NCBI GenBank assembly: GCA_963767115.1
Contig: CAVYCR010000001.1
Span: forward strand, 130,430-194,429
Direction: 5' to 3'
Source: Candidatus Kaiserbacteria bacterium
GTDB taxonomy: Bacteria > Patescibacteriota > Minisyncoccia > Phycocordibacterales > UBA2100
DNA length: 64,000 bases
In this document: positions 1-64,000 of the stretch, piece after piece
How the letters are laid out: the number at the start of each line of letters is the position of its first letter
Position numbering within the stretch: the stretch's first letter is position 1
The notes under the pieces: generated by a model
Told to the model about the DNA's origin: nothing
The model's database searches: none
Seen by the model: the letters and a program-made list of their open reading frames with translations, nothing else
Translations under genes and position numbers: made by a program

Positions 1-865
1 TTGTCGCGACAACAAACCCTTTGGAGCGATCCACGGTCGGCGGGTTCGACTCGCCGTCCCAGAAGAGATACGGGTACTCGATGCCATTGTCGAAGATTTC
101 TCCGTCTGGGTACGCGGTCACCTGCCAGCCGTTTCCATAGGCAGGCACTGACTGGTCGATATGCGCCGGGTAGATCGACACTGACACATTTGTTTTCTTT
201 GTCGGATACAGATAAATTACCGGCTTGCCGGGATCGAACGCCTGAAACGTATCACCGCCGGGACCGGTACAATAATAGCCGAGCGTTGAGTCGCAGGTGT
301 TTGGGTTTGAACCGTCCGGGTTTTCGTCGCTATAGAGGAATTCGCCATTATACGATGTGCTAAGCGCTACATTTTGTAGGTTCTCAAGCTTGGCGCGCAG
401 GCGGTAGCTCTGATCAGGGGATGGTAGCGCAGAAGGCATGTATCCGTACGTCTGCGATGGATAGAGCGGGTCTTGTATGGATGGCGTGCTTGCGGCATAC
501 GCTACCGAATCTTCTATAGTAGAAAGCATCTTATCGAGCGGCGATTGCGCGAGGTTCTCTTCTTGTGCGCTCTGCTCCTGTGCTTTGGCGATATCCCCGT
601 CGCTCGTAAGTGTTGTCAAAAGACTCGCCCAGTTCGCCGCCTCGTCAGTATTGTGCATCGAAGGATACTTGCCGTGGCCGATGTAGTAGAGCTCAAGCGC
701 CTCGCTCACGGTGTGTAACTGCGATAAGCGGGCGGCATCCCGCGCCTGTGAGCGTGCTTGGCCGAGCTCGACAAGGATAATACTCGCAAGAATACCGATG
801 ATAGCGATGACGACGAGGAGCTCAATGAGCGTAAAACCAGACGATGTCTTGCGCGCCTTTGTCAT
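1..865 (-). CDS. Type IV pilin-like protein (prepilin-type N-terminal domain); C-terminal end lies beyond the window
   Basis: Absent from the ORF track because the frame is open at the window edge. Reverse-strand ATG at 865-863. Translation starts [31 protein letters not shown], i.e. a G|FTLIE prepilin cleavage motif followed by a hydrophobic helix. The frame stays open to position 1. Confidence 0.8.
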
Positions 866-942
866 ACGATTTCCTTATATCGTATATCGAAAACTGATAA
901 ACCCGCTTCGTGGGTGTTAATAAGCTGGCCCGCATATTCTTG

Positions 943-2130
943 TTACAGGGCCGTCTCACGGTGTGGGGCACACACAGCGACGATGGTTAGTATGCCTGCA
1001 ATAGCAAGAAGTATGCTCGGAAAGCGCAAATCTACATTTACAGAAGAAAGGAATTGAACCTGTGACGAGAGGTACGGCATGTATGCCAGAGTCGAGGCGC
1101 CGACGATGAGTACGGGTAAGTACCAGCGGTGCGGTTTTAAGAATACGTACAAGACGGAGAGCATGTCGGCAAGGTAGAAATAACGCTCATGCATGCGCGG
1201 CAGGAAATACGGCACCAGAAGTACGCATGCAAGTGAGAGAAGAACTATCATTGATGAGTGATGTATCGGCGTCTTTTTTATATACACAATGATTGCGAAT
1301 GCTACAGCGCATGCGATCGCTATCCCCGACCAAAAGAGCACACTCATCGCCAGCGGTGCAAGTGGCAGGTTGTTGACGAAGGCGAAAATACTCGGCGACG
1401 AGACAGAGAGATAGAGATATTCGCCGGATTGTTTCGCATACACCGTGAGCCAATAAAAGAAATCGCCGCCGAAGATTGCTGCCGGTAGGATCGACACGGC
1501 GTATACGATCGGCGGGATCGCTGCGTACCACATCGTGGCGCGGCGTTTTGCTAGGTATCCGATGAGAACCGGTGCAAAGAAGATCGCCTGCACTTTGACA
1601 GAGAGCGCAAGGCCGAAGAGAAGTGCAGCTGCAAGCGGCGCATCAAGGAGTATGCACACAAGCGATGCGAGAATAGGCGCCGCATAGACGGCGTCGGATT
1701 GTCCCCACAGCGAGCTGTTGAGTAGAAAAGTGGGTATGCAAAGAAACACTGCGAAGATCAAAAAGAGCGCGGCGTCACTATAACGGATCGCCGAAAAACG
1801 GCGGACCGTGAATACTGCAATGCCCGCAATAATGATCTCGAAGATGAGCGAAAGTGTCTTCTCGCTTACAAGGCTGCTTGTGGGGATGAATGTCAGTATC
1901 TTGAGAAGATACAGATACATCGGCGCGTAATCAGAGAATGGCTGCGCAAAAGCGCTGAAGCCAGGGCTCTGCAGTGTCGTGAACCACGGTGCGATGAAAT
2001 AAACATAATCAGAAACTGTGATCGGATACCATAAAATACGAACGAGGAATGAAAGTAGTATCAAGATAAAACCGGCGGCAAATAAAAACAGCCGGCGCTC
2101 GGTGGACGCTGTGGACACTGGCACGATCAT
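943..2130 (-). CDS. Polytopic membrane glycosyltransferase-like protein (GT-C fold, mannosyltransferase/DUF2029-like)
   Basis: 395-aa ORF with many hydrophobic segments. The N-terminal region (YPITVSDYVYFIAPWF...FSDYAPMYLYLL) resembles lipid-linked-sugar-dependent GT-C enzymes. The family call is from recall only. Confidence 0.5.
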   Translation of the reverse strand: MIVPVSTASTERRLFLFAAGFILILLSFLVRILWYPITVSDYVYFIAPWFTTLQSPGFSAFAQPFSDYAPMYLYLLKILTFIPTSSLVSEKTLSLIFEIIIAGIAVFTVRRFSAIRYSDAALFLIFAVFLCIPTFLLNSSLWGQSDAVYAAPILASLVCILLDAPLAAALLFGLALSVKVQAIFFAPVLIGYLAKRRATMWYAAIPPIVYAVSILPAAIFGGDFFYWLTVYAKQSGEYLYLSVSSPSIFAFVNNLPLAPLAMSVLFWSGIAIACAVAFAIIVYIKKTPIHHSSMIVLLSLACVLLVPYFLPRMHERYFYLADMLSVLYVFLKPHRWYLPVLIVGASTLAYMPYLSSQVQFLSSVNVDLRFPSILLAIAGILTIVAVCAPHRETAL

Positions 2131-2310
2131 AAATCAATAGTTCAATAGAGATGGTGGAGAAATCATGAATATGAATGTCACTACCAACAAACACTCGCGC
2201 TTCAGACAAACTTAATTTGCATACGCGTATCTTCAGTCTTGACGGACGCATCAGGATCAGAGGCTATCAAATAGTACTGTAATGACTTTCATGCGCGCCC
2301 GTCATTCTTT

Positions 2311-3435
2311 ATGATGAAACCAATTTCGCTCACGGTCTTCTTCCCTGTCTACAATGAAGAGGAAAATATCAGACAAACTATCTTGCACACTATTCGTACA
2401 GTTGAAGATTCGCCATACGTCAGCGAGTACGAGATCATTGCGGTCAACGATGGGAGTGTCGACGCATCACGCAGTATCGCCGAATCACTTGCGCATATTT
2501 TCCCGCAGGTTCGCGTCGTTGATCACGCGGCAAACCGCGGCTACGGCGAAGCATTGAAGACAGGCATCGCGCAAGCGCGCATGGAATACGTCTTCTTCAC
2601 AGACGCCGATATGCAGTTCGATATTCTCGAACTTCAGAACTTACTCGTTCATCTCCCTGAATATCAGGTCGTCATCGGGTATCGCGCGCCGCGCCGCGAC
2701 CCGCTTGTACGTCTCATGAATGCGCGGGTGTGGAATGTCTTGAACCGCACACTCTTTGGCTTGCAGATCCGCGACATCGACTGTGCCTTCAAGATCTTCC
2801 GCACTGACATCGTGCAATCCCTCGATCTGCAATCCCACGGCGCGATGATCAGCGCAGAGACACTGATCAGGCTCACTCGTGCCGGTGTCACTCTCAAGCA
2901 AGTCCCCGTCTCGCACCTGCCCCGCACTGCTGGCTCGCCGACCGGCGCCAAGCCCGCGGTCATCTTGCGTGCGCTTCAGGAGATGGTCGACCTCTATCGC
3001 GGCGATCTCGGCCTCGCTACACAGAAGGAGGCCCTACGATTCATGAGTGTCGGCATCATCAACACACTGCTTGATGCGGTAGCCTACGTGGCGCTCACGC
3101 GCGGCACCATCTACTTCCACGAGCATCTCGTCATCGCGAAGTTTGCATCCTTCCTCGCAGGCACACTCTCAAGTCTCGTATTGAATCGTTCGTGGACCTT
3201 CGGTCTTCCCGGGCGACCAACACTTGTGGAGGTCGTTCGCTTCTACGCGATGACCTCTGTCTCGATCGCCGTCAACGTGGCACTTATGAGTGCCTTGGTG
3301 GGCTTCGGTATGTACGACCTCTACGCGCTCGTTGTCACGACTGTGTTTACCTTTGCCATCAATTTTACTATCTCAAAAATGTGGGTGTTTCGCCGCGCTA
3401 GTACGAGCGCAAAAACCTATGCCATTTCTTCTTAA
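2311..3435 (+). CDS. Family 2 glycosyltransferase (polyprenyl-phosphate sugar transferase type) fused to a GtrA-like membrane domain
   Basis: N-terminal FPVYNEEENI, AVNDGSVD and FFTDADMQ (DxD) motifs are typical of DPM1/ArnC-type GT2. The C-terminal ~120 aa (RFMSVGIINTLLDAVAYVAL...ISKMWVF) looks like a 4-TM GtrA family domain. Confidence 0.8.
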   Translation: MMKPISLTVFFPVYNEEENIRQTILHTIRTVEDSPYVSEYEIIAVNDGSVDASRSIAESLAHIFPQVRVVDHAANRGYGEALKTGIAQARMEYVFFTDADMQFDILELQNLLVHLPEYQVVIGYRAPRRDPLVRLMNARVWNVLNRTLFGLQIRDIDCAFKIFRTDIVQSLDLQSHGAMISAETLIRLTRAGVTLKQVPVSHLPRTAGSPTGAKPAVILRALQEMVDLYRGDLGLATQKEALRFMSVGIINTLLDAVAYVALTRGTIYFHEHLVIAKFASFLAGTLSSLVLNRSWTFGLPGRPTLVEVVRFYAMTSVSIAVNVALMSALVGFGMYDLYALVVTTVFTFAINFTISKMWVFRRASTSAKTYAISS

Positions 3436-3688
3436 CACCACTGTCGCAACCTCGACCAACATCTACAGTTTGAGCGACTCACTCTCGACACTGCAGACCT
3501 ACGACGCGCTTTTCCTCGCTTTTGCTTTTGCTTTCGTCGGACTCTTGCTCGTGGAGGCACGAACGCTCGCGATCATTTATAGGTTTGTGCGGCGCCTTTT
3601 TCGTCGCCAGAGTAAAAGTAAGAGTCAGAGCAATCGCGATATACAGGAGCTTGAGCGAGAGTCCTTGCAAGGTCAACAAATAACCTAA
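3419..3688 (+). CDS. Small hypothetical membrane protein
   Basis: An internal ATG of ORF 3290..3688 overlaps the GT2 stop. There is one clear hydrophobic helix (ALFLAFAFAFVGLLLV) followed by a basic tail. No homology recognised. Confidence 0.35.
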   Translation: MPFLLNTTVATSTNIYSLSDSLSTLQTYDALFLAFAFAFVGLLLVEARTLAIIYRFVRRLFRRQSKSKSQSNRDIQELERESLQGQQIT

Positions 3689-3694
3689 AGAATT

Positions 3695-4918
3695 ATGGCA
3701 ACAAGAACTCTTGGATATCTTCTGCTTATCGCGGCGATCATTGTGGTCGCGGGCGTCGTCTATCGCGATTCGCTCAAGAGCGAAGTACCGCTCGTCTATA
3801 CGCCGACCCAGCTTCTCGAAGCGACATGGCTCAACTACAAGACCGAGTATGTGCAAGCCAACACCTATCGCACCGTCGATACAAGCAGCAACAGCATCAC
3901 AACCTCTGAAGGCCAGAGCTATACGATGCTGCGCGCCGTATGGATGGGCGACAAAACGACCTTCGATGGCGCGTGGCAGTGGACACAAGACAACATACAA
4001 CATTCGAGCGACCATCTCTTTGCATGGGAATGGGGCGAGACCGCGACGGGTACCTACGGTGTCCTCACGGCAGATAACGGGCAGAACAGCGCCTCCGATG
4101 CCGACACTGACATCGCGCTCTCGCTCGTCTTCGCCTATGGGCGCTGGCAGGACCCGACGTATCTTAAGGACGCGCGTGCGATCGTGACTGACATCTGGAA
4201 CGACGACGTGATAGAGGCGCAAGGCAAGCCATACATGAGTGCTGACGATCTCGAGAAAAAATCTCCCACCTGGGCTGTCATCGACCCTTCGTATTTCAAT
4301 CCTGCAGCGTATCGCATCTTCGCTCAGGTCGACCCCACTCATCCCTGGGCTGAACTCGTGACGGACTCTGATGCACTTCTTTTACAAAGCATGGGTGCTG
4401 ATCTCGGTTCATCGAAGAGCGACGGCTTGCCGCCGGATTGGTTCGAGATCAACAAAACGACCGGCGCCTTGCAGGCTGTACCGATCACAAGCGACGACAC
4501 CAACTTCGGCTACGACGCGATGCGTGTTCCCTTCAGACTTGCCCTCGATTACGAGTGGTACAAGGACCCTGAAGACCTCACGATCCTCTCCAAGATGTCT
4601 CTCCTGCAGGAAGTGTGGCACCAAAACGGGACGATCCCCTCGATCTCTGCACATGACGGCACTGTCGTTACTGCAAGCGAAGATGCATCGATCTACGGCG
4701 GCACAATCGGCTATTTTATGGTTGCCGACAAAGCCGACGCAGCAGATGTCTACAACCAAAAGTTGCTCTTCCTCTACAACCCCGGCGCCAACGCATGGAA
4801 GCTGCCACTCTCGTATTACGACGACAACTGGGCATGGTTCGGTATCGCGCTCTACAACGGAGAGCTGCCCAACCTTGTCTCACAGCTTCCTGCTTCCGCG
4901 TTCAGCCAATCATCATGA
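3695..4918 (+). CDS. Glycoside hydrolase family 8 endoglucanase (BcsZ-like), N-terminal membrane anchor
   Basis: ASDADTDIALSLVFAYGRW fits the GH8 active-site signature as I recall it (A-[ST]-D-[AG]-D-x2-[IM]-A-x-[SA]...). SEGQSYTMLRAVW lies upstream of it. The N-terminal TM segment is LGYLLLIAAIIVVAGVV. Confidence 0.85.
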   Translation: MATRTLGYLLLIAAIIVVAGVVYRDSLKSEVPLVYTPTQLLEATWLNYKTEYVQANTYRTVDTSSNSITTSEGQSYTMLRAVWMGDKTTFDGAWQWTQDNIQHSSDHLFAWEWGETATGTYGVLTADNGQNSASDADTDIALSLVFAYGRWQDPTYLKDARAIVTDIWNDDVIEAQGKPYMSADDLEKKSPTWAVIDPSYFNPAAYRIFAQVDPTHPWAELVTDSDALLLQSMGADLGSSKSDGLPPDWFEINKTTGALQAVPITSDDTNFGYDAMRVPFRLALDYEWYKDPEDLTILSKMSLLQEVWHQNGTIPSISAHDGTVVTASEDASIYGGTIGYFMVADKADAADVYNQKLLFLYNPGANAWKLPLSYYDDNWAWFGIALYNGELPNLVSQLPASAFSQSS

Positions 4919-4958
4919 TGAAAACGATTTAATACCTCTATAAATCAAAACCAAACGT

Positions 4959-6506
4959 ATGCAGCCCATCAGAAACATCCGTACCGATTTCCTACGCACC
5001 AACACGCCCAAGATCCTCTTCGCGATCAATGCGCTCCTCGCGATCACTTATTTCTGCGTCCTCACCTTTTTCTTCCCGGTAGGCAACCGCGTGCTCTTCG
5101 GGCTTTTGATAGCCGGCGAGGTCTACCATCTCTGGCAGGTCTTGACCTTCCTCTACACCGTGTGGGACACGAGCGACCCTGATGCGCCTGATGCCTCGTT
5201 CACACCGTCGGTTGATGTATTTATAACGGTCGCAGGAGAGCCGGTAGAGCTCGTTGAGCGGACCGCGCGCGCAGCACTTGCAATGGACTACCCCGCTTTC
5301 AATGTCTATCTCCTCAACGACGGCTACGTCGCACACAAAGACAATTGGGAGGAAATAGAAGGTCTGGCCGCACGACTCGGTATCGGTTGCATCACGCGCA
5401 CAACTCCCGGCGGCGCGAAGGCCGGCAACATCAACAACGCGCTTACGCTTACAGGAAGCTCGCTCGTCGCTATCTTCGATGCCGATCACGTACCGCATCG
5501 TGACTTCCTCATCAAGACCGCCGGCTATTTCAAAGACCCCAAGATGGGGTTCGTGCAGACGCCACAATTCTATAGCAACTACGCGCGTAACTATCTCACG
5601 ATGAGCTCGTGGGAGCAGCAAGAGATTTTCTTCGGTCCGATCTGCAAAGGCAAAAACAGACTGAATGCCGCCACCATGTGCGGCACCAACATGCTCATCA
5701 GCCGCGGAGCACTTACGTCTGTCGGCGGCATGAATACGCATTCGATCGCCGAAGATTTTGTGACCGGCCTTTTGATGCACGCGAGCGGCTATCGCTCGAT
5801 CTACGTGCCTACGGTCTTGGCTGAGGGTTTGGCGACCGAAGACTTACTCACCTATTCCAAGCAGCAGTTCCGTTGGGGACGCGGCGCTCTCGACGTCATC
5901 TTCCGTTGGAACCCGCTTCTTATGCGCGGCCTTACGTTCGCGCAGCGGATACAGTATCTCTCGTCAGCGAGCTTCTACCTCTCGGGGCTCTTTGTACTGA
6001 TTGATGCAATGTTGCCCGTCGTATTCTTCTACACTGGGCTCGTGCCTGTGCAGGTCGCCGGCATGTTTCTTGCGAGCATCTTCCTGCCGTACTTCTTCCT
6101 CACGCTCTATATGATCGAATACTCGTCGAATTTCACGTTCACCTTCTCGTCGCTGTGCTTCTCGATGGGCAGTTTCTCCATCCAGCTCAAGGCGCTCGGA
6201 AGTGCCTTGACTGGGACCAATGCAAAGTTTGAAATCACTGAGAAGCGCCGCAATAGTCAGATGGGTCAAACACCACAACGCACCTCGTATCTCTCGATCG
6301 TGAAATGGCACATCGTCTACATCGCACTTGTGATCGCCGGCATTCCGATCGCCTACTTGCGCGGGGGATTCTCTGCATCTCTCATCAACAATTGTGCGTG
6401 GGCATTCCTCAACATTGTGATATTCCTACCCTTCATCCGCGCGGCACTTCCGCAACAAGAAGCGTTTTATCAAGAAGAAGCTTCGCCCGCGCTCGCGACG
6501 CGGTAG
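4959..6506 (+). CDS. Cellulose synthase-like processive beta-glycan synthase (GT2, BcsA-like catalytic subunit, no PilZ domain)
   Basis: Motifs FDADHVP (DxD), SIAEDFVTG (TED-type) and QQFRWGRGAL (QxxRW), flanked by N- and C-terminal TM helices. The C-terminus is short and has no RxxxR/DxSxxG PilZ motif. Confidence 0.8.
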   Translation: MQPIRNIRTDFLRTNTPKILFAINALLAITYFCVLTFFFPVGNRVLFGLLIAGEVYHLWQVLTFLYTVWDTSDPDAPDASFTPSVDVFITVAGEPVELVERTARAALAMDYPAFNVYLLNDGYVAHKDNWEEIEGLAARLGIGCITRTTPGGAKAGNINNALTLTGSSLVAIFDADHVPHRDFLIKTAGYFKDPKMGFVQTPQFYSNYARNYLTMSSWEQQEIFFGPICKGKNRLNAATMCGTNMLISRGALTSVGGMNTHSIAEDFVTGLLMHASGYRSIYVPTVLAEGLATEDLLTYSKQQFRWGRGALDVIFRWNPLLMRGLTFAQRIQYLSSASFYLSGLFVLIDAMLPVVFFYTGLVPVQVAGMFLASIFLPYFFLTLYMIEYSSNFTFTFSSLCFSMGSFSIQLKALGSALTGTNAKFEITEKRRNSQMGQTPQRTSYLSIVKWHIVYIALVIAGIPIAYLRGGFSASLINNCAWAFLNIVIFLPFIRAALPQQEAFYQEEASPALATR

Positions 6507-6509
6507 CCT

Positions 6510-8141
6510 ATGGAATCCTCTATGGCCAAGAACTCTACACGTGTATCCGGGCTTCGGGGAATGCTTTTTGCGACCCGAACGATAGGCGGAAGCGCGAAAA
6601 ACATTCCCCGAAGCCTGGTCGGTCGCACGTGGAGCACGAGTCGAACTTTCGTTATTTGCGCGCTCATCGCCTGCATGGCGATACCGATCTTCCTTTCCGC
6701 CTTTTTCTTCATGGGACAGAGCCTGCGACTCGACGAGGCGCAGAGCCTCTGGCAGACATCTCGCAGTTTCGGCGACATTTTCACGGTCGTCGCCGGTGAC
6801 GTGCACGTGCCGCTGTATCACCTCTTACTCAGGTTCTGGCGCCTCTATGTCGGCAACACAGTCACTGATGCACGTGCGCTCTCGTTGCTCTTCTATGTCA
6901 TCTCGATCCCAGTGCTTTACATGCTTGGCCGTAGAGCATATGAAAGCCGCACTGCGCTCTTTGCCACCTTCCTCTTCTCGATCTCGCCGTTTATGAATTG
7001 GTACGGCAACGAAGTGCGCATGTACACGCTCTTCACACTCTTCGTCATACTCAACCAATATTTCTACGTCCGTATTTTCAAAGCCAAAGCAGACGGTGGT
7101 GAACCGAGCGACCATATTTGGGCCGGCTATACACTCACCGCTCTCTTCGGCGCGTTTACACATTATTTCTTCTTTCTCAATTTGCTCGCACAAGCCGTCT
7201 TCTATTTCCTCCGCCGCGACCTCTTCCCTATAGGTTCTCTGAAACGATTTATTTTTGCAGCAGTTATCGTCGTCGGTAGTTTCCTACCATGGGGATGGTA
7301 TGTGCTCCACCTCGGCACTGCCGGCTTCCAAGAGCCCGTCTTAGCGCTCCCCTCTTCGGTTGATTTCTTCAGCGCCTTCGGCCAATTCCTCTACGGTTTT
7401 CAGAACGACAACGTCAACACGGTCTTCCTCTCACTCTGGCCGATCGTAGTAGTGCTTGGGCTCATTTCGCTCAGGCGAAGTCATAGACTCCAAGCAGAGA
7501 GCGAATATTTCCTGCTCACGGTGCTGCTCTCGTTTGCGGTAGCTTTCTTCGGGAGCTTCGTGCTCGCACCCGTTTTCGTGAGCCGCTACCTCATCTTCAC
7601 CATCCCCGCTTTCTACCTCTTGCTCGCGAGTCTCTTTGAAAATTATTCGCCGCGTATGCAAGAGCTGGCGCAATGGGGACTCGCGTGCATTATGATAGCG
7701 ACCCTCGGGCTCGAGATTATCAACCCTACGATGCCCGTGAAAGAAGATTACTCGCAGGCGGTCGCATACATCGACACGCACGCGACCTCGCAAGACAGTG
7801 TGATCCTCTCCGCGCCGTTCACCATCTATCCAGTGCAGTATTACTACACGGGCCAAGCACCAGTAACCACGCTCCCTATATGGAACCAATACGCTTACGG
7901 CGGGATTCCGGCTTTTAGCGCAAGTACGCTTGCCTCACAAGTACAGCAAGACGTCGGTGCGAGTCAAAATATTTATCTCTTGCTCTCGTACAACCAAGGC
8001 TACGAGCTCGACATCAAAAACTATTTCGATTCGCACTATCAAATGGTCTACAGTCAGACCTTCTCTGACGATCTCAATCTCTACGTCTACAAAGCCCGCT
8101 ATGACACGGGCGCAACAGCTATTGCAACCACGTTGAAATAA
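6510..8141 (+). CDS. Polytopic GT-C glycosyltransferase (ArnT/PMT, GT39/83-like)
   Basis: 543-aa multi-TM ORF. The N-terminal loop LRLDEAQSLWQTSRSFGDIF...HVPLYHLLLRFW...NEVRMYTLF resembles the ArnT/PMT family. The start is uncertain (6510 or 6522). Confidence 0.6.
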   Translation: MESSMAKNSTRVSGLRGMLFATRTIGGSAKNIPRSLVGRTWSTSRTFVICALIACMAIPIFLSAFFFMGQSLRLDEAQSLWQTSRSFGDIFTVVAGDVHVPLYHLLLRFWRLYVGNTVTDARALSLLFYVISIPVLYMLGRRAYESRTALFATFLFSISPFMNWYGNEVRMYTLFTLFVILNQYFYVRIFKAKADGGEPSDHIWAGYTLTALFGAFTHYFFFLNLLAQAVFYFLRRDLFPIGSLKRFIFAAVIVVGSFLPWGWYVLHLGTAGFQEPVLALPSSVDFFSAFGQFLYGFQNDNVNTVFLSLWPIVVVLGLISLRRSHRLQAESEYFLLTVLLSFAVAFFGSFVLAPVFVSRYLIFTIPAFYLLLASLFENYSPRMQELAQWGLACIMIATLGLEIINPTMPVKEDYSQAVAYIDTHATSQDSVILSAPFTIYPVQYYYTGQAPVTTLPIWNQYAYGGIPAFSASTLASQVQQDVGASQNIYLLLSYNQGYELDIKNYFDSHYQMVYSQTFSDDLNLYVYKARYDTGATAIATTLK

Positions 8142-8168
8142 AAAACGCCCCGCGATTGTGCGGGGCGT
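8141..8168. terminator. Intrinsic terminator hairpin between convergent genes
   Basis: Stem cgccccg / cggggcg (7 bp, 8-nt loop) preceded by an A5 run. This gives a T-run on the minus strand for the 8179..8583 gene. Confidence 0.6.
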
Positions 8169-8178
8169 AAATCGGCTC

Positions 8179-8583
8179 TCATCTGCGCTTTTGTCTGACG
8201 CGAGTCAAGTCGCGGAAGTCACGAAGCGCAGGACAATCGACTCCTGATATGCGAACCCATGGGGGGGTCTCGCCCTCCTCATATTCTCGAATCATTTCTG
8301 CGCCGCGCTCCAAGTCTCTCACGTTCAGTAGAAAGTTGACCCTCCACGTACCGTTATCGGTAGTGATCTGTGCGCGGAATAGCACTCCAGACTGCGATCC
8401 GACAGAATGCGTGTCCCATCTCGTCTCGAGGGTCCCCTCGCATGTGTCACCAATTACAGGCATGCGATTCCATCGCTTGCGATGCAGGTCGCAGGCTGTG
8501 ATTTTCAGCGTATCGCGGACACTTTCGGGCACTATCCCGGGCCCATCCTCATTCAAAAGACAAATCCAAGAATCGTAGGACAT
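8179..8583 (-). CDS. Hypothetical protein (134 aa)
   Basis: Internal ATG of ORF 8179..8814, preceded by AGGAGG 5 nt upstream (caggaggcgataATG). No recognisable family. Confidence 0.5.
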   Translation of the reverse strand: MSYDSWICLLNEDGPGIVPESVRDTLKITACDLHRKRWNRMPVIGDTCEGTLETRWDTHSVGSQSGVLFRAQITTDNGTWRVNFLLNVRDLERGAEMIREYEEGETPPWVRISGVDCPALRDFRDLTRVRQKRR

Positions 8584-8871
8584 TATCGCCTCCTGTTTGT
8601 GCCAGCGAACACAATATCCCCCGACGCATTTAAAGTCCAACAATATAATAAAATGTTGCGCCATTGTGTCGACAAGAAAAAGCCGCTCCAGGGGTGTCTT
8701 TGCCACGCGACCCCGCCTTTCGGGCGGAGCCGCGTGAAATTGGCCTAGGCCAATTTTATACGCGGCTGGCCGACTTGAGCTGGAACCGTGGTCGGTCAAG
8801 GTGGGCTTGACCATTTAGTCTAGTTTTAGATCTTCAAAACGATGCGTCTCGGGCGCTATGCTTTTCGCCAC

Positions 8872-9441
8872 TGATCAGGGGTCTTCGAGTATCCAGTTAA
8901 AAGTGGAAACTTTTACACTGGTAAACACATACCACTTATTACCAAAGAGCTATTCGATCTAGTTCAAATACAGGTCAAAAGCCAGTTCGTAAGATCGGAA
9001 ACAAAGGAGTTTGCCTTCACTAAACTTATGGAGTGCGGCCTTTGTGGATCGGGTATCAGTGCCGATGAGAAGTTTAAGAAACAGAAGAATGGCAACACTC
9101 ATCGTCACGTCTACTACGGATGTACAAAAGTAAGAGACAAAGAATGTAAATGTGGTTACATCAATGAGGTTGATTTGCTCAAGCAATTTGAAGTCCTCAT
9201 GGATAAAATTGATATAGACGAAATTGGTATAAAGGAAAAAATCAAGGAAGAGGTAGAAAGATTCAAGAAATTTCAGCAAGCGCTCCTAGGCAAGAAGGAT
9301 AAAATAACTGTAGGGGATATTGATATCCGAAACTACGCGAAATATCTTCTGCAAGAAGGAAAAGATATTGAAAAAAGAGAATTGTTGGGATGTCTCCGAA
9401 GCGACCTTCAACTCAAAGAAAAGAAGATCTCTTTGGTTTAG
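8872..9441 (+). pseudogene. Large serine recombinase, C-terminal remnant (recombinase + zinc-ribbon + coiled-coil part only)
   Basis: The frame is open from 8872: VFEYPVKSGNFYTGKHIPLITKELFDLVQ...FAFTKLMECGLCGSGISADEKF...HVYYGCTK matches the non-catalytic C-terminal half of large serine recombinases. The N-terminal resolvase catalytic domain is absent, with in-frame stops upstream. Confidence 0.7.
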
Positions 9442-9449
9442 AATTTTAT

Positions 9450-12398
9450 TTATACAGATATTTTTGTGTTCTCTTCCGTGTTATACGTCATATCAAAGAG
9501 AGTATCGGTCATCCATCGACGGAAGTCGGGGTTATCGCTAAATTGTTTGAAAAGTTCTGCATCGTCCTTAAGAACGGCTGCCATCACACGCTTCAAGGCC
9601 TTATCGTGCTCTATACGAGCATTTTGTTTGTCAGAATGTGTCCTCGCATTCTGATAGGCTTTGTCGGCAACTATACGAGCTGGAATCTCCTGTGTTATAA
9701 GACGACCAACTCGATCACGATCTGTCCAGTCAACACCTCCAAATTGATCATTAAAGACCTTGATGATGTTTGAGAGTCGATCAAGTTCTGGCTCTTGCAT
9801 ATGCCCTCCCCCTGATGTTGGTACAGGTTCAATTTCTCCATTTTCGTTTGGGAGTTGTATCTGTCGTGCGGCTCGCTTTTCGACACGATAACTATCCATA
9901 TCGATTGAATCAAGCACTCCTTTTGCAAAATCTGGATCAATCGGTGCCGGAAGTTTCGATACAAGAAAATTTAGGAGTATTGAAAGCTTTTCCCAGTCGG
10001 CATTTGTGTACGGCAAAATTGAAGAAAGGAAGCCATAAGCACGAACGAATGCTTTTGCTTTACCCTTAAAATCCACCTGGCCGTCCTCATCCAGTTGCTC
10101 CAAGTACACAGCAACGCACGCATCTAATATTGGATCGAGCATGTCACGCTCCGCACCCGATAGATACAATTCTACGAGGCGCTCTACTTGCTCGGTTGAA
10201 TAGACATGGTAGTTATCTAGAGCTGCTTTGAGATCGTGGAGTTTGTTCGGATCCGTTTCTCTACTCAAAATAGTGGTGCGGTAATAAGGTGCGAATGACT
10301 TTTCAATTGTATCTACATCATTAAGAAAATCGAGTACGAACGTGTCGTATTTTTTAGGTCGCGCACGATTGAGACGTGAGAGCGTTTGCACCGCTTTGAT
10401 GCCGGAGAGGGGCTTATCGACATACATAGTGTGCAGTAAAGGCTCGTCGTAACCAGTCTGGAATTTGTCCGCACATATCAAGAAGCGATACGGTTCTTCT
10501 TGTATCTTTTCCACAATACCATTGCTGGGAAATCCATTCAGAGATGCCTCTGTAACCTTCGTGCCGCCATACTCGTGTTCGCCAGAAAAAGCCACAATCG
10601 CTTTATAAGGGCTCTTGAGTTCCTTGAGGTATTCATTGAATGCCTGAAAATACTGAATGGCACGCTCGATGCCACTCGTCACTACCATCGCTCGGGCCAC
10701 GCCACCAATCTTTTTTAAGCCGATAACTTGCTCATGAAAGTGGTCGACCATAATCTCGGCCTTAATACGAATCGCGTGGTCGTGGCTCTCAACGTATTTG
10801 CGAAGCTTCTTCTTTGCCCTTTTGGTATCGTATTCTGGATCACTATCGACTGTTTTTATGAGTTTGTAATAACTGTCGACCGGGGTATAGCTCTTGAGCA
10901 CGTCGAGAATAAAACCCTCTTCGATAGCTTGCTTCATGGTGTAGCTGTGGAAAGGACGATGCTTATTCCCTTCGTATGTCTCGCCAAAGATCTCAAGTGT
11001 CTTGTTTTTCGGTGTGGCCGTAAAAGCAAAGTAGCTTGCATTAGGAAGCATTTTCTTCGCTTCCATGATTCGGTTAATCTTATCTTCAAGGGTCTCATCG
11101 TCCTCACCATCCTCTATTTCTGAGAGTGCCATGCTTACGGCCGCGGACGTTCGTCCACCTTGACTTGAATGTGCCTCGTCTATGATCATTGCGAACTTAC
11201 GATTGCGGTGCTCGTTTCCTATCGCATCGAGAATGAATGGAAATTTCTGAACGGTTGAGATAATAATTTTCTTCTCTTCGGCTATGTACTTCTTTAAGTC
11301 ACCGGAGGAGGCCGCATGCCCAACCGTGGCACTGATTTGCCGAAACCCTTTGATAGTCGCCCCGAGCTGACTGTCAAGCGCTTTACGGTCAGTCACTACG
11401 ATAATGGAATCAAAGATATGGCGATCATCTTTAGCGGTACCAATAAGTTGATGCGCAAGCCACGCGATCGAGTTTGACTTACCGCTACCGGCTGAGTGTT
11501 CAATGAGATAACGTTTTCCCGCTCCATGTGTTGCTACATCGGAGAGAAGTTGGCGCACAACTGCAAGTTGATGGTAGCGGGGGAAAATCTGCACGAGCTT
11601 CTTTTTGTGCGTCTTCTCGTCTTTCACTTCCACCATTTGTGCATAGTTCTCGATAATATCGGTGAGACTGTCGCGAGTGAGTGTTTCATCCCATAGATAG
11701 GAGGTTTTGAGACCACTAGGATTCGGAGGATTGCCTGCACCATCATTCCAACCTTTATTGAATGGTAAGAACCAAGAAGCTTTACCTTGCAGGTGTGGAC
11801 AAAATTGCACTTCACTATCGTCGACCGCAAAATGTGCTATACAACGGCCAAGCTGAAAAAGTATTTCCTTTGGGTTACGATCAGTCTTGTATTGTTCAAC
11901 TGCATCTGAAACAGTCTGTTTGGTTAGGCTGTTCTTTAATTCAAAAGTGGCAATCGGAAGTCCGTTTATAAATAGCGCAAGATCTAGCGCGCGTTGCATT
12001 TCATCGAGACTATAGCGAAGTTGGCGCGTAACACTGAATCGATTTTTCTCGTACCGGCCCTTTGCAGTTGTATTGCCAGGGGTTGGGGTACCATAAAAAA
12101 GATCGATGTGATATTGACCATGCTTTACACCATGTCGCAACACGTCCACAACTCCTCGTTTAGCAATCTCACCCTGTAACCGTGTAAGAAATTGTCGTCG
12201 AATGGGACTATCATTGCTAAGGTCGAGTATGTTGAAGAGTTCCTCTTGAGTAGCGTGGATAAAAGCCTGCAATTGTACAGGATCTACCGCAAAAGCCCGA
12301 TCATAGTCATCAGGCTTTCCGAGGTTCCATCCGCCCAATGCTGTTAAATGCTCAATTATTAAGGTTTCGAGGCCTTTTTCGCTTGTATCTGTTTTCAT
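9450..12398 (-). CDS. hsdR: Type I restriction endonuclease subunit R
   Basis: 982 aa. N-terminal nuclease region, DEAD/helicase motifs (IEHSAGSGKSNSIAW Walker A, MIIDEAHSSQGG DEAH box), and operon position downstream of hsdM-hsdS with a 4-nt overlap. Confidence 0.9.
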   Translation of the reverse strand: MKTDTSEKGLETLIIEHLTALGGWNLGKPDDYDRAFAVDPVQLQAFIHATQEELFNILDLSNDSPIRRQFLTRLQGEIAKRGVVDVLRHGVKHGQYHIDLFYGTPTPGNTTAKGRYEKNRFSVTRQLRYSLDEMQRALDLALFINGLPIATFELKNSLTKQTVSDAVEQYKTDRNPKEILFQLGRCIAHFAVDDSEVQFCPHLQGKASWFLPFNKGWNDGAGNPPNPSGLKTSYLWDETLTRDSLTDIIENYAQMVEVKDEKTHKKKLVQIFPRYHQLAVVRQLLSDVATHGAGKRYLIEHSAGSGKSNSIAWLAHQLIGTAKDDRHIFDSIIVVTDRKALDSQLGATIKGFRQISATVGHAASSGDLKKYIAEEKKIIISTVQKFPFILDAIGNEHRNRKFAMIIDEAHSSQGGRTSAAVSMALSEIEDGEDDETLEDKINRIMEAKKMLPNASYFAFTATPKNKTLEIFGETYEGNKHRPFHSYTMKQAIEEGFILDVLKSYTPVDSYYKLIKTVDSDPEYDTKRAKKKLRKYVESHDHAIRIKAEIMVDHFHEQVIGLKKIGGVARAMVVTSGIERAIQYFQAFNEYLKELKSPYKAIVAFSGEHEYGGTKVTEASLNGFPSNGIVEKIQEEPYRFLICADKFQTGYDEPLLHTMYVDKPLSGIKAVQTLSRLNRARPKKYDTFVLDFLNDVDTIEKSFAPYYRTTILSRETDPNKLHDLKAALDNYHVYSTEQVERLVELYLSGAERDMLDPILDACVAVYLEQLDEDGQVDFKGKAKAFVRAYGFLSSILPYTNADWEKLSILLNFLVSKLPAPIDPDFAKGVLDSIDMDSYRVEKRAARQIQLPNENGEIEPVPTSGGGHMQEPELDRLSNIIKVFNDQFGGVDWTDRDRVGRLITQEIPARIVADKAYQNARTHSDKQNARIEHDKALKRVMAAVLKDDAELFKQFSDNPDFRRWMTDTLFDMTYNTEENTKISV

Positions 12399-13801
12399 AT
12401 TGTAATTTTCTCGGCCTCTTTAGAAACGTCATCTGTGGGTTCTTCAGCATCGCTACCATACAACGAGCTATCGCCCTCGTCCATGACTGCGGTAGATTGC
12501 GTCTGCTCTGGCAATTTTGATGCGGCTTCGCGTACATCAAGTTTGCCAGTGACCACATCAGTAACTACGTGAATACGAAACTCATGCAGAAGTTGTATTT
12601 CATTATCAAATAGCTGTAATTGTCTTTCAATTTCCGATAATTCTTGATCTAGCGTCGCGACGATTTTTTCTTGCTCCGGCAATGACGGTATTGGGACTCT
12701 CACATTTTTGAGCCATGGCATATGTATATCGCGCTGTATATCACCAACACCTTTCGACGCGGTGACAAACTGCGATACCATTATTCTCGACTTAAATAGG
12801 TAGTCGGCAAATCTCGGTAACAGAGATGAATCTAAGCCGAGGACCACATAAGCAGGGCTAATGATGCCTAGATATTCAGATACCCCAACAGAGCCACGCC
12901 ATGCTTGTTGATTATTAAGAACAAGATCACCCGGCTTGACTACCTGATAGCCAGACAAATCAAGACTCGGTTTATGAACCTGTCCTCCCCCCTCTCCGTA
13001 ACGAATCACACCCCTACCCAGGAATACCGAGAGAAGATCTAGATCGGTTCGACCTTTTTCCGTTCTAATCCGGGAAATTTCCCATAACCTTGAAATCTTC
13101 CATTCGGAATTTACTTCTTGTTCAGGCGACGATCCGAGGAGTTTCGTCTTTATCTTTGGATCAAGACCGTGAGTAACTACATGACTAACAACATTTTTCT
13201 TTTGTTCCTCTAACAATTTGATTAACTGTTGCTTCGCGTGTATGTATTGTCGGATGCGCCGATCGGCATAGTTGAGAAAACGAATTATTGCGGATTGCTC
13301 ATCATAGGGAGGGAGCGGAACAGGCTGGTTCCCAAAATCTTCAAACCGAAAGTCTGTAGACCTCTCGCGAATACCTTTAGATAAAGCCAGTATCCATTGT
13401 GTACGCGCCATCTCTCGTATAACGTACGCAAAGTATTCTGAAGTGGCCTCCTCAGTTGGCTGACACACTGCGCAAACAGGACTACATTTTCCATTTGAAT
13501 CAGATACACCCACCGCGCCAGCAAAAGCGTCCATCGCATGGATCACAAGATCTCCCTTTAATACCCGCTGATAGCCGATCTCTTGTAGTGCCTCAGTAAA
13601 ACCACGCAGTCGACGATTGCGCCGCAATGTTACGGTGCCATCACGAAAACATGTCACAATCTCATCCCCTGCCTCTACAGGCCTCGAGACTTTGTTAAAA
13701 AGCCATTTAGCTCGTTTGATGCCCCAGTGTTCTGGTATTTCTCCGAGCCACACCACGGCCGAGTCTTTGTATCTTGAATAGGGCTTGAGATCTTTAATCA
13801 T
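12395..13801 (-). CDS. hsdS: Type I restriction-modification specificity subunit S
   Basis: 468 aa with two target-recognition-domain halves separated by conserved coiled-coil spacers (SLPEQEKIVATLDQEL, PPYDEQSAIIRFLN). It lies between hsdM and hsdR. Confidence 0.85.
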   Translation of the reverse strand: MIKDLKPYSRYKDSAVVWLGEIPEHWGIKRAKWLFNKVSRPVEAGDEIVTCFRDGTVTLRRNRRLRGFTEALQEIGYQRVLKGDLVIHAMDAFAGAVGVSDSNGKCSPVCAVCQPTEEATSEYFAYVIREMARTQWILALSKGIRERSTDFRFEDFGNQPVPLPPYDEQSAIIRFLNYADRRIRQYIHAKQQLIKLLEEQKKNVVSHVVTHGLDPKIKTKLLGSSPEQEVNSEWKISRLWEISRIRTEKGRTDLDLLSVFLGRGVIRYGEGGGQVHKPSLDLSGYQVVKPGDLVLNNQQAWRGSVGVSEYLGIISPAYVVLGLDSSLLPRFADYLFKSRIMVSQFVTASKGVGDIQRDIHMPWLKNVRVPIPSLPEQEKIVATLDQELSEIERQLQLFDNEIQLLHEFRIHVVTDVVTGKLDVREAASKLPEQTQSTAVMDEGDSSLYGSDAEEPTDDVSKEAEKITI

Positions 13802-13807
13802 GAAGTG

Positions 13808-15982
13808 CTATCCTTTCGCGATAATTTCATCGAGCAATCCTTCTGTTTCTTTCTCCAATTTAAGGATGTCCCCCTGAATCTCTGTCAGAGGACGTAACGG
13901 TTCCGGTTTGAAGAAATAACGGTTGAAATTGATCTCATATCCAAGTTTGGTCGCACCTTCTGTGGTCCAGGCATCAGGCGCATATGGAAGTACCTCACGC
14001 TTAATAAAATTTTCGATGCCTCCCTTTTCTAACAAAGGCACTTGTTCGTAGTCACGAAGCTCAACATCCGGCTCGTACTCGACGACACTTTTGTTGCTAT
14101 GTATCTCGATTTCAAAAAAACCGTGTAATGGATCGACCTTTGTGAGGGACTTGTGGACTTGTTTGATCACCGGTTCTGCATCCGGATCACGTTCAGCGAG
14201 CACAGTTTGCAAAAACTTAAGACGCTTTGCAGACATCTTAACCTTATTCTCCTTAGCGATACTATCAACTATTTCTAAAAACTTTTGGTAATCCATATGC
14301 GGACCAGTTCCGATTTCCTTCACAACCTTCTCGATGATGGGGACAAGTTGTTCCTCCCCCGCATCTACGCATGCTACGCGAAAACGCTTGAGATGTCCGT
14401 TGCGGAGATCAACCTTTAGTCGTAATGGCCGTTCAATCATGACTTTCCAATAGCCAAATTCCTCATTCGGAAAGATTTTCGATTGTTTGGTCTCCTTGAA
14501 AGAGAGAAAAGTATCCATCACACTCTTTATATTCTCGTCAGTGAGCTCACAGTTCTTTTTGCCCATATTCTTGCGTAACGGTGTAAACCAGCCATTTGTA
14601 TCAATGAGCTGTACTTTGCCCTGGCGTTTGCTTTCTTTACGATTTGAAAGCACCCAAATATAGGTTGCGATACCAGTGTTATAGAACATGTTAAGCGGAA
14701 GTGCCACAATCGCTTCAAGCCAGTCGTTCTCAAGGATCCAGCGACGTATATTACTTTCACCTTGCCCCGCATCACCAGTGAATAGTGAGGAGCCGTTGTG
14801 AACTTCTACAATGCGACTTCCGAGTTTAGTGTCATGCTTCATCTTTGAGAGCATGTTGGCAAGAAAGAGCATCTGCCCATCGCTTGAGCGCGTGACTAAG
14901 GAATACTCCGGATCACCTGCGTGTTCGATGATAAAACGAGGGTCCTTAATGTTCGTTTTCCCACCCATTTTCTCCATATCGCTCTTCCAGCTTTTCCCGT
15001 AAGGGGGGTTCGACAACATGTAGTCAAAACGCATATTAGAGAACGCATCGTTCGTGAGAGTCGAGTATTTGGGACCACCAATGATGTTGTCCGCCTCGTC
15101 GCCGTCACCTTTTAGAAGAAGATCTGCTTTACAGATCGCGTATGTCTCAGCATTGATCTCTTGCCCGTAGAGATGCGTGACTACTTCTTTCTTTCGCTTT
15201 ATTGCGATCTGCTCTAGTGTTTCTTCAGCGACAGTAAGCATGCCGCCGGTCCCTATGGCACCGTCATAGAGAAGATAAGTTCCTGACTCAATTTTATCGG
15301 CGATGGGTCTGAACACCAGCTCAGCCATAAGCTTGACCGCATCACGTGGCGTCCAATGCTCTCCCGCCTCCTCATTGTTTTCTTCGTTGAATATACGCAC
15401 CAATTCCTCGAAGATCGTCCCCATACCGTGGTTGTCGAGGCGCTTGTGCTTGCGTGTACCATCGGGATTAATGACAGCGCGCGGACTGAGATTGATAGAT
15501 GGGTCTAAAAACTTTTCTATGAGCGTACTGAGGACATCAGCATCAGACAAAGTGGATATTTGATTTCGGAATTTAAAGTTGTTTAAAATCTCTTGCACGT
15601 TCGGAGAAAAACCGTCGAGGTACGCCTCAAAATCTTGGCGTAATGCTTGTTGCGTAGTACTTGCGCGTAGATTCTTAAGCGTAAACGGAGAATGATTATA
15701 AAACGCTTGGCCCGCCGCAGATCGCAAAGCATTTTCCTGATTTACTATTCGTGCTTTATCGAGACGCTTTTTTGCATCTATTACGGACTGTTTTGTATCC
15801 TCAAGAACTGCATCAAGGCGACGGATGATGATCATAGGTAAAATTACGTCGCGGTACTTACCGCGCACATAAAGGTCTCGGAGAACATCGTTTGCAATGC
15901 CCCAAATGAAATTTGCTACCCAATGCAGGTCACCGTTTGTCAGAGCTTCATCCTGTTGCGGATTTTCCTTTAAAGAAGACAT
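13808..15982 (-). CDS. hsdM: Type I restriction-modification N6-adenine DNA methyltransferase subunit M
   Basis: HsdM N-terminal domain (FIWGIANDVLRDLYVRGKYRDVILPMIIIRRLD), an AdoMet motif (LYDGAIGTGGML) and the catalytic LSNPPYGKSW (NPPY) motif. Confidence 0.9.
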   Translation of the reverse strand: MSSLKENPQQDEALTNGDLHWVANFIWGIANDVLRDLYVRGKYRDVILPMIIIRRLDAVLEDTKQSVIDAKKRLDKARIVNQENALRSAAGQAFYNHSPFTLKNLRASTTQQALRQDFEAYLDGFSPNVQEILNNFKFRNQISTLSDADVLSTLIEKFLDPSINLSPRAVINPDGTRKHKRLDNHGMGTIFEELVRIFNEENNEEAGEHWTPRDAVKLMAELVFRPIADKIESGTYLLYDGAIGTGGMLTVAEETLEQIAIKRKKEVVTHLYGQEINAETYAICKADLLLKGDGDEADNIIGGPKYSTLTNDAFSNMRFDYMLSNPPYGKSWKSDMEKMGGKTNIKDPRFIIEHAGDPEYSLVTRSSDGQMLFLANMLSKMKHDTKLGSRIVEVHNGSSLFTGDAGQGESNIRRWILENDWLEAIVALPLNMFYNTGIATYIWVLSNRKESKRQGKVQLIDTNGWFTPLRKNMGKKNCELTDENIKSVMDTFLSFKETKQSKIFPNEEFGYWKVMIERPLRLKVDLRNGHLKRFRVACVDAGEEQLVPIIEKVVKEIGTGPHMDYQKFLEIVDSIAKENKVKMSAKRLKFLQTVLAERDPDAEPVIKQVHKSLTKVDPLHGFFEIEIHSNKSVVEYEPDVELRDYEQVPLLEKGGIENFIKREVLPYAPDAWTTEGATKLGYEINFNRYFFKPEPLRPLTEIQGDILKLEKETEGLLDEIIAKG

Positions 15983-15983
15983 A

Positions 15984-16208
15984 TTACTTTACTAGCTCAT
16001 CCAAACTCACGTTGAAAACGTCCGCTATTCTCTTAAGCGTACTGATTCGAGGGTCTTTTGTTGCGCCGCTCTCAATCTTCGCAATTGTGTGATAAGCGAG
16101 TTTTGTTTCTTGAGAGAGAGATCCTTGATTCCACTTATCTCCCTTAAGTCTTTTGAAATTCTTTTTGAGATTCTTAACCACTTTGGTGGCTTCTTTATCT
16201 TTTTTCAT
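15984..16208 (-). CDS. XRE-family helix-turn-helix regulator (possible controller protein of the R-M operon)
   Basis: 74 aa. SLSQETKLAYHTIAKIESGATKDPRISTLKRIADVFNVSLDELV is a Cro/C1-type HTH. It lies immediately upstream of hsdM with a 1-nt gap. Confidence 0.8.
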   Translation of the reverse strand: MKKDKEATKVVKNLKKNFKRLKGDKWNQGSLSQETKLAYHTIAKIESGATKDPRISTLKRIADVFNVSLDELVK

Positions 16209-16417
16209 ATGAGAAAACTTTACTCGTATAATTATATCAAGTATGGAATATGAAATTGGGCGTTATCCCCAATCTTCGTTCTCGAGGGTCTTTAAACACA
16301 AAATCACCCTGTCGGGGTGATTTTGTGTTCTGGTACTGCCCTCAGCAGATGCGCCTTTTCTGAATGGCTCCTGAACTAGTTATCGACGCGACTCGTGCAC
16401 GAGAACCTAGCTCAACT

Positions 16418-16441
16418 TGGCTGAGAGACACGGACTCGAAC
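16418..16441 (-). other. Orphan tRNA 3'-end fragment (T-loop to CCA), candidate att remnant
   Basis: The reverse strand reads G-TTCGAGT-CCGTG-TCTCTCA-G-CCA, i.e. G53, T-loop, T-stem 3' strand, acceptor 3' strand, discriminator and CCA. The sequence 5' of it is not tRNA-like. Confidence 0.35.
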
Positions 16442-16446
16442 AATAA

Positions 16447-16480
16447 CAAAACACCGCCAAGTTAGCGGCGGTGTTTTTTG
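16447..16480. terminator. Bidirectional intrinsic terminator
   Basis: Stem acaccgcc / ggcggtgt (8 bp, 8-nt loop), with T6 on the plus side and an A-run on the other side. It lies just downstream of the GH6 gene on the minus strand. Confidence 0.6.
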
Positions 16481-16496
16481 GCTACAAAGCTTGTCT

Positions 16497-18083
16497 TTAT
16501 AAACCCTGCACCAGTGAGAGCGCGTACTCGGGCCACCAGGTGCCCGCGGAAGGGCCGCCGCTGCACGAGCCGTCGGACTCGCCCGGAGTTTTGATCCAGA
16601 GGAAGGCGTCGACGACACTGTTGCCCGTATTGGTTGTCGGGGAAGTTCCAATCTTCGCTCCGGAGGGATTGCACCACTGTCCGCTCGCGACACTGCCGCC
16701 GTTCCTCGAGGTATCGATCACGAAGTGCTTGCCGCCCACGAGCGCACTCACGGCTTCGCCGTAGGTGATCTCGCTGCTCGTCGGCATGAAGTTCGAGACG
16801 TTGAGTGCGAAGCCGTCGGCTTGCGCGATGCCCGCCTTCTGCAACTCCCCTGCCATCGTGTCAGCATCGATCCAGTCGGAGTGACCCGCGTCGATGTAGA
16901 CCTTCGCGCTGCTATCCTTCTTGATCGAGCTTACCGCGTAGCTGAGCAATTGTTCGCGTGTCGCTTGGTCTGCGCTCGAGAGACAGCTGATCTGCGCGAG
17001 TGCATCCGGTTCGAGGATCACGAGTGCAGGTGCCTGCCCCAAGCCTTGCGAGAAGCTGTCGATCCACGATTGGTAGCCCGAAGGATTATCAGAACCGCCC
17101 GATGAGAATCCGCCGCAATCGCGCTCGGGGATGTTGTAGGCGACCAAGACCGGCATTGCGTTTGAAGCCTGCGCCGAGGCGACGAGCGAATGCACATCGT
17201 CTCGCATGTCAGTGTTCCAATTGCCGAACCATACCGCGGTCGGCTCCTGCGCGAGTGTCTGCATCGCGCTCGCGTCGGTGGCGTTGTTGTCCCCCCATAC
17301 TTTCTGTTGCAGAGACGCCTCGGTATTCGGCTCGATGTAGAAGCTCATAGATGAATTATTGTAGTTCTCGTTGCTGTTTTGATTGCTACTCAGAAGCAGT
17401 GTTTGTGTGGCAATCGTTGTCGCCACCGCGATGACTGATGTCGTTGGCGTTGCAGCAGTCGCTATCGATTGTGTCGTCGTTGCTGTGCTTGTCGCACTCG
17501 CTGTAGTTGCTGGTGTCGACGAAGTAGTCTGATCCGACGAGGTCGCAGAGCTACTCGATGCGTCTGCCGGCATGATAGTGATCACGTTTGGTGAGGCAAG
17601 TGTGCTACTCGCGATACTCCCCTGTGGATCTGTCTGAGCGGGGCTACCGTTATCGACGAAGATAGTCTCCGATTGTTGCGAGATGATCTGGTTGCCTTGG
17701 CGCGCGATGAAGTTGACCGTGTACGGCCCGCTGCCGTCCCACATCCAGCCGGTGAGGTCGACCGATGCCTCCATGTGCGGCGAATCCGTGTCGTTCTCGC
17801 TCATCCAATTCCATGTTCCGTTATCAACCTGCCAGAACATCTGGTACTGCGCGATGTCGAGCCCCGGGATCACCGCCTTGAAGGGTTGCGTGCCGGAGAC
17901 ATGCGCGCCGTTGGTCGGCCACCATACATCGATCGTGTTGTCTGCGAGTGCGATCGCCGGAGTAATGACGCCGCCTATGAGTAATGCTAATAGAATTATG
18001 GATAAGATAAACTGACTCAAGTATTTACTTTTATATTCTTCCATAAACGCTTGTAAGTGTAGCAATGCCCGCTCATTGACCAC
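16497..18083 (-). CDS. Secreted glycoside hydrolase family 6 cellulase with N-terminal accessory domain and Ser/Thr-rich linker
   Basis: The C-terminal catalytic domain carries VLVAYNIPERDCGG, LVILEPDALA (fits the GH6 signature [LIVMYA]-[LIVA]-[LIVT]-[LIV]-E-P-D-[SAL]-[LI]-[PSAG]), VYIDAGHSDW and FLWIKTPGESDG. An N-terminal TM/signal segment and a T/S/A-rich linker are present. Confidence 0.85.
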   Translation of the reverse strand: MVNERALLHLQAFMEEYKSKYLSQFILSIILLALLIGGVITPAIALADNTIDVWWPTNGAHVSGTQPFKAVIPGLDIAQYQMFWQVDNGTWNWMSENDTDSPHMEASVDLTGWMWDGSGPYTVNFIARQGNQIISQQSETIFVDNGSPAQTDPQGSIASSTLASPNVITIMPADASSSSATSSDQTTSSTPATTASATSTATTTQSIATAATPTTSVIAVATTIATQTLLLSSNQNSNENYNNSSMSFYIEPNTEASLQQKVWGDNNATDASAMQTLAQEPTAVWFGNWNTDMRDDVHSLVASAQASNAMPVLVAYNIPERDCGGFSSGGSDNPSGYQSWIDSFSQGLGQAPALVILEPDALAQISCLSSADQATREQLLSYAVSSIKKDSSAKVYIDAGHSDWIDADTMAGELQKAGIAQADGFALNVSNFMPTSSEITYGEAVSALVGGKHFVIDTSRNGGSVASGQWCNPSGAKIGTSPTTNTGNSVVDAFLWIKTPGESDGSCSGGPSAGTWWPEYALSLVQGL

Positions 18084-18179
18084 AATGATTATGCCGTGCC
18101 TTAACGCTTTTTTAATGAAGCACCCATAGTGAGATATATGAATGCATATTCATATATTAATACGAAATGTTTGTGTGCA

Positions 18180-18281
18180 TCGTGAGCCGACTGGTTTTTG
18201 GGGTCGATGCCTCGCGGCGGCGCGAAATAGAGTTCTTTTTCAGCAGAAAAAGAACGACCCCAAAAGCCAGTCGGCTCACGA
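18180..18281. repeat. Long foldback element A (26-27 bp arms, 48-nt interior with nested hairpin)
   Basis: Arms 18181-18206 cgtgagccgactggtttttggggtcg and 18255-18280 cgaccccaaaagccagtcggctcacg are complementary except for one T/G position. The interior contains gttcttttt-cagcag-aaaaagaac. Confidence 0.8.
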
Positions 18282-18309
18282 CGACCGCTGATTTGTTACA
18301 CTTGTACCC

Positions 18310-19245
18310 ATGGCAGCCAGTCTCAAGGATCTCAAGACGCAATTCCTCGAGTATCTCGAGATCGAAAAGGGCCGCGGTGTGAAGACTGTCGAGAATTATG
18401 ATCGTTATCTCACGCGATTCCTCACCTTCTCCAAAGCACAAAAACCCGGCGATATTACCGAGACGATGGTGCGCGAGTTTCGTATTAATCTCAATCGTGC
18501 CGTCGGCACAGCGGGGACCATGAAGAAAAATACGCAGAATTATCATCTGATAGCGCTGCGCGCGTTTCTCAAGTTCTTGCGCAAGCGCGATGTCGAGAGC
18601 CTCAACCCTGAGCGCATTGAGCTTGCCAAGGTCGGCGGCCGCGACCTCGACCTTATTACTGCCGCCGAGCTCGAGCGGCTCATGCGAGGCCCGACTGGAG
18701 AGACACTGAATGCCTTGCGTGATCGCGCGATGCTCGAGCTTCTCTTCTCGACGGGTCTACGTGTCTCCGAACTCTGCAATCTCAATCAGGACCTTGATCT
18801 CTCTCGCGATGAATTCTCGGTGCGTGGCAAAGGCGAGAAGGTGCGTGTCGTCTTTCTTTCTCCTGAGGCCAAGAAAGCGGTCGCCGAATACCTCAAGAAA
18901 CGCGGCGACATGGGCGAAGCGCTCTTTGTAAGTTATAGCCCCGCCTCCGCCAAGGCTTCGGCGGGCAAGAAAGGCACGGGAATGGATCTGCCGAGACTCA
19001 CTCCGCGTTCTGTCGAGCGCATCGTGAAGCAGTATGCGATCAAAGCTGGTATCACGCGCAAGGTGACGCCGCACGTCATCCGCCATAGCTTCGCAACCGA
19101 CCTCCTGCAAAACGGCGCTGACTTGCGCAGTGTGCAAGCGCTCCTCGGCCACGCCAATATCGCAACGACGCAGGTCTATACGCATGTTACAGATAGTCAT
19201 CTACGCGACGTACACAAAGCCTTTCATGGCAAACGTCGACGTTGA
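18310..19245 (+). CDS. Tyrosine site-specific recombinase, XerC/XerD family
   Basis: N-terminal SAM-like domain (FLEYLEIEKGRGVKTVENYDRYL) and catalytic C-terminus HVIRHSFATDLLQNGADLRSVQALLGHANIATTQVYTHV (R..HxxR..Y). Confidence 0.85.
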   Translation: MAASLKDLKTQFLEYLEIEKGRGVKTVENYDRYLTRFLTFSKAQKPGDITETMVREFRINLNRAVGTAGTMKKNTQNYHLIALRAFLKFLRKRDVESLNPERIELAKVGGRDLDLITAAELERLMRGPTGETLNALRDRAMLELLFSTGLRVSELCNLNQDLDLSRDEFSVRGKGEKVRVVFLSPEAKKAVAEYLKKRGDMGEALFVSYSPASAKASAGKKGTGMDLPRLTPRSVERIVKQYAIKAGITRKVTPHVIRHSFATDLLQNGADLRSVQALLGHANIATTQVYTHVTDSHLRDVHKAFHGKRRR

Positions 19246-19259
19246 GGTGCTCGCGTGTC

Positions 19260-19430
19260 GGCCGGAACCTCTGGCATCTCTCTTTGCGAACATGCCGCGA
19301 TAGCTTGCGGCACGACCCCTAAAACAAAAAGCGCCTTGCTAGGCGGTTTTTGTTTTCCACTACTCTATGACGTGGGAATGTGACATCTGCTGCGCGAGGT
19401 TCGCAAAGAGAGATGCCAGAGGTTCCGGCC
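19260..19430. repeat. Foldback element B (conserved-core family; 32-bp perfect arms; embedded bidirectional terminator)
   Basis: Arms 19260-19291 and 19399-19430 are perfect reverse complements. The inner 9 nt of each arm (tttgcgaac / gttcgcaaa) and the 107-nt interior are shared, in inverted orientation, with the elements at 27770-27934 and 51626-51794. The interior hairpin aaaacaaaaagcgcc-ttgcta-ggcggtttttgtttt (19321-19357) is terminator-like on both strands. Confidence 0.85.
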
Positions 19431-19443
19431 CTAGATACCATAG

Positions 19444-19470
19444 AAAACGCCGCGTATGATGCGGCGTTTT
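19444..19470. terminator. Bidirectional intrinsic terminator
   Basis: aaaacgccgc-gtatgat-gcggcgtttt: a 10-bp stem including A/T extensions. Confidence 0.6.
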
Positions 19471-19490
19471 CATACACTGGTAGTTACTGC

Positions 19491-19667
19491 TTAGGCTGTT
19501 CGATAACGTCTGATCGGGATCGTGTTGGTATAACGGGGCTCACTCCTGGCGCGGGGCGAGCGCACCTCAAAACCGTTTTGTCTATCATTGCTTGCGATCT
19601 CGTACGTCTTCCATTCGCTGCCACCTTTCTCGTGCGACCTATCGAAGATGCTCTTGATGTGTTCCAT
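19491..19667 (-). CDS. Small hypothetical protein (58 aa)
   Basis: Below the ORF-track cutoff. Reverse ATG at 19667: MEHIKSIFDRSHEKGGSEWKTYEIASNDRQNGFEVRSP... It ends 20 nt before the 19444-19470 terminator. No clear RBS and no family recognised. Confidence 0.3.
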   Translation of the reverse strand: MEHIKSIFDRSHEKGGSEWKTYEIASNDRQNGFEVRSPRARSEPRYTNTIPIRRYRTA

Positions 19668-19785
19668 GGTTTTATTTGATTAGCGAGACTTCCCCCTCGC
19701 TGCCACTAATTATAGTGACTTACTATGATGCCTCCATGAACGTCCTCTTTTCAATCTCCGCCGCGCTATATGCTATCGTATCTGC

Positions 19786-20583
19786 ATGAGAATCGTTTCA
19801 TGGAACGTCAACGGCCTGCGGAGCGTCCACAAGAAAGGCCTCTTTCTCCCTTTTATTGAAACCTTGCGACCCGATATTGTCGGCCTTCAGGAGACCAAAG
19901 CACAGCAACACGAATCAGAGATTCAATTAGACAGCTATAAGGAATATTGGAATTCAGCCACCAAAAAAGGCTATAGCGGGACAGCGATTTTTAGCCTTGT
20001 TGAGCCATTATCGATCGCTTCCAACTTCCCCGAGAAGATCGTCGAGAAGTTCGATGTACGACCCGATCAATTCGGCGACCCCAATGTCGAGGGTCGGGTA
20101 ATAACGGCAGAATACGAGCATTTTTACCTGGTCAACGTCTACACCCCCAATTCCAAGGGCGACCTAGAGCGCCTCGGGCTCCGCCATAAGCAATGGGATC
20201 CAGCGTTTCTCGCCTATTGCAAGCAGCTTGAGAAGAAAAAGCCCGTAATCTTCTGCGGCGACCTGAATGTAGCGCATACTGTAGACGACCTCGCCAATCC
20301 TAAGGAAAACGAGGGCGAACACGGTTTCACCCCCGAGGAGCGCGAAGGCGTCGACAAGATGATAGAGGCAGGGTTCGTCGATACGTTCCGGCTCTTTACT
20401 CAAGGTAAAGGACACTATAGTTGGTGGACGCCTTGGCGGCAGGCGCGCGAGCGCAATGTGGGTTGGCGGATCGACTATTTCTTCGTAAGCAAATCGCTCG
20501 TCCCGAAGCTCACCGCTGCCACAATCCATAGCGATATCTTTGGTTCCGACCACTGCCCTGTGTCCATCGACCTCGATATATAG
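19786..20583 (+). CDS. xth: Exodeoxyribonuclease III (AP endonuclease)
   Basis: MRIVSWNVNGLRS...LQETK...GDLNVAH...SDHCPV: canonical ExoIII/APE1 family motifs across the full length (265 aa). Confidence 0.9.
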   Translation: MRIVSWNVNGLRSVHKKGLFLPFIETLRPDIVGLQETKAQQHESEIQLDSYKEYWNSATKKGYSGTAIFSLVEPLSIASNFPEKIVEKFDVRPDQFGDPNVEGRVITAEYEHFYLVNVYTPNSKGDLERLGLRHKQWDPAFLAYCKQLEKKKPVIFCGDLNVAHTVDDLANPKENEGEHGFTPEEREGVDKMIEAGFVDTFRLFTQGKGHYSWWTPWRQARERNVGWRIDYFFVSKSLVPKLTAATIHSDIFGSDHCPVSIDLDI

Positions 20584-20590
20584 CCAATTT

Positions 20591-20610
20591 GCAGAGGTCA
20601 GACCTCTGCA
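20591..20610 (+). terminator. Hairpin gcagaggt-caga-cctctgc followed by T-run; repeated at 50465-50483
   Basis: It lies 8 nt after the xth stop, followed by atttta. The 19-nt sequence cagaggtcagacctctgca recurs identically at 50465-50483. Confidence 0.5.
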
Positions 20611-20939
20611 TTTTATAAAGGACAAGTTATCCACACCTATGTCCTTTACAATGTCCTTTAACACGATATTCTTACCACCAGTCGTTCTTCATCATTCTTT
20701 CGCTGTTCAACAACAACGAAATACATAAAGGTACAAAATACCTCAATACAAACAAAAATGTTACGGCCGCCTCTGCAGCCGATTGGATTCGAACGTATTT
20801 TGTCGATATTGTAATTTCGCGCTCTTTCTTGAAGGGCAAAGGATGAAACACTAAGGCGTCTTGTAATGGCAACTTCTCAAATAGAGAAACGAGGAGCTGC
20901 CATACGCAAGACGCCTTTTTATATTTGGTACATAACAGA

Positions 20940-21059
20940 GGGCCGCCTGGCCTGACAGTTACTTTTTCATTCGAGGACCGAACCCGCAGACCGCGAAGCG
21001 GGCGTGAGGGCGCTATGCGTCCCGCAGAATGAAAAAGTAACTGTCAGGCCAGGCGGCCC
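20940..21059. repeat. Long foldback element C (33-bp perfect arms, 54-nt GC-rich interior)
   Basis: 20940-20972 gggccgcctggcctgacagttactttttcattc is the exact reverse complement of 21027-21059. It lies 28 nt downstream of the cca stop (minus strand). Confidence 0.8.
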
Positions 21060-21087
21060 ATATACCGAACGAGCGGCCCCCGCTACA

Positions 21088-22567
21088 TTACGATACGTGG
21101 TGCTTTTTACGTAAGTCCTGTACCGCGGATTCCTCCTCTTGTTCGCGGCGCTCTTTGCCCGCCTCCCCTATTTTCTTAAGGTCTTCGTCGCTTAGTAAAC
21201 GCAGTGCTTCGACACGTTTAGCTAGGTATTCCTCGGTATTTTTCGTCGGATCATCGAGCACTTCCTCCAGAAGCGCATGCAGCATCCACCCTATCCTCGG
21301 GCCTGCACCCTCCCCTATTTCCATGATTTTGGCGCCATTTATCTTGAGCATACCGACCGTTATGGGGTCGCGTAGCGCTTCATCCACCATCGACATGTAT
21401 TTGCGCAGCCTGAAGGGTTGTTCTTTGGGACGGCCGGTGCCAACGCGGTCGCAGATGCGCAGGTCGAGTAGTTCCATGATGTGATCCTTCCCTACGTTGG
21501 CTATGATACGGCGCACAGCGCTCAGGGTGACGGTATCGGGGTCTGAGAAAAACATATGCCACCGGATCAGGGATACGACCGTATCAATCGTTTCCTTGGG
21601 GAAGCGCAGATCGCGCAAGATTTGAGCAGCCATTTTGGCGCCGACTACTTCATGGCCGTAGAAGGTCCAGTCTTTCTTCTCATCTGACCAGCGGCGGGTA
21701 GCAGGCTTCCCGACGTCATGCAGAAGAGCTGCGAGCCGCACCTCTAAAGGCCAATCTTTGTCTGCTGCGCACTGAAGGGAGCGCAGTAGGTGCTCGAAGA
21801 CGTCAAAAGAGTGCGCTTGGTTTTGGTCTATACCGATACCCTCTTCGAGCTCGGGTACTACGTACTTTAAAATACCCAGCTTCTGAGCCACATAAATGGC
21901 TTGCAGCGGCTGCTTGCTCAAGAGGATACGTACAAACTCATCGCGGACACGCTCGCGTGAAATTTTCTCCAATTGCGCTGCGTTCTCCGCTATGCCTTGA
22001 GCTGTCTGCGCATCGATCACGAAATCGAGCTCCGCTGCGATGCGCACCGCGCGCAACATGCGCAGCGCATCTTCATTGAAACGCTCAGAAGGGTTACCGA
22101 CCGCTACGACGACTCTGCGATGCAGGTCTTCCCTGCCGCTATGCTCGTCAACTATCTCGCCGGTATCGGGGTCGTATGCGATCGCGTTGACGGTGAAATC
22201 TCGTCGCTTGAGGTCATCGGAGAGCTTAGTGCTGAAGCGAACCTCGTCAGGATGCCGGGCGTTGGTATACCCGCTCTCGATGCGATACGGCGTCACCTCG
22301 ACTATCTTGAGGCGCGGGTCTATCTGACTCTGTAACGACGCCGACAGTCCCGTAGGAGTTCTCATAGAATGTCTCTGTAAAAAGGCCTTGAATATCTTCA
22401 GGCGTTGCATTGGTCGTAATATCCCAGTCTTTTGGCTCTCGTTTGAGCATGAGGTCGCGCACGCACCCTCCGACGAAGTAGGCTTCAAAACCCGCGCTTT
22501 TGAGTGCTGAGCTGACTGCCAAGACCTCAGACGGCACGTTGAGCGCAATCTTCTCCATGTACTTCAT
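21088..22567 (-). CDS. cca: CCA-adding tRNA nucleotidyltransferase with HD domain; reading frame broken once (+1) as sequenced
   Basis: The N-terminal piece (ORF 22247..22567: AYFVGGCVRDLMLKREPKDWDITT...FYENSYGTVGVV) and the rest (ORF 21088..22548: DPRLKIVEVTPYRIESGYTNARHPDEVRF...RDFTVNAIA...LLHDVGKP) are in different frames. The junction is near 22318-22335. The span is 1480 nt, i.e. 3n+1. Confidence 0.8.
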
Positions 22568-22617
22568 TGTATGCCATTCATTGTGCTGGAGCTAATGCGC
22601 TGTATGATGGACACGAC

Positions 22618-22692
22618 GCTCTCGTAGTGAAACGGATATCACGGCAGTCTTCGGAACTGTTATTCCAGGTTCGAATCCTGGCGGGAGCACCA
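22618..22692 (+). tRNA. tRNA-Arg (anticodon TCG), CCA encoded
   Basis: Manual cloverleaf: acceptor GCTCTCG/CGGGAGC (one G-U), D arm GTGA..TCAC, anticodon arm GCAGT-CTTCGGA-ACTGT, T arm CCAGG-TTCGAAT-CCTGG, then A-CCA. Confidence 0.85.
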
Positions 22693-22697
22693 GGCTG

Positions 22698-22723
22698 AAA
22701 AAGGCAATCTGCATTGCCTTTTT
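22698..22723 (+). terminator. Intrinsic terminator after tRNA-Arg
   Basis: aaaaaggcaat-ctgc-attgccttttt: a 6-bp GC core extended by A/T pairs, followed by a T5 run. Confidence 0.75.
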
Positions 22724-22849
22724 CTGCACTGGTGCTAGTCGGAGCCATGTTCAGCCAGTAGGCTGAACGGCGAGACGGGGTCGCGGAATTTTGCTTGTGG
22801 CGACAGGCAAAATATCCGTGACCACAAGACTTAAAATAAAGACTAGGAA

Positions 22850-22877
22850 TTGCCCCCATCCCCCATTCCTGTATAAT
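22850..22877 (+). promoter_or_regulatory. Candidate sigma70-type promoter for tRNA-Gly(GCC)
   Basis: TTGCCC (22850-22855), a 16-nt spacer, then TATAAT (22872-22877), about 70 nt upstream of the tRNA. Confidence 0.45.
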
Positions 22878-22946
22878 CTAGCGCACTTACCCACCGTCGC
22901 GGTTTCAGCGGGCCTTGCCCGCCGAAGCCCGCTATGGCGGGCGAAG

Positions 22947-23017
22947 GCGGGCATGGTTTAGTGGTAGAACGGCGCCTTGCCAAGGCGCAGACGGGAGTTC
23001 GATTCTCCCTGCCCGCA
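22947..23017 (+). tRNA. tRNA-Gly (anticodon GCC)
   Basis: GCGGGCA...TGCCCGCA acceptor, anticodon arm GCGCC-TTGCCAA-GGCGC, T arm GGGAG-TTCGATT-CTCCC. No encoded CCA. Confidence 0.9.
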
Positions 23018-23296
23018 CAGAAATACAATAGTTCTCGGACATGTACGAGAAAACACGGCGAGAAGTAGTTTCATATAAACCTCATATAAAGGTTTTTTAG
23101 GTAAAACTGGGGAAAACTCTGTGGATATGTGGATTACGGACCATTGATACAGTCCCTTTAGTGTCTTTAATGTCGCTATAAACAGGCTGTTAGACTCTAG
23201 AATCGTGAAATATGTTTCATAAGAAACGTATTTCACGTGAAAAGTATTGTAGGTATATTTGAAAAGTGAGTTAGAATATACCTATGAAATCGGGGT

Positions 23297-23692
23297 ATGG
23301 TTATAAATGATAAGGGTCGCAAAGAGACCGGCCGGATAGGGGAATCCATCGCTGCTCAATTCCTTGAGCGGAAGGGTTTTACAATTCTAGACCGGAATTA
23401 CAGAAAACCGTGGGGCGAGATCGATATAATTGCTGAAAAGGGAGGCGTTGTACGTTTTGTAGAGGTCAAAACCATTTCACGTGAAAACATGGAAGACATT
23501 TCACGTGAAATCTCTGAGTACAGACCCGAAGAGCAGGTACATGCTTTTAAGCTTAAGAAAGTCGCTCGTACAGCAGAAACCTACATGATTGCTCACAAAG
23601 ACAATAGGGAATTCCAGATAGATGTGGTTGGGGTTTTACTCAACAAAAAGACTCGACGCGCACGGTGTCGGCTCTTTGAGCAGGTATTATAG
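23297..23692 (+). CDS. YraN-family (UPF0102) predicted endonuclease
   Basis: GRIGESIAAQFLERKGFTILDRNYRKPWGEIDIIAEKGGVVRFVEVKT matches the conserved YraN core (GE.A..YL...G..I...N.R...GEIDLI......VFVEVK). Confidence 0.8.
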   Translation: MVINDKGRKETGRIGESIAAQFLERKGFTILDRNYRKPWGEIDIIAEKGGVVRFVEVKTISRENMEDISREISEYRPEEQVHAFKLKKVARTAETYMIAHKDNREFQIDVVGVLLNKKTRRARCRLFEQVL

Positions 23693-23786
23693 GGATTGTC
23701 CTATATTGAATATAATGGACATGTGCGTCCTTTAGAGAGTGTTTGACGTCTACCATCCGCCTTCACTTAAGCTTCAGCGGATACTA

Positions 23787-23857
23787 TCGGGCTGCTGGGA
23801 ATCGAACCCAGTCTACATGGTCCCAAACCATGCGTACTACCGGTATACGACAGCCCG
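23787..23857 (-). tRNA. tRNA-Pro (anticodon TGG)
   Basis: Reverse strand: acceptor CGGGCTG/CAGCCCG, anticodon arm CATGG-TTTGGGA-CCATG, T arm CTGGG-TTCGATT-CCCAG, discriminator A. No encoded CCA. Confidence 0.85.
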
Positions 23858-24037
23858 GTTAAGAGATCCTACCACAGAAGTTGAAGTAGGGGAGCCAAAT
23901 GCCAAAGTTTCGTAAGCGAGAAAATCTGATAAGATTGGGCAAACTCGCCGTCGCGAACTACAGCGGGCCTTGCCCGCAGGAGCTCGCTTTGGCGAGCGAG
24001 GGCCCTCCTCCTTCGCCAAGGCTTCGGAGGGGGCAAT

Positions 24038-24108
24038 GCGGGATTAGTTTAGTGGTAAAACGACAGTTTTCCAAACTGTAGTTGGGAGTTCGATTCTCCC
24101 ATCCCGCA
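24038..24108 (+). tRNA. tRNA-Gly (anticodon TCC)
   Basis: GCGGGAT...ATCCCGCA acceptor, anticodon arm ACAGT-TTTCCAA-ACTGT, T arm GGGAG-TTCGATT-CTCCC. No encoded CCA. Confidence 0.9.
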
Positions 24109-24151
24109 CTACTTCGCGACAGAAATGTCGCTTCGAAGTGCACCGCACAAG

Positions 24152-24178
24152 AAAAAACCGTCGATTGAGGGCGACGGT
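24152..24178 (-). terminator. Intrinsic terminator for the 24189..24455 gene
   Basis: The reverse strand reads accgtcg-ccctcaat-cgacggt followed by T6. Confidence 0.65.
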
Positions 24179-24188
24179 TAGTGTGTGA

Positions 24189-24455
24189 TCAAATTTCCTC
24201 GATCACCGTTGAAATTTGGTCTAGAGCGCAGAGAGTTCCAGCTACTTCCTGAAACTCTCTCCTGAAATCAGACGATTTTTCAAAGTACCAACCAAATGTG
24301 CTTCGAACAATATCTCGTTGCTCGGTTGGCTCCATTGCAAACACGTTGTTGAATGCATAAAGCTTTGCATCCCCACGCAGTTTGCTGCAGGTGCAGCAGG
24401 TGTCGCAGTGGTAAAGTTCGACAGAATTGGGCAGCACATGTTTGATGATGTACAT
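24189..24455 (-). CDS. Hypothetical Cys-rich small protein (88 aa)
   Basis: AGGAGG lies 8 nt upstream of the ATG at 24455 (the ORF track starts at the GTG at 24458). A terminator lies directly downstream. The segment is AT-richer. No family recognised. Confidence 0.5.
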   Translation of the reverse strand: MYIIKHVLPNSVELYHCDTCCTCSKLRGDAKLYAFNNVFAMEPTEQRDIVRSTFGWYFEKSSDFRREFQEVAGTLCALDQISTVIEEI

Positions 24456-24679
24456 CACGGCATCCTCCTGTGGCGACGGCCAGTTCTTTGTAAAGATCTG
24501 TTTTCGATGAACTTTCTACGCATAATATACTCTGAATTGAGAATATTGTCAATAACTATGACTATAAATATTTCGATTAATCACTTACTATATCCTTATA
24601 TATAAGCATTTAATCTATATACTCACTATGAGTCATCAAAAATATTGACTATTTATTTTGCTGCCCTATACTTCTATTT

Positions 24680-25414
24680 ATGGAAATAAAAGAGGCTCTT
24701 GCTGCACTTGGTCTGAATGAAAAGGAGGCAGCTGTGTATATGGCGCTTCTCGAGCTCGGGCGGGCTTCCGCTTACTCGGTTTCCACTAGGAGCGGGCTCA
24801 AAAAGCCAACGACCTATGTCATATTGGATGAGTTGATTCGCAAAGGTCTCGCAGTGCAGGTCCCGCGGGAGAAAAAGCAGCTGTATGTGGCGCGGTCGGC
24901 GGAAGAAGCCTTTGGGGTCGCACAAGAACGACTCGATCTCGCGAAAAAGAAACTACCCGAAATCCTTGCACTTACCAAGGGCGAATCGACGAAGGTTAGC
25001 ACGATTTACTTCGAAGGCATTCGTGGCATACAGCAGACGATGGAATACGGGCTCAAAGCGATGAAAGGGAAAGAGATCGTAGGATTTTATGCGATCGCGC
25101 CGGATGAAAACACGGATCTGAATGCATATTTCAAAGAATGGAACGACTTGCGCCACTCACTCGGCATCCGGATGCGCGGTATCGCGCCGGAACATGCGAA
25201 TCTCAAGGAATATCGAGATGACGACGCTGAAATGGGCCGTGAATTCAAATCAGTGCCATACGAGGAGTTCTCATCGGAGATCGCAATCGATGCGACCGAC
25301 ACGACGGTCCGCATTCAAGATTACAAGAATTTGCAAGGGATCGTCATTGAAAATAGGGAAGTCGCCAAGACTTTGCGGGAGATCTTCGAGATGGCATGGA
25401 AGAATTTGCGCTAG
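24680..25414 (+). CDS. TrmB-family transcriptional regulator
   Basis: N-terminal winged HTH LGLNEKEAAVYMALLELGRASAYSVSTRSGLKKPTTYVILDELIRKGLA is typical of the TrmB family. 244 aa. Confidence 0.8.
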   Translation: MEIKEALAALGLNEKEAAVYMALLELGRASAYSVSTRSGLKKPTTYVILDELIRKGLAVQVPREKKQLYVARSAEEAFGVAQERLDLAKKKLPEILALTKGESTKVSTIYFEGIRGIQQTMEYGLKAMKGKEIVGFYAIAPDENTDLNAYFKEWNDLRHSLGIRMRGIAPEHANLKEYRDDDAEMGREFKSVPYEEFSSEIAIDATDTTVRIQDYKNLQGIVIENREVAKTLREIFEMAWKNLR

Positions 25415-25478
25415 ATGTGGTATGGAACACAAAACCCGCCTTGCGGGCGAGTCTGTGCGTTCTCGAGAAAGTAAGAAT

Positions 25479-25756
25479 CTATTTCACTGCGTCCTTCAAG
25501 GTCTTCGAAGCGCGGAATTTCGGCACTTTCATCGTCTTGATCTGAATCGTCTGCGCCGGTGCGCGGGTTGCGACCCGTGCGACCGGCGCGGGTCTTCGCC
25601 TCAAAAATTCCCAAGCCTGCGATAGAAACTTCTTCGCCGCTGCTTGAGATGCTCGGTAATGGCCATGATGATCGCCTCTACCGCGCGCTCGCCGTCGGCC
25701 TTGGTGCAGCCGATCGTTGAGGCAACCTTCTCAACCAAATCCATTTTATTTGCCAT
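25479..25756 (-). CDS. hup: HU-family DNA-binding protein; reading frame broken twice (+1, +1) as sequenced
   Basis: Three consecutive frames together spell a complete HU protein: MANKMDLVEKVASTIGCTKADGERAVEAIIMAITEHLKQ | GEEVSIAGLGIFEAKTRAGRTGRNPRTG | QTIQIKTMKVPKFRASKTLKDAVK*. Junctions lie near 25636-25642 and 25551-25557. The span is 278 nt, i.e. 3n+2. Confidence 0.8.
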
Positions 25757-25896
25757 ATGTTTTATCGTTATGATGAATAAATGCATTATATCCCTCGACC
25801 AAACCTAAGTACCATTTTGAGCCCTATTTTGATGATGTCAATCAAAAATCATTGTGCTATCCACAGGTAGGAATTGGCTTAACAAAGGCTTGAATA

Positions 25897-26068
25897 TGGC
25901 AATTCGCCACGTCGCAGGGGTTTTGCAAACTGTTCGTACTTGCCCAAGTGACGTACCTAAAAAATTATCAAGGTGAAGCCTTGATAATTTTTTCTACTGC
26001 CAATTTCATAGCCGTCTCTTTTTCGCTGCGCGAGGTTCGCAAAACCCCTGCGACGTGGCGAATTGCCA
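25897..26068. repeat. Foldback element D (variant of the conserved-core family; 34-bp arms, 1 mismatch)
   Basis: Arms 25897-25930 and 26035-26068 are complementary except for one A/C position. It shares the termini ttttgcaaac ... gctgcgcgag-gttcgcaaaa with element B but has a different interior hairpin, aaaaaattatcaagg-tgaag-ccttgataatttttt. Its right arm abuts the rny stop codon at 26069. Confidence 0.8.
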
Positions 26069-27602
26069 CTATCTCGCGTATTCGATCACGCGTGTCTCGC
26101 GGATAACGCTCACTTTGATTTCGCCCGGATATTGCATCTCTTCTTGAATCTTGTCGGCGATGTCACGTGCGATCTTGCGCGCGTCGAGGTCGGTGACGTT
26201 TTCGGGCTTCACAATGACGCGGATCTCGCGACCGGCCGCTATCGCGTAACTCTTGTCGACGCCGGGAACGTTGTTGGCGATCGCTTCGAGTTCTTCGAGG
26301 CGCTTGATGTAGTTCTCGACGCTGTCGCGGCGCGCGCCGGGGCGGCCGCCGGAGATCGCATCGGCGACCTGCACGATCATGCTTTCGGGCGTCTCGTACG
26401 GATATTCCTCATGGTGTGCTTGCATAGCTTTTACGACTCGCTCGTCGACGCCGAACTTCTGCAAGTATACGACGCCCGATCTCGACGTGAGTGCCCGGCA
26501 CTTCGTGGTCGACTGCCTTGCCGATATCGTGAAAGAGCGCGCCGGCGCGTGCGATAGCAGGATCGGCACCAAGCTCCTCGGCAAGCATGCCTGCGAGGTG
26601 TGCGACTTCGACTGAGTGGTCGAGGACGTTTTGGCCGTAGCTCGTACGGAAGTAGAGGCGGCCGAGGATCATGATGAGCTTCGGGTCGAGGTCGGGGACG
26701 CGTGCGGCGTACGCTGCCTCCGCGCCTTTCTTCTTGATGATGGTGTTGATCTCAGCTTCGGCTTTCTGCACGGCCTCTTCAATCTTCGCGGGTTGGATAC
26801 GACCGTCGAGAATGAGATTCTCAAGCGCGATGCGCGCGACCTGGCGGCGTATCGGATCGTATGAGGAGAGGGTAATGGTGCCCGGCGTATCATCGACGAT
26901 GACGTCGACGCCGGTGGAGCGCTCGAATTGGCGGATATTGCGGCCTTCCTTGCCGATGATCTTGCCCTTGATCTCGTCGTTGGGAAGCGTGACGGTCGTT
27001 GCAAGTACATCTGAGACGACGGAATTGCCGAGGCGATGCACGGCGGTCGTGAGGATTTCCTTGGCGCGCTGCTCAAGGCGCTGGTCGCCCGAGATCTCAA
27101 GCTTGCGCATGCGGCTCTCGATGTCGCTCTCGTAGCGGCGTTCGACTGCTTTGATCAGCTCTGACTTCGCGTCATCAGCCGAGAGATTGGCGATGCGCTC
27201 GAGTTGTTCTTGCTGGCCGCGCGCGGCTTCCTCGAGAGCCTGGCGTGCCGCTGAGAGATCCTCGTTCTTGCGGGCGAGGTTTTCCTGTTCGGCATCGAGG
27301 TTGGTCTGGCGATTATCGAGCAATTCTTCCTTGCGGACGAGGCGTTCCTCGACGCTCTTGAGCCCGCGCTCGCGCTCTTTGAATTCGTCGCCGATCTCAC
27401 GGGCTTTTTCTTCGGCACGGGCCTGTGAATCTTCGGTGATCTGCTTTGCCTTTTCTTCGGCGTCAAGCATCATCTTGCGGACTTGCAGCTCCATCGAGCC
27501 GCGTTTGCCGAGACTAATAATATATCGGAGAAAGTAGCCTATTCCGACGCCCGCCAAACCCACAAGGGCGAGAAGAGCGAGCAAAAGTTTGACTGAAATC
27601 AT
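26069..27602 (-). CDS. rny: Ribonuclease Y; reading frame broken once (+1) as sequenced
   Basis: N-terminal TM segment, coiled coil, KH domain (IKGKIIGKEGRNIRQFE) and HD domain (ALFHDIGKAVDHEV) are in ORF 26409..27602. The remainder (QKFGVDERVVKAMQAHHEEYPYETPESMIVQVADAISGGRPGAR...) is in ORF 26069..26584. The junction is near 26458-26466. The span is 1534 nt, i.e. 3n+1. Confidence 0.85.
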
Positions 27603-27769
27603 ACGCGGCTAAACCGCGCGGGCATTGAGCGCTAAAAAACGGCTGTAAATATAACTATTTTATCTACTGCAGTAAGTGGACGCATATGCTCGATCGCGGA
27701 GAATGAAAATTAATTAATGGATGGTACGCAGATGAGTATAGCACGCAGACTAAAAGCTACTAGTAGTGC

Positions 27770-27934
27770 GCCGCCGCTCTGGTTAGGTGTTTGCGAACCT
27801 CGCGCAGCAGATGTCACATCCCCACGTCATATAGTAGTGGAAAACAAAAACCGCCCAGCAGGGCGCTTTCTGTTTTGAGGGTCGGTATCTAAGCTATTGC
27901 GGTATGTTCGCAAACACCTAACCAGAGCGGCGGC
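27770..27934. repeat. Foldback element E (conserved-core family; 29-bp perfect arms)
   Basis: Arms 27770-27798 and 27906-27934 are perfect complements. The 107-nt interior is near-identical to those of elements G and B (B inverted). It ends 5 nt from the clpP stop (minus strand). Confidence 0.85.
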
Positions 27935-27939
27935 AGCAA

Positions 27940-28542
27940 CTAACTCAACACCTTATCGACAATACCGTACTTCAGGGCCTCCTCGGCCGTCATGAAGAAG
28001 TCGCGGTCGACGTCGTTCTCGATCTTTTTGAGGGCTTGGCCGGTGGATGCGGAGAGAATCTTGTTGAGACGCTCACGGAGCTTCAAGATCTGCTTAGCTG
28101 TGATTTCGATATCGGCAGCCTGACCTTCTGCTCCTCCGTGTGGCTGATGGATCATGACCTCGGCGTTTGGCAAGATATAACGCTTGCCCTTCTCGCCCGC
28201 AGCGAGCATTACCGCTGCCATACTTGCTGCCATGCCGACGCATACGGTAGAGACGGGCGGTTGCATATGGCGCATGGTGTCGATGATAGCAAGGCCGGCC
28301 GTGACTACGCCGCCGGGGGAGTTGATATAGAGGGAAATCTCTTTCTTCGGGTCTTCAGACTGCAAGAAGAGCAACTGGGCTATCACGAGGTTGGCCACTT
28401 CGTCGTTGATCGGGCCACCGAGGAAGATGATGCGCTCGCGGAGCAAGCGGCTGAAGATGTCGTATGCGCGTTCGCCCATCGAAGTCTTCTCGACGACCAT
28501 GGGTACGAGCATTTGTGCTTTGATCTGAGGGATGTTTTGCAT
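27940..28542 (-). CDS. clpP: ATP-dependent Clp protease proteolytic subunit
   Basis: Full-length match to ClpP: [22 protein letters not shown]...[18 protein letters not shown]...[14 protein letters not shown]...MIHQP. Confidence 0.95.
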
Positions 28543-28595
28543 GTCGAAAGGGTATCAAAGAAAAGATACGCGAGCAAATCCTCCCATGTTAATCG

Positions 28596-29012
28596 ATGGG
28601 AATGCTATCTGGAAAATGTGAGAATCTTATATATACTTCCCGTATGGAACACCTAGAAGGTAGACAGCAACCACCAATCAAAATCGAAGAAGCTTGGGAA
28701 AAAGATCCCCATATTTCGGATCCGAGAAAGTTCTATAGTGTACAAACAATGTTTGCACAGCTTCGCTATGCTAAGCGCCACCCGGAACAAAAGGTAGATC
28801 TAGACAATCGTACTGGAAATCCGAAAGAGTTGAGACTTGCCATTGGTGCTTCTTGGACGCAACAGGATTCAGAAGATTTTGAAAAATTTATAGGGGAACC
28901 TGCTCGTGCAGAATACCTAAACGCCGACCTAAAAAATAGGCAATCGATCGAGGCACTACTCGAGCTATTTTTTGCAGAGTATCCAAGAGCTAAAGAGGAA
29001 ACTCGGCATTGA
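28596..29012 (+). CDS. Hypothetical protein
   Basis: 138-aa ORF in an AT-richer segment. No RBS or family recognised, and the start is uncertain (28596 or 28644). Confidence 0.35.
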   Translation: MGMLSGKCENLIYTSRMEHLEGRQQPPIKIEEAWEKDPHISDPRKFYSVQTMFAQLRYAKRHPEQKVDLDNRTGNPKELRLAIGASWTQQDSEDFEKFIGEPARAEYLNADLKNRQSIEALLELFFAEYPRAKEETRH

Positions 29013-29071
29013 AAAGACCTGTGTTCCCGATGGGCTCGGAGCTGTCTTCGTGCAGTGTAGACATGCCGCGT

Positions 29072-29464
29072 CTATAATGCGGTACTTCCTTCCTCAAGCC
29101 ATCTGGCAATCTCGTCGATGTGAGGCTTTTGAGTAACAATCCAGATCATAAATGTCTCTATCTCGCCCGATTGCGGCGCTAGGTCGTATTCATTGAGTTT
29201 CAAAAAATATGCGCCAATGAGATAGGAGGTGCGTTTGTTCCCGTCGACGAATGTGTGGTTGCGCGCGATACTATCGATGAGCGCTGCTGCTTTTGCAAAC
29301 GGCCCGGCAAACATTTCTTCGCCGCCGTTTGATGTTTTTGGTCGCTCTAAGCACCTCAATAAACTATTCATGTCGCGCACGCCGAGCGTACCATTGGTAA
29401 GTCCCAGAACGGTTGCATGAAGCGCGAGTGCTTCCTCGATGTGTATGTATCTTATTGACCCCAT
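29072..29464 (-). CDS. doc: Doc (death-on-curing) / Fic-family toxin
   Basis: The HTFVDGNKRTS motif (Fic/Doc HxFx[D/E]GNxR), 130 aa, located directly downstream of an AbrB-type antitoxin gene. Confidence 0.85.
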   Translation of the reverse strand: MGSIRYIHIEEALALHATVLGLTNGTLGVRDMNSLLRCLERPKTSNGGEEMFAGPFAKAAALIDSIARNHTFVDGNKRTSYLIGAYFLKLNEYDLAPQSGEIETFMIWIVTQKPHIDEIARWLEEGSTAL

Positions 29465-29471
29465 AAAATTG

Positions 29472-29711
29472 TCATTTGTCGGAAAGTGCCTCGAAATCCT
29501 TGCGATATTTTTCTACGTAAGCGGTTGCCCAAGTGACTGCATCGGCAATCTTGGGGTTCTTGCCTTCACGCACGCGTTCAACTACCACGCGATCGGGACC
29601 TTCCGCGCGCACATCCACTGCTTGTCCAAGCTCAAAACCGAACTCTTCCGCCAGAGGCTTGGGGAATACGACGCCGATTGAGCTGCCGATATTGATTATC
29701 TTTTGAGCCAT
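29472..29711 (-). CDS. AbrB/MazE/SpoVT-family antitoxin (Phd-like partner of Doc)
   Basis: 79 aa. IINIGSSIGVVFPKPLAEEFGFELGQAVDV is a swapped-hairpin AbrB-type DNA-binding fold motif. There is an 8-nt gap to doc. Confidence 0.75.
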   Translation of the reverse strand: MAQKIINIGSSIGVVFPKPLAEEFGFELGQAVDVRAEGPDRVVVERVREGKNPKIADAVTWATAYVEKYRKDFEALSDK

Positions 29712-29771
29712 ATATTTAGACTTCCAAGTGATTATAATGCAATTATAATCATCTTACTTTCGAAATGCAAG

Positions 29772-30872
29772 CTATGTGCTGTGCTGGTGGGTGGTGTGGC
29801 CTACCGGCTCGGTGTTGCCCTCGAGGAAGCGGAGGGTCATTTCGTTGCGAAGGGCATGACGGACGTGGGCGCGGAGGGATTCACGGTCGGCTTGCGGGTA
29901 GTGCTCTTGGGCGTGGTCGAGCTCGTGTTCGACGACGTCGGTTTCCGGCTCGATGTTCTCTTTGCGAGCTATTTCGGCAAGTAGTAGCCGCACTTTGGCG
30001 CGGTTGTCAGCAGCGGGACGCCATTCCTCGCGGAGCTCCTCGCGGGTCTTCTTGGTATCGATGAGGTACTTCTCGTAGGTCATGCGCATGCGCTGCAGAT
30101 CGTCCTTGAGGCGCGACTCGATCTCATCGAGCTCGTAGCTGAGGAGTGACGCTGGGTAGCGGACGGTCGAGGCCTTAACTATCTCGTCGAGAATCGCGTT
30201 GCGAAGCTTCTGCTGCGCCTGCATCGTCTTTTCGTTCATTATATTGTCATGCAACGCCTCGGAGAACTTCGAAGCGCTCTCGTAGCCGACCGATTGCGCG
30301 AATGCATCGTCAAGCTCGGGCAGCTCGTCCGCTTTCATCTCGCGGGATTCCTCAGCGGCCTTCGGCGGCTCGACGCCGTTCTCGATCTTGTCGATGCGTG
30401 CTCGCTCGCGGCGCAGGTGTAAGAGGGCTTCGTCGTGCTCCGCGTCGGTCACGGTGATCTCTTCTTTGCTTTCACGCTGTTTCTTGGCGATCTTCGCGTA
30501 GTCGCCAAGCTCGATCTGCGGCGCTAGGCCTGCACGCGCGGTGAAATGAAGCGGCTTGCCGCTTTGCGGTTCGTCGGTCGACACACGCGGCGTCTCGACT
30601 ATGGCGATGCTTTCCTTGGCGAGAATTTCGGGCAACTCTTCTTGGATGGCGCGCTCAGCGGCGCGGCGCATGATCTGATCCTCGCCGTATATAGCGAGGA
30701 TCTTATCGACCGGCGCCTTGCCGGGGCGGAAGCCGTCGATCTTCGCGGTCTTCTGCATGTCCTTCAAGACATCGGCGCGATATTTCTCAAGCGAGGCAGC
30801 GTCGATCTGCGTGGAGATTTCCGCTTCCCAGTTTTTCTCGTCCTTTGTAACTCTCACATCGCTATATGACAT
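29772..30872 (-). CDS. tig: Trigger factor (short form without recognisable FKBP/PPIase domain)
   Basis: The N-terminal ribosome-binding domain with IDGFRPGKAP (compare the E. coli IDGFRKGKVP signature) and a C-terminal chaperone domain. 366 aa versus ~430 aa for typical Tig. Confidence 0.8.
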   Translation of the reverse strand: MSYSDVRVTKDEKNWEAEISTQIDAASLEKYRADVLKDMQKTAKIDGFRPGKAPVDKILAIYGEDQIMRRAAERAIQEELPEILAKESIAIVETPRVSTDEPQSGKPLHFTARAGLAPQIELGDYAKIAKKQRESKEEITVTDAEHDEALLHLRRERARIDKIENGVEPPKAAEESREMKADELPELDDAFAQSVGYESASKFSEALHDNIMNEKTMQAQQKLRNAILDEIVKASTVRYPASLLSYELDEIESRLKDDLQRMRMTYEKYLIDTKKTREELREEWRPAADNRAKVRLLLAEIARKENIEPETDVVEHELDHAQEHYPQADRESLRAHVRHALRNEMTLRFLEGNTEPVGHTTHQHST

Positions 30873-30918
30873 TGCGCGAGTTTACCCTGTGGAAGCACTT
30901 GCGTCTAGGTTGTTGGGT

Positions 30919-31155
30919 CTACGGCAACGCCGATGAAGTACTGGTCCGCACAGGTAGAGTGGTCGTACCAGCAGGAATGTATGGCACTTGGTCGATCGGA
31001 TTGCTGACACTATAGAAAGCCTTGTGCCAGACAAAGCACAGATCACCTACTATCAATACGAGCAAAATGATCACGATACCGATAGTTGGCCCGGCCTTTT
31101 TTGGAGGTGCGGGGAGCAGATGATCAGGGTCTTTGATAGGTTTGAGATCACTCAT
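30919..31155 (-). CDS. Small hypothetical membrane protein
   Basis: 78 aa with a single TM helix (PTIGIVIILLVLIVGDLCFVW). No RBS recognised. Confidence 0.4.
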   Translation of the reverse strand: MSDLKPIKDPDHLLPAPPKKAGPTIGIVIILLVLIVGDLCFVWHKAFYSVSNPIDQVPYIPAGTTTLPVRTSTSSALP

Positions 31156-31220
31156 GCCGACAGTATAGCTTTCAGGTTTCAGTTGTCAGCTTTCAATGAT
31201 AGGGGACAACCCCGATTCAA

Positions 31221-31757
31221 TTAGCGGGCGAATTTCTCTTTGTAGAGCTCGACGGATTTCTTGACCGCTTCGAGCGCGGCAGCGCGATCACGGATGCCGT
31301 TGATCTTGACCGGCGCGGGCTTACCCTTGAGCGCCTTGTAGGTCTCGAAGAAGTGCTGCCATTCTTTCAGGGTATGCTTGTTTATATCGGCTAGGTCCTT
31401 CACGTCTTCCCAGCGCTTATCATTTACCGGAACGCAGATTATTTTTGCGTCAGATTCACCGCTGTCAACCATATCCATTATGGCGATCGGACGAACCGTG
31501 ACAAGAATGCCGGTCGCGATGGGGAACGTTGCCAGTATCAAGATGTCGAGGGCGTCACCGTCTTCCCATAAGGTTTGCGGTGCGAAACCATACTCCATCG
31601 GATACGGCGCGTCGGAATAATTAGCGCGGTCGAGCTTGATGAGACCAGTCTCTTTGTCGATCTCGTATTTGTTATGCGATCCTTTCGGGATCTCGACGAT
31701 CACGTTGATTTCTTCGGGCGCATCATCGCCAAGGGGAACGTCGTGCCAGAGGTTCAT
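31221..31757 (-). CDS. ppa: Inorganic pyrophosphatase (family I)
   Basis: The internal ATG at 31757 gives MNLWHDVPLG...INVIVEIPKGSHNKYEIDKETG...YPMEYGFAPQTLWEDGDALDILIL, which are canonical family I PPase motifs. Confidence 0.9.
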   Translation of the reverse strand: MNLWHDVPLGDDAPEEINVIVEIPKGSHNKYEIDKETGLIKLDRANYSDAPYPMEYGFAPQTLWEDGDALDILILATFPIATGILVTVRPIAIMDMVDSGESDAKIICVPVNDKRWEDVKDLADINKHTLKEWQHFFETYKALKGKPAPVKINGIRDRAAALEAVKKSVELYKEKFAR

Positions 31758-31859
31758 AGTGTTATAGATATGAAATATTATAAATAAGTAAGGAAATTCT
31801 AGCAAGAAAATAGTTCACACGCATAATGTGCACATATTGTTTTTGTTTATGTACATCAA

Positions 31860-32133
31860 ATGAAGATCTTTCTAAAAACGGGGGCAACCATGGCAACGAC
31901 TGGACTGGTCACGATCCAAGAAAATAAGTTAGACATCCTCATTGGATGCATCTTATATCTCGGTTTTGCACTTGGTGTATTTATTCCGTTGGTTAAACAA
32001 CTTGCGTGGCAAATTGTTCCTGCGCATAGCCTCTGGTATTAAGGGTATTGCATTTGTTCCATTAGTGGTCGGAATACTAGCGATCGTCATAATTCCAGAG
32101 AAGTATTCTTTCTTGAGCAAGATACGCATTTAA
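31860..32133 (+). CDS. Possible small two-TM membrane protein split over two frames (+1)
   Basis: ORF 31860..32042 and ORF 31942..32133 are both hydrophobic and would join by skipping one nt near 32008-32016. Weak evidence; AT-rich segment. Confidence 0.3.
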
Positions 32134-32170
32134 AAACAGCCGGGCGCATCACTGCGCCCGGCTGAATCTT
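32131..32170. terminator. Bidirectional intrinsic terminator (downstream of nusA)
   Basis: cagccgggcgca-tcac-tgcgcccggctg: a 12-bp stem with A5 upstream and a T-rich tract downstream. Confidence 0.7.
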
Positions 32171-32185
32171 TTGTATTCTTAGGGG

Positions 32186-33575
32186 TTATTCAGTCTCTGT
32201 CTTCGGTTCGACATCGACCTCAGAAGGCTCTTCGCCGCCACCCTGGTCGGTCTCTGCGTTGACGGCATCCGACGGGACGTCGCGGTCTTGGTTGATGGCT
32301 TCGGCGTTCTCGACACCAGTGTCAGCTGCTTCGTCATCGTCACCGGAAATATCCGACTTCGCTTCGGCGAACGCGTCCTGCGTGTTGATCGAACCTTCAT
32401 CGGTTATTTCCAGTACGGGCACGGTGCTTTCAACGGGAGTCTCGGCCTTCGGCGCGACAGTAGCGACTGATTCGCCGCCGACGCCGCGAATGTCGATCTT
32501 CCAGCCGGTAAGCCGTGCCGCCAAGCGGACGTTCTGCCCGCCGCGGCCGATTGCGAGCGACTGCTGGTCTTCGTCGACCTGTACGATCGCGCGGCTTTCA
32601 TCTTCAAAGAGCTCGATGTCGAGAATCTGTGCGGGCTTGAGCGCTTCTTTGACGATAATCGCCCGCGTTTTCGCTCCATTCCACGACGTCGATCTTCTCG
32701 CCGCCGAGCTCCGAGGTGACGACCGCGACGCGCACGCCGCGCTGGCCGACCAAGGCGCCGACCGGGTCGACGTGCTCATCGTGAGCTCTTGACCGCGATC
32801 TTGGCGCGACTTCCCGGCTCGCGTACGATGCCCTTGACCTCGACGACGCCACTTGCCATTTCGGGCACTTCGGTCTCGAAGAGTTTCGCCAAGAAGCGCG
32901 GGATGCGAGCGAGAAAGACGGATGAAGGTGCCGCGAGCGCCTTCGTCGACGCGCAAGAGCAGCGCGCGGACGCGCTCTCCTTGGCGATACCGCTCGCCGG
33001 GGATCTGCTCGTCGTAGGGGAGGATGGCGGTCGCGCGGCCGAGGTCGATGAAGAGATTGCCGCGCTCGAAGCGCTGCACATGGCCGGTGACGATCTCGCC
33101 TTCGCGCATCGCCGTACTCCTCGATGATAGAAGCGCGCTCGGCTTCGCGGATCTTCTGCATGATCACTTGCTTCGCCGCTTGCGCGGCGATGCGGCCGAA
33201 ATCGTCTCGCGTCTCGAGGGGGAAGGAGATCTCCTCGTCGAGCTGCGCGTCGCGCTTGATGCGACGTGCGTCCTCGATCATGATGTGCTGCTCGGGGTTG
33301 AAGCGGGAGCGGTGGTCTTCGTCGCTCTTCTGCTCTTCGTCTTCGCGGCGCACGAGCGTGTCGTCGACGACGATCTTGGCCTGGCGGAACTCCATGTCGC
33401 CGGTCTCGGGGTTAAACGTTGCGCTGACAATTTGTCCGCGCTTGCCGTATTCGCGGCGGTAGGCGGCGGCGAGCGCCGTAGCGAGCGCTTCAACCACGCT
33501 TTCGCGGCTGATGCCGCGCTCGGCCTGCAGCTCGTCGAGCGCGCCGTTTAGTGTCTTGAGGTCAAAAAGTGCCAT
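32186..33575 (-). CDS. nusA: Transcription termination/antitermination factor NusA; reading frame broken four times (+1 each) as sequenced
   Basis: Successive conserved NusA segments sit in rotating frames: N-terminal domain to REAERASIIEEYGD | REGEIVTGHVQRFERGNLFIDLG (S1) ...SRSHP | FLAKLFETEVPEMASGVVEVKGIVREPGSRAKIAVK | HDEHVDPVGALVGQRGVRVAVVTSELGGEKIDVVEWSENA | IIVKEALKPAQILDIEL...LAIGRGGQNVRLAARLTGWKIDI (KH2) plus an acidic tail. Junctions lie near 33103-33112, 32896-32903, 32781-32790 and 32660-32668. The span is 1390 nt, i.e. 3n+1, which fits four extra nt. Confidence 0.85.
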
Positions 33576-33696
33576 ATGGATTGTGTTGTCAATTGTTAAT
33601 TATTTGTGTTAATTTCTTGGCTCTAATACAATAATTTGCCAATAAAAATTCCGGCAGGTGCCGGATCGATGGGTAGAGTATATATGACTTCGGTGA

Positions 33697-33727
33697 AATG
33701 TAAAGGCGCCCGCGGTCAGCGGGCGCC
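33697..33727 (-). terminator. Intrinsic terminator after the 33733..34095 gene
   Basis: Stem ggcgcccgc / gcgggcgcc (9 bp, 5-nt loop), followed on the minus strand by TTTACATTT. Confidence 0.6.
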
Positions 33728-33732
33728 ATCGG

Positions 33733-34095
33733 TTAGGCGGCATGCAAGCGCCTGGTCGGATCGCCGTGAATCCAACAACACGCTTCTTGGCCGAGGGCAA
33801 CGCAGAACTTGTGTACGCGCACGAGTATTTCATGCCCACATGCTTCGATGCTCCGCAGGCTCTCGACTATCTCGCGTATTTGAGGCCCTATTTCGCTCCA
33901 TGGCCGTATTTCTTCATGTCCGAGTCGACTTAACACGAATCGAAAGAATCTTACGTCTCTCTCACCCGCGGATTCCAGGGCTGTGATCAGAGGTCGCAAG
34001 CCGTCAGGGTTGTACGGCTGATCTTCTTTTTTGCACGCAACTTCCAAGAGAGCGTCAGCTGCACAGCCGACGATGTGTGTATACGACACTTGCAT
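33733..34095 (-). CDS. Hypothetical Cys/His-rich protein (120 aa)
   Basis: The internal ATG of ORF 33733..34425 is preceded by AAAGGAG 7 nt upstream. A terminator lies downstream. No family recognised. Confidence 0.5.
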   Translation of the reverse strand: MQVSYTHIVGCAADALLEVACKKEDQPYNPDGLRPLITALESAGERDVRFFRFVLSRLGHEEIRPWSEIGPQIREIVESLRSIEACGHEILVRVHKFCVALGQEACCWIHGDPTRRLHAA

Positions 34096-34153
34096 GTGTA
34101 GGGCTCCTTTCTCCCAAGATATTCTCACATATTGATATATAATAGAAGCGCGT

Positions 34154-35909
34154 ATGTACATTTCTGACACGCATCTCAAATCCTTTCTCGCTGACGCGGG
34201 TCTTGTCTCCGCAAAAGACTTCGACGCCGCAGAAAAAGAAGCGAAAGACGGCGGCAAGACAGTCGGCGATGTCTTGACCGCCAAGAACGTGATCGGCGAA
34301 GACGAACTGCGCCGCACGTACGCATACATCCTCGGCATCCCGTTCGTCTCGCTCTCTGGCACGATGATCAAATACGACACGCTCTCGCTGATCCCCGAGC
34401 CGGTCGCGCGTCGCAACAACATCATCGCCTATAGCAAGAAGGCCGACGAGCTCGAAGTAGCGATGCTCGACACCGACGACCTCGCCGCGATCGACTTCAT
34501 CAAGAAGAAGACGCGGCTCAAGGTGCTCCCGAGGCTCACCGACGCCGCCTCGATCAAGACGGCGCTCAAGCTCTACCAGCAGGGACTCAAGGACAACCTT
34601 GGCGACGTGATCGAGCGTGAGACGGCAGCGCTCGCGCAGTCTGCCGCCGCTGCGGGCTCCGGCGAGGCAAAGGAAGAGGAGCTCAAGCTCGCCGAGGGCG
34701 TGCCCGCGGTGCGTATCGTCGACACGTTGCTGCGCCACGCCAACGCGCAGGGCGCCTCCGACATCCACATCGAGCCATTGGAGGGCTCACTCCTCATCCG
34801 GTATCGCATCGACGGCATCCTGCATGACGCGATGGAGCTGCCCAAGCACGCCGCCGCTGCTGATGACTGCGCGCATCAAGGTACTCGCGAGCATGAAGCT
34901 CGACGAGAAGCGTCTTCCCGCAAGATGGCCGCTTCACCGCCGAGGGTGACGGAGAGAAAGTCTCTTTCCGCGTCTCGATCTTGCCGACGTACTTCGGAGA
35001 GAAGATCGTCATGCGCTTGCTGCGCGACAACGTCTCGGGCTTCACGCTCGAGTCGGTCGGCTTCCATGGCACTCGCGCTCGAGCGCATGCATGAAGCGGT
35101 GCAAGAAAACGACCGGCCTGATACTCACCACGGGCCCCACCGGCGCGGGCAAATCGACGACACTCTACACGCTCCTCGACATCGTCAACACGCCGAACGT
35201 GAACATCTCCACCATCGAAGACCCGATCGAATACCAAATGGCGCGCGTCAACCAGACGCAGGTGCGCCCCGAGATCGGCTTCACCTTCGCACAAGGCTTG
35301 CGCGCGCTCGTACGCCAAGACCCAGACATCGTCATGGTCGGCGAGATCCGCGACAAAGAGACGGCAAGCCTCGCGGTCAACGCCGCACTCACCGGGCACT
35401 TGGTGCTCTCTACTCTTCACACCAACTCTGCGGCGGGTGCTGTGGCGCGCTTGCTCGACATGGGTATCGAGCCCTTCTTGCTCGTCTCGACCTTGCGGAT
35501 CATCATCGGCCAGCGCCTCGTGCGCAAGCTTGATGCCACCAAGGAGAAATACGAACTCTCGCGCGACGAGCAGGGGAGCTTGGAGCGCGTAGTCGATCAA
35601 GGTGTCGTCTTGAAAGCGCTCAAGGATGAGAAGATCGTGCCCGCAACCGCCACTTGGAAAAACGTGCCGTTCTTTCACCCTAAGGTAAGCGAAGAACACC
35701 CGTCGGGATACACCGGCCGCGTCGGCATCTACGAAGTATTACCCGTCACCTCGACCATCAAGGAACTGATCATGAGTAACGGCACCGGCGATATGATCGA
35801 GGCGCAAGCGCGCAAGGAAGGTATGCTCTCCATGAGCGAAGACGGAATCTTCAAAGCCGCTCAAGGTGTCACTACTATTGAGGAAGTGCTGCGTGTAATC
35901 ACGGAATAG
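34154..35909 (+). CDS. pilB: Type IV pilus assembly ATPase PilB (GspE family); reading frame broken four times (+1 each) as sequenced
   Basis: N-terminal T2SSE_N-like domain to [21 protein letters not shown] | [20 protein letters not shown] | [50 protein letters not shown] | [10 protein letters not shown] | [23 protein letters not shown] (Walker A) ...[12 protein letters not shown]...LVLSTLHTN. Junctions lie near 34856-34863, 34916-34922, 35066-35072 and 35098-35104. The span is 1756 nt, i.e. 3n+1. Confidence 0.85.
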
Positions 35910-36462
35910 TATAGTAAATCAGTCAATATTCGGAGGTGACGCATCTGAAATTCGGCAACATAAGCATATCGACTCATGTCCGGAGAAACTGTTGCTCGAC
36001 GCAAATCGTGACTTTTATAAGTGCCCATTGTAGTCTTGTAATCGGACTACTTATAGAAACCCGTTCAGGCGAACGGGTAATCTGAGCTCGGAGGTACCAG
36101 TGATGAGAGAATTGCCGGACGGCACGACGATCACCCTTGAAATGGTTCGAAGGAATCTCAAGGTAAATCCTCCGGGGTAAAGTGTCTTGCATATGGAGAT
36201 CGGAGACGCGTACAACGCACCCTTCTTCATCGCGTACCTGCTCGAACGTCTTGAGGATGCGCAGCGGCCTTGGTGGCGAAAAGCATTAGCGCGAGTCGGG
36301 CGATGGTATCGCTCTCACTCAGCGGCAGCAACAAATGCTGAGCGAGGAAAACAACACAGATCGGTAACAGTGATTGATTCGGCAGATGAGCGGGACGCTT
36401 GCACTCTCGCGGCAAGATAGCTTACGAAAGTCACCAGTAGGCCATGTTGACCGAAGTACATC

Positions 36463-36493
36463 ACGCGCGTCCGAAAGACGCGCGTTTTGATTT
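36463..36493 (+). terminator. Strong intrinsic terminator
   Basis: acgcgcgtc-cgaaa-gacgcgcgt (9-bp GC-rich stem) followed by TTTTGATTT. Confidence 0.8.
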
Positions 36494-36541
36494 GAGAGAA
36501 ACTGTTTCCCTCGTACTAAAGGGATAATTGGAACCAAAAGA

Positions 36542-36574
36542 AAAGGCCAGAGCGTTTTTAGCGCTCTGGCCTTT
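36542..36574. terminator. Bidirectional intrinsic terminator
   Basis: aaaaggccagagcg-tttttag-cgctctggccttt: a 10-bp stem flanked by A- and T-runs, downstream of the minus-strand gene ending at 36604. Confidence 0.75.
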
Positions 36575-36603
36575 CTGGTTAGGAACAATTCGATGCTGAA
36601 ACT

Positions 36604-37197
36604 TTATACCCCAGAGACTTGGTGAATTTGCGCCAAGCGCCCTTGAGCTTCTTTCAGTTGCTGCTCGAGATCATTCGCGACTTGCTCAAAGTGGCGGCAG
36701 CGAGCAGCAAGTTTGATTTCGCGTCGAGCCGCCGAAGAAATCTTGATGAGTTGCTCGTGCGTAATTATTCCCGCAACGAACTTCAAGATGCTCGATGCGT
36801 CAGCGACGCGCACATTCGGCGACGCACTCTTCGACGAGGTGAATCGGACGTCCAGCGATGTTGCCTCGATTCTGTCGCCATAGACGACGAAGTCTTTATC
36901 CGCGCCGACTGCCTTATCAGGGTCTTCGGGATCTTCCACTGCGATCAGCTTATCGCCATCACGGATGACATGGATCACCTTAAGATCCCTCATATGTGTG
37001 GTCCTCGCCATGAGGACTATGATGTGCGCCTTCTCATTTTCCGGTGGGAGAATGCGGAAGGTGCGAGCCAGTGAGGTCGCTCCGACCCGCAGTGTTACGG
37101 GGCATGTTGCTCCGAGCAGCTCGACTTCGTCATAGAGGCCAAGTGATGCAGTGATAACATTGCTCTTGGCCTTGTAGGTAAGTTTCCAAGAAGACAT
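36604..37197 (-). CDS. Hypothetical protein (197 aa) with C-terminal coiled coil
   Basis: The internal ATG at 37197 (MSSWKLTYKAK...) has GGAG about 10 nt upstream. The ORF track extends to 37278. No family recognised. Confidence 0.45.
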   Translation of the reverse strand: MSSWKLTYKAKSNVITASLGLYDEVELLGATCPVTLRVGATSLARTFRILPPENEKAHIIVLMARTTHMRDLKVIHVIRDGDKLIAVEDPEDPDKAVGADKDFVVYGDRIEATSLDVRFTSSKSASPNVRVADASSILKFVAGIITHEQLIKISSAARREIKLAARCRHFEQVANDLEQQLKEAQGRLAQIHQVSGV

Positions 37198-37569
37198 CGT
37201 CTTTTTCTCCGTATGGAAGAGCATCACCCTTCCTGCGCTACTGGACCTGCCGTAACGCCTTGCAGGGACATCGTCCATAAGTATATTACATCGTTATATA
37301 ATTTTGTCAAATTATCATTATCCGATCTATTTCTCTCCCGAATTGTAACCAACCATTCAATTCAAAAACCAACTTGTTCCAGTTTTGTCCCACTTGGGTC
37401 ACAAAAGCGCGAGTGTGAAAAGACTGAACTGCTTCAGTCTTTTCCGCTTTTGTGAAGACGGAGCGATGTGAGCTCAGCAGAGCGAGCCGCGAGTCCGGGG
37501 CTGGAAAATTTTCGAGTGTCGACGAGAAAATTATTGTGGCTCACGTAGCTCTTCTGATAAGATTTGGTG

Positions 37570-38073
37570 ATGCAAAGACTGATAATTATCCGGGGATATC
37601 CGGGTTCAGGTAAGACAACTGCCGGCAAGCTCTTAGAGCAGAATGGCTGCGGGACTTTTATCGATCACAATGCGATTCTGAATTTTATTGCAGGAATTAT
37701 TGGTGATGATGAAGATATCCAGAAAGAAATACACGATTTGGAAAAAGCGATGGTTCGTAAGCTTTTACTTGATAAAAGATCAGTGATCGTCGCGAGAGGT
37801 TTTAGTAGCGAACGCAGAATTAACGAATACGTTGATATTGCGAAACATCTCAACGTTGAGGCACTCGTCTTCAGACTTTCAGTTCCCATGAATCTGCTAG
37901 AGAAAAGAGTAGAAAATGATGAACGAAAGTCTGACTTTAATCCGACGACGAGGCCCGATGCGTTGCATAAGTGGGTTAGCTCAAATCCTCTTGAGGAATA
38001 CCCAGGAGAGATTGTGATCGACGCACAAAACAGTGCTCAGGAGGTCTTTTCAGCGATAAGAGCATATCTTTGA
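37570..38073 (+). CDS. P-loop NTPase / AAA-family kinase-like protein
   Basis: The Walker A motif IIIRGYPGSGKTTAGK lies near the N-terminus. At ~167 aa it resembles small nucleotide or zeta-like kinases. Confidence 0.65.
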   Translation: MQRLIIIRGYPGSGKTTAGKLLEQNGCGTFIDHNAILNFIAGIIGDDEDIQKEIHDLEKAMVRKLLLDKRSVIVARGFSSERRINEYVDIAKHLNVEALVFRLSVPMNLLEKRVENDERKSDFNPTTRPDALHKWVSSNPLEEYPGEIVIDAQNSAQEVFSAIRAYL

Positions 38074-38082
38074 GACTGACAT

Positions 38083-38230
38083 ATGCAAATAAAAAGCGTC
38101 GGAATAATAGGCTTTGGCGACTTCGGCCAGTTTCTTTTTACGCTTGCTAGAGAGCGCTTTCCAGACTTGCAGGTCAAAGTCTTTTCTTCGCGCAAAAATC
38201 CAGATAACAAAGATTTCTTTTCGTTTGTGC
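38083..38230 (+). pseudogene. Possible remnant of an NAD(P)-binding (Rossmann, prephenate-dehydrogenase-like) gene
   Basis: MQIKSVGIIGFGDFGQFLFTLARERFPDLQVKVFSS has a GxGxxG dinucleotide-binding start. Beyond ~50 aa the ORF turns into low-complexity sequence antisense to the 38276..38596 gene. Confidence 0.3.
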
Positions 38231-38275
38231 CACCTGAGAGAAACAGTTTCTCTCATGCTCAAAAAGTAAGCCGCA

Positions 38276-38596
38276 TCAGTCATGATGCGGCTTATCGAAT
38301 CCGGCTTCGTGGTCTGCGCGGACGTGGTTTCTGGTCATCGTATTATTCCAGACACTATGTAGCTCAATATAGGCGAATACCCAACCCATCCATCGCGCGG
38401 CCTTAAGAGCTTCATCGATGGATGTGGTGTCCATTCGCCCGACCTCGTCGCACATCCAGAGGAGATACGGAAGCGGAGCAAGCTGTCCCTCTATAATCTC
38501 TGAGCATGCGGCCTGCGTACCGGGGTAGTGCTCCTCTATCGCAGCCCGGAGCGCTGTGATGGTTCCTCGATAGAACATAGTACCTCTCATCTCCAT
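38276..38596 (-). CDS. Hypothetical protein (106 aa)
   Basis: The ORF has plausible composition (EALKAARWMGWVFAYIELH). No RBS seen and no confident family. Confidence 0.4.
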   Translation of the reverse strand: MEMRGTMFYRGTITALRAAIEEHYPGTQAACSEIIEGQLAPLPYLLWMCDEVGRMDTTSIDEALKAARWMGWVFAYIELHSVWNNTMTRNHVRADHEAGFDKPHHD

Positions 38597-38694
38597 AGAA
38601 GACTAGGCAAAACCTACCATATATAAGAACCGTTTCTCTCATGTTCTGTGCTTTTTCTGCCAAAATATGCTAACGTGCCGGCGGTCACGACCAG

Positions 38695-38931
38695 TTGGCC
38701 AAAACAAGAAGGTTGGTTCTAATGACAAGAGAAAACGAAGTCAAATCCACGGTCAGAGACTCTTTTCTATCCCACTGCGTCGAAAATCGTACTCACTTGA
38801 CGCTATTCCTTATGAACGGGGTCAAGCTGCAAGGGTGTATCACCGAATTTGATGGCGTTGGCGTCCTGCTTGAGCGTGACCGTAAGAAGCAGTTCGTCCA
38901 CTATGGGGCGATATCATCTTTCTTTCCGTGA
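38695..38931 (+). CDS. hfq: Hfq-like (Sm-fold) RNA-binding protein
   Basis: VRDSFLSHCVENRTHLTLFLMNGVKLQGCITEFDGVGVLLERDRKKQFVHYGAISSFFP parallels the Hfq Sm1/Sm2 pattern (QD.FLN..R......V.I.L.NG..L.G.I..FD.F..LL.....Q.VYKHAIST..P). The start may be the ATG at 38722. Confidence 0.65.
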   Translation: MAKTRRLVLMTRENEVKSTVRDSFLSHCVENRTHLTLFLMNGVKLQGCITEFDGVGVLLERDRKKQFVHYGAISSFFP

Positions 38932-39074
38932 CCGTCGGCTGATTCAGCGCAACAAGAAAAGCCCGCGTTTTCGGAAGGAATGCGGGCGTATTTTCTTGTT
39001 TATGCACTCCGGTTGTTGCGCGGACAAGGTGAGGTGTGTAATAGTGTCTGAAGCCGGCAAAAAGGAGGCCGCTC

Positions 39075-39278
39075 ATGTTACGGAGACGCAATGATTCGAG
39101 GTACGAAGTACCACCGTCGGTCATCATCGAAGCGACTAAACGTTCAAGATGGGAAGACGGATTTCTCGACGGTAAAAACGGGAGGGAATCTGCTAGCGAC
39201 GACGCGAGTTATATGAATGGTTTTTGGGCAGGAAAACTGAAGAGGGCGATCGAATCTCCAATGGTTGTTCACATGTAG
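39075..39278 (+). CDS. Hypothetical small protein (67 aa)
   Basis: AAGGAGG lies 7 nt upstream of the ATG. No family recognised. Confidence 0.45.
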   Translation: MLRRRNDSRYEVPPSVIIEATKRSRWEDGFLDGKNGRESASDDASYMNGFWAGKLKRAIESPMVVHM

Positions 39279-39378
39279 AGTATATTCGACCCTGCATTAG
39301 GAGAAAATTTTTGTACAACGCATCGCGTATCGGCGCGCTCGGGATCGAGCGCGCTTTTTTCATATATAATTAATCGCG

Positions 39379-40599
39379 ATGGCGCACTTTTCTTACACGG
39401 CACAGAAGACCGACGGCGAGACGTACCAGGGCGTCGCCGAGGCTCCCGATCGTTTCCAGCTCTACGAGATCATCCGGCGCGAAGGCGGCAAGGTGATCTC
39501 GGTCGACGAGCAAAAGCATACCGGCGTGTGGAGCGCCGACTATTGGAACCAGAAGATGACGCGCGTGAAGGAGTACGAGAAGATACTCTTCGCGAGAAAC
39601 TTGGGCGCCATGCTCTCCGCCGGTCTCGCGCTCTCCCGCGCGCTCTCGGTCATGGAGCGCCAGACCAAGAACATCAAGCTCAAGGCGATCATCGCGGACA
39701 TTGGCAGCGAAGTGCGCCGGGGCAATCCGCTCCACGCGGGGCTCGAGAAGTTTCCGAAGGTATTCCCGAAGCTCTTCGTCGCGATGGTGCGCGCGGGCCA
39801 GGAGGGCGGCGACCTGCCCGCTTCGCTCACGCTGGTAGGCGACCAGATGGAGCGCATGTACGACCTCAAGAAGAAAGTGAAAGGCGCCCTGATCTACCCT
39901 TCGATAATCGTGGTCGCGATCGTTGGCATCGGTATCGTAATGATGATCGTGGTCGTGCCGACTCTCGCAGCTACCTTTGAACAGAGTCATGAGACATTAC
40001 CGGCCTCGACGCAGTTTGTCATCAACGTAAGCAACTTCCTCGTGCATTACACCGTGCTTGCGATAGGTGGCATGATCGGGTCCGTGGTGCTTGTGTATCT
40101 TGCTAGCAAGACTAAGGTGGGGGGTCGCGCTTTTGAGTTTCTCTTTTTGCATACACCGGTTGTCGGCAATCTCATGCGCGAGGTGAACGCAGCTCGTACC
40201 GCGCGCACGCTCGGCTCGCTGCTTGCCTCCGGCGTCGACGTGCTTACCTCACTCACGATCGTGCACGAGGTCTTGCAAAATTCGTATTTCAAGCAAGTGA
40301 TCGACGAAGCGCAGGCCGCGGTACGCGCCGGCGAGCAGCTCTCGACGGTCTTCGAGAAGCGCGTCGATCTCTACCCGCCCTTTGTAGGAGAGATGATCGC
40401 GGTGGGCGAGGAGACCGGCGCCACGACCGAGATGCTCAAGCGCATCGCCGTGTACTACGAAGACAATGTCGACCGTTCCACCAAAGACATGTCGACGATC
40501 ATCGAACCCTTCCTCATGATCATCATCGGGTGCGCTGTCGGCTTCTTTGCGGTCTCTATGATCACGCCGATCTATCAGCTCTCGTCTAATATAAATTAA
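39379..40599 (+). CDS. pilC: Type IV pilus / type II secretion platform protein (PilC/GspF family)
   Basis: 406 aa with two T2SSF repeats (ILFARNLGAMLSAGLALSRAL...; LGSLLASGVDVLTSLTIV...) and three TM segments. It ends IIGCAVGFFAVSMITPIYQL. Confidence 0.9.
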   Translation: MAHFSYTAQKTDGETYQGVAEAPDRFQLYEIIRREGGKVISVDEQKHTGVWSADYWNQKMTRVKEYEKILFARNLGAMLSAGLALSRALSVMERQTKNIKLKAIIADIGSEVRRGNPLHAGLEKFPKVFPKLFVAMVRAGQEGGDLPASLTLVGDQMERMYDLKKKVKGALIYPSIIVVAIVGIGIVMMIVVVPTLAATFEQSHETLPASTQFVINVSNFLVHYTVLAIGGMIGSVVLVYLASKTKVGGRAFEFLFLHTPVVGNLMREVNAARTARTLGSLLASGVDVLTSLTIVHEVLQNSYFKQVIDEAQAAVRAGEQLSTVFEKRVDLYPPFVGEMIAVGEETGATTEMLKRIAVYYEDNVDRSTKDMSTIIEPFLMIIIGCAVGFFAVSMITPIYQLSSNIN

Positions 40600-40638
40600 C
40601 GAGCTTCTCGGGACTAGTCGCTAGCTTCTAGTGAAATC

Positions 40639-42372
40639 ATGAAAAAACAGCTTTCAACTGTCCCACGCGGCCTCACGCTCATCGATACGATGGTCGGCAT
40701 CGCGCTTATGGTGCTGGTCTTCGTCGGGATCTACGGCACCTTCCAGCTGACTGTCGATGTAGTGACCAACGAAAAGGCACAAGCCGGTGCGCTCGGGCTT
40801 GCCGATGAGCGGATGGAATACCTGCGCTCGCTCGGCTACAGCGCTGTCGGCACGGTAGGCGGTGTGCCCTCGGGGAATCTCCCGCAGACGGAGAGTCTCT
40901 CGCTCAACGGGATTAGTTACACGCGACGTACCTATATCGAATACGACGATGATCCGGCAGATGGTCTGGGTAGTAGCGATACCAACGGCATCATCGAAGA
41001 TTACAAATCCGCCAAGGTAGAAGTGCTCTGGAGCTTGAAGGGGATCACGCACAGCGTCGTGCTTGTCGCACGCTTCTCTCCGACGACTGGTATGGAATCA
41101 GCGGTGCCCGGCGGCACGCTCATAATCAATGCAGTCAATTCTGTCGGAGCGCCGATCTCCGGCGCGTCTGTAGCAATCGTGGCAACCTCTGCCTCGCCCA
41201 CGGTCAACATAAATACCTTCACCAATGCGAGCGGCACCGCGACCGTACTCGGCGCGCCCGCGTACTCGGGCTATCAGGTCACGGTGACTGCTTCCGGCTA
41301 TTCGACCGCAAGCACCTACAGCGTGACGAGCCAAAACACCAACCCCAATCCCGGCAATCTTTCGGTCACCAAGAACCATACGACATCCGCAACTTTCGCG
41401 ATCGATCTCCTCGGCACCAAGACCGTTAACACTTGGACACAGGTACTCAGTGGCACATCGACCGACCCCTTCAACAACACAAGCGAGATAGCAACATCAA
41501 CCGGCATTTCTGTGACTGGTGGCGCGGCACAACTTGCCGTAGGCTCGACTACTGGCGAAGTACAATCGGTCGCGTTTAGTCCTTCATATCTTGCCGATTG
41601 GGGGACCTTCACCTGGAGCGATACTCAGCCTGCGAGCACCTCGATCCGCTATCGACTCTACAGCGGCGACGGCACGACCCTCGTTCCTGATTCATATGTG
41701 CCAGGAAATGCCGCGGGTTTTGTGAGCGGCAGCGTGAGTCTTTCCGGTGTTCCAACCAGCACCTATCCTTCACTGCGCCTTGATGCGGTCTTCTCTTCGG
41801 CAAGTACTACGACGACACCATCGCTCACGCTCTGGAGTATCACCGACTCGTACGGCCCTGTGCCGCTTCCCAACATCGCCTTCAATCTCCAAGGCGGCAA
41901 GACAATCGGCAGCGGCCCCGGCGGTACGCTTTACAAATACAGTCAGAACTTCAGCACCGCGGGCAACGGGAGCATCACCATCCCAGGTCTTGAGTGGGAC
42001 AATTACACGGTCACGATCAGCGGCTCAAGCGGCTACGATGTGGCTTCAGCTTGCAACCCGCAGCCCGAGAGTCTTTCGCCGGGATCTACCATGACCAGCA
42101 ACTTCTATCTCGCGGCGCATACGGGGAACTCGCTTCTAGTAGACGTGCGCGGTGCGACAAGTGGCGCCCTGATCCCGAACGCCTCGGTACAGCTCTCGAT
42201 CGCGGGCTACAATAAGACGATACCGACTGATAACTGCGGACAGGCGTTCTTCTCGGGTGTCTCCGCATCAAGTAATTATTCGATCAGTGTGTCTGCGCCA
42301 GGATATTCGACATACAATGGAAGTGCGGTGAGCGTGAACGGCACTTCGAGACTCTCAGTGTCGTTGAATTAA
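40639..42372 (+). CDS. Large pseudopilin-like protein (prepilin-type N-terminus, Ig/CarboxypepD_reg-like repeats)
   Basis: MKKQLSTVPRG|LTLIDTMVGIALMVLVFVGIYG is a pilin-like leader and helix. The remainder is rich in T/S/G beta-type repeats (GAPISGASVAIVATS..., GALIPNASVQLSIAG...). Confidence 0.7.
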   Translation: MKKQLSTVPRGLTLIDTMVGIALMVLVFVGIYGTFQLTVDVVTNEKAQAGALGLADERMEYLRSLGYSAVGTVGGVPSGNLPQTESLSLNGISYTRRTYIEYDDDPADGLGSSDTNGIIEDYKSAKVEVLWSLKGITHSVVLVARFSPTTGMESAVPGGTLIINAVNSVGAPISGASVAIVATSASPTVNINTFTNASGTATVLGAPAYSGYQVTVTASGYSTASTYSVTSQNTNPNPGNLSVTKNHTTSATFAIDLLGTKTVNTWTQVLSGTSTDPFNNTSEIATSTGISVTGGAAQLAVGSTTGEVQSVAFSPSYLADWGTFTWSDTQPASTSIRYRLYSGDGTTLVPDSYVPGNAAGFVSGSVSLSGVPTSTYPSLRLDAVFSSASTTTTPSLTLWSITDSYGPVPLPNIAFNLQGGKTIGSGPGGTLYKYSQNFSTAGNGSITIPGLEWDNYTVTISGSSGYDVASACNPQPESLSPGSTMTSNFYLAAHTGNSLLVDVRGATSGALIPNASVQLSIAGYNKTIPTDNCGQAFFSGVSASSNYSISVSAPGYSTYNGSAVSVNGTSRLSVSLN

Positions 42373-42373
42373 T

Positions 42374-42459
42374 ATGAGAAAACAGCTTTTAGCTTCTAGC
42401 TCACAGCTTCTAGGAAAAATACGTCGGCGTTCTTTGTATTTTCTAGAAGCTAGAAGCTC
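42374..42459 (+). repeat. 86-nt 5' module, copy 1 (hairpin built from GCTTCTAG / CTAGAAGC units)
   Basis: It differs from 43066-43151 at one position by manual alignment. It contains 2x gcttctag, aaaatac-loop-gtatttt, then 2x ctagaagc, giving a ~23-bp imperfect hairpin at 42391-42458. Confidence 0.85.
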
Positions 42460-43069
42460 TTCACTAGAAGCTCGTTCTCGGGGCATGACCCTCATCGAAA
42501 CGGTAGTGTGGATCGCGGTGCTTTCCTTCGCCATGCTCGCGCTCACTACCTCGCTTCTGTATTTCTACCGGACCGATCGGTACGAAATACAGGAAGAGTA
42601 CGCCGTCTCGACGGCACAGCATGCGATGGATGCGATGGTCCGCGCGCTGCGCACGGCCGCGTTTTCCAACAACGGCGCGTATCCCATCCTGTCGATCGCG
42701 CCCGACCAGATCTCTTTTTATGCGAGTGTGTTGCCCAACGATCCTCTGATACAACAGGTGCGCTTCTTCGTCTCCGGCAACTCTATCGAAGAAGGTATCA
42801 TCGAGCCGCAAGGAGACCCGCTCACCTACGCCTCGTCGTCGGAGAGCATTACTGACCTCGGCAATTACGTCCTCAATGCGACACTCGCGACATCGACGTT
42901 CTACTATTACGATCAAAACGGCAATCAAATAACCGACGATTCGCAGTCTGACCAAGTACGCTTCGTAGTGGTGAACCTCGTTGTCGATGTCTCTACCTCG
43001 TCCTTGCCGTCGCAGCTCACGCTCGTTTCTTCCGCGGCGCTGCGCAACTTGCTCAATCTCAATATATGA
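42374..43069 (+). CDS. Pseudopilin-like protein with unusually long 37-aa leader
   Basis: ...EARSRG|MTLIETVVWIAVLSFAMLAL has G at -1 and E at +5. The ATG lies 1 nt after the previous stop. The first 86 nt are duplicated at 43066. Confidence 0.7.
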   Translation: MRKQLLASSSQLLGKIRRRSLYFLEARSSSLEARSRGMTLIETVVWIAVLSFAMLALTTSLLYFYRTDRYEIQEEYAVSTAQHAMDAMVRALRTAAFSNNGAYPILSIAPDQISFYASVLPNDPLIQQVRFFVSGNSIEEGIIEPQGDPLTYASSSESITDLGNYVLNATLATSTFYYYDQNGNQITDDSQSDQVRFVVVNLVVDVSTSSLPSQLTLVSSAALRNLLNLNI

Positions 43070-43151
43070 GAAAACAGCTTTTAGCTTCTAGCTCGCAGCT
43101 TCTAGGAAAAATACGTCGGCGTTCTTTGTATTTTCTAGAAGCTAGAAACTA
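43066..43151 (+). repeat. 86-nt 5' module, copy 2
   Basis: See 42374-42459. The ATG overlaps the previous stop (ATGA). Confidence 0.85.
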
Positions 43152-43192
43152 CTTCAGCTACCGAAGCTCGTTCCCGGGGTGTCACGACACTC

Positions 43193-44611
43193 ATGGTCAT
43201 TATTTTCATGGGAATATTCCTACTCATTCTCGCGAGTGTGACAGGCTTCGCTCTTGAGGAGGGCAAGTACGGTCGCGCGCTCATCGGCCGCGAGCAGGCG
43301 CTCGACGTCGCCGAGAGCGGTCTCGAATACTACCGGTGGTTTCTTGCGCATTTCCCCGGTAATCTCACCAACGGCACCGGGGGAAGCGGCCCGTATTCGT
43401 ACACCGTGAGCGACCCTGAGACTGGTGGGTCGATCGGCACTGCTTCGATTGCGATAACGGGCAACCTGCAGTGCGGACAGATCCAGTCGATCGACATTAC
43501 CTCGACAGGCAACTCCACAAACTACCCCGGCTTCCCGCGCACGCTTTTCGCGCGCTACATGCAGCAGAGTGTAGCGGCCTACGCCTATCTTCTCAACAGC
43601 AATGTATGGGCTGGCAGCACGCTCTCGATCACCGGACCGTACTTCAGCAACGGCGGCATACGCATGGACGCGACCAACAACTCGACCGTACAGAGTGCCG
43701 TATCGACTTGGGTGTGCAGCACGAGCTACGGTTGTTCGCCGGCCCAAAACAGCGCGCCGGGCGTCGTGGGCAGCGGCAGCGGCTCGTCACTCTGGCAGTA
43801 TCCCGCCTCGTCGATTGATTTCAACGGCATTACTTCCAACCTCTCCAGTATCAAGACTTATGCGATGAACAACGGCGGCCTGTATTTTCCGAAAGCGTCC
43901 GGTGTTGCCAACCAGCGCGGCTACCATCTTATCTTCAGGTCAAACGGCACGGTCGACGTGTACCGCGTCACCTCGACGGTCGGCGTCCCCGCCTATCCTG
44001 TCTCGGGTACCGGCGTCGCACAGACCGATTACAATATCATCAACGCGCAAACCTATCTGGGCAATTACACGATTCCCACCAACTGCTCGGTGATCTTCGT
44101 CGAAGATCGCGCATGGGTCGAGGGAACTGTCGCGGGCAAGGTAACCGTCGCGGCGGCTGACTTCGTCGATTCCAATTACAGCCCCGATGTATATATTGCC
44201 AACAACATCTACTATGGTGCCTACGACGGAAGTGTCGGTCTCACGGTGATAGGCGAGGGCAACGTCTTGATCCCGCTCAATTCACCGAACAACCTCGAGA
44301 TCCACGGCATCTTCGTAGCTGACGGCGGGAGCTTCGGTCGTGATTTCTACACCAACAATTCGTCACTGGGTACACCGGTGCCGTCCTCATACAACGCCGA
44401 CGTGATGGAGAACGACCTCTTGATCGACGGCACTATCGTCTCAAATGGCCGCACGGGGACCGCATGGTTATGCGGCTCACCCGGCACGTTCTGCTCAGGG
44501 TATCAAAACCGCACGACTTCTTATGACGAGTTGCAAGCCTTGAACCCGCCTCCTTTTACACCGGCTGCCTCCGACAACTTCGGATTCATCGAGTGGAAGG
44601 AGATAAATTAA
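43193..44611 (+). CDS. PilX-like / large pilus-associated protein; upstream pilin-type leader is in a different frame
   Basis: ORF 43193..44611 starts MVIIFMGIFLLILASVTGFAL. In the same frame, without any start codon, the upstream sequence reads LETTSATEARSRG|VTTL. The duplicated leader ORF (43066..43257) is one frame behind, so joining them needs a +1 shift between about 43150 and 43180. Confidence 0.6.
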   Translation: MVIIFMGIFLLILASVTGFALEEGKYGRALIGREQALDVAESGLEYYRWFLAHFPGNLTNGTGGSGPYSYTVSDPETGGSIGTASIAITGNLQCGQIQSIDITSTGNSTNYPGFPRTLFARYMQQSVAAYAYLLNSNVWAGSTLSITGPYFSNGGIRMDATNNSTVQSAVSTWVCSTSYGCSPAQNSAPGVVGSGSGSSLWQYPASSIDFNGITSNLSSIKTYAMNNGGLYFPKASGVANQRGYHLIFRSNGTVDVYRVTSTVGVPAYPVSGTGVAQTDYNIINAQTYLGNYTIPTNCSVIFVEDRAWVEGTVAGKVTVAAADFVDSNYSPDVYIANNIYYGAYDGSVGLTVIGEGNVLIPLNSPNNLEIHGIFVADGGSFGRDFYTNNSSLGTPVPSSYNADVMENDLLIDGTIVSNGRTGTAWLCGSPGTFCSGYQNRTTSYDELQALNPPPFTPAASDNFGFIEWKEIN

Positions 44612-44643
44612 CCGCGAAAAAATCGGTGTGATACAATCGACGC

Positions 44644-45396
44644 ATGAAATCGATGATCGTCGCGAACTGGAAGATGAATCCGCCGACGTTCAGGGAAGCG
44701 AAGGCACTTCTTGAGGCCACCAAGAAGGCCGCCGATGTCGGCAAAAGCATCTCGATCGTTGTGGCGCCTCCTGCGATCTACTTGCGCGATCTGCGCGCGA
44801 GCTATCGCGGCAAAAGGCTCGCCTTCGCCGCGCAAAACGCGCACTACGAAAAGAGCGGTGCCTATACTGGCGAGACCTCGCTCGTCCAGCTCAAGGACGC
44901 TGGCGTCGGCTACGTGATCGTGGGCCACGCCGAGCGTCGTGCGATGGGTGAGACCGACGACGACACGCGCAAGAAAGTCGCCGCATCACTCGCGCTTTCG
45001 ATCACACCGGTCTTGTGTGTCGGAGAGCTCAAGCGCGGAAGCGACGGCGAGCATTTGAGCTTCGTCAAAGAACAGCTCCGTGCAGGGTTTGCCGATGTTC
45101 CTGTAGCGAAGATCGCACGCGTGATCGTCGCGTATGAACCGGTGTGGGCGATTGGTGCCACGACACCCATGGGTCCGCGCGACATGCACGAGACTGCCAT
45201 TTTCATACGCAAGACGATCGTGGAGCTCTACGGCAAGGTCGGTATGTCAGTGAAGATTCTCTACGGCGGTTCGATTGACGAGGTCAGCGCTCCGGCAATG
45301 CTCCAACAAGGAGACGTCGACGGGCTGCTCGCGGGGCGCGCGAGCGCTGAAGGCAAAAGAATGCTCGCACTCGTGCGTGCGATGCAAAACGCCTGA
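44644..45396 (+). CDS. tpiA: Triosephosphate isomerase
   Basis: IVANWKMN...VVAPP...AQN...GAYTGE...VIVGHAERR...YEPVWAIGT...YGGS: full set of TIM motifs. Confidence 0.9.
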   Translation: MKSMIVANWKMNPPTFREAKALLEATKKAADVGKSISIVVAPPAIYLRDLRASYRGKRLAFAAQNAHYEKSGAYTGETSLVQLKDAGVGYVIVGHAERRAMGETDDDTRKKVAASLALSITPVLCVGELKRGSDGEHLSFVKEQLRAGFADVPVAKIARVIVAYEPVWAIGATTPMGPRDMHETAIFIRKTIVELYGKVGMSVKILYGGSIDEVSAPAMLQQGDVDGLLAGRASAEGKRMLALVRAMQNA

Positions 45397-45398
45397 CT

Positions 45399-46526
45399 AT
45401 GAAATTCATCAACGACGTACCAGAAGCAGAGTTGCGCGGCAAGTGCGTCTTGGTGCGCGCGGGGCTTGACGTACCGCTTGATGCGCACGGCGAAGTCGCC
45501 GATATTTTTAGGGTCAAACGCGCGGCAGAGACGCTTCGTTTCCTTAGTGCGCAGGGTGCGAAGGTCATCGTACTCTCGCATATCGGCCGCGACCCCTCCG
45601 AGACCAACGAGCCGGTTTCGCGTGCCTTGAATAAAGAATTGCCGGTAACCTACATGCCCGAGGTAACGGGCCCCGCTGTCACTGGCGCGATAGGGGCGAT
45701 GCGCGAAGGCGAAGTGCTCCTCTTGGGCAACTTCCGCAGCGACGAGCGCGAAGCGGCAAACGACGATGGCTTCGCCCGCGAGCTCGCCGCTCTCGGCGAT
45801 ATCTATGTCGACGACGCATTCTCCGTGGCGCACCGCGCACATGCCTCTATCGTCAGTATGCCGAAGTATCTGCCAAGCTATGCGGGCATCCTCATGCGCG
45901 AAGAGATCAATAGTCTACAGAAGGCACTCGCGCCGGAGTCACCGTCATTAGCAATCCTTGGGGGTGCGAAGTTTGAGACCAAGTCGCCGCTCATCAAAGT
46001 ACTCCTCGAGAAGTACGATCATCTTTTCATCGCCGGTGCTTTGGTTAATGATGTATTGAAAGCAAAAGGGTTCCCTGTCGGTGTCTCGTTGATATCCAAA
46101 GAAATTCCGACACCGGAGATCCTCAATCATCCGCGTCTCGTAGTACCTGTCGACATCACCGTAGAGAGCGCTGACGGTCAGGCCCGCGTGAAGAAGCCCG
46201 CAGAAGTCGCTGTAGACGAGCGCATTGTCGACATCGGCCCTGACTCCATCGCCCTCATCGCGCCGCTTATCATGAGCGCCAAATACATACTGTGGAACGG
46301 TCCTACCGGATTATATGAACACGGATTCACACAGTATACGCACGCGATCGCGGAGCTCGCTGGCAAAAGCGGCGCACAGACCGTGATCGGCGGCGCCGAC
46401 ACGATCGCCTCGATAGACGAAGCAGGCGGGCAAGTTAGCCCCAACATTTTCTACTCCACCGGCGGCGGCGCGATGCTCGACTATCTCATCGACGGCACGC
46501 TCCCCGGCATAACCGCGCTCGGGTAA
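45399..46526 (+). CDS. pgk: Phosphoglycerate kinase
   Basis: LRGKCVLVRAGLDVPL...RVKRAAETLRFL...KVIVLSHIGR...VDDAFSVAHRAHAS...GGAKFETK...WNGPTGLYE...GGADT. Confidence 0.9.
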   Translation: MKFINDVPEAELRGKCVLVRAGLDVPLDAHGEVADIFRVKRAAETLRFLSAQGAKVIVLSHIGRDPSETNEPVSRALNKELPVTYMPEVTGPAVTGAIGAMREGEVLLLGNFRSDEREAANDDGFARELAALGDIYVDDAFSVAHRAHASIVSMPKYLPSYAGILMREEINSLQKALAPESPSLAILGGAKFETKSPLIKVLLEKYDHLFIAGALVNDVLKAKGFPVGVSLISKEIPTPEILNHPRLVVPVDITVESADGQARVKKPAEVAVDERIVDIGPDSIALIAPLIMSAKYILWNGPTGLYEHGFTQYTHAIAELAGKSGAQTVIGGADTIASIDEAGGQVSPNIFYSTGGGAMLDYLIDGTLPGITALG

Positions 46527-46557
46527 TAAAAAGCGGCGGCGCATTTCGCGCCGCCGT
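46527..46557. terminator. Hairpin terminator between convergent pgk and dnaA
   Basis: gcggcggcgc-atttc-gcgccgccgt with A5 upstream, which gives a T-run on the minus strand. Confidence 0.6.
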
Positions 46558-46561
46558 TGCC

Positions 46562-48061
46562 TCAGTTTTGAAGCATTCGTTTGAGCATTTCAAGTTCGTC
46601 ACGCAGCTCTGTATTGGTTTGACAGAGCCCGTCGATCTTACGCACCGCATGGAGCACTGTCGTGTGATCCCTCCTGCCGAAGCGCATCCCGATCTCCGGA
46701 AGCGAGCGCAGGGTCAGGATCTTGCAGAGATACATGGCGATCTGACGCGGCAAGACGACCGCGGCAGTCCTTCTCGATGAGAGGAGATCAGTACGTGAGA
46801 CATTGTAATGATTCGCGACGAGTTTCTGTATCTCTTCGAACTTCACCCGCTTGGGCTCTCGCTGGCGGATCAGGTCCCTGATCGCGTTCTCTGCGGCCGA
46901 GACTGTGAGTGCCGTACCGTTGTATTGAGTATGCGCGATGAGCCGATTCATCGCGCCCTCGAGATCGCGACCATTTGAATCAATCACGTTTGCGACATAC
47001 GCAAGGGCTTCAGGGCTCACCTCAAGATCGGGATGCGTTGATTTTGCCGCCGCATACCGAGCCTTGAGGATCTTGAGACGCAGAGTCTCGTCAAAGCCGT
47101 GCATCTCGACACACAGACCTCCAGCGAGCCACGAACGTACGCGCTCGTCGACACTTTCAAGCTCCGATGGCGGCCGGTCCGCACCGATCACCACCTGTTT
47201 GCCTGCCTCAATGAGTGAGTGAAGTACTTTGCCAAACTCACTCTGTATCACGCGGCCTTGCAGGAACTGCACGTCGTCGAAAATCAGTACCTCTATCGAG
47301 CGCAACGACTCCTTGAAGGCATGTGCCGTTTGGCTGCGGAGCGCCGTCACGAAACTGTACATGAAAGTCTCGGCGGTCAAGTAAACGACTGCTCGCCAAC
47401 GTGCTAGCACTGCGTGTGCGATCGCCTGCAGCAAGTGCGTCTTGCCATGGCCGACTGGCGCATGGATGTAGAGGGGTGTCATGACGGCATCGTTGCGCTC
47501 TCCTTCCGCCAATTTTTGGGCGAGTGACAACGCCAGCTGGTTCGCTTGCCCTACTACAAAAGTCGAGAAGGTCAGCCGCCGATCGAGTGGTGATCCGAGA
47601 CCTGTGTTGACCTGCACTCGTGCTCCGCTCTGGGCAGTGCTCGGGTGTGCGGCCTGTGCAGCGGGCCTTGGCCCAACAATATTCGGCTTTTCGCGTGCTG
47701 GTGTCTCACGATGTGCGACACCATGCAGTGATCGGGCCGAGATCTCGATCGCTGTTACTCCTTCGTACTCTGCCTCGAATGCAGCGATGATCTTGGCTGC
47801 ATAATGGCCCTCGAGCCAGCTCTTGAGGAAGCGTGTCGAGACTGAGAAACGAGCGCGGCCGTCGACATACTCGTCGAGTCGTAAGCTCCCGAACCAACTG
47901 GTATATACGTCGTCGCCCAGGATCTGGCGTAGTCTCCCGCTTGCGCGGTCCCATGCCTCACTAACGATCTTTGATAGCGGCACCACGTCAGTACTAACCT
48001 GTATAGCCTTGCTAGCCGGTCTCCTGCCAGTATCTGTAGTATCAACGTGCAGTGTGCTCAT
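46562..48061 (-). CDS. dnaA: Chromosomal replication initiator protein DnaA
   Basis: The AAA+ core has LYIHAPVGHGKTHLLQAIAH (Walker A), LIFDDVQFL (Walker B) and the C-terminal DNA-binding helix RSLPEIGMRFGRRDHTTVLHAVRKI. The ATG at 48061 has GGAGGA 5 nt upstream (the ORF track starts at 48115). Confidence 0.9.
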   Translation of the reverse strand: MSTLHVDTTDTGRRPASKAIQVSTDVVPLSKIVSEAWDRASGRLRQILGDDVYTSWFGSLRLDEYVDGRARFSVSTRFLKSWLEGHYAAKIIAAFEAEYEGVTAIEISARSLHGVAHRETPAREKPNIVGPRPAAQAAHPSTAQSGARVQVNTGLGSPLDRRLTFSTFVVGQANQLALSLAQKLAEGERNDAVMTPLYIHAPVGHGKTHLLQAIAHAVLARWRAVVYLTAETFMYSFVTALRSQTAHAFKESLRSIEVLIFDDVQFLQGRVIQSEFGKVLHSLIEAGKQVVIGADRPPSELESVDERVRSWLAGGLCVEMHGFDETLRLKILKARYAAAKSTHPDLEVSPEALAYVANVIDSNGRDLEGAMNRLIAHTQYNGTALTVSAAENAIRDLIRQREPKRVKFEEIQKLVANHYNVSRTDLLSSRRTAAVVLPRQIAMYLCKILTLRSLPEIGMRFGRRDHTTVLHAVRKIDGLCQTNTELRDELEMLKRMLQN

Positions 48062-48174
48062 TACATCCTCCACTAGTACTCTTGAACGGTATAGTCCGAA
48101 GCCATTTAAGCACATAAAAATGAGCGTCGCTATGCGCGAGCACCTCTGGATTGAGAGCCTCGACAGTTTTGGGT

Positions 48175-48588
48175 CTAGGAGAGTTGCGCACGAATCTTTT
48201 CCTTTACTGCCTCTGCTTCACCCTCCTTATACACGCCATGCGGCCAGAGCTTGAGACCGTCGCCCTTGAAGCGGGGGATGAGATGGATGTGCGGATGGTC
48301 GACGACTTGGCCTGCGTGCTCGCGGTTGTTCATCATGAGGTTGACGCCATCGGCATCGAGCGCTTTCTCGAGGCCGATAGCGACTTTGCGTGCTGCTTCA
48401 CAGGTCGCAGCCCAGTCTTCGCTCGCTATGTCGAAGATGTTTGAGCAGTTCCTGCTCTTTGGAATTATCAGCGTATGTCCCGGAGCGACTGGGTGGATGT
48501 CCAGAAAGGCGAGCGTCGCGCCGTCTTCGTAGACTTTGTACGAAGGCAACTCTCCGGCAACGATTTTGCAAAAGATGCAATCTTGCAT
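48175..48588 (-). CDS. HIT-family (histidine triad) nucleotide hydrolase
   Basis: CIFCKI...YEDGATLAFLDIHPVAPGHTLIIPK...VDHPHIHLIP (HxHxHxx). Confidence 0.85.
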   Translation of the reverse strand: MQDCIFCKIVAGELPSYKVYEDGATLAFLDIHPVAPGHTLIIPKSRNCSNIFDIASEDWAATCEAARKVAIGLEKALDADGVNLMMNNREHAGQVVDHPHIHLIPRFKGDGLKLWPHGVYKEGEAEAVKEKIRAQLS

Positions 48589-48616
48589 ATGCGGAGTATA
48601 GGATAGAATCTACCGG

Positions 48617-50320
48617 ATGGAAACGGCCGTAATTTCTGATTTGATCCGCACTTTGCTCGCGCGCCGCAACGTCACCTCGGATGAAGACATTGCAGCATTT
48701 CTCGCGCCGGACTATGTCGCGCATACGCACGATCCGTTTCTCATGCGTGATATGCATAAAGCGGTCGATCGAATCTTCGCGGCGATCGAGAAAAGCGAGC
48801 GCATCGCGGTGTATGCGGACTTTGATTGTGATGGGATTCCCGGCGCTTCAATTTTATCTGATTTCTTCAACAAGATCGGTTACTCGAACTTCGAGATATA
48901 TCTGCCGCATCGCGATCGCGAAGGGTACGGTTTCCACACGAGCGCGATCGACGTGCTCGCATCAAGCGGCGTCTCGCTCATCATCACGGTCGATGTGGGC
49001 ACGGTCGCGTACGAAGGGATCGCGCATGCCAGAGAAAAGGGAATAGATGTCATCGTCACCGATCATCATGAGATCCCGCCCGGAGGCGGGCAGGCATCAG
49101 CTGAACCGGAGGCATTCGCGCTGCTGAATCCGAAGATTGCGCCCTATCCATTCCCCGATCTTTGCGGCGCAGGTGTCGCTTTTAAATTGGTTTGCGCGCT
49201 CCTTGTCGAAGGACGGCGCAGAAATATGAATGCTTTTTCAAGTATCCCCGAAGGCTGGGAGAAGTGGCTGCTCGACCTCGTCGCGATCGCGACGGTCGCC
49301 GACATGGTGCCTTTAGTTGGTGAGAACCGCGCGCTCGCATATTGGGGCATGCGCGTTCTTCGCAAATCGAAGCGTGCGGGGATCATCGCGCTGTGCAATC
49401 GCGTGCGGCTCAAGAGGTCGGAGATCACTGAAGATGACATCGGTTTCTCGATCGCTCCGCGCATCAATGCCGCTTCGAGAATGGATGAGCCCGACCTCGC
49501 GCTTACATTGTTGACCACTCATTCAGAAATAGAAGCAGACCAGATCGCGGCGCGTCTTGAAGAGCTCAACGCTTCACGCAAGGGGATCGTGAGTGGCATC
49601 GTACGCGCTGCGCGCAAGTCGGTACACGAGCGATACAATGATGCTGATCGCGTAGTCGTTTTGGGCAACACCGAATGGAAGCCCGCGCTTCTCGGACTTG
49701 CTGCCAACTCCATCATGGGAGACCGCGGCGGCGTCGTGTGCTTGTGGGGCCGCGATGCAAACGGCGTGCTCAAAGGCTCGTGCCGCTCCGACGGCGCGAT
49801 CGCCCTGCCTGATCTCTTTGCATCCGCGCGCGATGCGTTTATCGAATGCGGCGGCCACAACGCTTCGGGCGGATTCTCAGTCTCGCACGAAAAAGTGCAC
49901 CTGCTTCGGGAGGCGCTCCAAGCGGCAGCTGCAAGTGTGCCGCACGCGACAGGGCAAGCGCCGGCGCGCAGCGACGATGCCGTCATCACGCTGAATGAAA
50001 TCTCGTGGCCGCTTCTTGGCGAGGTCGCGCGACTCGCGCCCTTCGGCATAGGGAACCCGAAGCCTGTTTTCAAAATCGCGCGAGCACAGATCGCGAGCGT
50101 GCGGAGTTTCGGCAAGGAGAAGAACCATATCGAAGTCATTCTTACGGATAGCGCGGGCGCGGCATCGATGCGCGCGTTCGACTTCTTCCGGAGGATCGAT
50201 GATTTCACGCATCAACCGCGCGAGCGTGAAACCGCGGCGGTATTGGCAACGCTCGAGCGCGACTCCTTCCGCTCTCCGGCGCGCCTCGCCCTGCGCCTCG
50301 TCGATATCACATCTTCGTGA
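48617..50320 (+). CDS. recJ: Single-stranded-DNA-specific exonuclease RecJ
   Basis: DHH motifs: RIAVYADFDCDGIPG, ITVDVG, VIVTDHH. DHHA1 region: GGHNASGG. 567 aa. Confidence 0.85.
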   Translation: METAVISDLIRTLLARRNVTSDEDIAAFLAPDYVAHTHDPFLMRDMHKAVDRIFAAIEKSERIAVYADFDCDGIPGASILSDFFNKIGYSNFEIYLPHRDREGYGFHTSAIDVLASSGVSLIITVDVGTVAYEGIAHAREKGIDVIVTDHHEIPPGGGQASAEPEAFALLNPKIAPYPFPDLCGAGVAFKLVCALLVEGRRRNMNAFSSIPEGWEKWLLDLVAIATVADMVPLVGENRALAYWGMRVLRKSKRAGIIALCNRVRLKRSEITEDDIGFSIAPRINAASRMDEPDLALTLLTTHSEIEADQIAARLEELNASRKGIVSGIVRAARKSVHERYNDADRVVVLGNTEWKPALLGLAANSIMGDRGGVVCLWGRDANGVLKGSCRSDGAIALPDLFASARDAFIECGGHNASGGFSVSHEKVHLLREALQAAAASVPHATGQAPARSDDAVITLNEISWPLLGEVARLAPFGIGNPKPVFKIARAQIASVRSFGKEKNHIEVILTDSAGAASMRAFDFFRRIDDFTHQPRERETAAVLATLERDSFRSPARLALRLVDITSS

Positions 50321-50326
50321 ACAGGA

Positions 50327-50438
50327 CTGCCCCGTCCCAACCCCATTATGCCGGCTACGCAGGCCCGGCGGGGCCGAGTCCGAGCGCTGGGCGAGCACGC
50401 CCAGATAGCGACGGCATAATGGGGTCGGGACGGGGCAG
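50327..50438. repeat. Long foldback element F (27-bp arms with one A/C position, 58-nt GC-rich interior)
   Basis: 50327-50353 ctgccccgtcccaaccccattatgccg pairs with 50412-50438 cggcataatggggtcgggacggggcag. It starts 7 nt after the recJ stop. Confidence 0.8.
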
Positions 50439-50464
50439 ACACCGACTTATCCCCATTTTGACTA

Positions 50465-50483
50465 CAGAGGTCAGACCTCTGCA
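50465..50483. repeat. Second copy of the cagaggtcagacctctgca hairpin
   Basis: Identical 19-mer to 20592-20610. The self-complementary stem is cagaggt/acctctg. Confidence 0.7.
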
Positions 50484-50570
50484 ATACGGGGTTGTTATGT
50501 TTCGCGCCATGTATGTAACCGCGGTGGATACGGCGATGGCGTTTTCTAGCCTTCATGCTACCGTTTCCGT

Positions 50571-51200
50571 ATGAATACATTTTCAACGGGTTCGTCATTG
50601 CGTTTCGGCTGGGAGACCTTCAAGAAGCGTCCATGGTTTTTCATCGGCGTCACGTTTCTCGTGATGCTTATTTCAGTGATCGTGAAACCGGCTGCCGGAC
50701 AGCAGGGGAGCGCGGCATGGGACGTGTGGCATGTCGTTTCTTTCGTTCTGCTCATCCTCCTCGACATGGGCTCGACGGCACTCATGCTGCACGCGCACGA
50801 CGATGCGGCTTCGGCCAAAGTCTCCGATCTCTGGCATCCGCATCCGTTTCTCAACTATCTCGGCGCCGTCATACTGAGCGCGATAGCGATCGTTGCCGGA
50901 CTCTTTCTCTTCGTCGTTCCCGGCATCTTTTTTATTCTCATGTGGATGTTCGTAAAATATTCCGTGATCGATAAAAACCTCGGCCCGATCGAGGCGATGC
51001 AATACAGCGCTCGTATCGGCGGGGGCAAGCGCTGGGAACTCCTGCTCTTTCTTTTCGCGGTCATTCTTCTCAATGTCTGCGGCGCGATACTGCTCCTTGT
51101 TGGCCTGCTCGTGACCATTCCTGTCACAGCGCTCGCGATGACGCACGCGTATCGTACTCTCTCAGGTGGCACGAGTATCCCCGCCGCGACAACCGCATAG
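50571..51200 (+). CDS. Hypothetical integral membrane protein
   Basis: 209 aa with ~5 TM helices. The N-terminus FGWETFKKRPWFFIGVTFLV resembles DUF975-type membrane proteins (recall only). Confidence 0.5.
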   Translation: MNTFSTGSSLRFGWETFKKRPWFFIGVTFLVMLISVIVKPAAGQQGSAAWDVWHVVSFVLLILLDMGSTALMLHAHDDAASAKVSDLWHPHPFLNYLGAVILSAIAIVAGLFLFVVPGIFFILMWMFVKYSVIDKNLGPIEAMQYSARIGGGKRWELLLFLFAVILLNVCGAILLLVGLLVTIPVTALAMTHAYRTLSGGTSIPAATTA

Positions 51201-51203
51201 CGC

Positions 51204-51617
51204 ATGTCTGAAGTTGTCATCTATACCGACGGCGGTGCCCGTGGCAACCCTGGGCCCGCCGGGGCTGGTGCCGTGATCATCAAGGGTGATGTTGTTGTTG
51301 CAGAAATAAAAAAATTCTTAGGAGCGATGCAGACCAACAATTGGGCAGAATACGAAGCCGTCTTTCTTGCGCTCACACATGCCAAAGAACTCGGCCTCAA
51401 TGTTGACTCGACAGAAGTGCGGCTTGATTCGAAACTTGTTGCCGAACAATTAATGGGCAATTGGAAAGTGAAAGAGCCGACTCTCAAACCGCAATGGATG
51501 AAAGTCCGTTCATTGATGGCAGATTTCAAAGCAGTACGTTGCGTCTATGTGCCCCGCGCCCAAAACGCGCATGCCGACCGCTTGGTCAACGAGGCACTCG
51601 ACGAAGCGGGACATTAG
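51204..51617 (+). CDS. Ribonuclease H (RNase HI family)
   Basis: VIYTDGGARGNPGPAGAG...TNNWAEYEAVFLAL...NAHADRLVNEAL provides the DEDD catalytic residues of type 1 RNase H. Confidence 0.8.
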   Translation: MSEVVIYTDGGARGNPGPAGAGAVIIKGDVVVAEIKKFLGAMQTNNWAEYEAVFLALTHAKELGLNVDSTEVRLDSKLVAEQLMGNWKVKEPTLKPQWMKVRSLMADFKAVRCVYVPRAQNAHADRLVNEALDEAGH

Positions 51618-51625
51618 AATGTCGA

Positions 51626-51794
51626 CAGAAACGTAAGCAGTGCGGTGTTTGCGAACCTCGCGCAGTAGATGTCACATCCCCACGTCATACAGTAGTGGAA
51701 AACAAAAACCGCCCAGCAGGGCGCTTTTTGTTTTGAGGGTTTTCACATGACTCATCGCGGTATGTTCGCAAACACCGCACTGCTTACGTTTCTG
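51626..51794. repeat. Foldback element G (conserved-core family; 31-bp perfect arms)
   Basis: Arms 51626-51656 and 51764-51794 are perfect complements. The interior is near-identical to element E. It starts 9 nt after the RNase H stop. Confidence 0.85.
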
Positions 51795-51818
51795 CCGCAT
51801 ATGTTAGAGTAATCACAT

Positions 51819-53309
51819 ATGGGGTCGGGGGTCCTCAAGGCAATTACACTTGGATTTTTGTGCGGCGTCTTTATCCGATCATTTTGCTTGGTTGGATTTT
51901 CTTTTACGCTCTACATGGTCATGCTCGCGCTCGTGGTGCTCGGTTGCGCGCGCTTCGACCCCGCGCGTGCGCGGTCGCTCATCGTGGTAGCGCTCGCGCT
52001 TGCCTCATGCGTGGGCGGGATCATGCGAATGAACGCGGCCGTACTCACCGGCGATCCGCATCTCACTGCAACAATCGGCACGGAGGTGACGCTCATCGGC
52101 GCCGTATCTGCGGAGCCCGATGTGCGCGAGAGTGAGGTGCGCGTCGATCTTGACGCAACGCAGATCGTCGAAGGTTCGACGACGATTCCGATTGATGCCG
52201 GCGTGCTCGCAGAGCTTCCACCTCATGCAGATCTACACTACGGCGATCTCGTGCGAGTCCGTGGCGCACTCGGTCTGCCGCAGTCATTTAGTGTTGGGGG
52301 TGGTGAGCCGTTTGATTATCCCGACTATCTCGCGGTGAGTGGCATTGGTTATGAGCTCTCATTCGCGCAGGGTTCGAGTACCGGTGAGCGCTACGGCAAT
52401 CCGCTTCTTGCCGAAGCGATCGCGATCAAAGAGAAATATGTGGACGCGCTCGAGGCTGTCTTACCCGAGCCGGAAGCCGGACTCGCTGCGGGCATCACGG
52501 TCGGTGACAAGCGCTCGATCGGGCCCGAGCTTTCAAGTGATTTCCAAAAAGTAGGCTTGCTGCAGATAGTCGTGCTTTCTGGATACAATATCACGGTCGT
52601 TGTCGATTTCATCTCATATATCTTCGCTTGGGCGCCACAAAGATTACGCTTCTGCGTAGGTATCATGATCGCTGGCTTCTTCGTTGCGATCTCCGGCGGC
52701 GGCTCGAGCGCACTGCGTGCCGCGATCATGGCGGTGATCGCAATGTATGCTCGTATGAGCGGGCGTTCGTTTGACGCACTGCGTGCGCTTCTGAGCGCCG
52801 CCTTCTTGATGGTACTGGTCGACCCGTTTATCCTCGCATACGATCCCGGCTTCCAGCTCTCTTCGATTGCAATGCTGGGGCTTACGACACTCGCGCCGCT
52901 CTTAGACCCTTACATGCAATGGATTCCCTCACGGCTCGGCCTGCGCGAGATTATCGTATCGACTCTAGCGACGCAGATTGCTGTCACACCACTCATTTTG
53001 CATCAAGACGGCGCACTCTCGATACTTTCGCTTCCTGCCAATATACTCGCAATGCTCCCGGTCCCGCTCGCGATGCTCGCGTCTTTTATCGCGGCCGTCG
53101 CCGCGATGATATACGGAAGAATTGCTACGCCTCCTGCTCTTCCCGCATATGTGCTCCTTCATTACATCGTAATCACGGGCCACTTTTTCGCGTCGCTTCC
53201 GTTTGCATCGGTTCCGCTCGGCACGATAGGGGCAGTACCGATGGCCTTCATGTATTCATTTATCGCAGGCGGTACATGGCTTATCAACAAACAAAAAAGC
53301 CGCGTTTGA
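51819..53309 (+). CDS. comEC: ComEC/Rec2-family DNA internalisation channel protein (no fused MBL domain)
   Basis: N-terminal DUF4131-like OB region plus a polytopic Competence domain (GLAAGITVGDKRSI...LQIVVLSGYNITVV...SGGGSSALRAAIMA). 496 aa. Confidence 0.8.
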   Translation: MGSGVLKAITLGFLCGVFIRSFCLVGFSFTLYMVMLALVVLGCARFDPARARSLIVVALALASCVGGIMRMNAAVLTGDPHLTATIGTEVTLIGAVSAEPDVRESEVRVDLDATQIVEGSTTIPIDAGVLAELPPHADLHYGDLVRVRGALGLPQSFSVGGGEPFDYPDYLAVSGIGYELSFAQGSSTGERYGNPLLAEAIAIKEKYVDALEAVLPEPEAGLAAGITVGDKRSIGPELSSDFQKVGLLQIVVLSGYNITVVVDFISYIFAWAPQRLRFCVGIMIAGFFVAISGGGSSALRAAIMAVIAMYARMSGRSFDALRALLSAAFLMVLVDPFILAYDPGFQLSSIAMLGLTTLAPLLDPYMQWIPSRLGLREIIVSTLATQIAVTPLILHQDGALSILSLPANILAMLPVPLAMLASFIAAVAAMIYGRIATPPALPAYVLLHYIVITGHFFASLPFASVPLGTIGAVPMAFMYSFIAGGTWLINKQKSRV

Positions 53310-53321
53310 AGCGGCTTTTTT
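53293..53321. terminator. Bidirectional intrinsic terminator
   Basis: aaaaaagccgc-gtttgaa-gcggctttttt, overlapping the comEC stop. Confidence 0.75.
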
Positions 53322-53346
53322 GTTTGCGAGAAAGAAATTGCGAAGA

Positions 53347-53817
53347 TTACATTTGATGACTCCCGGCGCTTCCCGAGTGCATCATGCCACCTTTGGGCTG
53401 GAGCCACCAACCAATGAGAGCTGCTGGTATGACCCAGTAGCCCAAGAGGACCAAGGTCGACCAGCTCCAGAGGTACGGGCCGAAATTCGGCAAGACCGAC
53501 ATGAGTGTCGAGACTGAGCCGGTCTGTGCAAGGACTCCCGAGATGCCTGAGACGAAGGTTGTAAGGACCGAGATCACAAATCCGCCGATGCCAAAGACCA
53601 CTGCCCATTTGAGAGCCATTGCTTTGGAGAGCGGGCGGAAGTACCACATCGTAAGCAATGCCACGACGATCGCCGCAAGGACGATGAACGTGACGTACTG
53701 CACCGTGATCACCGAGCCCGCCGCTCCTGCCGGCAGAAGCGAGGCGATACCTGCGACTACATTGTTGATAACATAATTACCGAAAAACGCGATAAGAAAC
53801 CACCGTTCCCATTTCAT
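53347..53817 (-). CDS. Hypothetical integral membrane protein (156 aa)
   Basis: The internal ATG at 53817 (MKWERWFLIAFFGNYV...) gives four clear TM helices. The ORF-track N-terminal extension is non-hydrophobic, basic and unlikely to be real. Confidence 0.5.
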   Translation of the reverse strand: MKWERWFLIAFFGNYVINNVVAGIASLLPAGAAGSVITVQYVTFIVLAAIVVALLTMWYFRPLSKAMALKWAVVFGIGGFVISVLTTFVSGISGVLAQTGSVSTLMSVLPNFGPYLWSWSTLVLLGYWVIPAALIGWWLQPKGGMMHSGSAGSHQM

Positions 53818-53879
53818 AATTAATTGGATATTAAATAAATAGCGGATAATGTAATTGTCTACGACCCCGTAATGGTACC

Positions 53880-54491
53880 TTACCCTAGGAGCTTGGCAAA
53901 CCGGTTGTCCACTGCTGCCCAATTGAGGTTTTTGAAGAAAGCGTCTATGTATTTGCCCTTGCCCTGAGCGCCTTGGTCGAGGATGAAGGCGTGTTCCCAT
54001 ACGTCGAGGGCAAGCACGATCGGGAGCGTTGCGAAATGTCCCTGATGCTGCTCACCGACGAAGCCCGCGAGGAAAGTCTTTGCGATAGTATCCCAATAGA
54101 GGATCGCCCAGCCGGGGCCGCGCGTGCCCGCGATAGCCTTCAGGTACGGCATCACGTGGCTCGGGTCGCCGTACTCCTTGGTGAGAGCGTCAAAGAGGGC
54201 GCCGCTCGTGGGCATGCCAGAGGCACTCCCTTCGAGCTGTTCAAAGTACAGCTCGTGGAGGCGCATACCGTCAAATTCGAACGCTCTCCGGCGGAAGATC
54301 TCGGCGAGCGCGAGTGTATTTTTATCGTCTTTCGCGTACTCCGGCATGAGAGCCGACATCGCGTTGAAATTCTTCACGTATCCCTGGTACAGGCCTACGT
54401 GTTCATCGATTGATTTCTGCGAGATGCCGTCGAGTGTCGGGATATTGAATGTTTTGGCTGTGTATTCCATAGGTAATTTGTTAGCACCCAT
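53880..54491 (-). CDS. Fe/Mn superoxide dismutase-family protein
   Basis: The four metal ligands align with E. coli SodB: IDEH (H26), MRLHELYF (H73) and LDVWEHAF (D156, H160). The start may be the ATG at 54470. Confidence 0.7.
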   Translation of the reverse strand: MGANKLPMEYTAKTFNIPTLDGISQKSIDEHVGLYQGYVKNFNAMSALMPEYAKDDKNTLALAEIFRRRAFEFDGMRLHELYFEQLEGSASGMPTSGALFDALTKEYGDPSHVMPYLKAIAGTRGPGWAILYWDTIAKTFLAGFVGEQHQGHFATLPIVLALDVWEHAFILDQGAQGKGKYIDAFFKNLNWAAVDNRFAKLLG

Positions 54492-54540
54492 TAATTAATG
54501 AAAGCATCATACCACCCTCAGGTGGTGCTAAAATGAAGGC

Positions 54541-55404
54541 ATGCGCATGAGCGCACGGATCGTGGGGGTCGCGATCGCGATACTCCTTTTCGCATGCGTT
54601 GTCGTTTGGACAGCGGCTTTTGACGTGAGGCAAGGCGTCCTGAGCGTATCTTTTCTCGACGTCGGCCAAGGCGACTCGATATTCATACGATCGCCCTCGG
54701 GCCGGACGGTGCTCATAGACGGCGGCCCCGACGACAGTGTGCTGCGACAACTATCTCAAGAAATGCCTCTATTGAGCCGTTTTTTAGACGTCGTGATCGC
54801 GACCCACCCTGACAGCGACCACATCACCGGCCTTATCGACGTACTTGAGCGCTATAAGGTCACCTATGTAGTGCAGTCGAGCGTCTTGGGCGATACGCCG
54901 GTCTGGGATTCGCTTGAGAATGTGATTGCTGATGATCAAAAAGAGGGGACAAAGCTGGTCACCGCGCTTCGCGGGCAGGTGATCGACCTTGGTGACGGCG
55001 CGTATCTCGAGGTTTTGTCACCCGATCGAAGTGTTCCAAATGTCGCGACCAACGAAGGCTGTGTCGTCACGAGGCTCGTCTATGGCAAGACATCCTTCCT
55101 GCTGCCATGTGACGCGCCGAGCGATATCGAGCAGTATCTCGTCTATCTCGACGGCCCGGGCCTCTCCTCGACCGTGCTCAAGGCAGGGCATCACGGCTCT
55201 GCTTACTCGTCATCACCTCTCTTCGTCGGCTTCGTCGATCCACAATACGCAGTCTATTCCCGCGGCTGCAACAATAAGTACGGTTTCCCGGCGACCTCGA
55301 CCGTCGCCACATTCAAGTCATTCGGTATTCCGACCCTCGACACCTGCCTCGACGGGACGGTCACATTCGTGAGTGATGGCCAAACCGTATCAGAAAGACA
55401 GTAA
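54541..55404 (+). CDS. MBL-fold metallo-hydrolase (ComEC C-terminal-domain-like), membrane anchored
   Basis: SVSFLDVGQGDSIFIRSPSGRTVLIDGG...ATHPDSDHITG...KAGHHGS is the ComEC-type beta-lactamase-fold motif set, preceded by an N-terminal TM helix. Confidence 0.8.
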   Translation: MRMSARIVGVAIAILLFACVVVWTAAFDVRQGVLSVSFLDVGQGDSIFIRSPSGRTVLIDGGPDDSVLRQLSQEMPLLSRFLDVVIATHPDSDHITGLIDVLERYKVTYVVQSSVLGDTPVWDSLENVIADDQKEGTKLVTALRGQVIDLGDGAYLEVLSPDRSVPNVATNEGCVVTRLVYGKTSFLLPCDAPSDIEQYLVYLDGPGLSSTVLKAGHHGSAYSSSPLFVGFVDPQYAVYSRGCNNKYGFPATSTVATFKSFGIPTLDTCLDGTVTFVSDGQTVSERQ

Positions 55405-55523
55405 AACAATCACTCCTGCAAATTCACCAATTGGGTAAATTACTGGAGCACCACAGAATCAATCAAAAGTCCGCGATTTTCCCAATTGGGTATTTTACGG
55501 ACTTCTGTAATCTCCACCCCTGC

Positions 55524-56642
55524 TCAAAGACCGGTTTGTGTGGCATCTCTCGTGCCGAGAATGTTTTTCACGACGTTGCTTAAGTGATTCGCCCGATCCA
55601 AGCTTTGTCCGGGGATATTTATTCCACTTTGGGCGATCTTGTTACGACCAACCACTTGTGAGCCTGCAGCGTTCTGAATCTTCGTGGTCGCCAGTCCAAA
55701 GACACGCTCGACGATACCTTGCGATACGACGACGTCTTGGATGGTGTGATACGGCACATGCACTTCGGAGCGGCCAATGACGCCCGTTCTCATGACGATG
55801 TATTCCGGCAGGAATGCAAAAGAATAAGTACTACGCCAAAGAATTGCATACACGATATGGAAGACATAGATCACAATGAACAAAACGATACATGCGCTTG
55901 CGAATGAAAATCCAAAAGTGTTCGCGATCGTTGTCGTCGAATCGTCGCGCGGAGCGGAAGCGTAAAAAGACAAAAGAGCCGCAAGAAATGCGGAAGAAAA
56001 GAAGTACATCACGATTTGCTGTGCCATCCATGAGCTATTGAGCGGGTACGTCTTGCTCGAAATCTCTTCGCTCAATTGCACGGGAGGCATAGGGGAAGTG
56101 GAAGAGCTTGAAACTCCCGCTGCGGAATTTGCGGGGCCTGTCGGATGCCCCTGGATCTTAGCGAGCAAGAATTCCTTGAGTCCTTCCGCGGCCGGCTGCT
56201 CCACGCCGTCGATATGCGCTTCGATACCGGAGGTCGCCGTAGCGCTCGCGATGTGCACGTCGTAGAGACCCATGATGCGATCGAGAATATCCTGATCGAC
56301 ATATACGTCTTGGATCTTCGTGTACTGCACGTGTATCTCAGTGGGGGCAAAGACGCCTTTCTTGATGGTCACAAAAGCGTCGTTGGCATCATAGAAATAG
56401 CGCTTGATATAGGTGCTGATGTACCACGCATAGAGCAAGAGCCCGCCGCCGACGACTATCGTCCAGCCCATGAGCGCAAGCGTGAAATCGATCCGTAGCG
56501 ACGGGTCGTATACCCCGCTCATGAGCAAAGAGCTCACACCGGAGACGAACGCCCAAATGATAACCCATGCGATAAGGCTGAAGAGATACTTTTTCCAAAA
56601 CTTCTTCGGGCTTAGGGGGTATTGCTCTTGGAGCGATGTCAT
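55524..56642 (-). CDS. Membrane protein with bacterial PH (bPH_2 / YdbT-like) domains
   Basis: Two TM-pair plus bPH modules (VTIKKGVFAPTEIHVQYTKIQDVYVDQDILDRIMGLYDVHI; VMRTGVIGRSEVHVPYHTIQDVVVSQGIVERVFGLATTKI). Confidence 0.65.
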   Translation of the reverse strand: MTSLQEQYPLSPKKFWKKYLFSLIAWVIIWAFVSGVSSLLMSGVYDPSLRIDFTLALMGWTIVVGGGLLLYAWYISTYIKRYFYDANDAFVTIKKGVFAPTEIHVQYTKIQDVYVDQDILDRIMGLYDVHIASATATSGIEAHIDGVEQPAAEGLKEFLLAKIQGHPTGPANSAAGVSSSSTSPMPPVQLSEEISSKTYPLNSSWMAQQIVMYFFSSAFLAALLSFYASAPRDDSTTTIANTFGFSFASACIVLFIVIYVFHIVYAILWRSTYSFAFLPEYIVMRTGVIGRSEVHVPYHTIQDVVVSQGIVERVFGLATTKIQNAAGSQVVGRNKIAQSGINIPGQSLDRANHLSNVVKNILGTRDATQTGL

Positions 56643-56722
56643 AGGGTTACTTATGCGATTAACCGCTTATATCTCTTCATGATAGCACAAAGGAGGGTCG
56701 TGCGTTGTATCGAATGCGAGAA

Positions 56723-57358
56723 TTATCGAACGAAGTAGCTTGTCGTTTTGTCACCGATCAGAGCGATAATTTCTTCAAGTAAGTCGCGAACGTCTTGATC
56801 TGGAGCCGTCTTTTCGCGTTTGTTGGCATAGAGGTGATTCGCTGCGACATTCATGCGCTTCCAAGTGCGGCCGTTTTGCGCAAAGTTCGACAATACCGGC
56901 TCTACCTTATCGAACGCCTTGATGAATCGACTCTCGGCATCTTCTTGTCGCTCGTATGCTTCAATGGTCTCTTGTAATTCCTCGAATTCAGGAAATTCCG
57001 AGGCGATCCGTTTTTGTGCATCTTTCTCGCGCTTTGCCTTGGTCTTTTTCGCTTCCTCATCGAGAATGTATGTATCGCCGGCATATGCCTCGACGAGATC
57101 GTGCGCAAGCGCATAACGCATGACCAAACCTTTGTCGAGCGGGAGCTTGAACGCATCGACGACATACCACGCGAGCATCGCGATCTTGTAGCTGTGTTCG
57201 ACATCATTCTCGGGGTTATCGCGCTCAGGGATATCTGCCACGCGCTCGACAAGCGCGAATCGGTGCAAAAGAGCCTGAAACTCCAGTACTTTTTGCGGAT
57301 CAATCTTGGATTTCATCGCGCAAGTATAACAAAGGATGGTGATGCTGTTGTAAGTCAT
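56723..57358 (-). CDS. HD-domain phosphohydrolase (YfbR-like 5'-nucleotidase family)
   Basis: ENDVEHSYKIAML...LAHDLVEAYAGDT gives H...HD...D. AAGGAGG lies 8 nt upstream of the ATG at 57358. Confidence 0.75.
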   Translation of the reverse strand: MTYNSITILCYTCAMKSKIDPQKVLEFQALLHRFALVERVADIPERDNPENDVEHSYKIAMLAWYVVDAFKLPLDKGLVMRYALAHDLVEAYAGDTYILDEEAKKTKAKREKDAQKRIASEFPEFEELQETIEAYERQEDAESRFIKAFDKVEPVLSNFAQNGRTWKRMNVAANHLYANKREKTAPDQDVRDLLEEIIALIGDKTTSYFVR

Positions 57359-57655
57359 TACTTTTGCCTCCTTGCGGCGAAAAGAATTCCGTGTGCCAGG
57401 GCCGGCAATTTGCCACGCGTGATCGGGTTATCCGGGAGCATTGGCCCGAGATACTGGACAGACTTGTGGTCAGAGACGACTGGGGTGATGCATTTAATAC
57501 GGCTCTTCAACGTGACAATTTCTTTGCCGAATTAAATCGTATCGGCGAGGAAGAGCTGCGTAACAGATGTTCACCCCGCATTGGTTTCTACTGGATAGCG
57601 CTCGGGGGCGGGCACATGTCCATTTCACGATTCGAAGGATTCACTTGCCCATAAG

Positions 57656-57699
57656 AAAGCGCCACGCGGACTTTATCTCTGCGTGGCGCCTCGTTTTTA
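57656..57699. terminator. Hairpin terminator
   Basis: gcgccacgc-(13 nt)-gcgtggcgc followed by ctcgttttt. It lies downstream of rpmB (minus) and of a doubtful plus-strand ORF. Confidence 0.55.
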
Positions 57700-57716
57700 T
57701 TAATACGTTTCTTGAT

Positions 57717-57959
57717 TTAGACCAATCCCGCCTTTTGGAGTGTGATGAAAGCGCCACGCTTCTTCATGGTCTTGAGGCCCTTTGCCGAGACCTTGATCGT
57801 GATTTTCTTGCCTATTTCAGGCACAAAAAGCGTCTTCTTTTGGAGGTTGACTTGGCGGCGGCGCTTGCCCGTCGGGTTGAACTTCGTAGCGCGGACACGG
57901 TTGGAGTACCCGCCTCCTACCTGCGAAGTCTTGCCTGTGATGTCGCAAACGCGTGCCAT
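57717..57959 (-). CDS. rpmB: 50S ribosomal protein L28
   Basis: The internal ATG at 57959 gives MARVCDITGKTSQVGGGYSNRVRATKFNPTGKRRRQVNLQKK, a canonical L28 N-terminus. Confidence 0.9.
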   Translation of the reverse strand: MARVCDITGKTSQVGGGYSNRVRATKFNPTGKRRRQVNLQKKTLFVPEIGKKITIKVSAKGLKTMKKRGAFITLQKAGLV

Positions 57960-58029
57960 AGTGGTCAGATAATACGGCATTTTGCACAAAAAGCAACTTC
58001 ACAACGGTCGTCGTGGTATATTACGCAGT

Positions 58030-58386
58030 ATGCAAAGCAAGAAGGATTCGGTTACCAACGAGAAAATATTCGGTCTCCTCTTGGATATGGATGAACGTAT
58101 CACGTCAATGGACGAGCGCATTGCCTCAATGGACGAGCGCATTACATCTATGGACGAGCGCATTATATCTATAGATGGACACGTTAATTCCATTGATGAG
58201 CGGATGGCAACCAAGGCCGATCTTCGCGAGTACGCCACCAAGAATGATCTTGAACGATTCAGGGATGAGATCCTTAAGGAAGTACGACCGCTCCATAGGG
58301 CGGTCGATACGGATGCCGAGACCATTATCGACCATGGCAGGCGCATTACCGCTCTCGAAAAACACGCAGGCATCGCGCCCCGATAA
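58030..58386 (+). CDS. Hypothetical coiled-coil protein with 7-aa tandem repeats
   Basis: MDERI[TA]S occurs four times, followed by two degenerate units (21-bp tandem repeats at 58087-58212). The start is taken at the ATG at 58030. Confidence 0.5.
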   Translation: MQSKKDSVTNEKIFGLLLDMDERITSMDERIASMDERITSMDERIISIDGHVNSIDERMATKADLREYATKNDLERFRDEILKEVRPLHRAVDTDAETIIDHGRRITALEKHAGIAPR

Positions 58387-58399
58387 CCGCTCAAATCAT

Positions 58400-58918
58400 A
58401 TGCGCATTTATACAAAAAAGATGTATACGGGTGCCTTTGCCGCCATTCTAATCTTCTTGCCGTTTGCCGCCCAAGCGCAAACCGTTGCAACCTCATCAGG
58501 TTCAATTCTCGATCAGGTATTGTCATTACAGCAGCTCGTCGATTCGCTCCAGCAACAGATCAGCCAACTCGAAGCGCAGATCAATACGCTCACTGGGGGC
58601 GGCGGCACCGACTCCCAGCCGGCACAGATCACTGGTTCGTCATCATCATTACCCAATATCTTCGCGCCGGTGAACGATAACTCCTCCGCGTATAGTAATT
58701 ATGGCAGCTATGGTGATGATGTAGGCACGGCCGCACAGAATCTCCTGCAGGCGCTGCAGAGCCCGACTGGTTTTCTCGTGCCATCTGCTGTTCCTGTTGC
58801 GGCAACCACGACCGCTACCACCACGACGTCGGTAGCGCCGCCTATAAACAACGATTCAATGTGCCCAATCGGCGAAGTGTTTCTCTATAGCGTGTGCATG
58901 ATGGCTCCTTCGCCATAA
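58400..58918 (+). CDS. Hypothetical secreted protein
   Basis: The internal ATG gives MRIYTKKMYTGAFAAILIFLPFAAQAQ, a signal peptide with an AQA cleavage-like site, followed by a coiled-coil and a T-rich region. Confidence 0.5.
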   Translation: MRIYTKKMYTGAFAAILIFLPFAAQAQTVATSSGSILDQVLSLQQLVDSLQQQISQLEAQINTLTGGGGTDSQPAQITGSSSSLPNIFAPVNDNSSAYSNYGSYGDDVGTAAQNLLQALQSPTGFLVPSAVPVAATTTATTTTSVAPPINNDSMCPIGEVFLYSVCMMAPSP

Positions 58919-58945
58919 AAGCTCCCAGTTTGGTATAGTAGTGCG

Positions 58946-59575
58946 ATGGACATCGGCACTACTATTTTTGTCGTCGCGATAGTCATCATCTCCTCGATCA
59001 TTCATGAGGTGATGCACGGGGTCGCGGCGGACAAGCTCGGTGACCCGACCGCGCGCTATGCAGGCAGACTCACCTTGAACCCACTCGTGCATCTTGATCC
59101 TTTTGGCTCGGTAATACTGCCGTTTCTTCTCGTCTTCTCGGGCTCGCCGATCTTCTTCGGCTATGCGAAGCCCGTACCGTACAACCCCTACAACCTGCGC
59201 CCCGGCCGCTTCTCGGAAGCGATCGTTGCCATAGCAGGTCCCGCGTCCAACGCCGTCATCGCGCTTATCGGCGCGCTCGTCATACGGCTCAATTTCTTTG
59301 GCGAGACGGTAAACGAAGTCGTATTTCTCATCGTCGTCATCAACATCATGCTCTGTTTCTTCAACCTCATCCCGATCCCGCCACTCGACGGCTCCAAAGT
59401 ACTGGCCTCGATCCTGCCCGGGCCCCTTGAGAGGGGATACGGGAAGATCCGCTACGCGCTTGAGCGCAATCCTTTGATCGGCATGATCATCGTCGTTCTC
59501 ATCGTATATAGTCTCGGCTCAGTATGGAGCAACTTCATCTACGATATCGCAGGCTTCCTCGCCGGCGGGCAGTGA
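58946..59575 (+). CDS. Site-2 protease family (M50) zinc metalloprotease
   Basis: The HEVMHG (HExxH) motif lies in the first TM region, a polytopic layout follows, and NLIPIPPLDG is the second conserved motif. Confidence 0.8.
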   Translation: MDIGTTIFVVAIVIISSIIHEVMHGVAADKLGDPTARYAGRLTLNPLVHLDPFGSVILPFLLVFSGSPIFFGYAKPVPYNPYNLRPGRFSEAIVAIAGPASNAVIALIGALVIRLNFFGETVNEVVFLIVVINIMLCFFNLIPIPPLDGSKVLASILPGPLERGYGKIRYALERNPLIGMIIVVLIVYSLGSVWSNFIYDIAGFLAGGQ

Positions 59576-59680
59576 CACAAGGCTCCTATTTGACAGCCGA
59601 GGACCGAAAAGTCCATAGTGTCTCCAGTGAATTGAGTGACCGGCACTGTGCCGACACAATTCGCATGAACGGAGGTTCTC

Positions 59681-60040
59681 ATGCTTTCGCGAGTTCTCGG
59701 ACCAGTCTTTCTTTCGTTGGCGTTGCTCTCGGTCCCGACGCACGCCGCCGTCAAGTCGACACCAGAGAGAAGTTCGGCTCCGCCCCGCCTCTATTGCATG
59801 GGGGACGAAGTGCTTACGGCAATCATCGAGAATAAGGTCGAAATGTCAGACACGACTGCAATGTTAACTCTCAAGCTCAATCCGGGGATAACGTGCAAGA
59901 TGTGGTCTCGAAACGACCTTGAATTCGTTAAGGTGTCCGGCCTCACCGTTGGTGACCTTTTCACGGTCGCGTACGAAGAGTATTCAGATGGAAAGAATAC
60001 GTGGTATCGATGGGATTATAGCCCAGTACATAGGGAATGA
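59681..60040 (+). CDS. Hypothetical secreted protein
   Basis: GGAGG RBS upstream and the signal peptide MLSRVLGPVFLSLALLSVPTHA. A terminator lies downstream. Confidence 0.5.
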   Translation: MLSRVLGPVFLSLALLSVPTHAAVKSTPERSSAPPRLYCMGDEVLTAIIENKVEMSDTTAMLTLKLNPGITCKMWSRNDLEFVKVSGLTVGDLFTVAYEEYSDGKNTWYRWDYSPVHRE

Positions 60041-60055
60041 CGCTCTTTATCCCGC

Positions 60056-60079
60056 AAGCGCCGCTTCACAGCGGCGCTT
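60056..60079 (+). terminator. Hairpin terminator
   Basis: aagcgccgc-ttcaca-gcggcgctt (9-bp stem). Confidence 0.55.
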
Positions 60080-60219
60080 AGCTTTCAGGCTTCGGGACGT
60101 ATGACAAGGGTGTTTTCCCCTAACTGGATTCGTCGTACAAATTCGCATGCCTCCATCGAATCGCAGTTCAATCTCAAAAGGTTCCAACGTCGTACCAAAT
60201 TTGGCTGGTTATTTATAGT

Positions 60220-60246
60220 AAAGACCGCCCAATCACTTGGGCGGTC
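60220..60246 (-). terminator. Hairpin terminator after the ASCH gene
   Basis: gaccgcccaa-tcac-ttgggcggtc (10-bp stem), 3 nt from the gene's stop. Confidence 0.55.
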
Positions 60247-60248
60247 GG

Positions 60249-60578
60249 TCAGGATCCATCTAATTTTGCGAGTTCGAATACGAGGCATTTTTTGCGGTAA
60301 ATCCCAGCACCCCAAATTCTTACGAAGAGCCTCTCGATCTCAAATGTTGTTTTGTTCGGCAGTATGCGTTGAAGCGGCTCGTTTGCAAGGAGCGCAGGTA
60401 TATTTGGGTATGTGCGGATGGCAACAACCCGCCGGTGAATCGTTTGGTTAAAGATGATTGTATCGCCCATCTCAATAGTTCTCATGAACGATGAATTGAG
60501 CCGTACTTCCAAGGATTTCAGCCCCGATTCGATGAGGGGTAAAATCCACGGTCTTACCGAGAGTTCTTGTTCTTTCAT
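60249..60578 (-). CDS. ASCH-domain protein
   Basis: AGGAGGAG RBS. LSVRPWILPLIESGLKSLEVRLNSSFMRTIEMGDTIIF resembles the ASCH beta-barrel N-terminus (recall only). Confidence 0.6.
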   Translation of the reverse strand: MKEQELSVRPWILPLIESGLKSLEVRLNSSFMRTIEMGDTIIFNQTIHRRVVAIRTYPNIPALLANEPLQRILPNKTTFEIERLFVRIWGAGIYRKKCLVFELAKLDGS

Positions 60579-60659
60579 CGCTCACTCCTCCTGCTGGCCG
60601 GCAGGGTATCACCAAAACATCTTGCAGTCGACCCGAGGCCGCAAGGTCGACTCTGATAC

Positions 60660-60688
60660 TTGCGCTTTAGCAGTCCCAGTAGTATATT
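60660..60688 (+). promoter_or_regulatory. Candidate sigma70-type promoter of the rpsL operon
   Basis: TTGCGC (60660-60665), a 17-nt spacer, then TATATT (60683-60688), 44 nt upstream of the rpsL ATG. It is followed by a small cccc-ttcg-gggg hairpin with a T-run at 60694-60712. Confidence 0.5.
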
Positions 60689-60731
60689 CCTAGCACCCCT
60701 TCGGGGATTTTTAATTGTCGCTGACAGTCTC

Positions 60732-61148
60732 ATGGCTACCATCAACCAGCTCACGCGCAAAGGACGCACTAACCCTGTGCGCAAGACGAAGACCCTCGCA
60801 CTCGCGCGTGGCTTCAATTCATTGAAAAATCGCCCGAGCTTCTATCCTTCGCCTTTCAAGCGCGGCGTCTGCACGCGCGTGACCACCAAGACTCCCCGCA
60901 AGCCAAACTCCGCTATCCGAAAGATCGCCCGCGTACGCCTGACCAACGGCATGGAAATCACCGCCTACATCCCGGGAGAGGGACACAACCTCCAGGAGCA
61001 CTCGGTCGTCTTGGTGCGCGGTGGCCGCGTGAAGGACATCGGTATCCGTTACACGATCGTGCGCGGCAAGCTTGATGCGACCGGTGTCGACAAGCGCCGC
61101 CGCGGCCGTTCACGCTATGGCGCGAAGCGCCCGAAGGCAGCCAAATAA
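60732..61148 (+). CDS. rpsL: 30S ribosomal protein S12
   Basis: [12 protein letters not shown]...[31 protein letters not shown]...[21 protein letters not shown]. The ORF-track start at 60660 is an upstream extension. Confidence 0.95.
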
Positions 61149-61180
61149 TCTCAAAGTTCAAATCTAAAATCTCAAATCTT
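61147..61180 (+). repeat. AATCTCAAAG-TTCAAATCT-AAAATCT repeat, copy 1 (rpsL-rpsG spacer)
   Basis: The 25-26 nt atctcaaagttcaaatctaaaatct recurs inverted at 62091-62116 and, with two changes, at 61654-61681. Confidence 0.8.
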
Positions 61181-61642
61181 ATGCGACGACCAGTTAAAAA
61201 CCGCAACATGGTGCAGCCCGACGAGGTGTATAGCTCGACCAAGGTGTCGAAGCTCATCAACTACGTCATGGAACGCGGCAAGAAGGACACTGCTCGTAAG
61301 GTGGTCTACAAGGCATTTGAAGAGCTCAAGAAGGAGGGTGATCCGCTCGTTATCTTCGAAGAAGCACTCGAAAACGCAGGACCAACTGTGGAAGTACGCT
61401 CCCGCCGCGTCGGTGGCGCCAACTACCAGGTACCGCGCGAGGTGCGTCCGGAACGCCGCCTTAGCTTAGGTATGCGCTGGATGGTAGAAGCGGCCGAAGG
61501 CACGAAGGGCAAGCCGATGCACGAATCGCTCGCCGCTGAGATCCTTGCCGCCAAGAAGGGCGAGGGTACTGCCGTCTCCAAGAAAGAGACTACCCATCGT
61601 ATGGCTGATGCCAACAAGGCATTTGCCCACTTTGCTTGGTAG
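61181..61642 (+). CDS. rpsG: 30S ribosomal protein S7
   Basis: PDEVYSSTKVSKLINYVMERGKKDTARKVVY...VEVRSRRVGGANYQVPREV...KAFAHFAW. Confidence 0.95.
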   Translation: MRRPVKNRNMVQPDEVYSSTKVSKLINYVMERGKKDTARKVVYKAFEELKKEGDPLVIFEEALENAGPTVEVRSRRVGGANYQVPREVRPERRLSLGMRWMVEAAEGTKGKPMHESLAAEILAAKKGEGTAVSKKETTHRMADANKAFAHFAW

Positions 61643-61653
61643 GTTTCAAAATT

Positions 61654-61681
61654 AAATCTCAAAGATCAAATCTCAAATCTA
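61654..61681 (+). repeat. AAATCTCAAAG repeat, copy 2
   Basis: aaatctcaaagatcaaatctcaaatcta. It also forms the 5' arm of the rpsG terminator hairpin. Confidence 0.75.
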
Positions 61682-61704
61682 GGTGACTAGGTTTGAGATT
61701 TTTT
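61668..61704 (+). terminator. Intrinsic terminator after rpsG
   Basis: aaatctcaaa-(tcta ggtgac tagg)-tttgagattt followed by TTT. It overlaps the stop of the minus-strand four-helix-bundle gene. Confidence 0.65.
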
Positions 61705-62049
61705 CATTGTGCGGACGCTTGCTCCTAAGATGTTGGCTATCTCACGACTTTCCTGCTTGAGTTTGTCAGCATCTTTAATCGAAGGATTTGAATCACATAG
61801 TAATGCGAGCCAAAAAGTTGATTCATTGGCTGACTTGAGGGCATGTGTATAAAAGTTAATGTAGTCTTTTCTAGAACTTGCCGCTCGCGCCTCCGTCACG
61901 TTCGCTGCGACCGATGTACCACTGCGAACAAGTTGTTTTCCTAACTCCCTCGAAGCAGTATCGTTCGGGAGTTTGCTCACAAATCGTACGACACCAAGCG
62001 AATAATCGTAAAAGCGCTTCTCAAACATTTTCTTGTCTGCTGACCCCAT
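61687..62049 (-). CDS. Four-helix-bundle protein (family formerly called 23S rRNA intervening-sequence protein)
   Basis: FEKRFYDYSLGVVRFVSKLPNDTASRELGKQLVRSGTSVAANVTEARAASSRKDYINFYTHALKSANESTFWLALL matches the conserved pattern of this family (recall). Confidence 0.8.
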   Translation of the reverse strand: MGSADKKMFEKRFYDYSLGVVRFVSKLPNDTASRELGKQLVRSGTSVAANVTEARAASSRKDYINFYTHALKSANESTFWLALLCDSNPSIKDADKLKQESREIANILGASVRTMKKSQT

Positions 62050-62090
62050 AGCAGTTCAAAATTTACCTGATATGCAAAAAGTATATCAGG

Positions 62091-62120
62091 TAGATTTTAG
62101 ATTTGAACTTTGAGATCTGC
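62091..62120 (-). repeat. AATCTCAAAG repeat, copy 3 (inverted)
   Basis: The reverse complement reads gcagatctcaaagttcaaatctaaaatcta. Confidence 0.8.
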
Positions 62121-62123
62121 TTA

Positions 62124-62456
62124 TTAAGTAAGCAGGGTCTTCTTGCGCTCCTCGTATTCTTCCTTATTGATCTCGCCTTTTGCGTAGCGCTCGTTGAGTA
62201 TGCCTATCGCATCGTGTGTGTGCCACATGCCGGGGCCGTGCATCATGCCATGGCGTCCGTGCCGGCGTCCGCCAAACATCCACATGAAAAGCCAGACCAC
62301 GATAGCGATGATAAGGATGTCGCCTGCGATATGGATCAGGCCGGACCAGGGGTCTCCGTAGCCGTAAGGGTAATTATTCATAGGTGGGATGATTAGATTG
62401 GGTAATCGTCTGTAATACTCCTCGTCGGCGCCAATTCTTTCATGAGGTGCCGTCAT
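62124..62456 (-). CDS. SHOCT-domain membrane protein
   Basis: The C-terminus ILNERYAKGEINKEEYEERKKTLL is a SHOCT motif, preceded by one TM helix and a G/H/M-rich segment. Confidence 0.7.
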   Translation of the reverse strand: MTAPHERIGADEEYYRRLPNLIIPPMNNYPYGYGDPWSGLIHIAGDILIIAIVVWLFMWMFGGRRHGRHGMMHGPGMWHTHDAIGILNERYAKGEINKEEYEERKKTLLT

Positions 62457-62511
62457 TTCGCATGAAGTCGTAAAGCGAAGTTCAAACTCACTTCAATAGT
62501 TCATTTGACCT

Positions 62512-62757
62512 TTGCCTTCGAGTGTTTATCATTACGATATGACTGACGCGGCACTACAGAAGCGGCTTGCGCGCATGCAGGCCGATATAGACACGCTTAA
62601 AGAACGGTTGAAAACCAACGCAGCTGTCGAAAAAGCACGCGAGCGTCTGCGAGCCATGTTGCGCGAGGGGATTGAGAGTGGTCCGGGCAAACCGATGGAC
62701 GCGGCGTATTGGAAAAAACTAAAAACCGTTGCCCAACGCAAGAAAACTGCGAAATAG
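62512..62757 (+). CDS. Putative ParD-like antitoxin
   Basis: It lies 3 nt upstream of a ParE/RelE toxin gene. The C-terminus AMLREGIESGPGKPMDAAYWKKLK resembles the ParD C-terminal region. The N-terminal RHH is not evident and the start is uncertain. Confidence 0.5.
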   Translation: MPSSVYHYDMTDAALQKRLARMQADIDTLKERLKTNAAVEKARERLRAMLREGIESGPGKPMDAAYWKKLKTVAQRKKTAK

Positions 62758-62760
62758 TAC

Positions 62761-63075
62761 ATGAAACATATTCGGGGTCGCAAGAAGGTACAGCAGGATA
62801 TTTATCACATTATAGAGTTTTACAGAGACGAAAGCCCCGTGCTTGCAGTCAGATTCGTCGAAGAAATACATAAGGCTAGTGCTCGAATCGAAGCCATGCC
62901 CAGTCTTGGTTCGTTGCGATTTGCAAGTGAACTCGGCATGCGCGGATTGCGGATGTATTTGGTCCAGGGTTTCCCATACGTTTTACTCTATCTGGAGCGC
63001 GAAGATCATATCGACCTCGTGCGCGTGCTGCACACGCATCGCGATATACTCGACCTTTTGCTTGGAGACGGCTGA
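62761..63075 (+). CDS. parE: ParE/RelE-family toxin
   Basis: 104 aa. DIYHIIEFYRDESPVLAVRFVEEIHKASARIEAMPSLG...GLRMYLVQGFPYVLLYLEREDHIDLVRVLHTHRD has the typical ParE layout. Confidence 0.8.
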   Translation: MKHIRGRKKVQQDIYHIIEFYRDESPVLAVRFVEEIHKASARIEAMPSLGSLRFASELGMRGLRMYLVQGFPYVLLYLEREDHIDLVRVLHTHRDILDLLLGDG

Positions 63076-63123
63076 GCAATAGAGCGAGTATTGACCTTGC
63101 AGGCGCAATGGTAAACTGTGGTT

Positions 63124-63342
63124 ATGTTTTCACTCAAAAACACGTGGGTGAGGTTAGGAATTTTGGTCGGTATCTTAGTTATCCTACAAGCTGTTCGTAT
63201 TGTCACTTTACCCGAAAGCGCCCGACAAGCTTGTTTGTCGAGATTCTATGGTGGTACCTATCCTTACGGAATCAATGGTCAATTCGAAAGTACCGTCGCA
63301 GTACCGTCACTTCTTAACTGTTTCAATAGTGGTGGACCTTAA
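63124..63342 (+). CDS. Small hypothetical secreted/membrane protein
   Basis: MFSLKNTWVRLGILVGILVILQAV is a signal/anchor segment. A terminator lies 40 nt downstream. No family recognised. Confidence 0.4.
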   Translation: MFSLKNTWVRLGILVGILVILQAVRIVTLPESARQACLSRFYGGTYPYGINGQFESTVAVPSLLNCFNSGGP

Positions 63343-63382
63343 AAATCTTTGCAATTCCCGGAATTTCGGATACAGTAATGCC

Positions 63383-63400
63383 ACGCCACAGGCGTTTTTT
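63383..63400 (+). terminator. Intrinsic terminator immediately upstream of fusA
   Basis: acgcc-aca-ggcgt followed by T6. Confidence 0.55.
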
Positions 63401-63421
63401 ATTTTGTAATTATCTTATAGT

Positions 63422-64000
63422 ATGTCTCGTGATTATCCATTGGAGAAAGTCCGCAACTTCGGCATCGTCGCGCACGTCGACGCAGGGAAGACCACCACGT
63501 CGGAGCGCATCCTTTTCTACACCGGCGAGAGCCACAAGATCGGCGAAGTGCACGACGGCAACACGGTCACCGACTGGATGGAACAGGAGCGCGAGCGCGG
63601 CATCACCATCACCGCCGCCGCCATCACCTGCTTCTGGAACCCGACCTACATGGGCGCCGACACTTCGCAAAAGGTCCGCTTCAATATCATCGACACGCCG
63701 GGGCACATCGACTTCACTTCTGAAGTGAAGCGCTCGATGCGCGTGCTCGACGGCGCGGTCGTCGTCTTCGACGGCGTCGCAGGCGTCGAGCCGCAGTCCG
63801 AGACCAACTGGCGCTATGCCGAAGAGGCCAACGTGCCGCGCATCTGCTACATCAACAAGCTCGACCGCACGGGCGCGTCGTTTGAAAAATCCTACGCATC
63901 CATCCTCGACCGGCTTTCCAACAAAGCCGTGCGCTTGCAGCTCCCGATCGGTGCTCGAGGACCAATTCGAAGGCGTCATCGATCTCTTGCACATGAAGGC
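63422..64000 (+). CDS. fusA: Elongation factor G (N-terminal part; continues beyond window); one +1 frame break near the window end
   Basis: Absent from the ORF track because there is no stop in the window. [35 protein letters not shown]...[14 protein letters not shown]...INKLDR. After LQLPIG the conserved [15 protein letters not shown] is one frame ahead, with the junction near 63950-63958. Confidence 0.9.

Follow-up and report, generated by a model that had tools for sequence, protein, structure and literature searches.

Four single-base insertions in pilB of a Candidatus Kaiserbacteria contig are most likely sequence errors of the deposited genome

Introduction

The pilB gene of a Candidatus Kaiserbacteria contig raises a simple question: are the four extra bases that interrupt its reading frame mutations of a living population, positions that the cell decodes in some unusual way, or errors of the deposited sequence? 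The gene occupies positions 34154..35909 on the forward strand of the window, the term that we use here for the whole stretch of 64,000 nucleotides that was analysed, and its frame shifts four times, each shift corresponding to one extra base in the window sequence. Solved examples of the GspE/PulE superfamily include the PilB proteins of Myxococcus xanthus (3JC8) and Geobacter metallireducens (5TSG/5TSH), PilF of Thermus thermophilus (6F8L), and GspE of Vibrio cholerae (1P9R). In contrast to known PilB proteins, the one studied here is, as encoded, split into five frame pieces.

Reading frame path of pilB

The path of the reading frame was followed by three-frame translation, by a DNA alignment with three orthologous genes, and by a frameshift-aware protein-to-DNA alignment, and all of them were concordant. 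Expressed as the coordinate modulo 3, the frame passes from 2 to 0, 1, 2, and 0. In the DNA alignment, where nucleotide identity is 80-83%, exactly four columns set a window base against a gap in all three orthologues, while the frameshift-aware alignment detects one +1 event beyond each of the codons that end at 34861, 34916, 35073, and 35101, along a path without a stop codon. These concordant results bear out the initial annotation, which had described four +1 shifts on the upstream side of the Walker A box, and they refine the junctions that it had located at about 34860, 34919, 35069, and 35101 to 34861-34863, 34915-34920, 35070-35074, and 35101-35102.

All the pieces and insertions lie on the forward strand. 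The first piece, in frame 2 (34154..34860), contains the N-terminal MshEN domain and the beginning of the T2SSE ATPase domain, to ...ELPKHAAAA, and is followed by a non-homopolymer insertion at 34861..34863, where the extra base is T34861, G34862, or A34863. The second piece (34864..34914, frame 0) has about 18 codons and precedes one extra base in TTCCCG (34915..34920), which is ambiguous among the TT run, the CCC run, and the G. About 50 codons long, the third piece (34921..35069, frame 1) reads from QDGRF... to ...VGFHG, and the extra base that follows it lies in CACTC (35070..35074) and is again not of the homopolymer type. The fourth piece (35075..35100, frame 2) comprises about 9 codons and the motif ALERMHEAV (35075..35101); it gives way to another non-homopolymer insertion, extra G35101 or C35102 (35101..35102). 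The fifth piece, in frame 0 (35103..35909), carries the Walker A, Walker B, and His box motifs and runs to the stop codon at 35907..35909. The lengths measured for the three intervening pieces, about 18, 50, and 9 codons, replace the range of 20-50 codons that had been given for them.

That the conserved motifs of this region are distributed among different frames holds true. A motif of 17 protein letters is found in frame 0 (34869..34919), QDGRF (34921..34935) and a motif of 16 letters (34975..35022) are both in frame 1, and the Walker A sequence GPTGAGKST is in frame 0 at 35133..35159, with the last break about 30 nt upstream of it; however, the first of the motifs originally quoted is itself split by junction 2. 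The Walker B motif (12 protein letters) spans 35319..35354 and the His box (11 protein letters) spans 35391..35423.

The breaks are more clustered than they would be under uniform placement, since four of them fall within 241 of the 1756 nt of the gene (p ~0.009, calculated by hand with the range formula n × r^(n-1) - (n-1) × r^n, where r=0.137). The earlier statement that this is the highest density of breaks in the window is correct in that pilB has the most breaks per 250 nt, whereas the gene for HU, with two breaks in 89 nt, is locally comparable.

The repaired PilB protein

When the four bases are deleted, pilB consists of 583 codons plus a stop, with no internal stop codon, which agrees with the 584 codons that the initial annotation had given for the corrected ORF. 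The repaired protein has a single T2SSE (PF00437) match that covers profile positions 6-370 of 370 (E 2e-119), while the two large ORFs of the gene as encoded cover positions 6-55 and 139-370 only. The MshEN domain (PF05157) is matched at residues 60-144 (E 1.5e-12), and the features of GspE/PilB-type proteins, Walker A, Walker B/Asp box, and His box, are present. Compared with the solved PilB structures 3JC8 and 5TSG, the repaired protein aligns from end to end (E 6e-114 to 3JC8). Its best match among more than 8000 homologues is an intact orthologue with 90% identity, and its named matches, which come from Candidatus Kaiserbacteria, Paceibacterota, and Patescibacteria, are GspE/PulE or PilB proteins, with those listed being 574-627 aa long. 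The actual gene is most likely one pilB of 583 codons, whose product is predicted to be a working type IV pilus assembly ATPase.

A tetracysteine zinc site is typical of GspE/PilB proteins. The tetracysteine zinc-binding motif is absent from the C-terminal domain of the repaired PilB, a protein without any cysteine. Because none of the 81 PilB orthologues described below has four or more cysteines, the missing zinc-site residues are, judging from these sequences, a clade-wide trait that is unconnected to the frameshifts.

Conservation and selection on the coding sequence

Our set of orthologues comprised 81 pilB genes from 80 species-level genomes and other contigs. There are 217 positions that are conserved in at least 95% of these orthologues, and the repaired PilB has the consensus residue at every one of them (217/217), including the 39 of 39 conserved positions that fall in the broken stretch of 98 residues. 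Strong purifying selection is indicated by the dN/dS values against three orthologues, which are 0.02-0.06 across the broken stretch and 0.05-0.10 over the remainder of pilB. In these comparisons, we observed no sign of relaxed selection in the repaired gene, neither raised dN/dS nor lost conserved residues. All 81 orthologues are single ORFs, free of extra bases at the pilB sites. A comparison with orthologues had been suggested in the initial annotation; its outcome, 81 intact genes and the retention of all conserved residues, points away from a biological origin of the breaks.

Insertions of the same type in nusA, HU, and RNase Y

The breaks of pilB are not the only ones in this part of the contig. 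Seven more single-base insertions are found within 10 kb, four of them in nusA, two in the gene for HU, and one in the gene for RNase Y, as determined by aligning the proteins of a relative (L001) to the window with frameshifts allowed. The window and L001 are syntenic over the block of genes HU - RNase Y - ClpP - trigger factor - pyrophosphatase - NusA - PilB. The insertions of nusA (32207..33575, reverse strand) are at 33108, 32899-32903, 32783, and 32656; that of RNase Y (26072..27602, reverse strand) is at 26462-26466; and those of HU (25482..25744, reverse strand) are at 25641 and 25551/25552. The genes for ClpP (27943..28500), trigger factor (29781..30872), and pyrophosphatase (31224..31757), all on the reverse strand, have no insertions and are intact although they lie between broken genes.

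Deleting the 11 single bases makes the four broken genes free of stops, of the expected length, and multiples of three. The lesions form two short clusters, at 25.5-26.5 kb and 32.6-35.1 kb, that together span ~3.4 kb. Outside 25.5-35.1 kb, no further breaks were detected by a codon-usage frame scan and Pfam checks, which have lower sensitivity where orthologues are not used. Two suspected breaks proved to be boundaries between genes: the one at ~61.1 kb corresponds to rpsL followed by rpsG, and the one at 39370/40618 corresponds to pilC plus a separate gene.

Lesion spectrum and the possibility of genuine mutations

Every one of the 11 lesions is a +1 insertion, and deletions are absent; with equal chances for insertions and deletions, such a result would have p = 0.0005. 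At least 7 of the 11 sites cannot be changes in the length of a homopolymer, and the overall pattern is compatible with a random base at a random position. Errors of the homopolymer or slippage type were considered and rejected; in a simulation of random insertions, 45% were identical to a neighbouring base, which is compatible with the observed figure of at most 4 of 11. We also considered whether both alleles of a SNP had been kept in tandem. Each of the four pilB insertions does allow a reading as two adjacent synonymous alleles of a third codon position, and 7 of the 11 sites overall fit such a reading against a null expectation of ~0.70, which gives no support beyond chance and leaves the idea as speculation.

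This spectrum bears directly on whether the insertions are genuine, that is, whether a population or its dominant strain has only very recently lost a functional pilB and also carries broken genes for NusA, HU, and RNase Y; such mutations could come from a burst of insertion mutagenesis over a segment of ~10 kb. We regard this as unlikely. Extra bases of this type do stand in the deposited contig, and their arrangement in two short clusters is what a localised mutational event might give. Against this, the repaired PilB keeps 217/217 conserved residues, has a dN/dS of 0.02-0.06 across the breaks, and shows neither stops nor deletions, and neutral decay does not resemble four independent indels in 241 nt without one damaging substitution. 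Spontaneous bacterial indels favour homopolymers and deletions, unlike the lesions described here, which are exclusively insertions and mostly outside homopolymers. The mixed spectrum of a pseudogene, with deletions, stops, and homopolymer slips, was not seen across the 11 lesions of the four genes. Furthermore, nusA is usually essential in bacteria, and the broken nusA is the single copy in the window, in a position syntenic with L001. Real decay should have left substitutions, deletions, and stops, a pattern not seen here, and it would be unlikely to break nusA.

A related proposal goes further and has very little probability in our judgement: the extra bases would be real and produced by a localised process that inserts single bases in the ~10-kb segment of nusA, HU, RNase Y, and pilB, being tolerated through correction at the level of RNA or the ribosome, or else derived from a very recently dead lineage or extracellular DNA. 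If the bases were real, the joint breakage of nusA and pilB without sequence decay would require a new mechanism, and nothing in our analysis supports one.

Sequence context and the possibility of recoding

The initial annotation had raised extreme GC content or secondary structure as possible causes of the breaks. Neither explanation is sustained by the data. The GC content across the pilB breaks is 58-67%, and its maximum of 70-71% is reached upstream, at 34600-34750, a region that is unbroken. The predicted RNA fold of the 291-nt stretch at the breaks has an unremarkable z-score of -1.43, and the repeats near the breaks are weak and at chance level only.

A chimeric origin of the broken segment was rejected, as every segment of pilB has the same nearest relatives (L004 and L005). 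The 11 sites lie in DNA somewhat more conserved than average, with a median percentile of ~0.7 (Mann-Whitney p = 0.014, a value that is uncorrected for clustering), and the enrichment of the insertion sites in conserved DNA is modest. At the DNA level, conservation within pilB peaks in the middle segment, with 89% identity to its nearest relatives. A search for a shared methylation or slippery motif gave a best candidate whose p of 2e-4, a value uncorrected for the tens of thousands of motifs tested, falls short of significance. As a separate observation, the window encodes a Type I R-M system.

The context of the breaks is also informative about whether pilB is decoded despite its extra bases, by programmed +1 frameshifting, transcriptional slippage, or some other form of recoding at the four sites. 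It is true that every shift is +1 and that the flanking coding sequence is perfectly preserved, and the need to skip one extra base to obtain a conserved protein recalls programmed frameshifting of the prfB type. Nevertheless, the extra bases here are unconserved, with none at the pilB sites in any of the 81 orthologues; they occur at four serial sites; they lack a slippery, stop, or hungry-codon context; and the 11 sites have no motif in common. The old frame continues past junctions 1 and 4 without interruption for over 140 codons (to 35531), leaving no stop or hungry-codon pause; past junctions 2 and 3, it meets stops 7-10 codons on. The local fold is as ordinary as stated above. Tamas and co-workers are said to have described, in 2008, the rescue of frameshifted genes by transcriptional slippage in endosymbionts. 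In contrast to that situation, the pilB sites contain neither a poly(A/T) tract nor any other A/T run able to support transcriptional slippage. Four inefficient shifts in series would, moreover, be expected to leave almost no full-length product. We consider recoding of pilB to be extremely improbable.

Public record and independent assembly

Exact-sequence look-ups place the proteins of the window on one deposited NCBI/ENA contig of 200,265 bp. The public record holds a truncated nusA ORF (307 aa), a fragment of RNase Y (397 aa), and a fragment of HU (61 aa), and because these truncated products are on record, insertions of this type are part of the deposited sequence.

For pilB itself, the 459-aa ORF of the window is absent from the public protein collection by exact look-up. 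This leaves room for the proposal that the pilB lesions arose after deposition, so that the window would differ from the public record at four sites. In its favour, look-ups in the public protein collection confirmed neither of the two pilB ORFs of the window (459 and 272 aa), and homology searches returned no self-match for the N-terminal part of PilB. However, the look-up applied to the 272-aa ORF appears to conceal the source contig, as one pyrophosphatase sequence is present by one look-up and off record by another. Truncated products of nusA, RNase Y, and HU stand on record for seven lesions of exactly this type, and an intact pilB on record would give a top match of ~100%, whereas the best one is 90%. 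The absent self-matches would also be explicable if the gene caller had kept the C-terminal ORF only. Taken together, these observations make a change after deposition highly improbable.

The organism is also present in the independent Logan assembly of run ERR11630394, from which we retrieved three contigs. Contig L087 corresponds to 27840..31733 with 1 mismatch and no gaps; contig L086 is identical to 35332..42401 and thereby supports pilB from 35332 to 35909; and contig L088 corresponds to 43040..50384 with 3 isolated SNPs and one hypervariable stretch of ~100 nt. Apart from that stretch, the three contigs are 99.97-100% identical to the window over intact genes. The isolated SNPs and the hypervariable stretch show that the sample contains strain variants.

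The three contigs end before every broken stretch, so the lesions lie outside their coverage, and on this point the proposal of genuine mutations has in its favour that no independent assembly contradicts it directly. Looking up the frameshifted ORFs gave none on record from Logan. We searched for independent sequence across the 11 sites by homology searches with repaired sub-sequences, by exact look-ups of the repaired RNase Y, HU, partial PilB, and neighbouring ORFs, and by exact-pattern scans of JGI metagenome contigs, and these found none. The independent k-mer assembly, for its part, breaks around the locations of the insertions in the deposited contig.

Probable origin of the insertions as assembly or consensus errors

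Our results very probably reflect assembly or consensus errors of the deposited MAG contig of this Candidatus Kaiserbacteria (Patescibacteria/CPR) organism, and not mutations of the living population. We favour this origin for the extra bases of pilB because the insertions are the only damage to its coding sequence, because lesions of the same type break nusA, HU, and RNase Y nearby, and because the insertions look random, share no motif, and have no counterpart in any orthologue. On the sequence evidence, the feature is most likely an ordinary sequence error and not new biology.

The way in which such errors could arise is suggested by the insertion-only clusters, the intact coding sequence, and the strain heterogeneity of the sample, from which we infer that the clusters mark poorly supported stretches of consensus. 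The conserved cores of genes may recruit reads from co-occurring strains or relatives, and graph assemblers would halt at such mixed-read cores. A contig that bridges these gaps, by means of long reads, scaffolding, or local assembly, may keep or acquire indel errors, and later polishing could fail to mend the indels, or go wrong, in those same stretches.

Comparable errors have been documented. Watson and Warr reportedly pointed out in 2019 that indels of long-read assemblies truncate ORFs. Chen et al. (2020, Genome Res; PMC7111523) described "local assembly errors" without support in MAGs, including a CPR genome, and reported 13 such errors in one CPR genome of 1.1 Mb (PMC7111523). With long reads, nearby allelic variants that are collapsed into one consensus can produce indel errors (Cosentino et al. 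2021; PMC8445201). The lesions of our contig are like the documented errors of MAGs and long-read consensus sequences in that small unsupported changes break conserved genes and propagate into databases, and the concentration of documented consensus errors at places of population heterogeneity can be likened to the present case. They differ from the documented MAG errors in being exclusively single-base insertions, 11 of them tightly clustered in ~3.4 kb, and we do not assign them to an error class. A profile of pure insertions outside homopolymers is also atypical both of Illumina assemblers and of polished Nanopore consensus, which counts against an artefact.

If the insertions are artefacts, the core genes of a public MAG contig contain no fewer than 11 errors that break a reading frame. 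Annotation pipelines would then label pilB, nusA, HU, and RNase Y as pseudogenes, and the main use of our analysis would be as a warning against doing so. Such errors could also give rise to mistaken reports that CPR bacteria have lost their pili or have decaying genomes.

Pilus neighbourhood

The statement of the initial annotation that pilC and the pseudopilin genes are unbroken is confirmed, since all of their ORFs are uninterrupted and pilC (39379..40599) has two T2SSF domains. The prepilin-like genes are located at 40639..42372, with a prepilin-like N-terminus; at 42374..43069, with a weak N_methyl motif that is under the Pfam cut-off; and at 43193..44611. Together with pilC, they lie 3.5 kb downstream of pilB, past a block of unrelated genes. 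A ComEC gene at 51813..53306 is intact. A set of genes for pili and DNA uptake is commonly reported for CPR bacteria, and the repaired pilB agrees with this picture when considered alongside pilC, the prepilin-like genes, and ComEC.

Single-base insertions in neighboring genes

The nusA gene (32207..33575, minus strand) carries four lesions, at positions 33108, 32899-32903, 32783 and 32656, all of which are single-base insertions, of the same type as those found in pilB. The public record holds a 307-aa out-of-frame ORF that is produced by the broken nusA. Two further genes on the minus strand are also interrupted by single-base insertions: HU (25482..25744) is hit twice, first at 25641 and again at 25551/25552, and RNase Y (26072..27602) once, at 26462-26466. 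The two breaks in HU lie within 89 nt, a local density comparable to that of pilB.

Cysteine content of PilB and the block between pilB and pilC

ATPases of the GspE/PilB family typically possess a tetracysteine zinc site. The PilB protein obtained after repairing the four insertions (34154..35909) contains no cysteines, and none of the 81 orthologues from loci L001-L085 has at least four; therefore, the tetracysteine zinc site is missing from PilB throughout this clade.

The pilB and pilC genes are set apart by a 3.5-kb block of lower GC content (35910..39370), which includes a 224-aa gene on the minus strand (36604..37278), an AAA_33 kinase-like gene (37564..38073), a possibly degraded ORF (38083..38406), and an Hfq-like ORF (38722..38931). 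In the relative L001, which has a syntenic HU-to-PilB block, pilC likewise does not adjoin pilB.

Strain variation between the deposited and Logan contigs

Comparing the deposited contig with L088, a Logan contig of run ERR11630394, a stretch of about 100 nt (window 43070..43165; L088 31..123) shows 24 mismatches and 4 gaps, while its flanks are nearly identical. This stretch is located directly 5' of a pilin-like gene (43193..44611) and represents a leader or N-terminal region that varies between strains; the product of the gene is called at 513 aa in Logan, compared to 472 aa in the deposited contig. In clpP, the deposited contig and L087, a second Logan contig of that run, differ by a single A/G change (window 28266; L087 3468), because of which the 200-aa ClpP is on record from NCBI/ENA only; this difference is further evidence of co-occurring strains.

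Other features of the window

A complete Type I restriction-modification operon occupies 9453..15988 on the minus strand, with hsdR (9453..12419), hsdS (12398..13807) and hsdM (13811..15988). The GC content of the island carrying these genes is 0.41-0.46, compared to about 0.55 elsewhere, and the operon was probably acquired horizontally. A 550-aa ORF (16500..18149, minus strand) has a strong match (E 3e-67) to the cellulase-type domain of glycoside hydrolase family 6, which looks unexpected in a small-genome Patescibacteria organism. Four tRNA genes, Arg-TCG, Gly-GCC, Pro-TGG (minus strand) and Gly-TCC, are clustered at 22618..24109.

Follow-up and report, generated by a model that had tools for sequence, protein, structure and literature searches.

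Hairpins made of repeats have already been described at the 5' ends of genes for surface structures, and several other families of short repeats are relevant for comparison. Cyanobacterial STRR heptamers, REP/BIME and Correia-type repeats are dispersed in many copies and follow a genome-wide consensus, and in cluster K mycobacteriophages many translation starts are directly preceded by start-associated and extended start-associated sequences. On RNA, repeats of the form (UAG-N4)3 are recognised by HutP. In Neisseria, opa (CTCTT, within the part encoding the signal peptide) and pilC (poly-G) contain long, perfect tracts, and their ON/OFF polymorphism is well documented. Phase variation of opa is mentioned in PMC3745409. 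Upstream of the surface adhesin genes hmw1A and hmw2A of H. influenzae, an (ATCTTTC)n tract is transcribed and forms one arm of a long cis-acting hairpin; changes in repeat number alter expression, and RNase III cleavage of the hairpin was shown experimentally (PMC12721329). In the pil1 system of S. gallolyticus, a translated leader contains short tandem repeats and a stem-loop, and ribosome passage decides whether the downstream pilus genes are expressed (PMC3894217).

Here, we analyzed a window of 64 kb (the whole stretch of DNA under study) from a metagenome-assembled genome of an uncultured, Kaiserbacteria-like bacterium, which contains a type IV pilus cluster consisting of a pilC/gspF-type gene and three tightly coupled prepilin-like genes. 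CPR bacteria are thought to rely on type IV pili to attach to their hosts and to take up DNA; to our knowledge, they have very few recognisable regulators, and no genetics is possible in them yet. A literature search on repeats or phase variation in CPR bacteria found no description of the arrays reported below, and fast-changing 7-nt-repeat hairpins at pilus gene starts in the Kaiserbacteria group are apparently undescribed.

Near-identical modules at the starts of two pilin-like genes

The coordinates of the cluster are given in Table 1. The platform protein gene matched both the GspF and the PilC models of NCBIfam, with scores under the cut-offs. An Hfq-like ORF adjoins pilC on the upstream side. 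Gene 2 has the basic leader, the Gly(-1) and the hydrophobic N-terminus with Glu5 that characterize a prepilin (RSRG|MTLIE); its Pfam N_methyl match was weak (18.3 bits versus a cut-off of 21.2), and G(-1) and E5 were invariant in 39 aligned gene-2 homologs. The homologs come from Candidatus Kaiserbacteria/Paceibacterota metagenome-assembled genomes. PDB sequence searches with genes 2 and 3 gave no meaningful match. The gene-2 record of the source genome and the records of many homologs start at the mature Met owing to truncation by the gene caller, so that the leaders were missed in annotation; where the repeats are translated, they yield odd low-complexity database peptides such as GYWLVAS, TNYKLQT and NTEYRI.

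Table 1. Features of the pilus gene cluster (positions in the 64-kb window)
Feature	Position	Strand	Remarks
pilC/gspF-type platform protein gene, first gene of the cluster	39379..40599	+	Pfam T2SSF E=2.3e-57
Left-arm-like array GAGCTTCTCGGGACTAGTCGCTAGCTTCTAG, immediately 5' of gene-1 ATG	40598..40631	+	inverted repeat
Pilin-like gene 1	40639..42372	+	ordinary 11-aa leader MKKQLSTVPRG|LTLID; CarboxypepD_reg domains (Pfam)
Gene-2 leader-coding region, 111 nt = 37 codons, contains module copy 1	42374..42484	+	
Copy 1 left arm, 7-nt array AGCTTCT/CTTCTAG	42384..42413	+	would-be in-frame TAG = CAG at 42404
Copy 1 right arm CTAGAAG CTAGAAG CTCTTCA CTAGAAG	42443..42472	+	frame-0 slot = TCT at 42458
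Gene-2 mature pilin-like protein, MTLIE..., 194 aa	42485..43069	+	
Module copy 2 on gene 3, 115 nt = 3n+1	43066..43180	+	left arm 43076-43105; right arm 43135-43168
Gene-3 mature-protein frame VTTLMVIIF..., intact	43181..44611	+	no usable start before ATG 43193 (residue +5)

Genes 2 and 3 open with a direct repeat of 87 nt (42372-42458 and 43064-43150; 98% identical), the two copies of which lie 692 nt apart. Each copy folds into a long imperfect hairpin, with energies of -44.6 kcal/mol for copy 1 (z = -3.7 versus dinucleotide shuffles) and -41.4 kcal/mol for copy 2 (z = -3.2). The start ATG is coupled to the preceding stop (TAA-T-ATG in gene 2, an ATGA overlap in gene 3), and both copies encode MRKQLLASSSQLLGKIRRRSLYFLEAR. 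Past the 87-nt repeat, a divergent stretch of 11 nt in gene 2 and 15 nt in gene 3 is followed by a second common block, GAAGCTCGTTCYCGGGG. In these respects, the original prediction of near-identical, hairpin-forming modules with stop-coupled starts was borne out. Its count of one differing base holds for the first 82 nt; between 42374-42459 and 43066-43151, we found three differences (42403 A/G, 42456 G/A and 42459 C/A). The prediction had overlooked that the hairpin arms are 7-nt tandem arrays of AGCTTCT and CTAGAAG, with 2-4 imperfect units per arm in the window, that their imperfections reflect the avoidance of in-frame stops, and that the module belongs to a widespread class.

GCTTCTAG/CTAGAAGC occurred in 10 copies in the 64-kb window, compared with 1.8 expected, and none of 100 shuffles reached 10. 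All copies of GCTTCTAG are located within the pilin locus (40624-43142), including the one at 40624, upstream of gene 1, where a related repeat had been predicted. The array preceding gene 1 contains three TAGs spaced 7 nt apart and is 79% complementary to the right arm of gene 2.

Rfam gave nothing at E<=1 in 38000-46000 and, at the gathering score, tRNAs only in the whole window. Zero sites in a promoter/terminator consensus scan overlapped either module, and an intrinsic terminator was ruled out because no U-tract is present, the right arms being followed by CTCGTTCYCGGGG. The module-encoded leader peptide had no match among 5.8 billion protein clusters. A dispersed repeat of the MITE, REP or Correia type was also ruled out, given that the GCTTCTAG copies in the window are confined to the pilin locus and the peptide is unmatched elsewhere; the cassette borders, which are a stop codon and the G(-1) region and not a duplication, likewise contradict a MITE. 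The earlier suggestion of a mobile, dispersed element is thus not supported, with no further copies in the window.

We then examined the reading frames. The distance of 111 nt from the ATG to Gly(-1) of gene 2 yields the unusually long leader of 37 aa, ending RSRG|MTLIE, that had been predicted, and the ORF including the leader spans 42374-43069. A TTG at 42434, located in the hairpin loop and in frame, is a possible alternative start that would produce a 17-aa leader. When a TAG-bearing unit recurs every 7 nt, TAG hits all three frames in turn. However, both arms of copy 1 contain TAG in frames 1 and 2 only, and their frame-0 slots read CAG and TCT (Table 1). Editing of the frame-0 TAGs explains the odd units CTCACAG and CTCTTCA and, hence, the internal loop of the hairpin. 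Similar editing was found in two related loci, L037 and L071 (CTAGTGG CTATTGG CTAGTGG), and a non-coding hairpin of CTAGAAG units upstream of tpiA in L037 retains TAG in every unit. Its codons indicate that the gene-2 module is read in frame as coding sequence, other triplets having replaced TAG wherever it would be in frame.

In gene 3, the corresponding distance is 115 nt (3n+1), which places RSRG|VTTLMVIIF in the +1 frame. This pilin frame is closed by the TAGs of the module at 43082, 43103 and 43136 and contains no ATG, GTG or TTG before 43193, and the frame of the ATG at 43066 ends at a stop at 43257, so that the would-be product has 63 aa and is not a pilin. The leader is therefore contiguous and in frame with the start in genes 1 and 2, but not in gene 3. 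Among 244 orthologous gene starts, an in-frame ATG, GTG or TTG was present upstream of Gly(-1) in all except gene 3 of the window; even in gene 3 of L073, which has lost the loop ATG, an in-frame GTG is retained. Since all other checked starts are in frame, the frame shift that had been predicted for gene 3 is confirmed as a rare exception. A cassette of 3n+1 nt uncouples the ATG from the pilin frame, so gene 3 would be OFF, either as a young pseudogene or in a reversible OFF state. In-silico removal of one CTAGAAG unit (43135-43141) produced a stop-free 36-aa leader, MRKQLLASSSQLLGKIRRRSLYFLETTSATEARSRG|VTTLMV. Restoration of the frame by removing a unit fits out-of-register conversion or slippage; a 1-nt indel would restore the frame too.

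Distribution and turnover of 7-nt arrays

We surveyed 102 related loci from Kaiserbacteria/Paceibacterota, in which the +1 codons of the three genes were located by tblastn and all of which were run through Tandem Repeats Finder; arrays in the 170 nt upstream of +1 were counted once duplicate loci had been removed. Arrays of 7 nt were found at 19/64 gene-1, 10/77 gene-2 and 23/77 gene-3 orthologs (13-30%). Total absence from other pilin loci would have counted against the original prediction, and this is not the case. Period 7 accounted for 67 of the 74 tandem arrays in pilin 5' regions (42 kb), compared with 20 of 77 in the remaining 520 kb. Other gene starts carried a 7-nt array in 8 of 237 cases, mostly at pilC or further pilin genes, so that the frequency was approximately 7-fold higher at pilin gene starts (24% versus 3.4%).

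The array site extends from the upstream stop codon to approximately 12 nt before the Gly(-1) cleavage codon, and G(-1) is present at nearly all orthologous loci. The geometry is constant: relative to the +1 codon, the right array lies at about -45 to -12 nt and the left array at about -115 to -75 nt, with which the arms in the window (-101..-72 and -42..-14) are consistent. The twin arrays are usually complementary, whereas the unit sequence is lineage-specific (CTACAAA, CCACTAG/CTAGTGG, GAATACN, CTGAAAG, CTGTTCG and others), with TAG/GTA favoured on the left arm and CTA/TAC on the right arm. Arrays in the relatives comprise 2.5-5 units, rarely 7-10. The ATG of array-bearing orthologs is located either in the loop (leaders of 19-28 aa) or 5' of both arms (33-38 aa, as in the window), and an in-frame start is kept in all of them other than gene 3 of the window. 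The median folding z was -2.6 in array-bearing regions, compared with -0.2 in regions without arrays (versus shuffles). In Kaiserbacteria/Paceibacterota (CPR bacteria), the class thus occupies the stop/start junction of type IV pilin-like genes together with the part that encodes the disposable leader. The arms being repetitive, cassettes from separate lineages do not align with one another.

The arrays change rapidly between relatives. In the closest relative of the window, L020 (81% and 85% amino acid identity in genes 2 and 3), the module is absent from both genes; the gene-2 leader is MIPRITYAWHRSTEEAG|MTLIE, and the gene-3 leader, MKTRQSVCRISRG|VTTLMVIVF, is in frame, its ATGA overlapping the gene-2 stop as in the window. 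L021 also has short in-frame leaders and no module, and the module is therefore recent in the lineage of the window. Since arrays are missing from 70-87% of the orthologs, including this closest relative, they are dispensable for pilin gene function.

Three relatives (L069, L070 and L071) whose gene 2 is 91-93% identical carry three unrelated cassettes at gene 3, and likewise at gene 1, each sharply delimited by the upstream stop on one side and ending approximately 10 nt before Gly(-1) on the other; within the genomes of L070 and L071, genes 1 and 3 have a unit in common. A comparison of L043 with the 96%-identical L040 revealed that, in L043, a copy of the gene-3 cassette has taken the place of the gene-2 cassette, and extensive sharing of cassettes between genes 2 and 3 was observed in L037, L073, L043 and L010. 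Overall, different pilin genes had 9-mers in common in 10 of 185 pairs within a locus and in 38 of 15600 pairs between loci. Smaller changes were also seen: a non-coding left arm is longer by precisely one 7-nt unit in one of L007 and L036 than in the other, and indels in coding parts between relatives measured 9 and 15 nt. Arrays were identical in replicate assemblies (L013/L055/L074 and L007/L044). The presence of unrelated cassettes in close relatives, together with sharing within a genome, indicates slippage plus gene conversion. These results support the original proposal of recent gene conversion, and in the window one of genes 2 and 3 has recently received its cassette from the other.

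Period-7 arrays also occur beyond pilin genes. In the window, they flank rpsG upstream (61147-61179) and downstream (61646-61709), the latter as a terminator-type hairpin, and a further array at 31167-31195 precedes a small ORF. When viral contigs were scanned for the arm pair of the window, seven stretches were detected, and six of these (L104-L109; 61-64% GC) contain dense period-7 arrays, built from many different units, at the junctions between genes and also at convergent gene ends. Comparison of the viral contigs with phages gave no match, a DUF5131 domain being the only hit. The arrays around rpsG, the tpiA hairpin and the viral contigs count for a generic junction role.

Possible roles of the junction hairpins

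The structural and evolutionary description of this module class is well supported, and from it we infer a function. Our main reading, to which we assign a probability of roughly 0.45, is that the module belongs to a lineage-variable class of 7-nt-repeat hairpins, here termed junction hairpins, that would act at the cistron junction in mRNA. Its most likely role would be to modulate the translation or processing of minor pilins, and the instability of its repeats would be either incidental or a switch. On a polycistronic mRNA, such a hairpin may control whether ribosomes re-initiate at the next minor pilin cistron or how tightly its translation is coupled to the preceding one, and/or serve in mRNA processing, stability or attenuation; ribosomes translating the leader would melt it, and its repeats would make it unstable, so that expression states could change. 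A cis-acting junction hairpin is favoured because the elements sit at the stop/start junctions of coupled cistrons, because pairing is kept while the sequence drifts, because persistence in translated leaders costs stop-codon editing and because the elements are abundant at the junctions of compact viral genomes. The hmw hairpin (PMC12721329) and the pil1 leader with its stem-loop (PMC3894217), both studied experimentally, operate in a comparable manner. Against this reading count the lack of an Rfam match and of a promoter or terminator consensus at the modules, as well as the absence of arrays from most orthologs.

In terms of folding energy and G-U counts, the antisense strand folds approximately 3.7 kcal/mol better than the sense strand in array-bearing and array-free regions alike. 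As there is no extra sense-strand preference compared with the array-free controls, this comparison does not tell apart an RNA role, a DNA palindrome and a purely mutational origin. The earlier suggestion of selection on an RNA or DNA structure therefore stands in part: lineages agree in the architecture and differ in the sequence, but sense and antisense folding did not separate the two levels. Relative to the arms, the ATG is in the loop at many loci and 5' of both in the window, and this variability speaks against a single mechanism common to all.

Inverted arrays might also be a neutral by-product of slippage and quasi-palindrome template switching, tolerated in a cleaved-off leader or junction, with the gene-3 frameshift as collateral damage. 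The absence of cassettes from most orthologs and from the closest relative, their wholesale replacement between 91-96% identical relatives, the lack of a sense-strand G-U signature, the unit-sized indel between L007 and L036 and the inactivation of a gene by one copy all speak for neutrality. Against it speak the approximately 7-fold enrichment at pilin starts (24% versus 3.4%), the fixed position relative to the +1 codon, the persistence of TAG-bearing units in translated leaders despite the need for editing, the density of period-7 arrays at the junctions of compact viral genomes and the recurrence of the units CCACTAG/CTAGTGG and CTAGAAG in distant genomes. We consider a neutral origin unlikely, though a serious candidate.

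The state of gene 3 raises the question of a contingency switch, in which the gain or loss of one 7-nt unit (7 = 1 mod 3) in the translated leader toggles a minor pilin and gene 3 was caught OFF. A unit length that is not divisible by 3, arrays in the coding leaders of surface-appendage genes, the 3n+1 length of the gene-3 cassette with its stop-free leader after deletion of one CTAGAAG, and the one-unit indel between relatives are consistent with such phase variation. Precedents exist in opa and pilC of Neisseria. A further precedent is pil1 (PMC3894217). Nevertheless, we regard this explanation as improbable, though still a serious rival. The long near-perfect tract of a typical switch (5-10+ units) is absent, the arms in the window having 2-4 imperfect units, and with only 2-5 imperfect units slippage rates should be low. 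Moreover, of the 244 gene starts, approximately 52 of which belong to genes with arrays, gene 3 of the window alone is out of frame, the arrays do not differ between replicate assemblies, coding-part indels between relatives measure 9 and 15 nt, genes 2 and 3 differ by 4 nt rather than 7, and slippage does not require an inverted arrangement.

The frameshift itself could be an assembly or sequencing error in a repeat-rich stretch, in which case the true gene-3 leader would be long, in frame and of the gene-2 type. The metagenomic origin of the assembly, the near-identical repeats 692 nt apart and the intact frames of all other checked orthologs are in line with an error; but the length difference lies in the divergent segment (11 versus 15 nt) and not in a homopolymer or perfect repeat, and an 87-nt repeat is shorter than typical reads. 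We regard an error as distinctly improbable.

The unit composition might instead suggest that the arrays bind a trans-acting factor, either an RNA-binding protein that reads triplets at 7-nt spacing, as HutP does, or a protein at a DNA operator common to the pilin genes of one genome. Thirteen of 24 left-array units contain TAG, and of 43 right-array units 20 contain TAC and 17 contain CTA, compared with approximately 11% expected. Three TAGs at 7-nt spacing lie directly 5' of the gene-1 ATG, units are common to genes within a genome, and an Hfq-like ORF is located close to pilC on its upstream side. Against this, many arrays lack TAG or CTA (e.g. CTGTTCG, CTGAAAG and CACCAGA), for which reason a HutP-like (UAG-N4)n reading has a low probability; L037 combines different kinds of unit in a single stretch of 4 kb, close relatives can have entirely unrelated units, and no candidate factor emerged. 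A trans-acting reader is, overall, very improbable.

Programmed recoding, in which ribosomes that start at 43066 would either shift by +1 or bypass the hairpin in the manner of T4 gene 60, was rejected as scarcely credible: a stable hairpin separates the start codon from an ORF in another frame and GCT codons flank it on both sides, but gene 2 and all other array-bearing orthologs read through in frame, no stop follows a take-off codon, no slippery +1 motif was seen in 43139-43180, and the leader of the closest relative is ordinary.

Beyond the junction hairpin at pilin genes, a bolder extension, which we regard as a long shot, is that Paceibacteria-type CPR bacteria and their phages have, in the period-7 hairpins at cistron junctions, a cis-regulatory system that is either read by a dedicated 7-nt-periodic factor or used as a switch driven by gene conversion. 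If this were true, a programmable switch would set which minor pilins the episymbiont displays, and the window would capture one pilin turned off by a one-unit register error. In any case, the element is conserved yet varies in sequence, lies at the exact start of pilin genes, turns over between near-identical strains and is able to disable a gene. Its position, turnover and effect on gene 3 therefore provide a concrete, testable handle on how CPR bacteria control or vary their surface appendages.

Comparison with described systems

The cluster K sequences resemble the period-7 arrays of the viral contigs (L104-L109) in combining motifs and inverted repeats in compact genomes; unlike these arrays, they follow a single conserved consensus, form no heptamer arrays and are not found in pilin leaders. 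The STRR, REP/BIME and Correia-type families likewise place short repeats, some of them tandem heptamers, at the borders of genes, where they can fold into hairpins and influence the processing of mRNA or its stability, whereas the units described here are site-specific and their copies are confined to neighbouring genes.

In opa and pilC, as in the module, a unit not divisible by 3 lies in the cleaved leader region of surface proteins, so that length changes switch the frame. However, those tracts have no inverted partner, and in our case there is one OFF example only. The pil1 system has in common with the window that pilus genes are preceded by a repeat-containing translated leader with a stem-loop. 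Its leader is a separate small ORF with 5-nt GCAGA repeats, and its stem-loop is a transcription terminator, whereas the repeats of the module are the hairpin arms themselves, form part of the signal leader of the pilin and have no U-tract after them.

The hmw repeats number at least 10, are perfect, occupy the left arm only opposite a G-rich right arm and belong to an untranslated leader. In contrast, the module class has 2-5 imperfect units in both arms and often lies within a prepilin leader that would be translated. The two elements nevertheless have the same basic design, that is, heptamer repeats in the arm of a stable long hairpin 5' of a structural gene.

Period-7 arrays outside the three-gene pilin cluster

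Arrays sharing the unit CAAATCT flank rpsG in the window. The one 3' of the gene provides the left arm of a hairpin with a T-run after it, an arrangement that looks like a terminator. These flanking arrays show that the habit of 7-nt repetition extends beyond the pilin genes. Another array precedes a gene encoding a small predicted membrane protein; its unit, AGCTTTC, is also that of the gene-3 cassette in two related pilin loci (L007 and L036). The coordinates of these and other features are summarized in the following table.

Features in the window and in related pilin loci (window positions unless a locus is named)
Feature	Position	Remarks
Fourth pilin gene	about 780-900	minus strand; canonical short leader
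Intergenic near-perfect inverted repeats (three)	20940-21059, 50327-50438, 18180-18281	also 6547-6618
AGCTTTC x4 array	31167-31195	directly 5' of ATG; minus-strand gene start near 31153
Hfq-domain ORF	38695-38931	Pfam Hfq, E=2e-14
Strong terminator-like hairpin	39332-39355	between Hfq-domain ORF and pilC
21-nt tandem repeat x4.1	58086-58172	encodes 7-aa repeat SMDERI[ATI]
Period-7 array, CAAATCT	61147-61179	just 5' of rpsG ATG
Period-7 array, CAAATCT	61646-61709	just 3' of rpsG stop
TAGCTTC/CTAGAAG hairpin	L037 6074-6169	non-coding, upstream of tpiA
Cassettes with second G+C-rich hairpin	L010 about 3970-4000 and 4650-4684; L040/L043 gene-3 leaders	

In L037, a distant relative of the window (46% amino acid identity in gene 2), the tpiA hairpin is built from TAGCTTC/CTAGAAG units, which are also found in the window module, and every unit of this hairpin contains TAG; the pilin genes of L037 use another unit, CCACTAG/CTAGTGG.

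Pilin leaders and their annotation

In some cassettes, the interval from the right array to the codon of Gly(-1), the last leader residue, contains a second, perfect G+C-rich hairpin, for example CCCCGCGAAGCC-TTT-GGCTTCGCGGGG. In the source genome's own record of the gene-2 protein (P0001) and in many homologs, the start is called at the mature Met (MTLIE...), and the leader is consequently lost. Where the gene call includes the leader, translation of the repeats gives low-complexity peptides that recur, among them GYWLVAS, TNYKLQTTNY and NTEYRIQNTEY.

Other features of the window

The fourth pilin gene, which is preceded by two copies of CGATATA and a ribosome-binding-like motif, AAGGAAA, is possibly the major pilin. 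Immediately upstream of pilC and the terminator-like hairpin lies the Hfq-domain ORF, in a stretch (37600-39370) containing no ORF longer than 107 aa. The three intergenic inverted repeats, which are not based on heptamer units, have arms of 27-33 bp and structured loops of 48-58 nt, and are predicted to fold into three-way junctions (-75 to -91 kcal/mol); none of the three had an Rfam match.

Similar arrays in viral contigs

Period-7 arrays were also observed at gene junctions in the IMG/VR contigs retrieved by scanning for the window's arm pair (L104-L109; 61-64% GC), at 6-13 per 3-14 kb stretch. Their units are of many different kinds, with AGCTTCT/CTAGAAG hairpins among them.

Follow-up and report, generated by a model that had tools for sequence, protein, structure and literature searches.

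The genomes of bacteria of the candidate phyla radiation are tiny, and both the mobile DNA of these bacteria and the control of their transcription are little known. The closest described counterparts of the element reported here are palindromic intergenic repeats that affect transcripts, such as ERIC/IRU of enterobacteria and YPAL of Yersinia. In these repeats and in the Correia elements, the terminal inverted repeats are conserved and insertion leaves short direct target duplications (TA for Correia). The Correia repeat-enclosed elements of Neisseria are reported to be bound by RNase III and to alter the expression of adjacent genes (PMC2649163).

The subject of this work, foldback G, is a 169-nt element between the genes for RNase H and comEC in a 64-kb stretch of DNA (the window) from a Kaiserbacteria genome of the candidate phyla radiation. 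Its family resembles the Correia, ERIC and YPAL repeats in being ~100-170 nt long, non-coding, multi-copy and intergenic, in having inverted ends round a conserved core, and in giving a transcript that folds to a long hairpin. There is no sequence similarity between the G family and these repeats and, unlike them, it has no direct duplication, and conservation within its arms is confined to the innermost 9 nt. Compared with MITEs, the family has dispersed, non-coding copies below ~500 bp that are present or absent at orthologous sites, but it lacks a direct target-site duplication. Its 9-nt motifs are conserved and lie internally, with 20-24 bp of copy-specific paired sequence outside them.

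On balance, and with some reserve, we read G as a lineage-specific, non-autonomous, non-coding foldback repeat of MITE-like character that delivers a bidirectional terminator upstream of a -10-like motif of comEC. Counting against this reading, only five members are known, and no others were found in three public collections. The copy-specific perfect arms, and not the terminator, are the one really unusual and potentially novel feature of G, and they clash with standard cut-and-paste insertion, in which the ends are conserved and direct duplications are left behind.

Anatomy and predicted fold of G

G consists of two perfectly paired 31-bp arms round an interior of 107 nt (Table 1). Pairing can be prolonged to 51623/51797 at the cost of one mismatch. 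All arm pairs of G and of the related copies E and F are Watson-Crick, with no G-U. The preliminary description of this DNA had given G perfect and unique 31-bp arms and an internal terminator, and our analysis agrees: the complementarity is complete, the outer arm CAGAAACGTAAGCAGTGCGGTG has no match elsewhere in the window even with up to 4 mismatches, and the inner hairpin scores as a terminator on both strands. The distances that it gave to the neighbouring genes are also correct, with 8 nt between the end of the RNase H stop codon at 51617 and G, and 24 nt between G and the comEC start at 51819.

Table 1. Coordinates of foldback G, its parts, the other family copies in the window and the flanking genes
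Feature	Position	Strand	Basis or relation
RNase HI gene	51204-51617	+	Pfam RNase_H 1.6e-13, RVT_3 2.8e-18; stop TAG 51615-51617
Left arm of G	51626-51656		31/31 complementary to right arm 51764-51794
Outer left arm, copy-specific, CAGAAACGTAAGCAGTGCGGTG	51626-51647	+	perfect pairing with 51773-51794
Left terminal motif TTTGCGAAC, running on as CCTCGCGCAG	51648-51656	+	invariant in G, F, E, D and L002
Conserved left interior, CTCGCGCAGTAGATGTCACATCCCCACGTCATACAGTAGTGG, holding a TAnAGT hexamer	51657-51698	+	92-97% identity among three type-1 copies
Terminator-like hairpin: A-tract, CGCCC-AGCA-GGGCG stem-loop, T-tract	51699-51734	both	terminator scan
Right interior, ending in CGCGGTAT	51735-51763	+	alignments of copies
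Right terminal motif GTTCGCAAA, family-wide	51764-51772	+	alignments of copies
Outer right arm	51773-51794	+	exact reverse complement of 51626-51647
Extended -10-like motif TGTTAGAGT	51802-51810	+	8 nt upstream of comEC ATG
comEC, short form	51819-53309	+	Pfam Competence 7.5e-42, DUF4131 5.8e-21
Copy F, type 1	27770-27934	+ (direct with G)	97% identity to G over 97 nt
Copy E, type 1	19260-19430	- (inverted relative to G)	alignment
Element D, type 2	25897-26068	-	end motifs as type 1; interior and stem differ

As RNA, G is predicted to fold with -97.9 kcal/mol (+ strand) or -105.2 kcal/mol (- strand); shuffled versions reach -49 to -53 kcal/mol (z about -12.6 to -12.9; none of 200 shuffles was as stable). 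The DNA fold gives z -11.7. Within the core, the predicted pairing is nested and becomes progressively less perfect, the right interior (variable among copies at about 51741-51754) being partly paired with the left interior.

A fold of this stability on both strands, together with covariation in the apical hairpin, would fit a role of G at the RNA level, as the gene of a structured non-coding RNA or as an element for RNA processing or stability, with its stem under selection and mobility not its main property. The Correia elements would offer a parallel, being reported to bind RNase III and to be cleaved or protected by it (PMC2649163). We nevertheless regard such a function as highly unlikely: G has no Rfam match (best score 18.6 bits, E=0.15, against a gathering score of 50), arms made up of Watson-Crick pairs throughout fit a DNA-templated origin better than selection at the RNA level, and an efficient internal terminator would end transcription before the second arm. 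In addition, the orientation to neighbouring genes is not fixed, and there are relatives without the element. Across the window, the Rfam scan matched only four tRNAs. A small - strand open reading frame leaving the core (MTWGCDI[Y/C]CARFAN...) was also rejected, having no ribosome-binding site and being absent from type 2.

A family of five members with two core types

The type-1 core occurs three times in the window against none expected from shuffles. This bears out the preliminary description of G as a third full copy, the other cores lying at 19260-19430 and 27770-27934. The description also placed G in the same orientation as a copy E, which is right if the copy at 27770-27934 was meant and wrong for the one at 19260-19430. 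The type-1 copies G, F and E have in common only TTTGCGAAC, the interior and GTTCGCAAA, and the outer 20-24 bp of the arms of each window copy are copy-specific, perfectly paired and sharply bounded.

Element D represents the second core type, with the end motifs TTTTGCGAACCTCGCGCAGC ... GTTTGCAAA. Both types carry TTTGCGAAC(C[T/G]CGCGCAG)...GTT[C/T]GCAAA, and in the left interior they have only CTCGCGCAGC and CAGTAG in common. A profile search with nhmmer, using the region between the terminal motifs, recovered the four window copies and one member on contig L002, and these five (G, F, E, D and the L002 element) make up the known family. The copies, four in 64 kb plus one in L002, are dispersed and non-coding, and they come from at least two genomes from different samples and include at least two core types.

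No match to the exact type-1 core pattern came up in genome, metagenome and viral collections, and a motif-plus-gap pattern gave none in metagenomes or viral contigs. Two motif-plus-gap matches in Thermoguttaceae (L004, L005) lie inside coding sequence and were set aside as chance. BLAST against phages and plasmids found no match, and literature searches found no such elements described in Patescibacteria.

The window also holds four further foldbacks with unique arms and no core, at 6550-6615, 18180-18281 (foldback B), 20940-21059 (foldback C) and 50327-50438. They have perfect or near-perfect arms of 23-33 bp round unrelated interiors of 20-58 nt, and several of these interiors form small hairpins with an AGCA loop. 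Foldback C is absent in L008 and L009, and the one at 50327-50438 is absent in L003. The nhmmer core profile gave no link to B, C or 50327-50438. The four may stem from the same arm-generating process as the core family. A gene for a Xer-like tyrosine recombinase has B upstream, in the divergent promoter region, and E downstream; it is syntenic in L008 and L009, both free of foldbacks.

A separate palindrome, CAGAGGTCAGACCTCTG, short and perfect, is present at 20592-20608 and again at 50465-50481, against 0.2 occurrences expected in the window by chance. Both copies lie just 3' of gene ends, and a variant, CAAAGGTCTGACCTCTG, follows ClpP in L011 (~1214-1230). It looks like a small palindromic repeat of the REP type.

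Support from an independent assembly

The arm lengths of 27-34 nt are near k = 29-33, and contigs of a second assembly stop at the arms, as might be seen if perfect arms were an assembly artefact of an arm length close to common k-mer sizes. The second assembly consists of Logan contigs, which are independent, unitig-based (k=31) and made by an assembler different from that of the window. In run ERR11630394, contig L001 contains RNase H and 30 nt of the left arm of G, and contig L012 contains 30 nt of the right arm and comEC. The break 30 nt into a 31-nt inverted repeat is what a k=31 graph predicts, and so it argues against the artefact. A third contig, L010, confirms copy F in the same orientation as in the window. 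Flank-arm and arm-motif junctions are both present in L001, L012 and L010, and since the flank-arm junctions recur in the contigs of another assembler, the arms of G are real. Moreover, the whole L002 element lies within a single contig from another organism and sample, and the gene order across G is the same as in relatives. An artefact is scarcely credible on these grounds.

Insertion of the family just past stop codons

The order RecJ - UPF0259 - RNase H - comEC is kept in relatives, and the RNase HI gene is syntenic with RNase H in L002, L003 and L013-L016. Among 741 homologues of ComEC, the few with a named source are Paceibacterota, Kaiserbacteria or Patescibacteria; source-named homologues of RNase Y and ClpP likewise belong to Candidatus Kaiserbacteria, Paceibacterota or Patescibacteria. 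The gap between RNase H and comEC is 27 nt in L003 (ComEC 61% identical to that of the window) and 20 nt in L013-L016 (57%), and it is empty in both cases. In L002, the closest relative by ComEC (68%), the gap holds the type-2 member of the family. Because a gap of 20-27 nt is ancestral in the relatives, this comparison shows that G was inserted as a whole, all 169 nt of it with the arms. Relatives probably transcribe RNase H and comEC as a single unit, which G would split.

The L002 element begins 9 nt past the RNase H stop and has the opposite orientation to G. Similarity between its arms and those of G is not significant (p about 0.1), and the flank adjoining the element is conserved between the window and L002 (p=0.0012). 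The window copies likewise follow genes closely: G begins 8 nt past the RNase H stop codon, F 5 nt past that of ClpP (a - strand gene), E 14 nt past that of the Xer-like tyrosine recombinase, and D abuts the stop codon of RNase Y (0 nt). All five members thus begin 0-14 nt past a stop codon, in varying orientation to the upstream gene.

Relatives without the elements were found for the other window sites as well (RNase Y 91% identical to the window in L007 and 83% in L008 and L009; ClpP 98% in L011). The F site is empty in L011, L008 and L009, the D site is empty in L007, L008 and L009, and the E site has no foldback in L008 and L009. Across L007, L008, L009 and L011, neither a foldback nor the motif TTTGCGAAC occurs at sites F, D, E and C. 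Orthologous positions are therefore polymorphic for the presence of an element in the case of G, F and D. The intergenic DNA near the elements aligns with element-free relatives, at ~75-80% identity to L007 as estimated from the alignments.

None of G, F, E, D and the L002 element has a direct target-site duplication outside its arms or motifs; the sequence outside the terminal motifs is an inverted, not a direct, repeat. Neither transposase domains nor an autonomous partner carrying the motifs were found in the 64-kb window, where the motifs are confined to the foldbacks.

The position of the family recalls integron attC sites. These too are imperfect palindromes immediately following a stop codon; their left side reads ...AAC and their right side GTT..., and their structure is constant while the sequence varies. 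In attC the core sites RYYYAAC / GTTRRRY are outer and the centre is variable, whereas the G family has the reverse arrangement. We rejected G as an attC site: TGCGAAC/GTTCGCA is off consensus, neither intI nor a cassette array is present, and the genes on either side are housekeeping genes in conserved synteny.

The RNase Y gene (26069-27602, - strand) is split in the window into two open reading frames, 26409-27602 (N-terminal part, KH and part of HD) and 26069-26584 (the rest of HD), which overlap in different frames. In relatives it encodes a single protein of 509-510 aa. Possible explanations of the split are a frameshift, loss of function as a pseudogene, and a sequencing error.

A putative bidirectional terminator ahead of comEC

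The inner hairpin of G, AAAACAAAAACCGCCC-AGCA-GGGCGCTTTTTGTTTT, was positive in the terminator scan on both strands (51710-51723 plus tail) and folds with -17.9 and -20.5 kcal/mol. It has the GC stem, tetraloop and, on each strand, T-tract of an intrinsic terminator. Native bidirectional terminators after comEC (53288-53326) and in L007 (2162-2197) have the same design of A-tract, GC stem and T-tract. Unlike a plain intrinsic terminator, that of G sits in a repeated 169-nt foldback with a 31-bp outer stem and is delivered by insertion.

At the homologous position, family members carry three unrelated perfect apical stems: CGCCC/GGGCG in type 1, TTATCAAGG/CCTTGATAA in D and TACCGAG/CTCGGTA in L002. 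The stem of copy E has one compensatory change, from C-G to T-A. The hairpin and its A/T flanks are thus retained across the family although the sequence of the stem changes, and this retention with differing stems is the best evidence that the terminator may be the selected payload.

The extended -10-like motif between G and comEC has counterparts in the same place in relatives (TGCTACAGT in L002 and L003, TACAAT in L013), so that a -10-like motif before comEC is conserved in four genomes. From this conservation we infer that TGTTAGAGT is an extended -10 promoter of comEC's own, from which the comEC mRNA would probably be leaderless or nearly so. A sigma-70 scan of 51000-52400 found no full -35/-10 site, in a phylum whose promoters are poorly defined.

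Insulation of RNase H from comEC by G, as stated in the preliminary description, is plausible, judged from sequence comparison, for four reasons: (i) the hairpin matches the native bidirectional terminators of the genome, (ii) three stem sequences are kept as hairpins in the family, (iii) the 20-27 nt gap of relatives has no terminator, and (iv) comEC retains its own conserved -10-like motif right of G. In this mechanism, RNA polymerase that has passed through RNase H, or that approaches from the other side, would halt at the T-tract past the inner hairpin. The RNase H transcript would end at ~51734-51740, ahead of the right arm, and not run into comEC, which would be transcribed from its own -10-like motif, 7 nt right of G. 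Any read-through RNA would fold into a perfect 31-bp duplex and become a substrate for double-strand-specific RNases. The G family would thus be a ready-made two-way terminator delivered beside housekeeping genes.

The terminator also bears on whether G could be a switch. Invertible promoters of Bacteroides fragilis carry a short common motif inside otherwise differing inverted repeats. If G were an invertible DNA switch (inverton), flipping of its asymmetric interior would alter the expression of a neighbouring gene, the 31-bp arms would be the inverted repeats, and TTTGCGAAC/GTTCGCAAA would be a shared recombinase recognition motif. Inverted repeats of ~30 bp flanking a short intergenic segment, here ~107 nt, fit published invertons, as does a common short motif in differing repeats that lie in either orientation (PMC11892184; bioRxiv 10.1101/2023.03.11.532203). 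Copies do occur in both orientations to genes, the L002 element being flipped relative to G. The interior lacks symmetry, its conserved left part of 42 nt containing a TA[C/T/G]AGT hexamer, and the tyrosine recombinase gene (18310-19245) is flanked by foldbacks B and E.

We consider a switch improbable all the same. The terminator, unlike the payload of invertons, is symmetric, so flipping leaves termination unchanged; the TAnAGT hexamer is aimed straight into it. The promoter scan found no outward-facing promoter, and no promoter inside G or orientation-dependent change of promoter or coding sequence was found, with the reserve that little is established about promoters in this phylum. A dedicated invertase was likewise not found, and the foldback-free L008 and L009 have Xer-like genes in synteny with the recombinase. 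The second assembly has F in one orientation only, and inversion leaves insertions with copy-specific repeats unexplained.

Origin of the copy-specific arms

Arms of different copies, or of G and L002, have no significant similarity (p at least 0.08). Since the arms are unrelated between copies while the neighbouring DNA is still alignable, they must have differed since each copy arose. Comparison of the arms with the empty sites of L003, L007, L008 and L011, by local and global alignment with shuffles, gave mostly p 0.1-0.99; the lone p=0.009, in an arm test at the F site, came from a mis-trimmed right flank and is not reliable. These comparisons lend no direct support to fold-back copying of a flank, the origin discussed next. 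Similarities picked out by eye between arms and empty sites (AAGACG, CTCTGG, GCCGC) were lost in shuffle-controlled tests. Arms resembling CRISPR spacers, as matches to mobile DNA, were also considered, and exact scans of viral contigs with the arms of G and E found none.

Template switching at quasi-palindromes in E. coli lengthens a short inverted repeat and makes it perfect, the flank of one arm being copied. An analogous process, acting during insertion or shortly afterwards, would have made the outer arms of the G family: fold-back (template-switch) synthesis would be primed by the paired terminal motifs, and ~20-24 nt of one flank would be copied in inverted form. Like quasi-palindrome template switching, this would yield perfect, copy-specific arms without direct repeats, and it would explain why the arms are sharply bounded and unique to each copy. 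The nested, progressively less perfect pairing of the core fits such copying. Template switching is known as a sporadic mutation, whereas in the G family it would concern every copy, within a narrow arm length of 27-34 bp.

The origin of the arms by fold-back copying of a flank is the most speculative part of our account; we place it ahead of hairpin targeting and an invertible segment, but give it little confidence in absolute terms. The wider proposal, that integration regularly yields an inverted rather than direct target duplication of ~20-24 bp through fold-back synthesis, we hold to be unlikely. Inverted target duplication as an outcome of integration is, to our knowledge, undescribed for bacterial mobile elements. 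If the arms are made during insertion, this would point to an undescribed integration route in which every insertion would build its own perfect 30-bp hairpin round a portable terminator, and inverted target duplication might explain the other unique-armed foldbacks of the genome. A version of fold-back priming is described at double-strand breaks in eukaryotes (PMC10622511).

The lengths of the sites do not give a uniform answer. At the D and F sites, the non-element DNA of the window is 26-34 nt shorter than the gaps of relatives, as would be the case if old sequence made up one arm. At site G, however, the 15 nt of non-element DNA already match the empty gap (12 nt in L003). This length bookkeeping among the G, D and F sites is inconsistent and counts against our reading.

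The alternative is that the arms were there before the core. Some insertion sequences target the loops of REP/BIME hairpins. By analogy, the core would have inserted in the apex or loop of a pre-existing hairpin after the stop codon, for instance a terminator or foldback; the mobile unit would be only TTTGCGAAC...GTTCGCAAA and the arms would be the old stem. The L002 element has an 11-bp outer stem (GCCGAAGACGG/CCGTCTTCGGC) and 7-8 unpaired nt on each side beside the motifs, the trace expected of an element that entered the loop of a hairpin. The arms of G, F, E and D, however, are paired all the way to the motifs and retain no part of a loop, and their targets would have to be perfect loopless palindromes of 40-48 bp cut exactly at the centre; no such palindrome exists at the empty sites of L003, L007, L008, L009, L011 and L013. 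The empty D site in L007 has a GC-rich quasi-palindrome right after the stop codon, as hairpin targeting would predict, but the similarity of the D arms to it is not significant.

Hairpin targeting also gains from the coreless foldbacks with unique arms in the window (18180-18281, 20940-21059, 50327-50438 and 6550-6615) as possible targets, and from the fact that the same 12-nt gap was struck by two family members in two lineages. It merely shifts the question to the origin of unique perfect hairpins. Weighing these points, we find pre-existing arms a doubtful proposition; if true, they would make the family a hairpin-targeting element.

Other features of the window

Several other regions of the window deserve mention. 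An intergenic region of ~300 nt (20612-20920), between the genes for an ExoIII-like protein and the CCA-adding enzyme, is strongly conserved in L008 (16552-16848) and L009 (8647-8943) and contains a perfect DnaA-box-like TTATCCACA. It had no credible Rfam match; it may represent an RNA gene that escaped annotation, or a region with a regulatory or origin-related role. Four tRNA genes are clustered at 22600-24110, with GC-rich repeats upstream of two of them (22906-22948 and 23961-24003, 86% identical).

A perfect 25-nt inverted repeat with AAATCT-type motifs (61148-61172 / 62092-62116) encloses rpsG and a gene for a four-helix-bundle protein of the 23S-rRNA-intervening-sequence type. Direct repeats related to it (61153-61179 / 61654-61680) flank rpsG. 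An 87-nt direct repeat, 98% identical between 42372-42458 and 43064-43150, lies at both ends of the open reading frame 42374-43069 (231 aa, no Pfam match), with separate AGCTTCTAG-type inverted repeats inside each copy. Tandem 21-nt repeats, ATGGACGAGCGCATTxxxTCA, at 58087-58212 fall within coding sequence, where they would specify a reiterated heptapeptide. Finally, a low-GC island at 8000-16000 (~45% against 52-58% elsewhere) carries hsdR, hsdS and hsdM of a type I restriction-modification system and was probably acquired horizontally.
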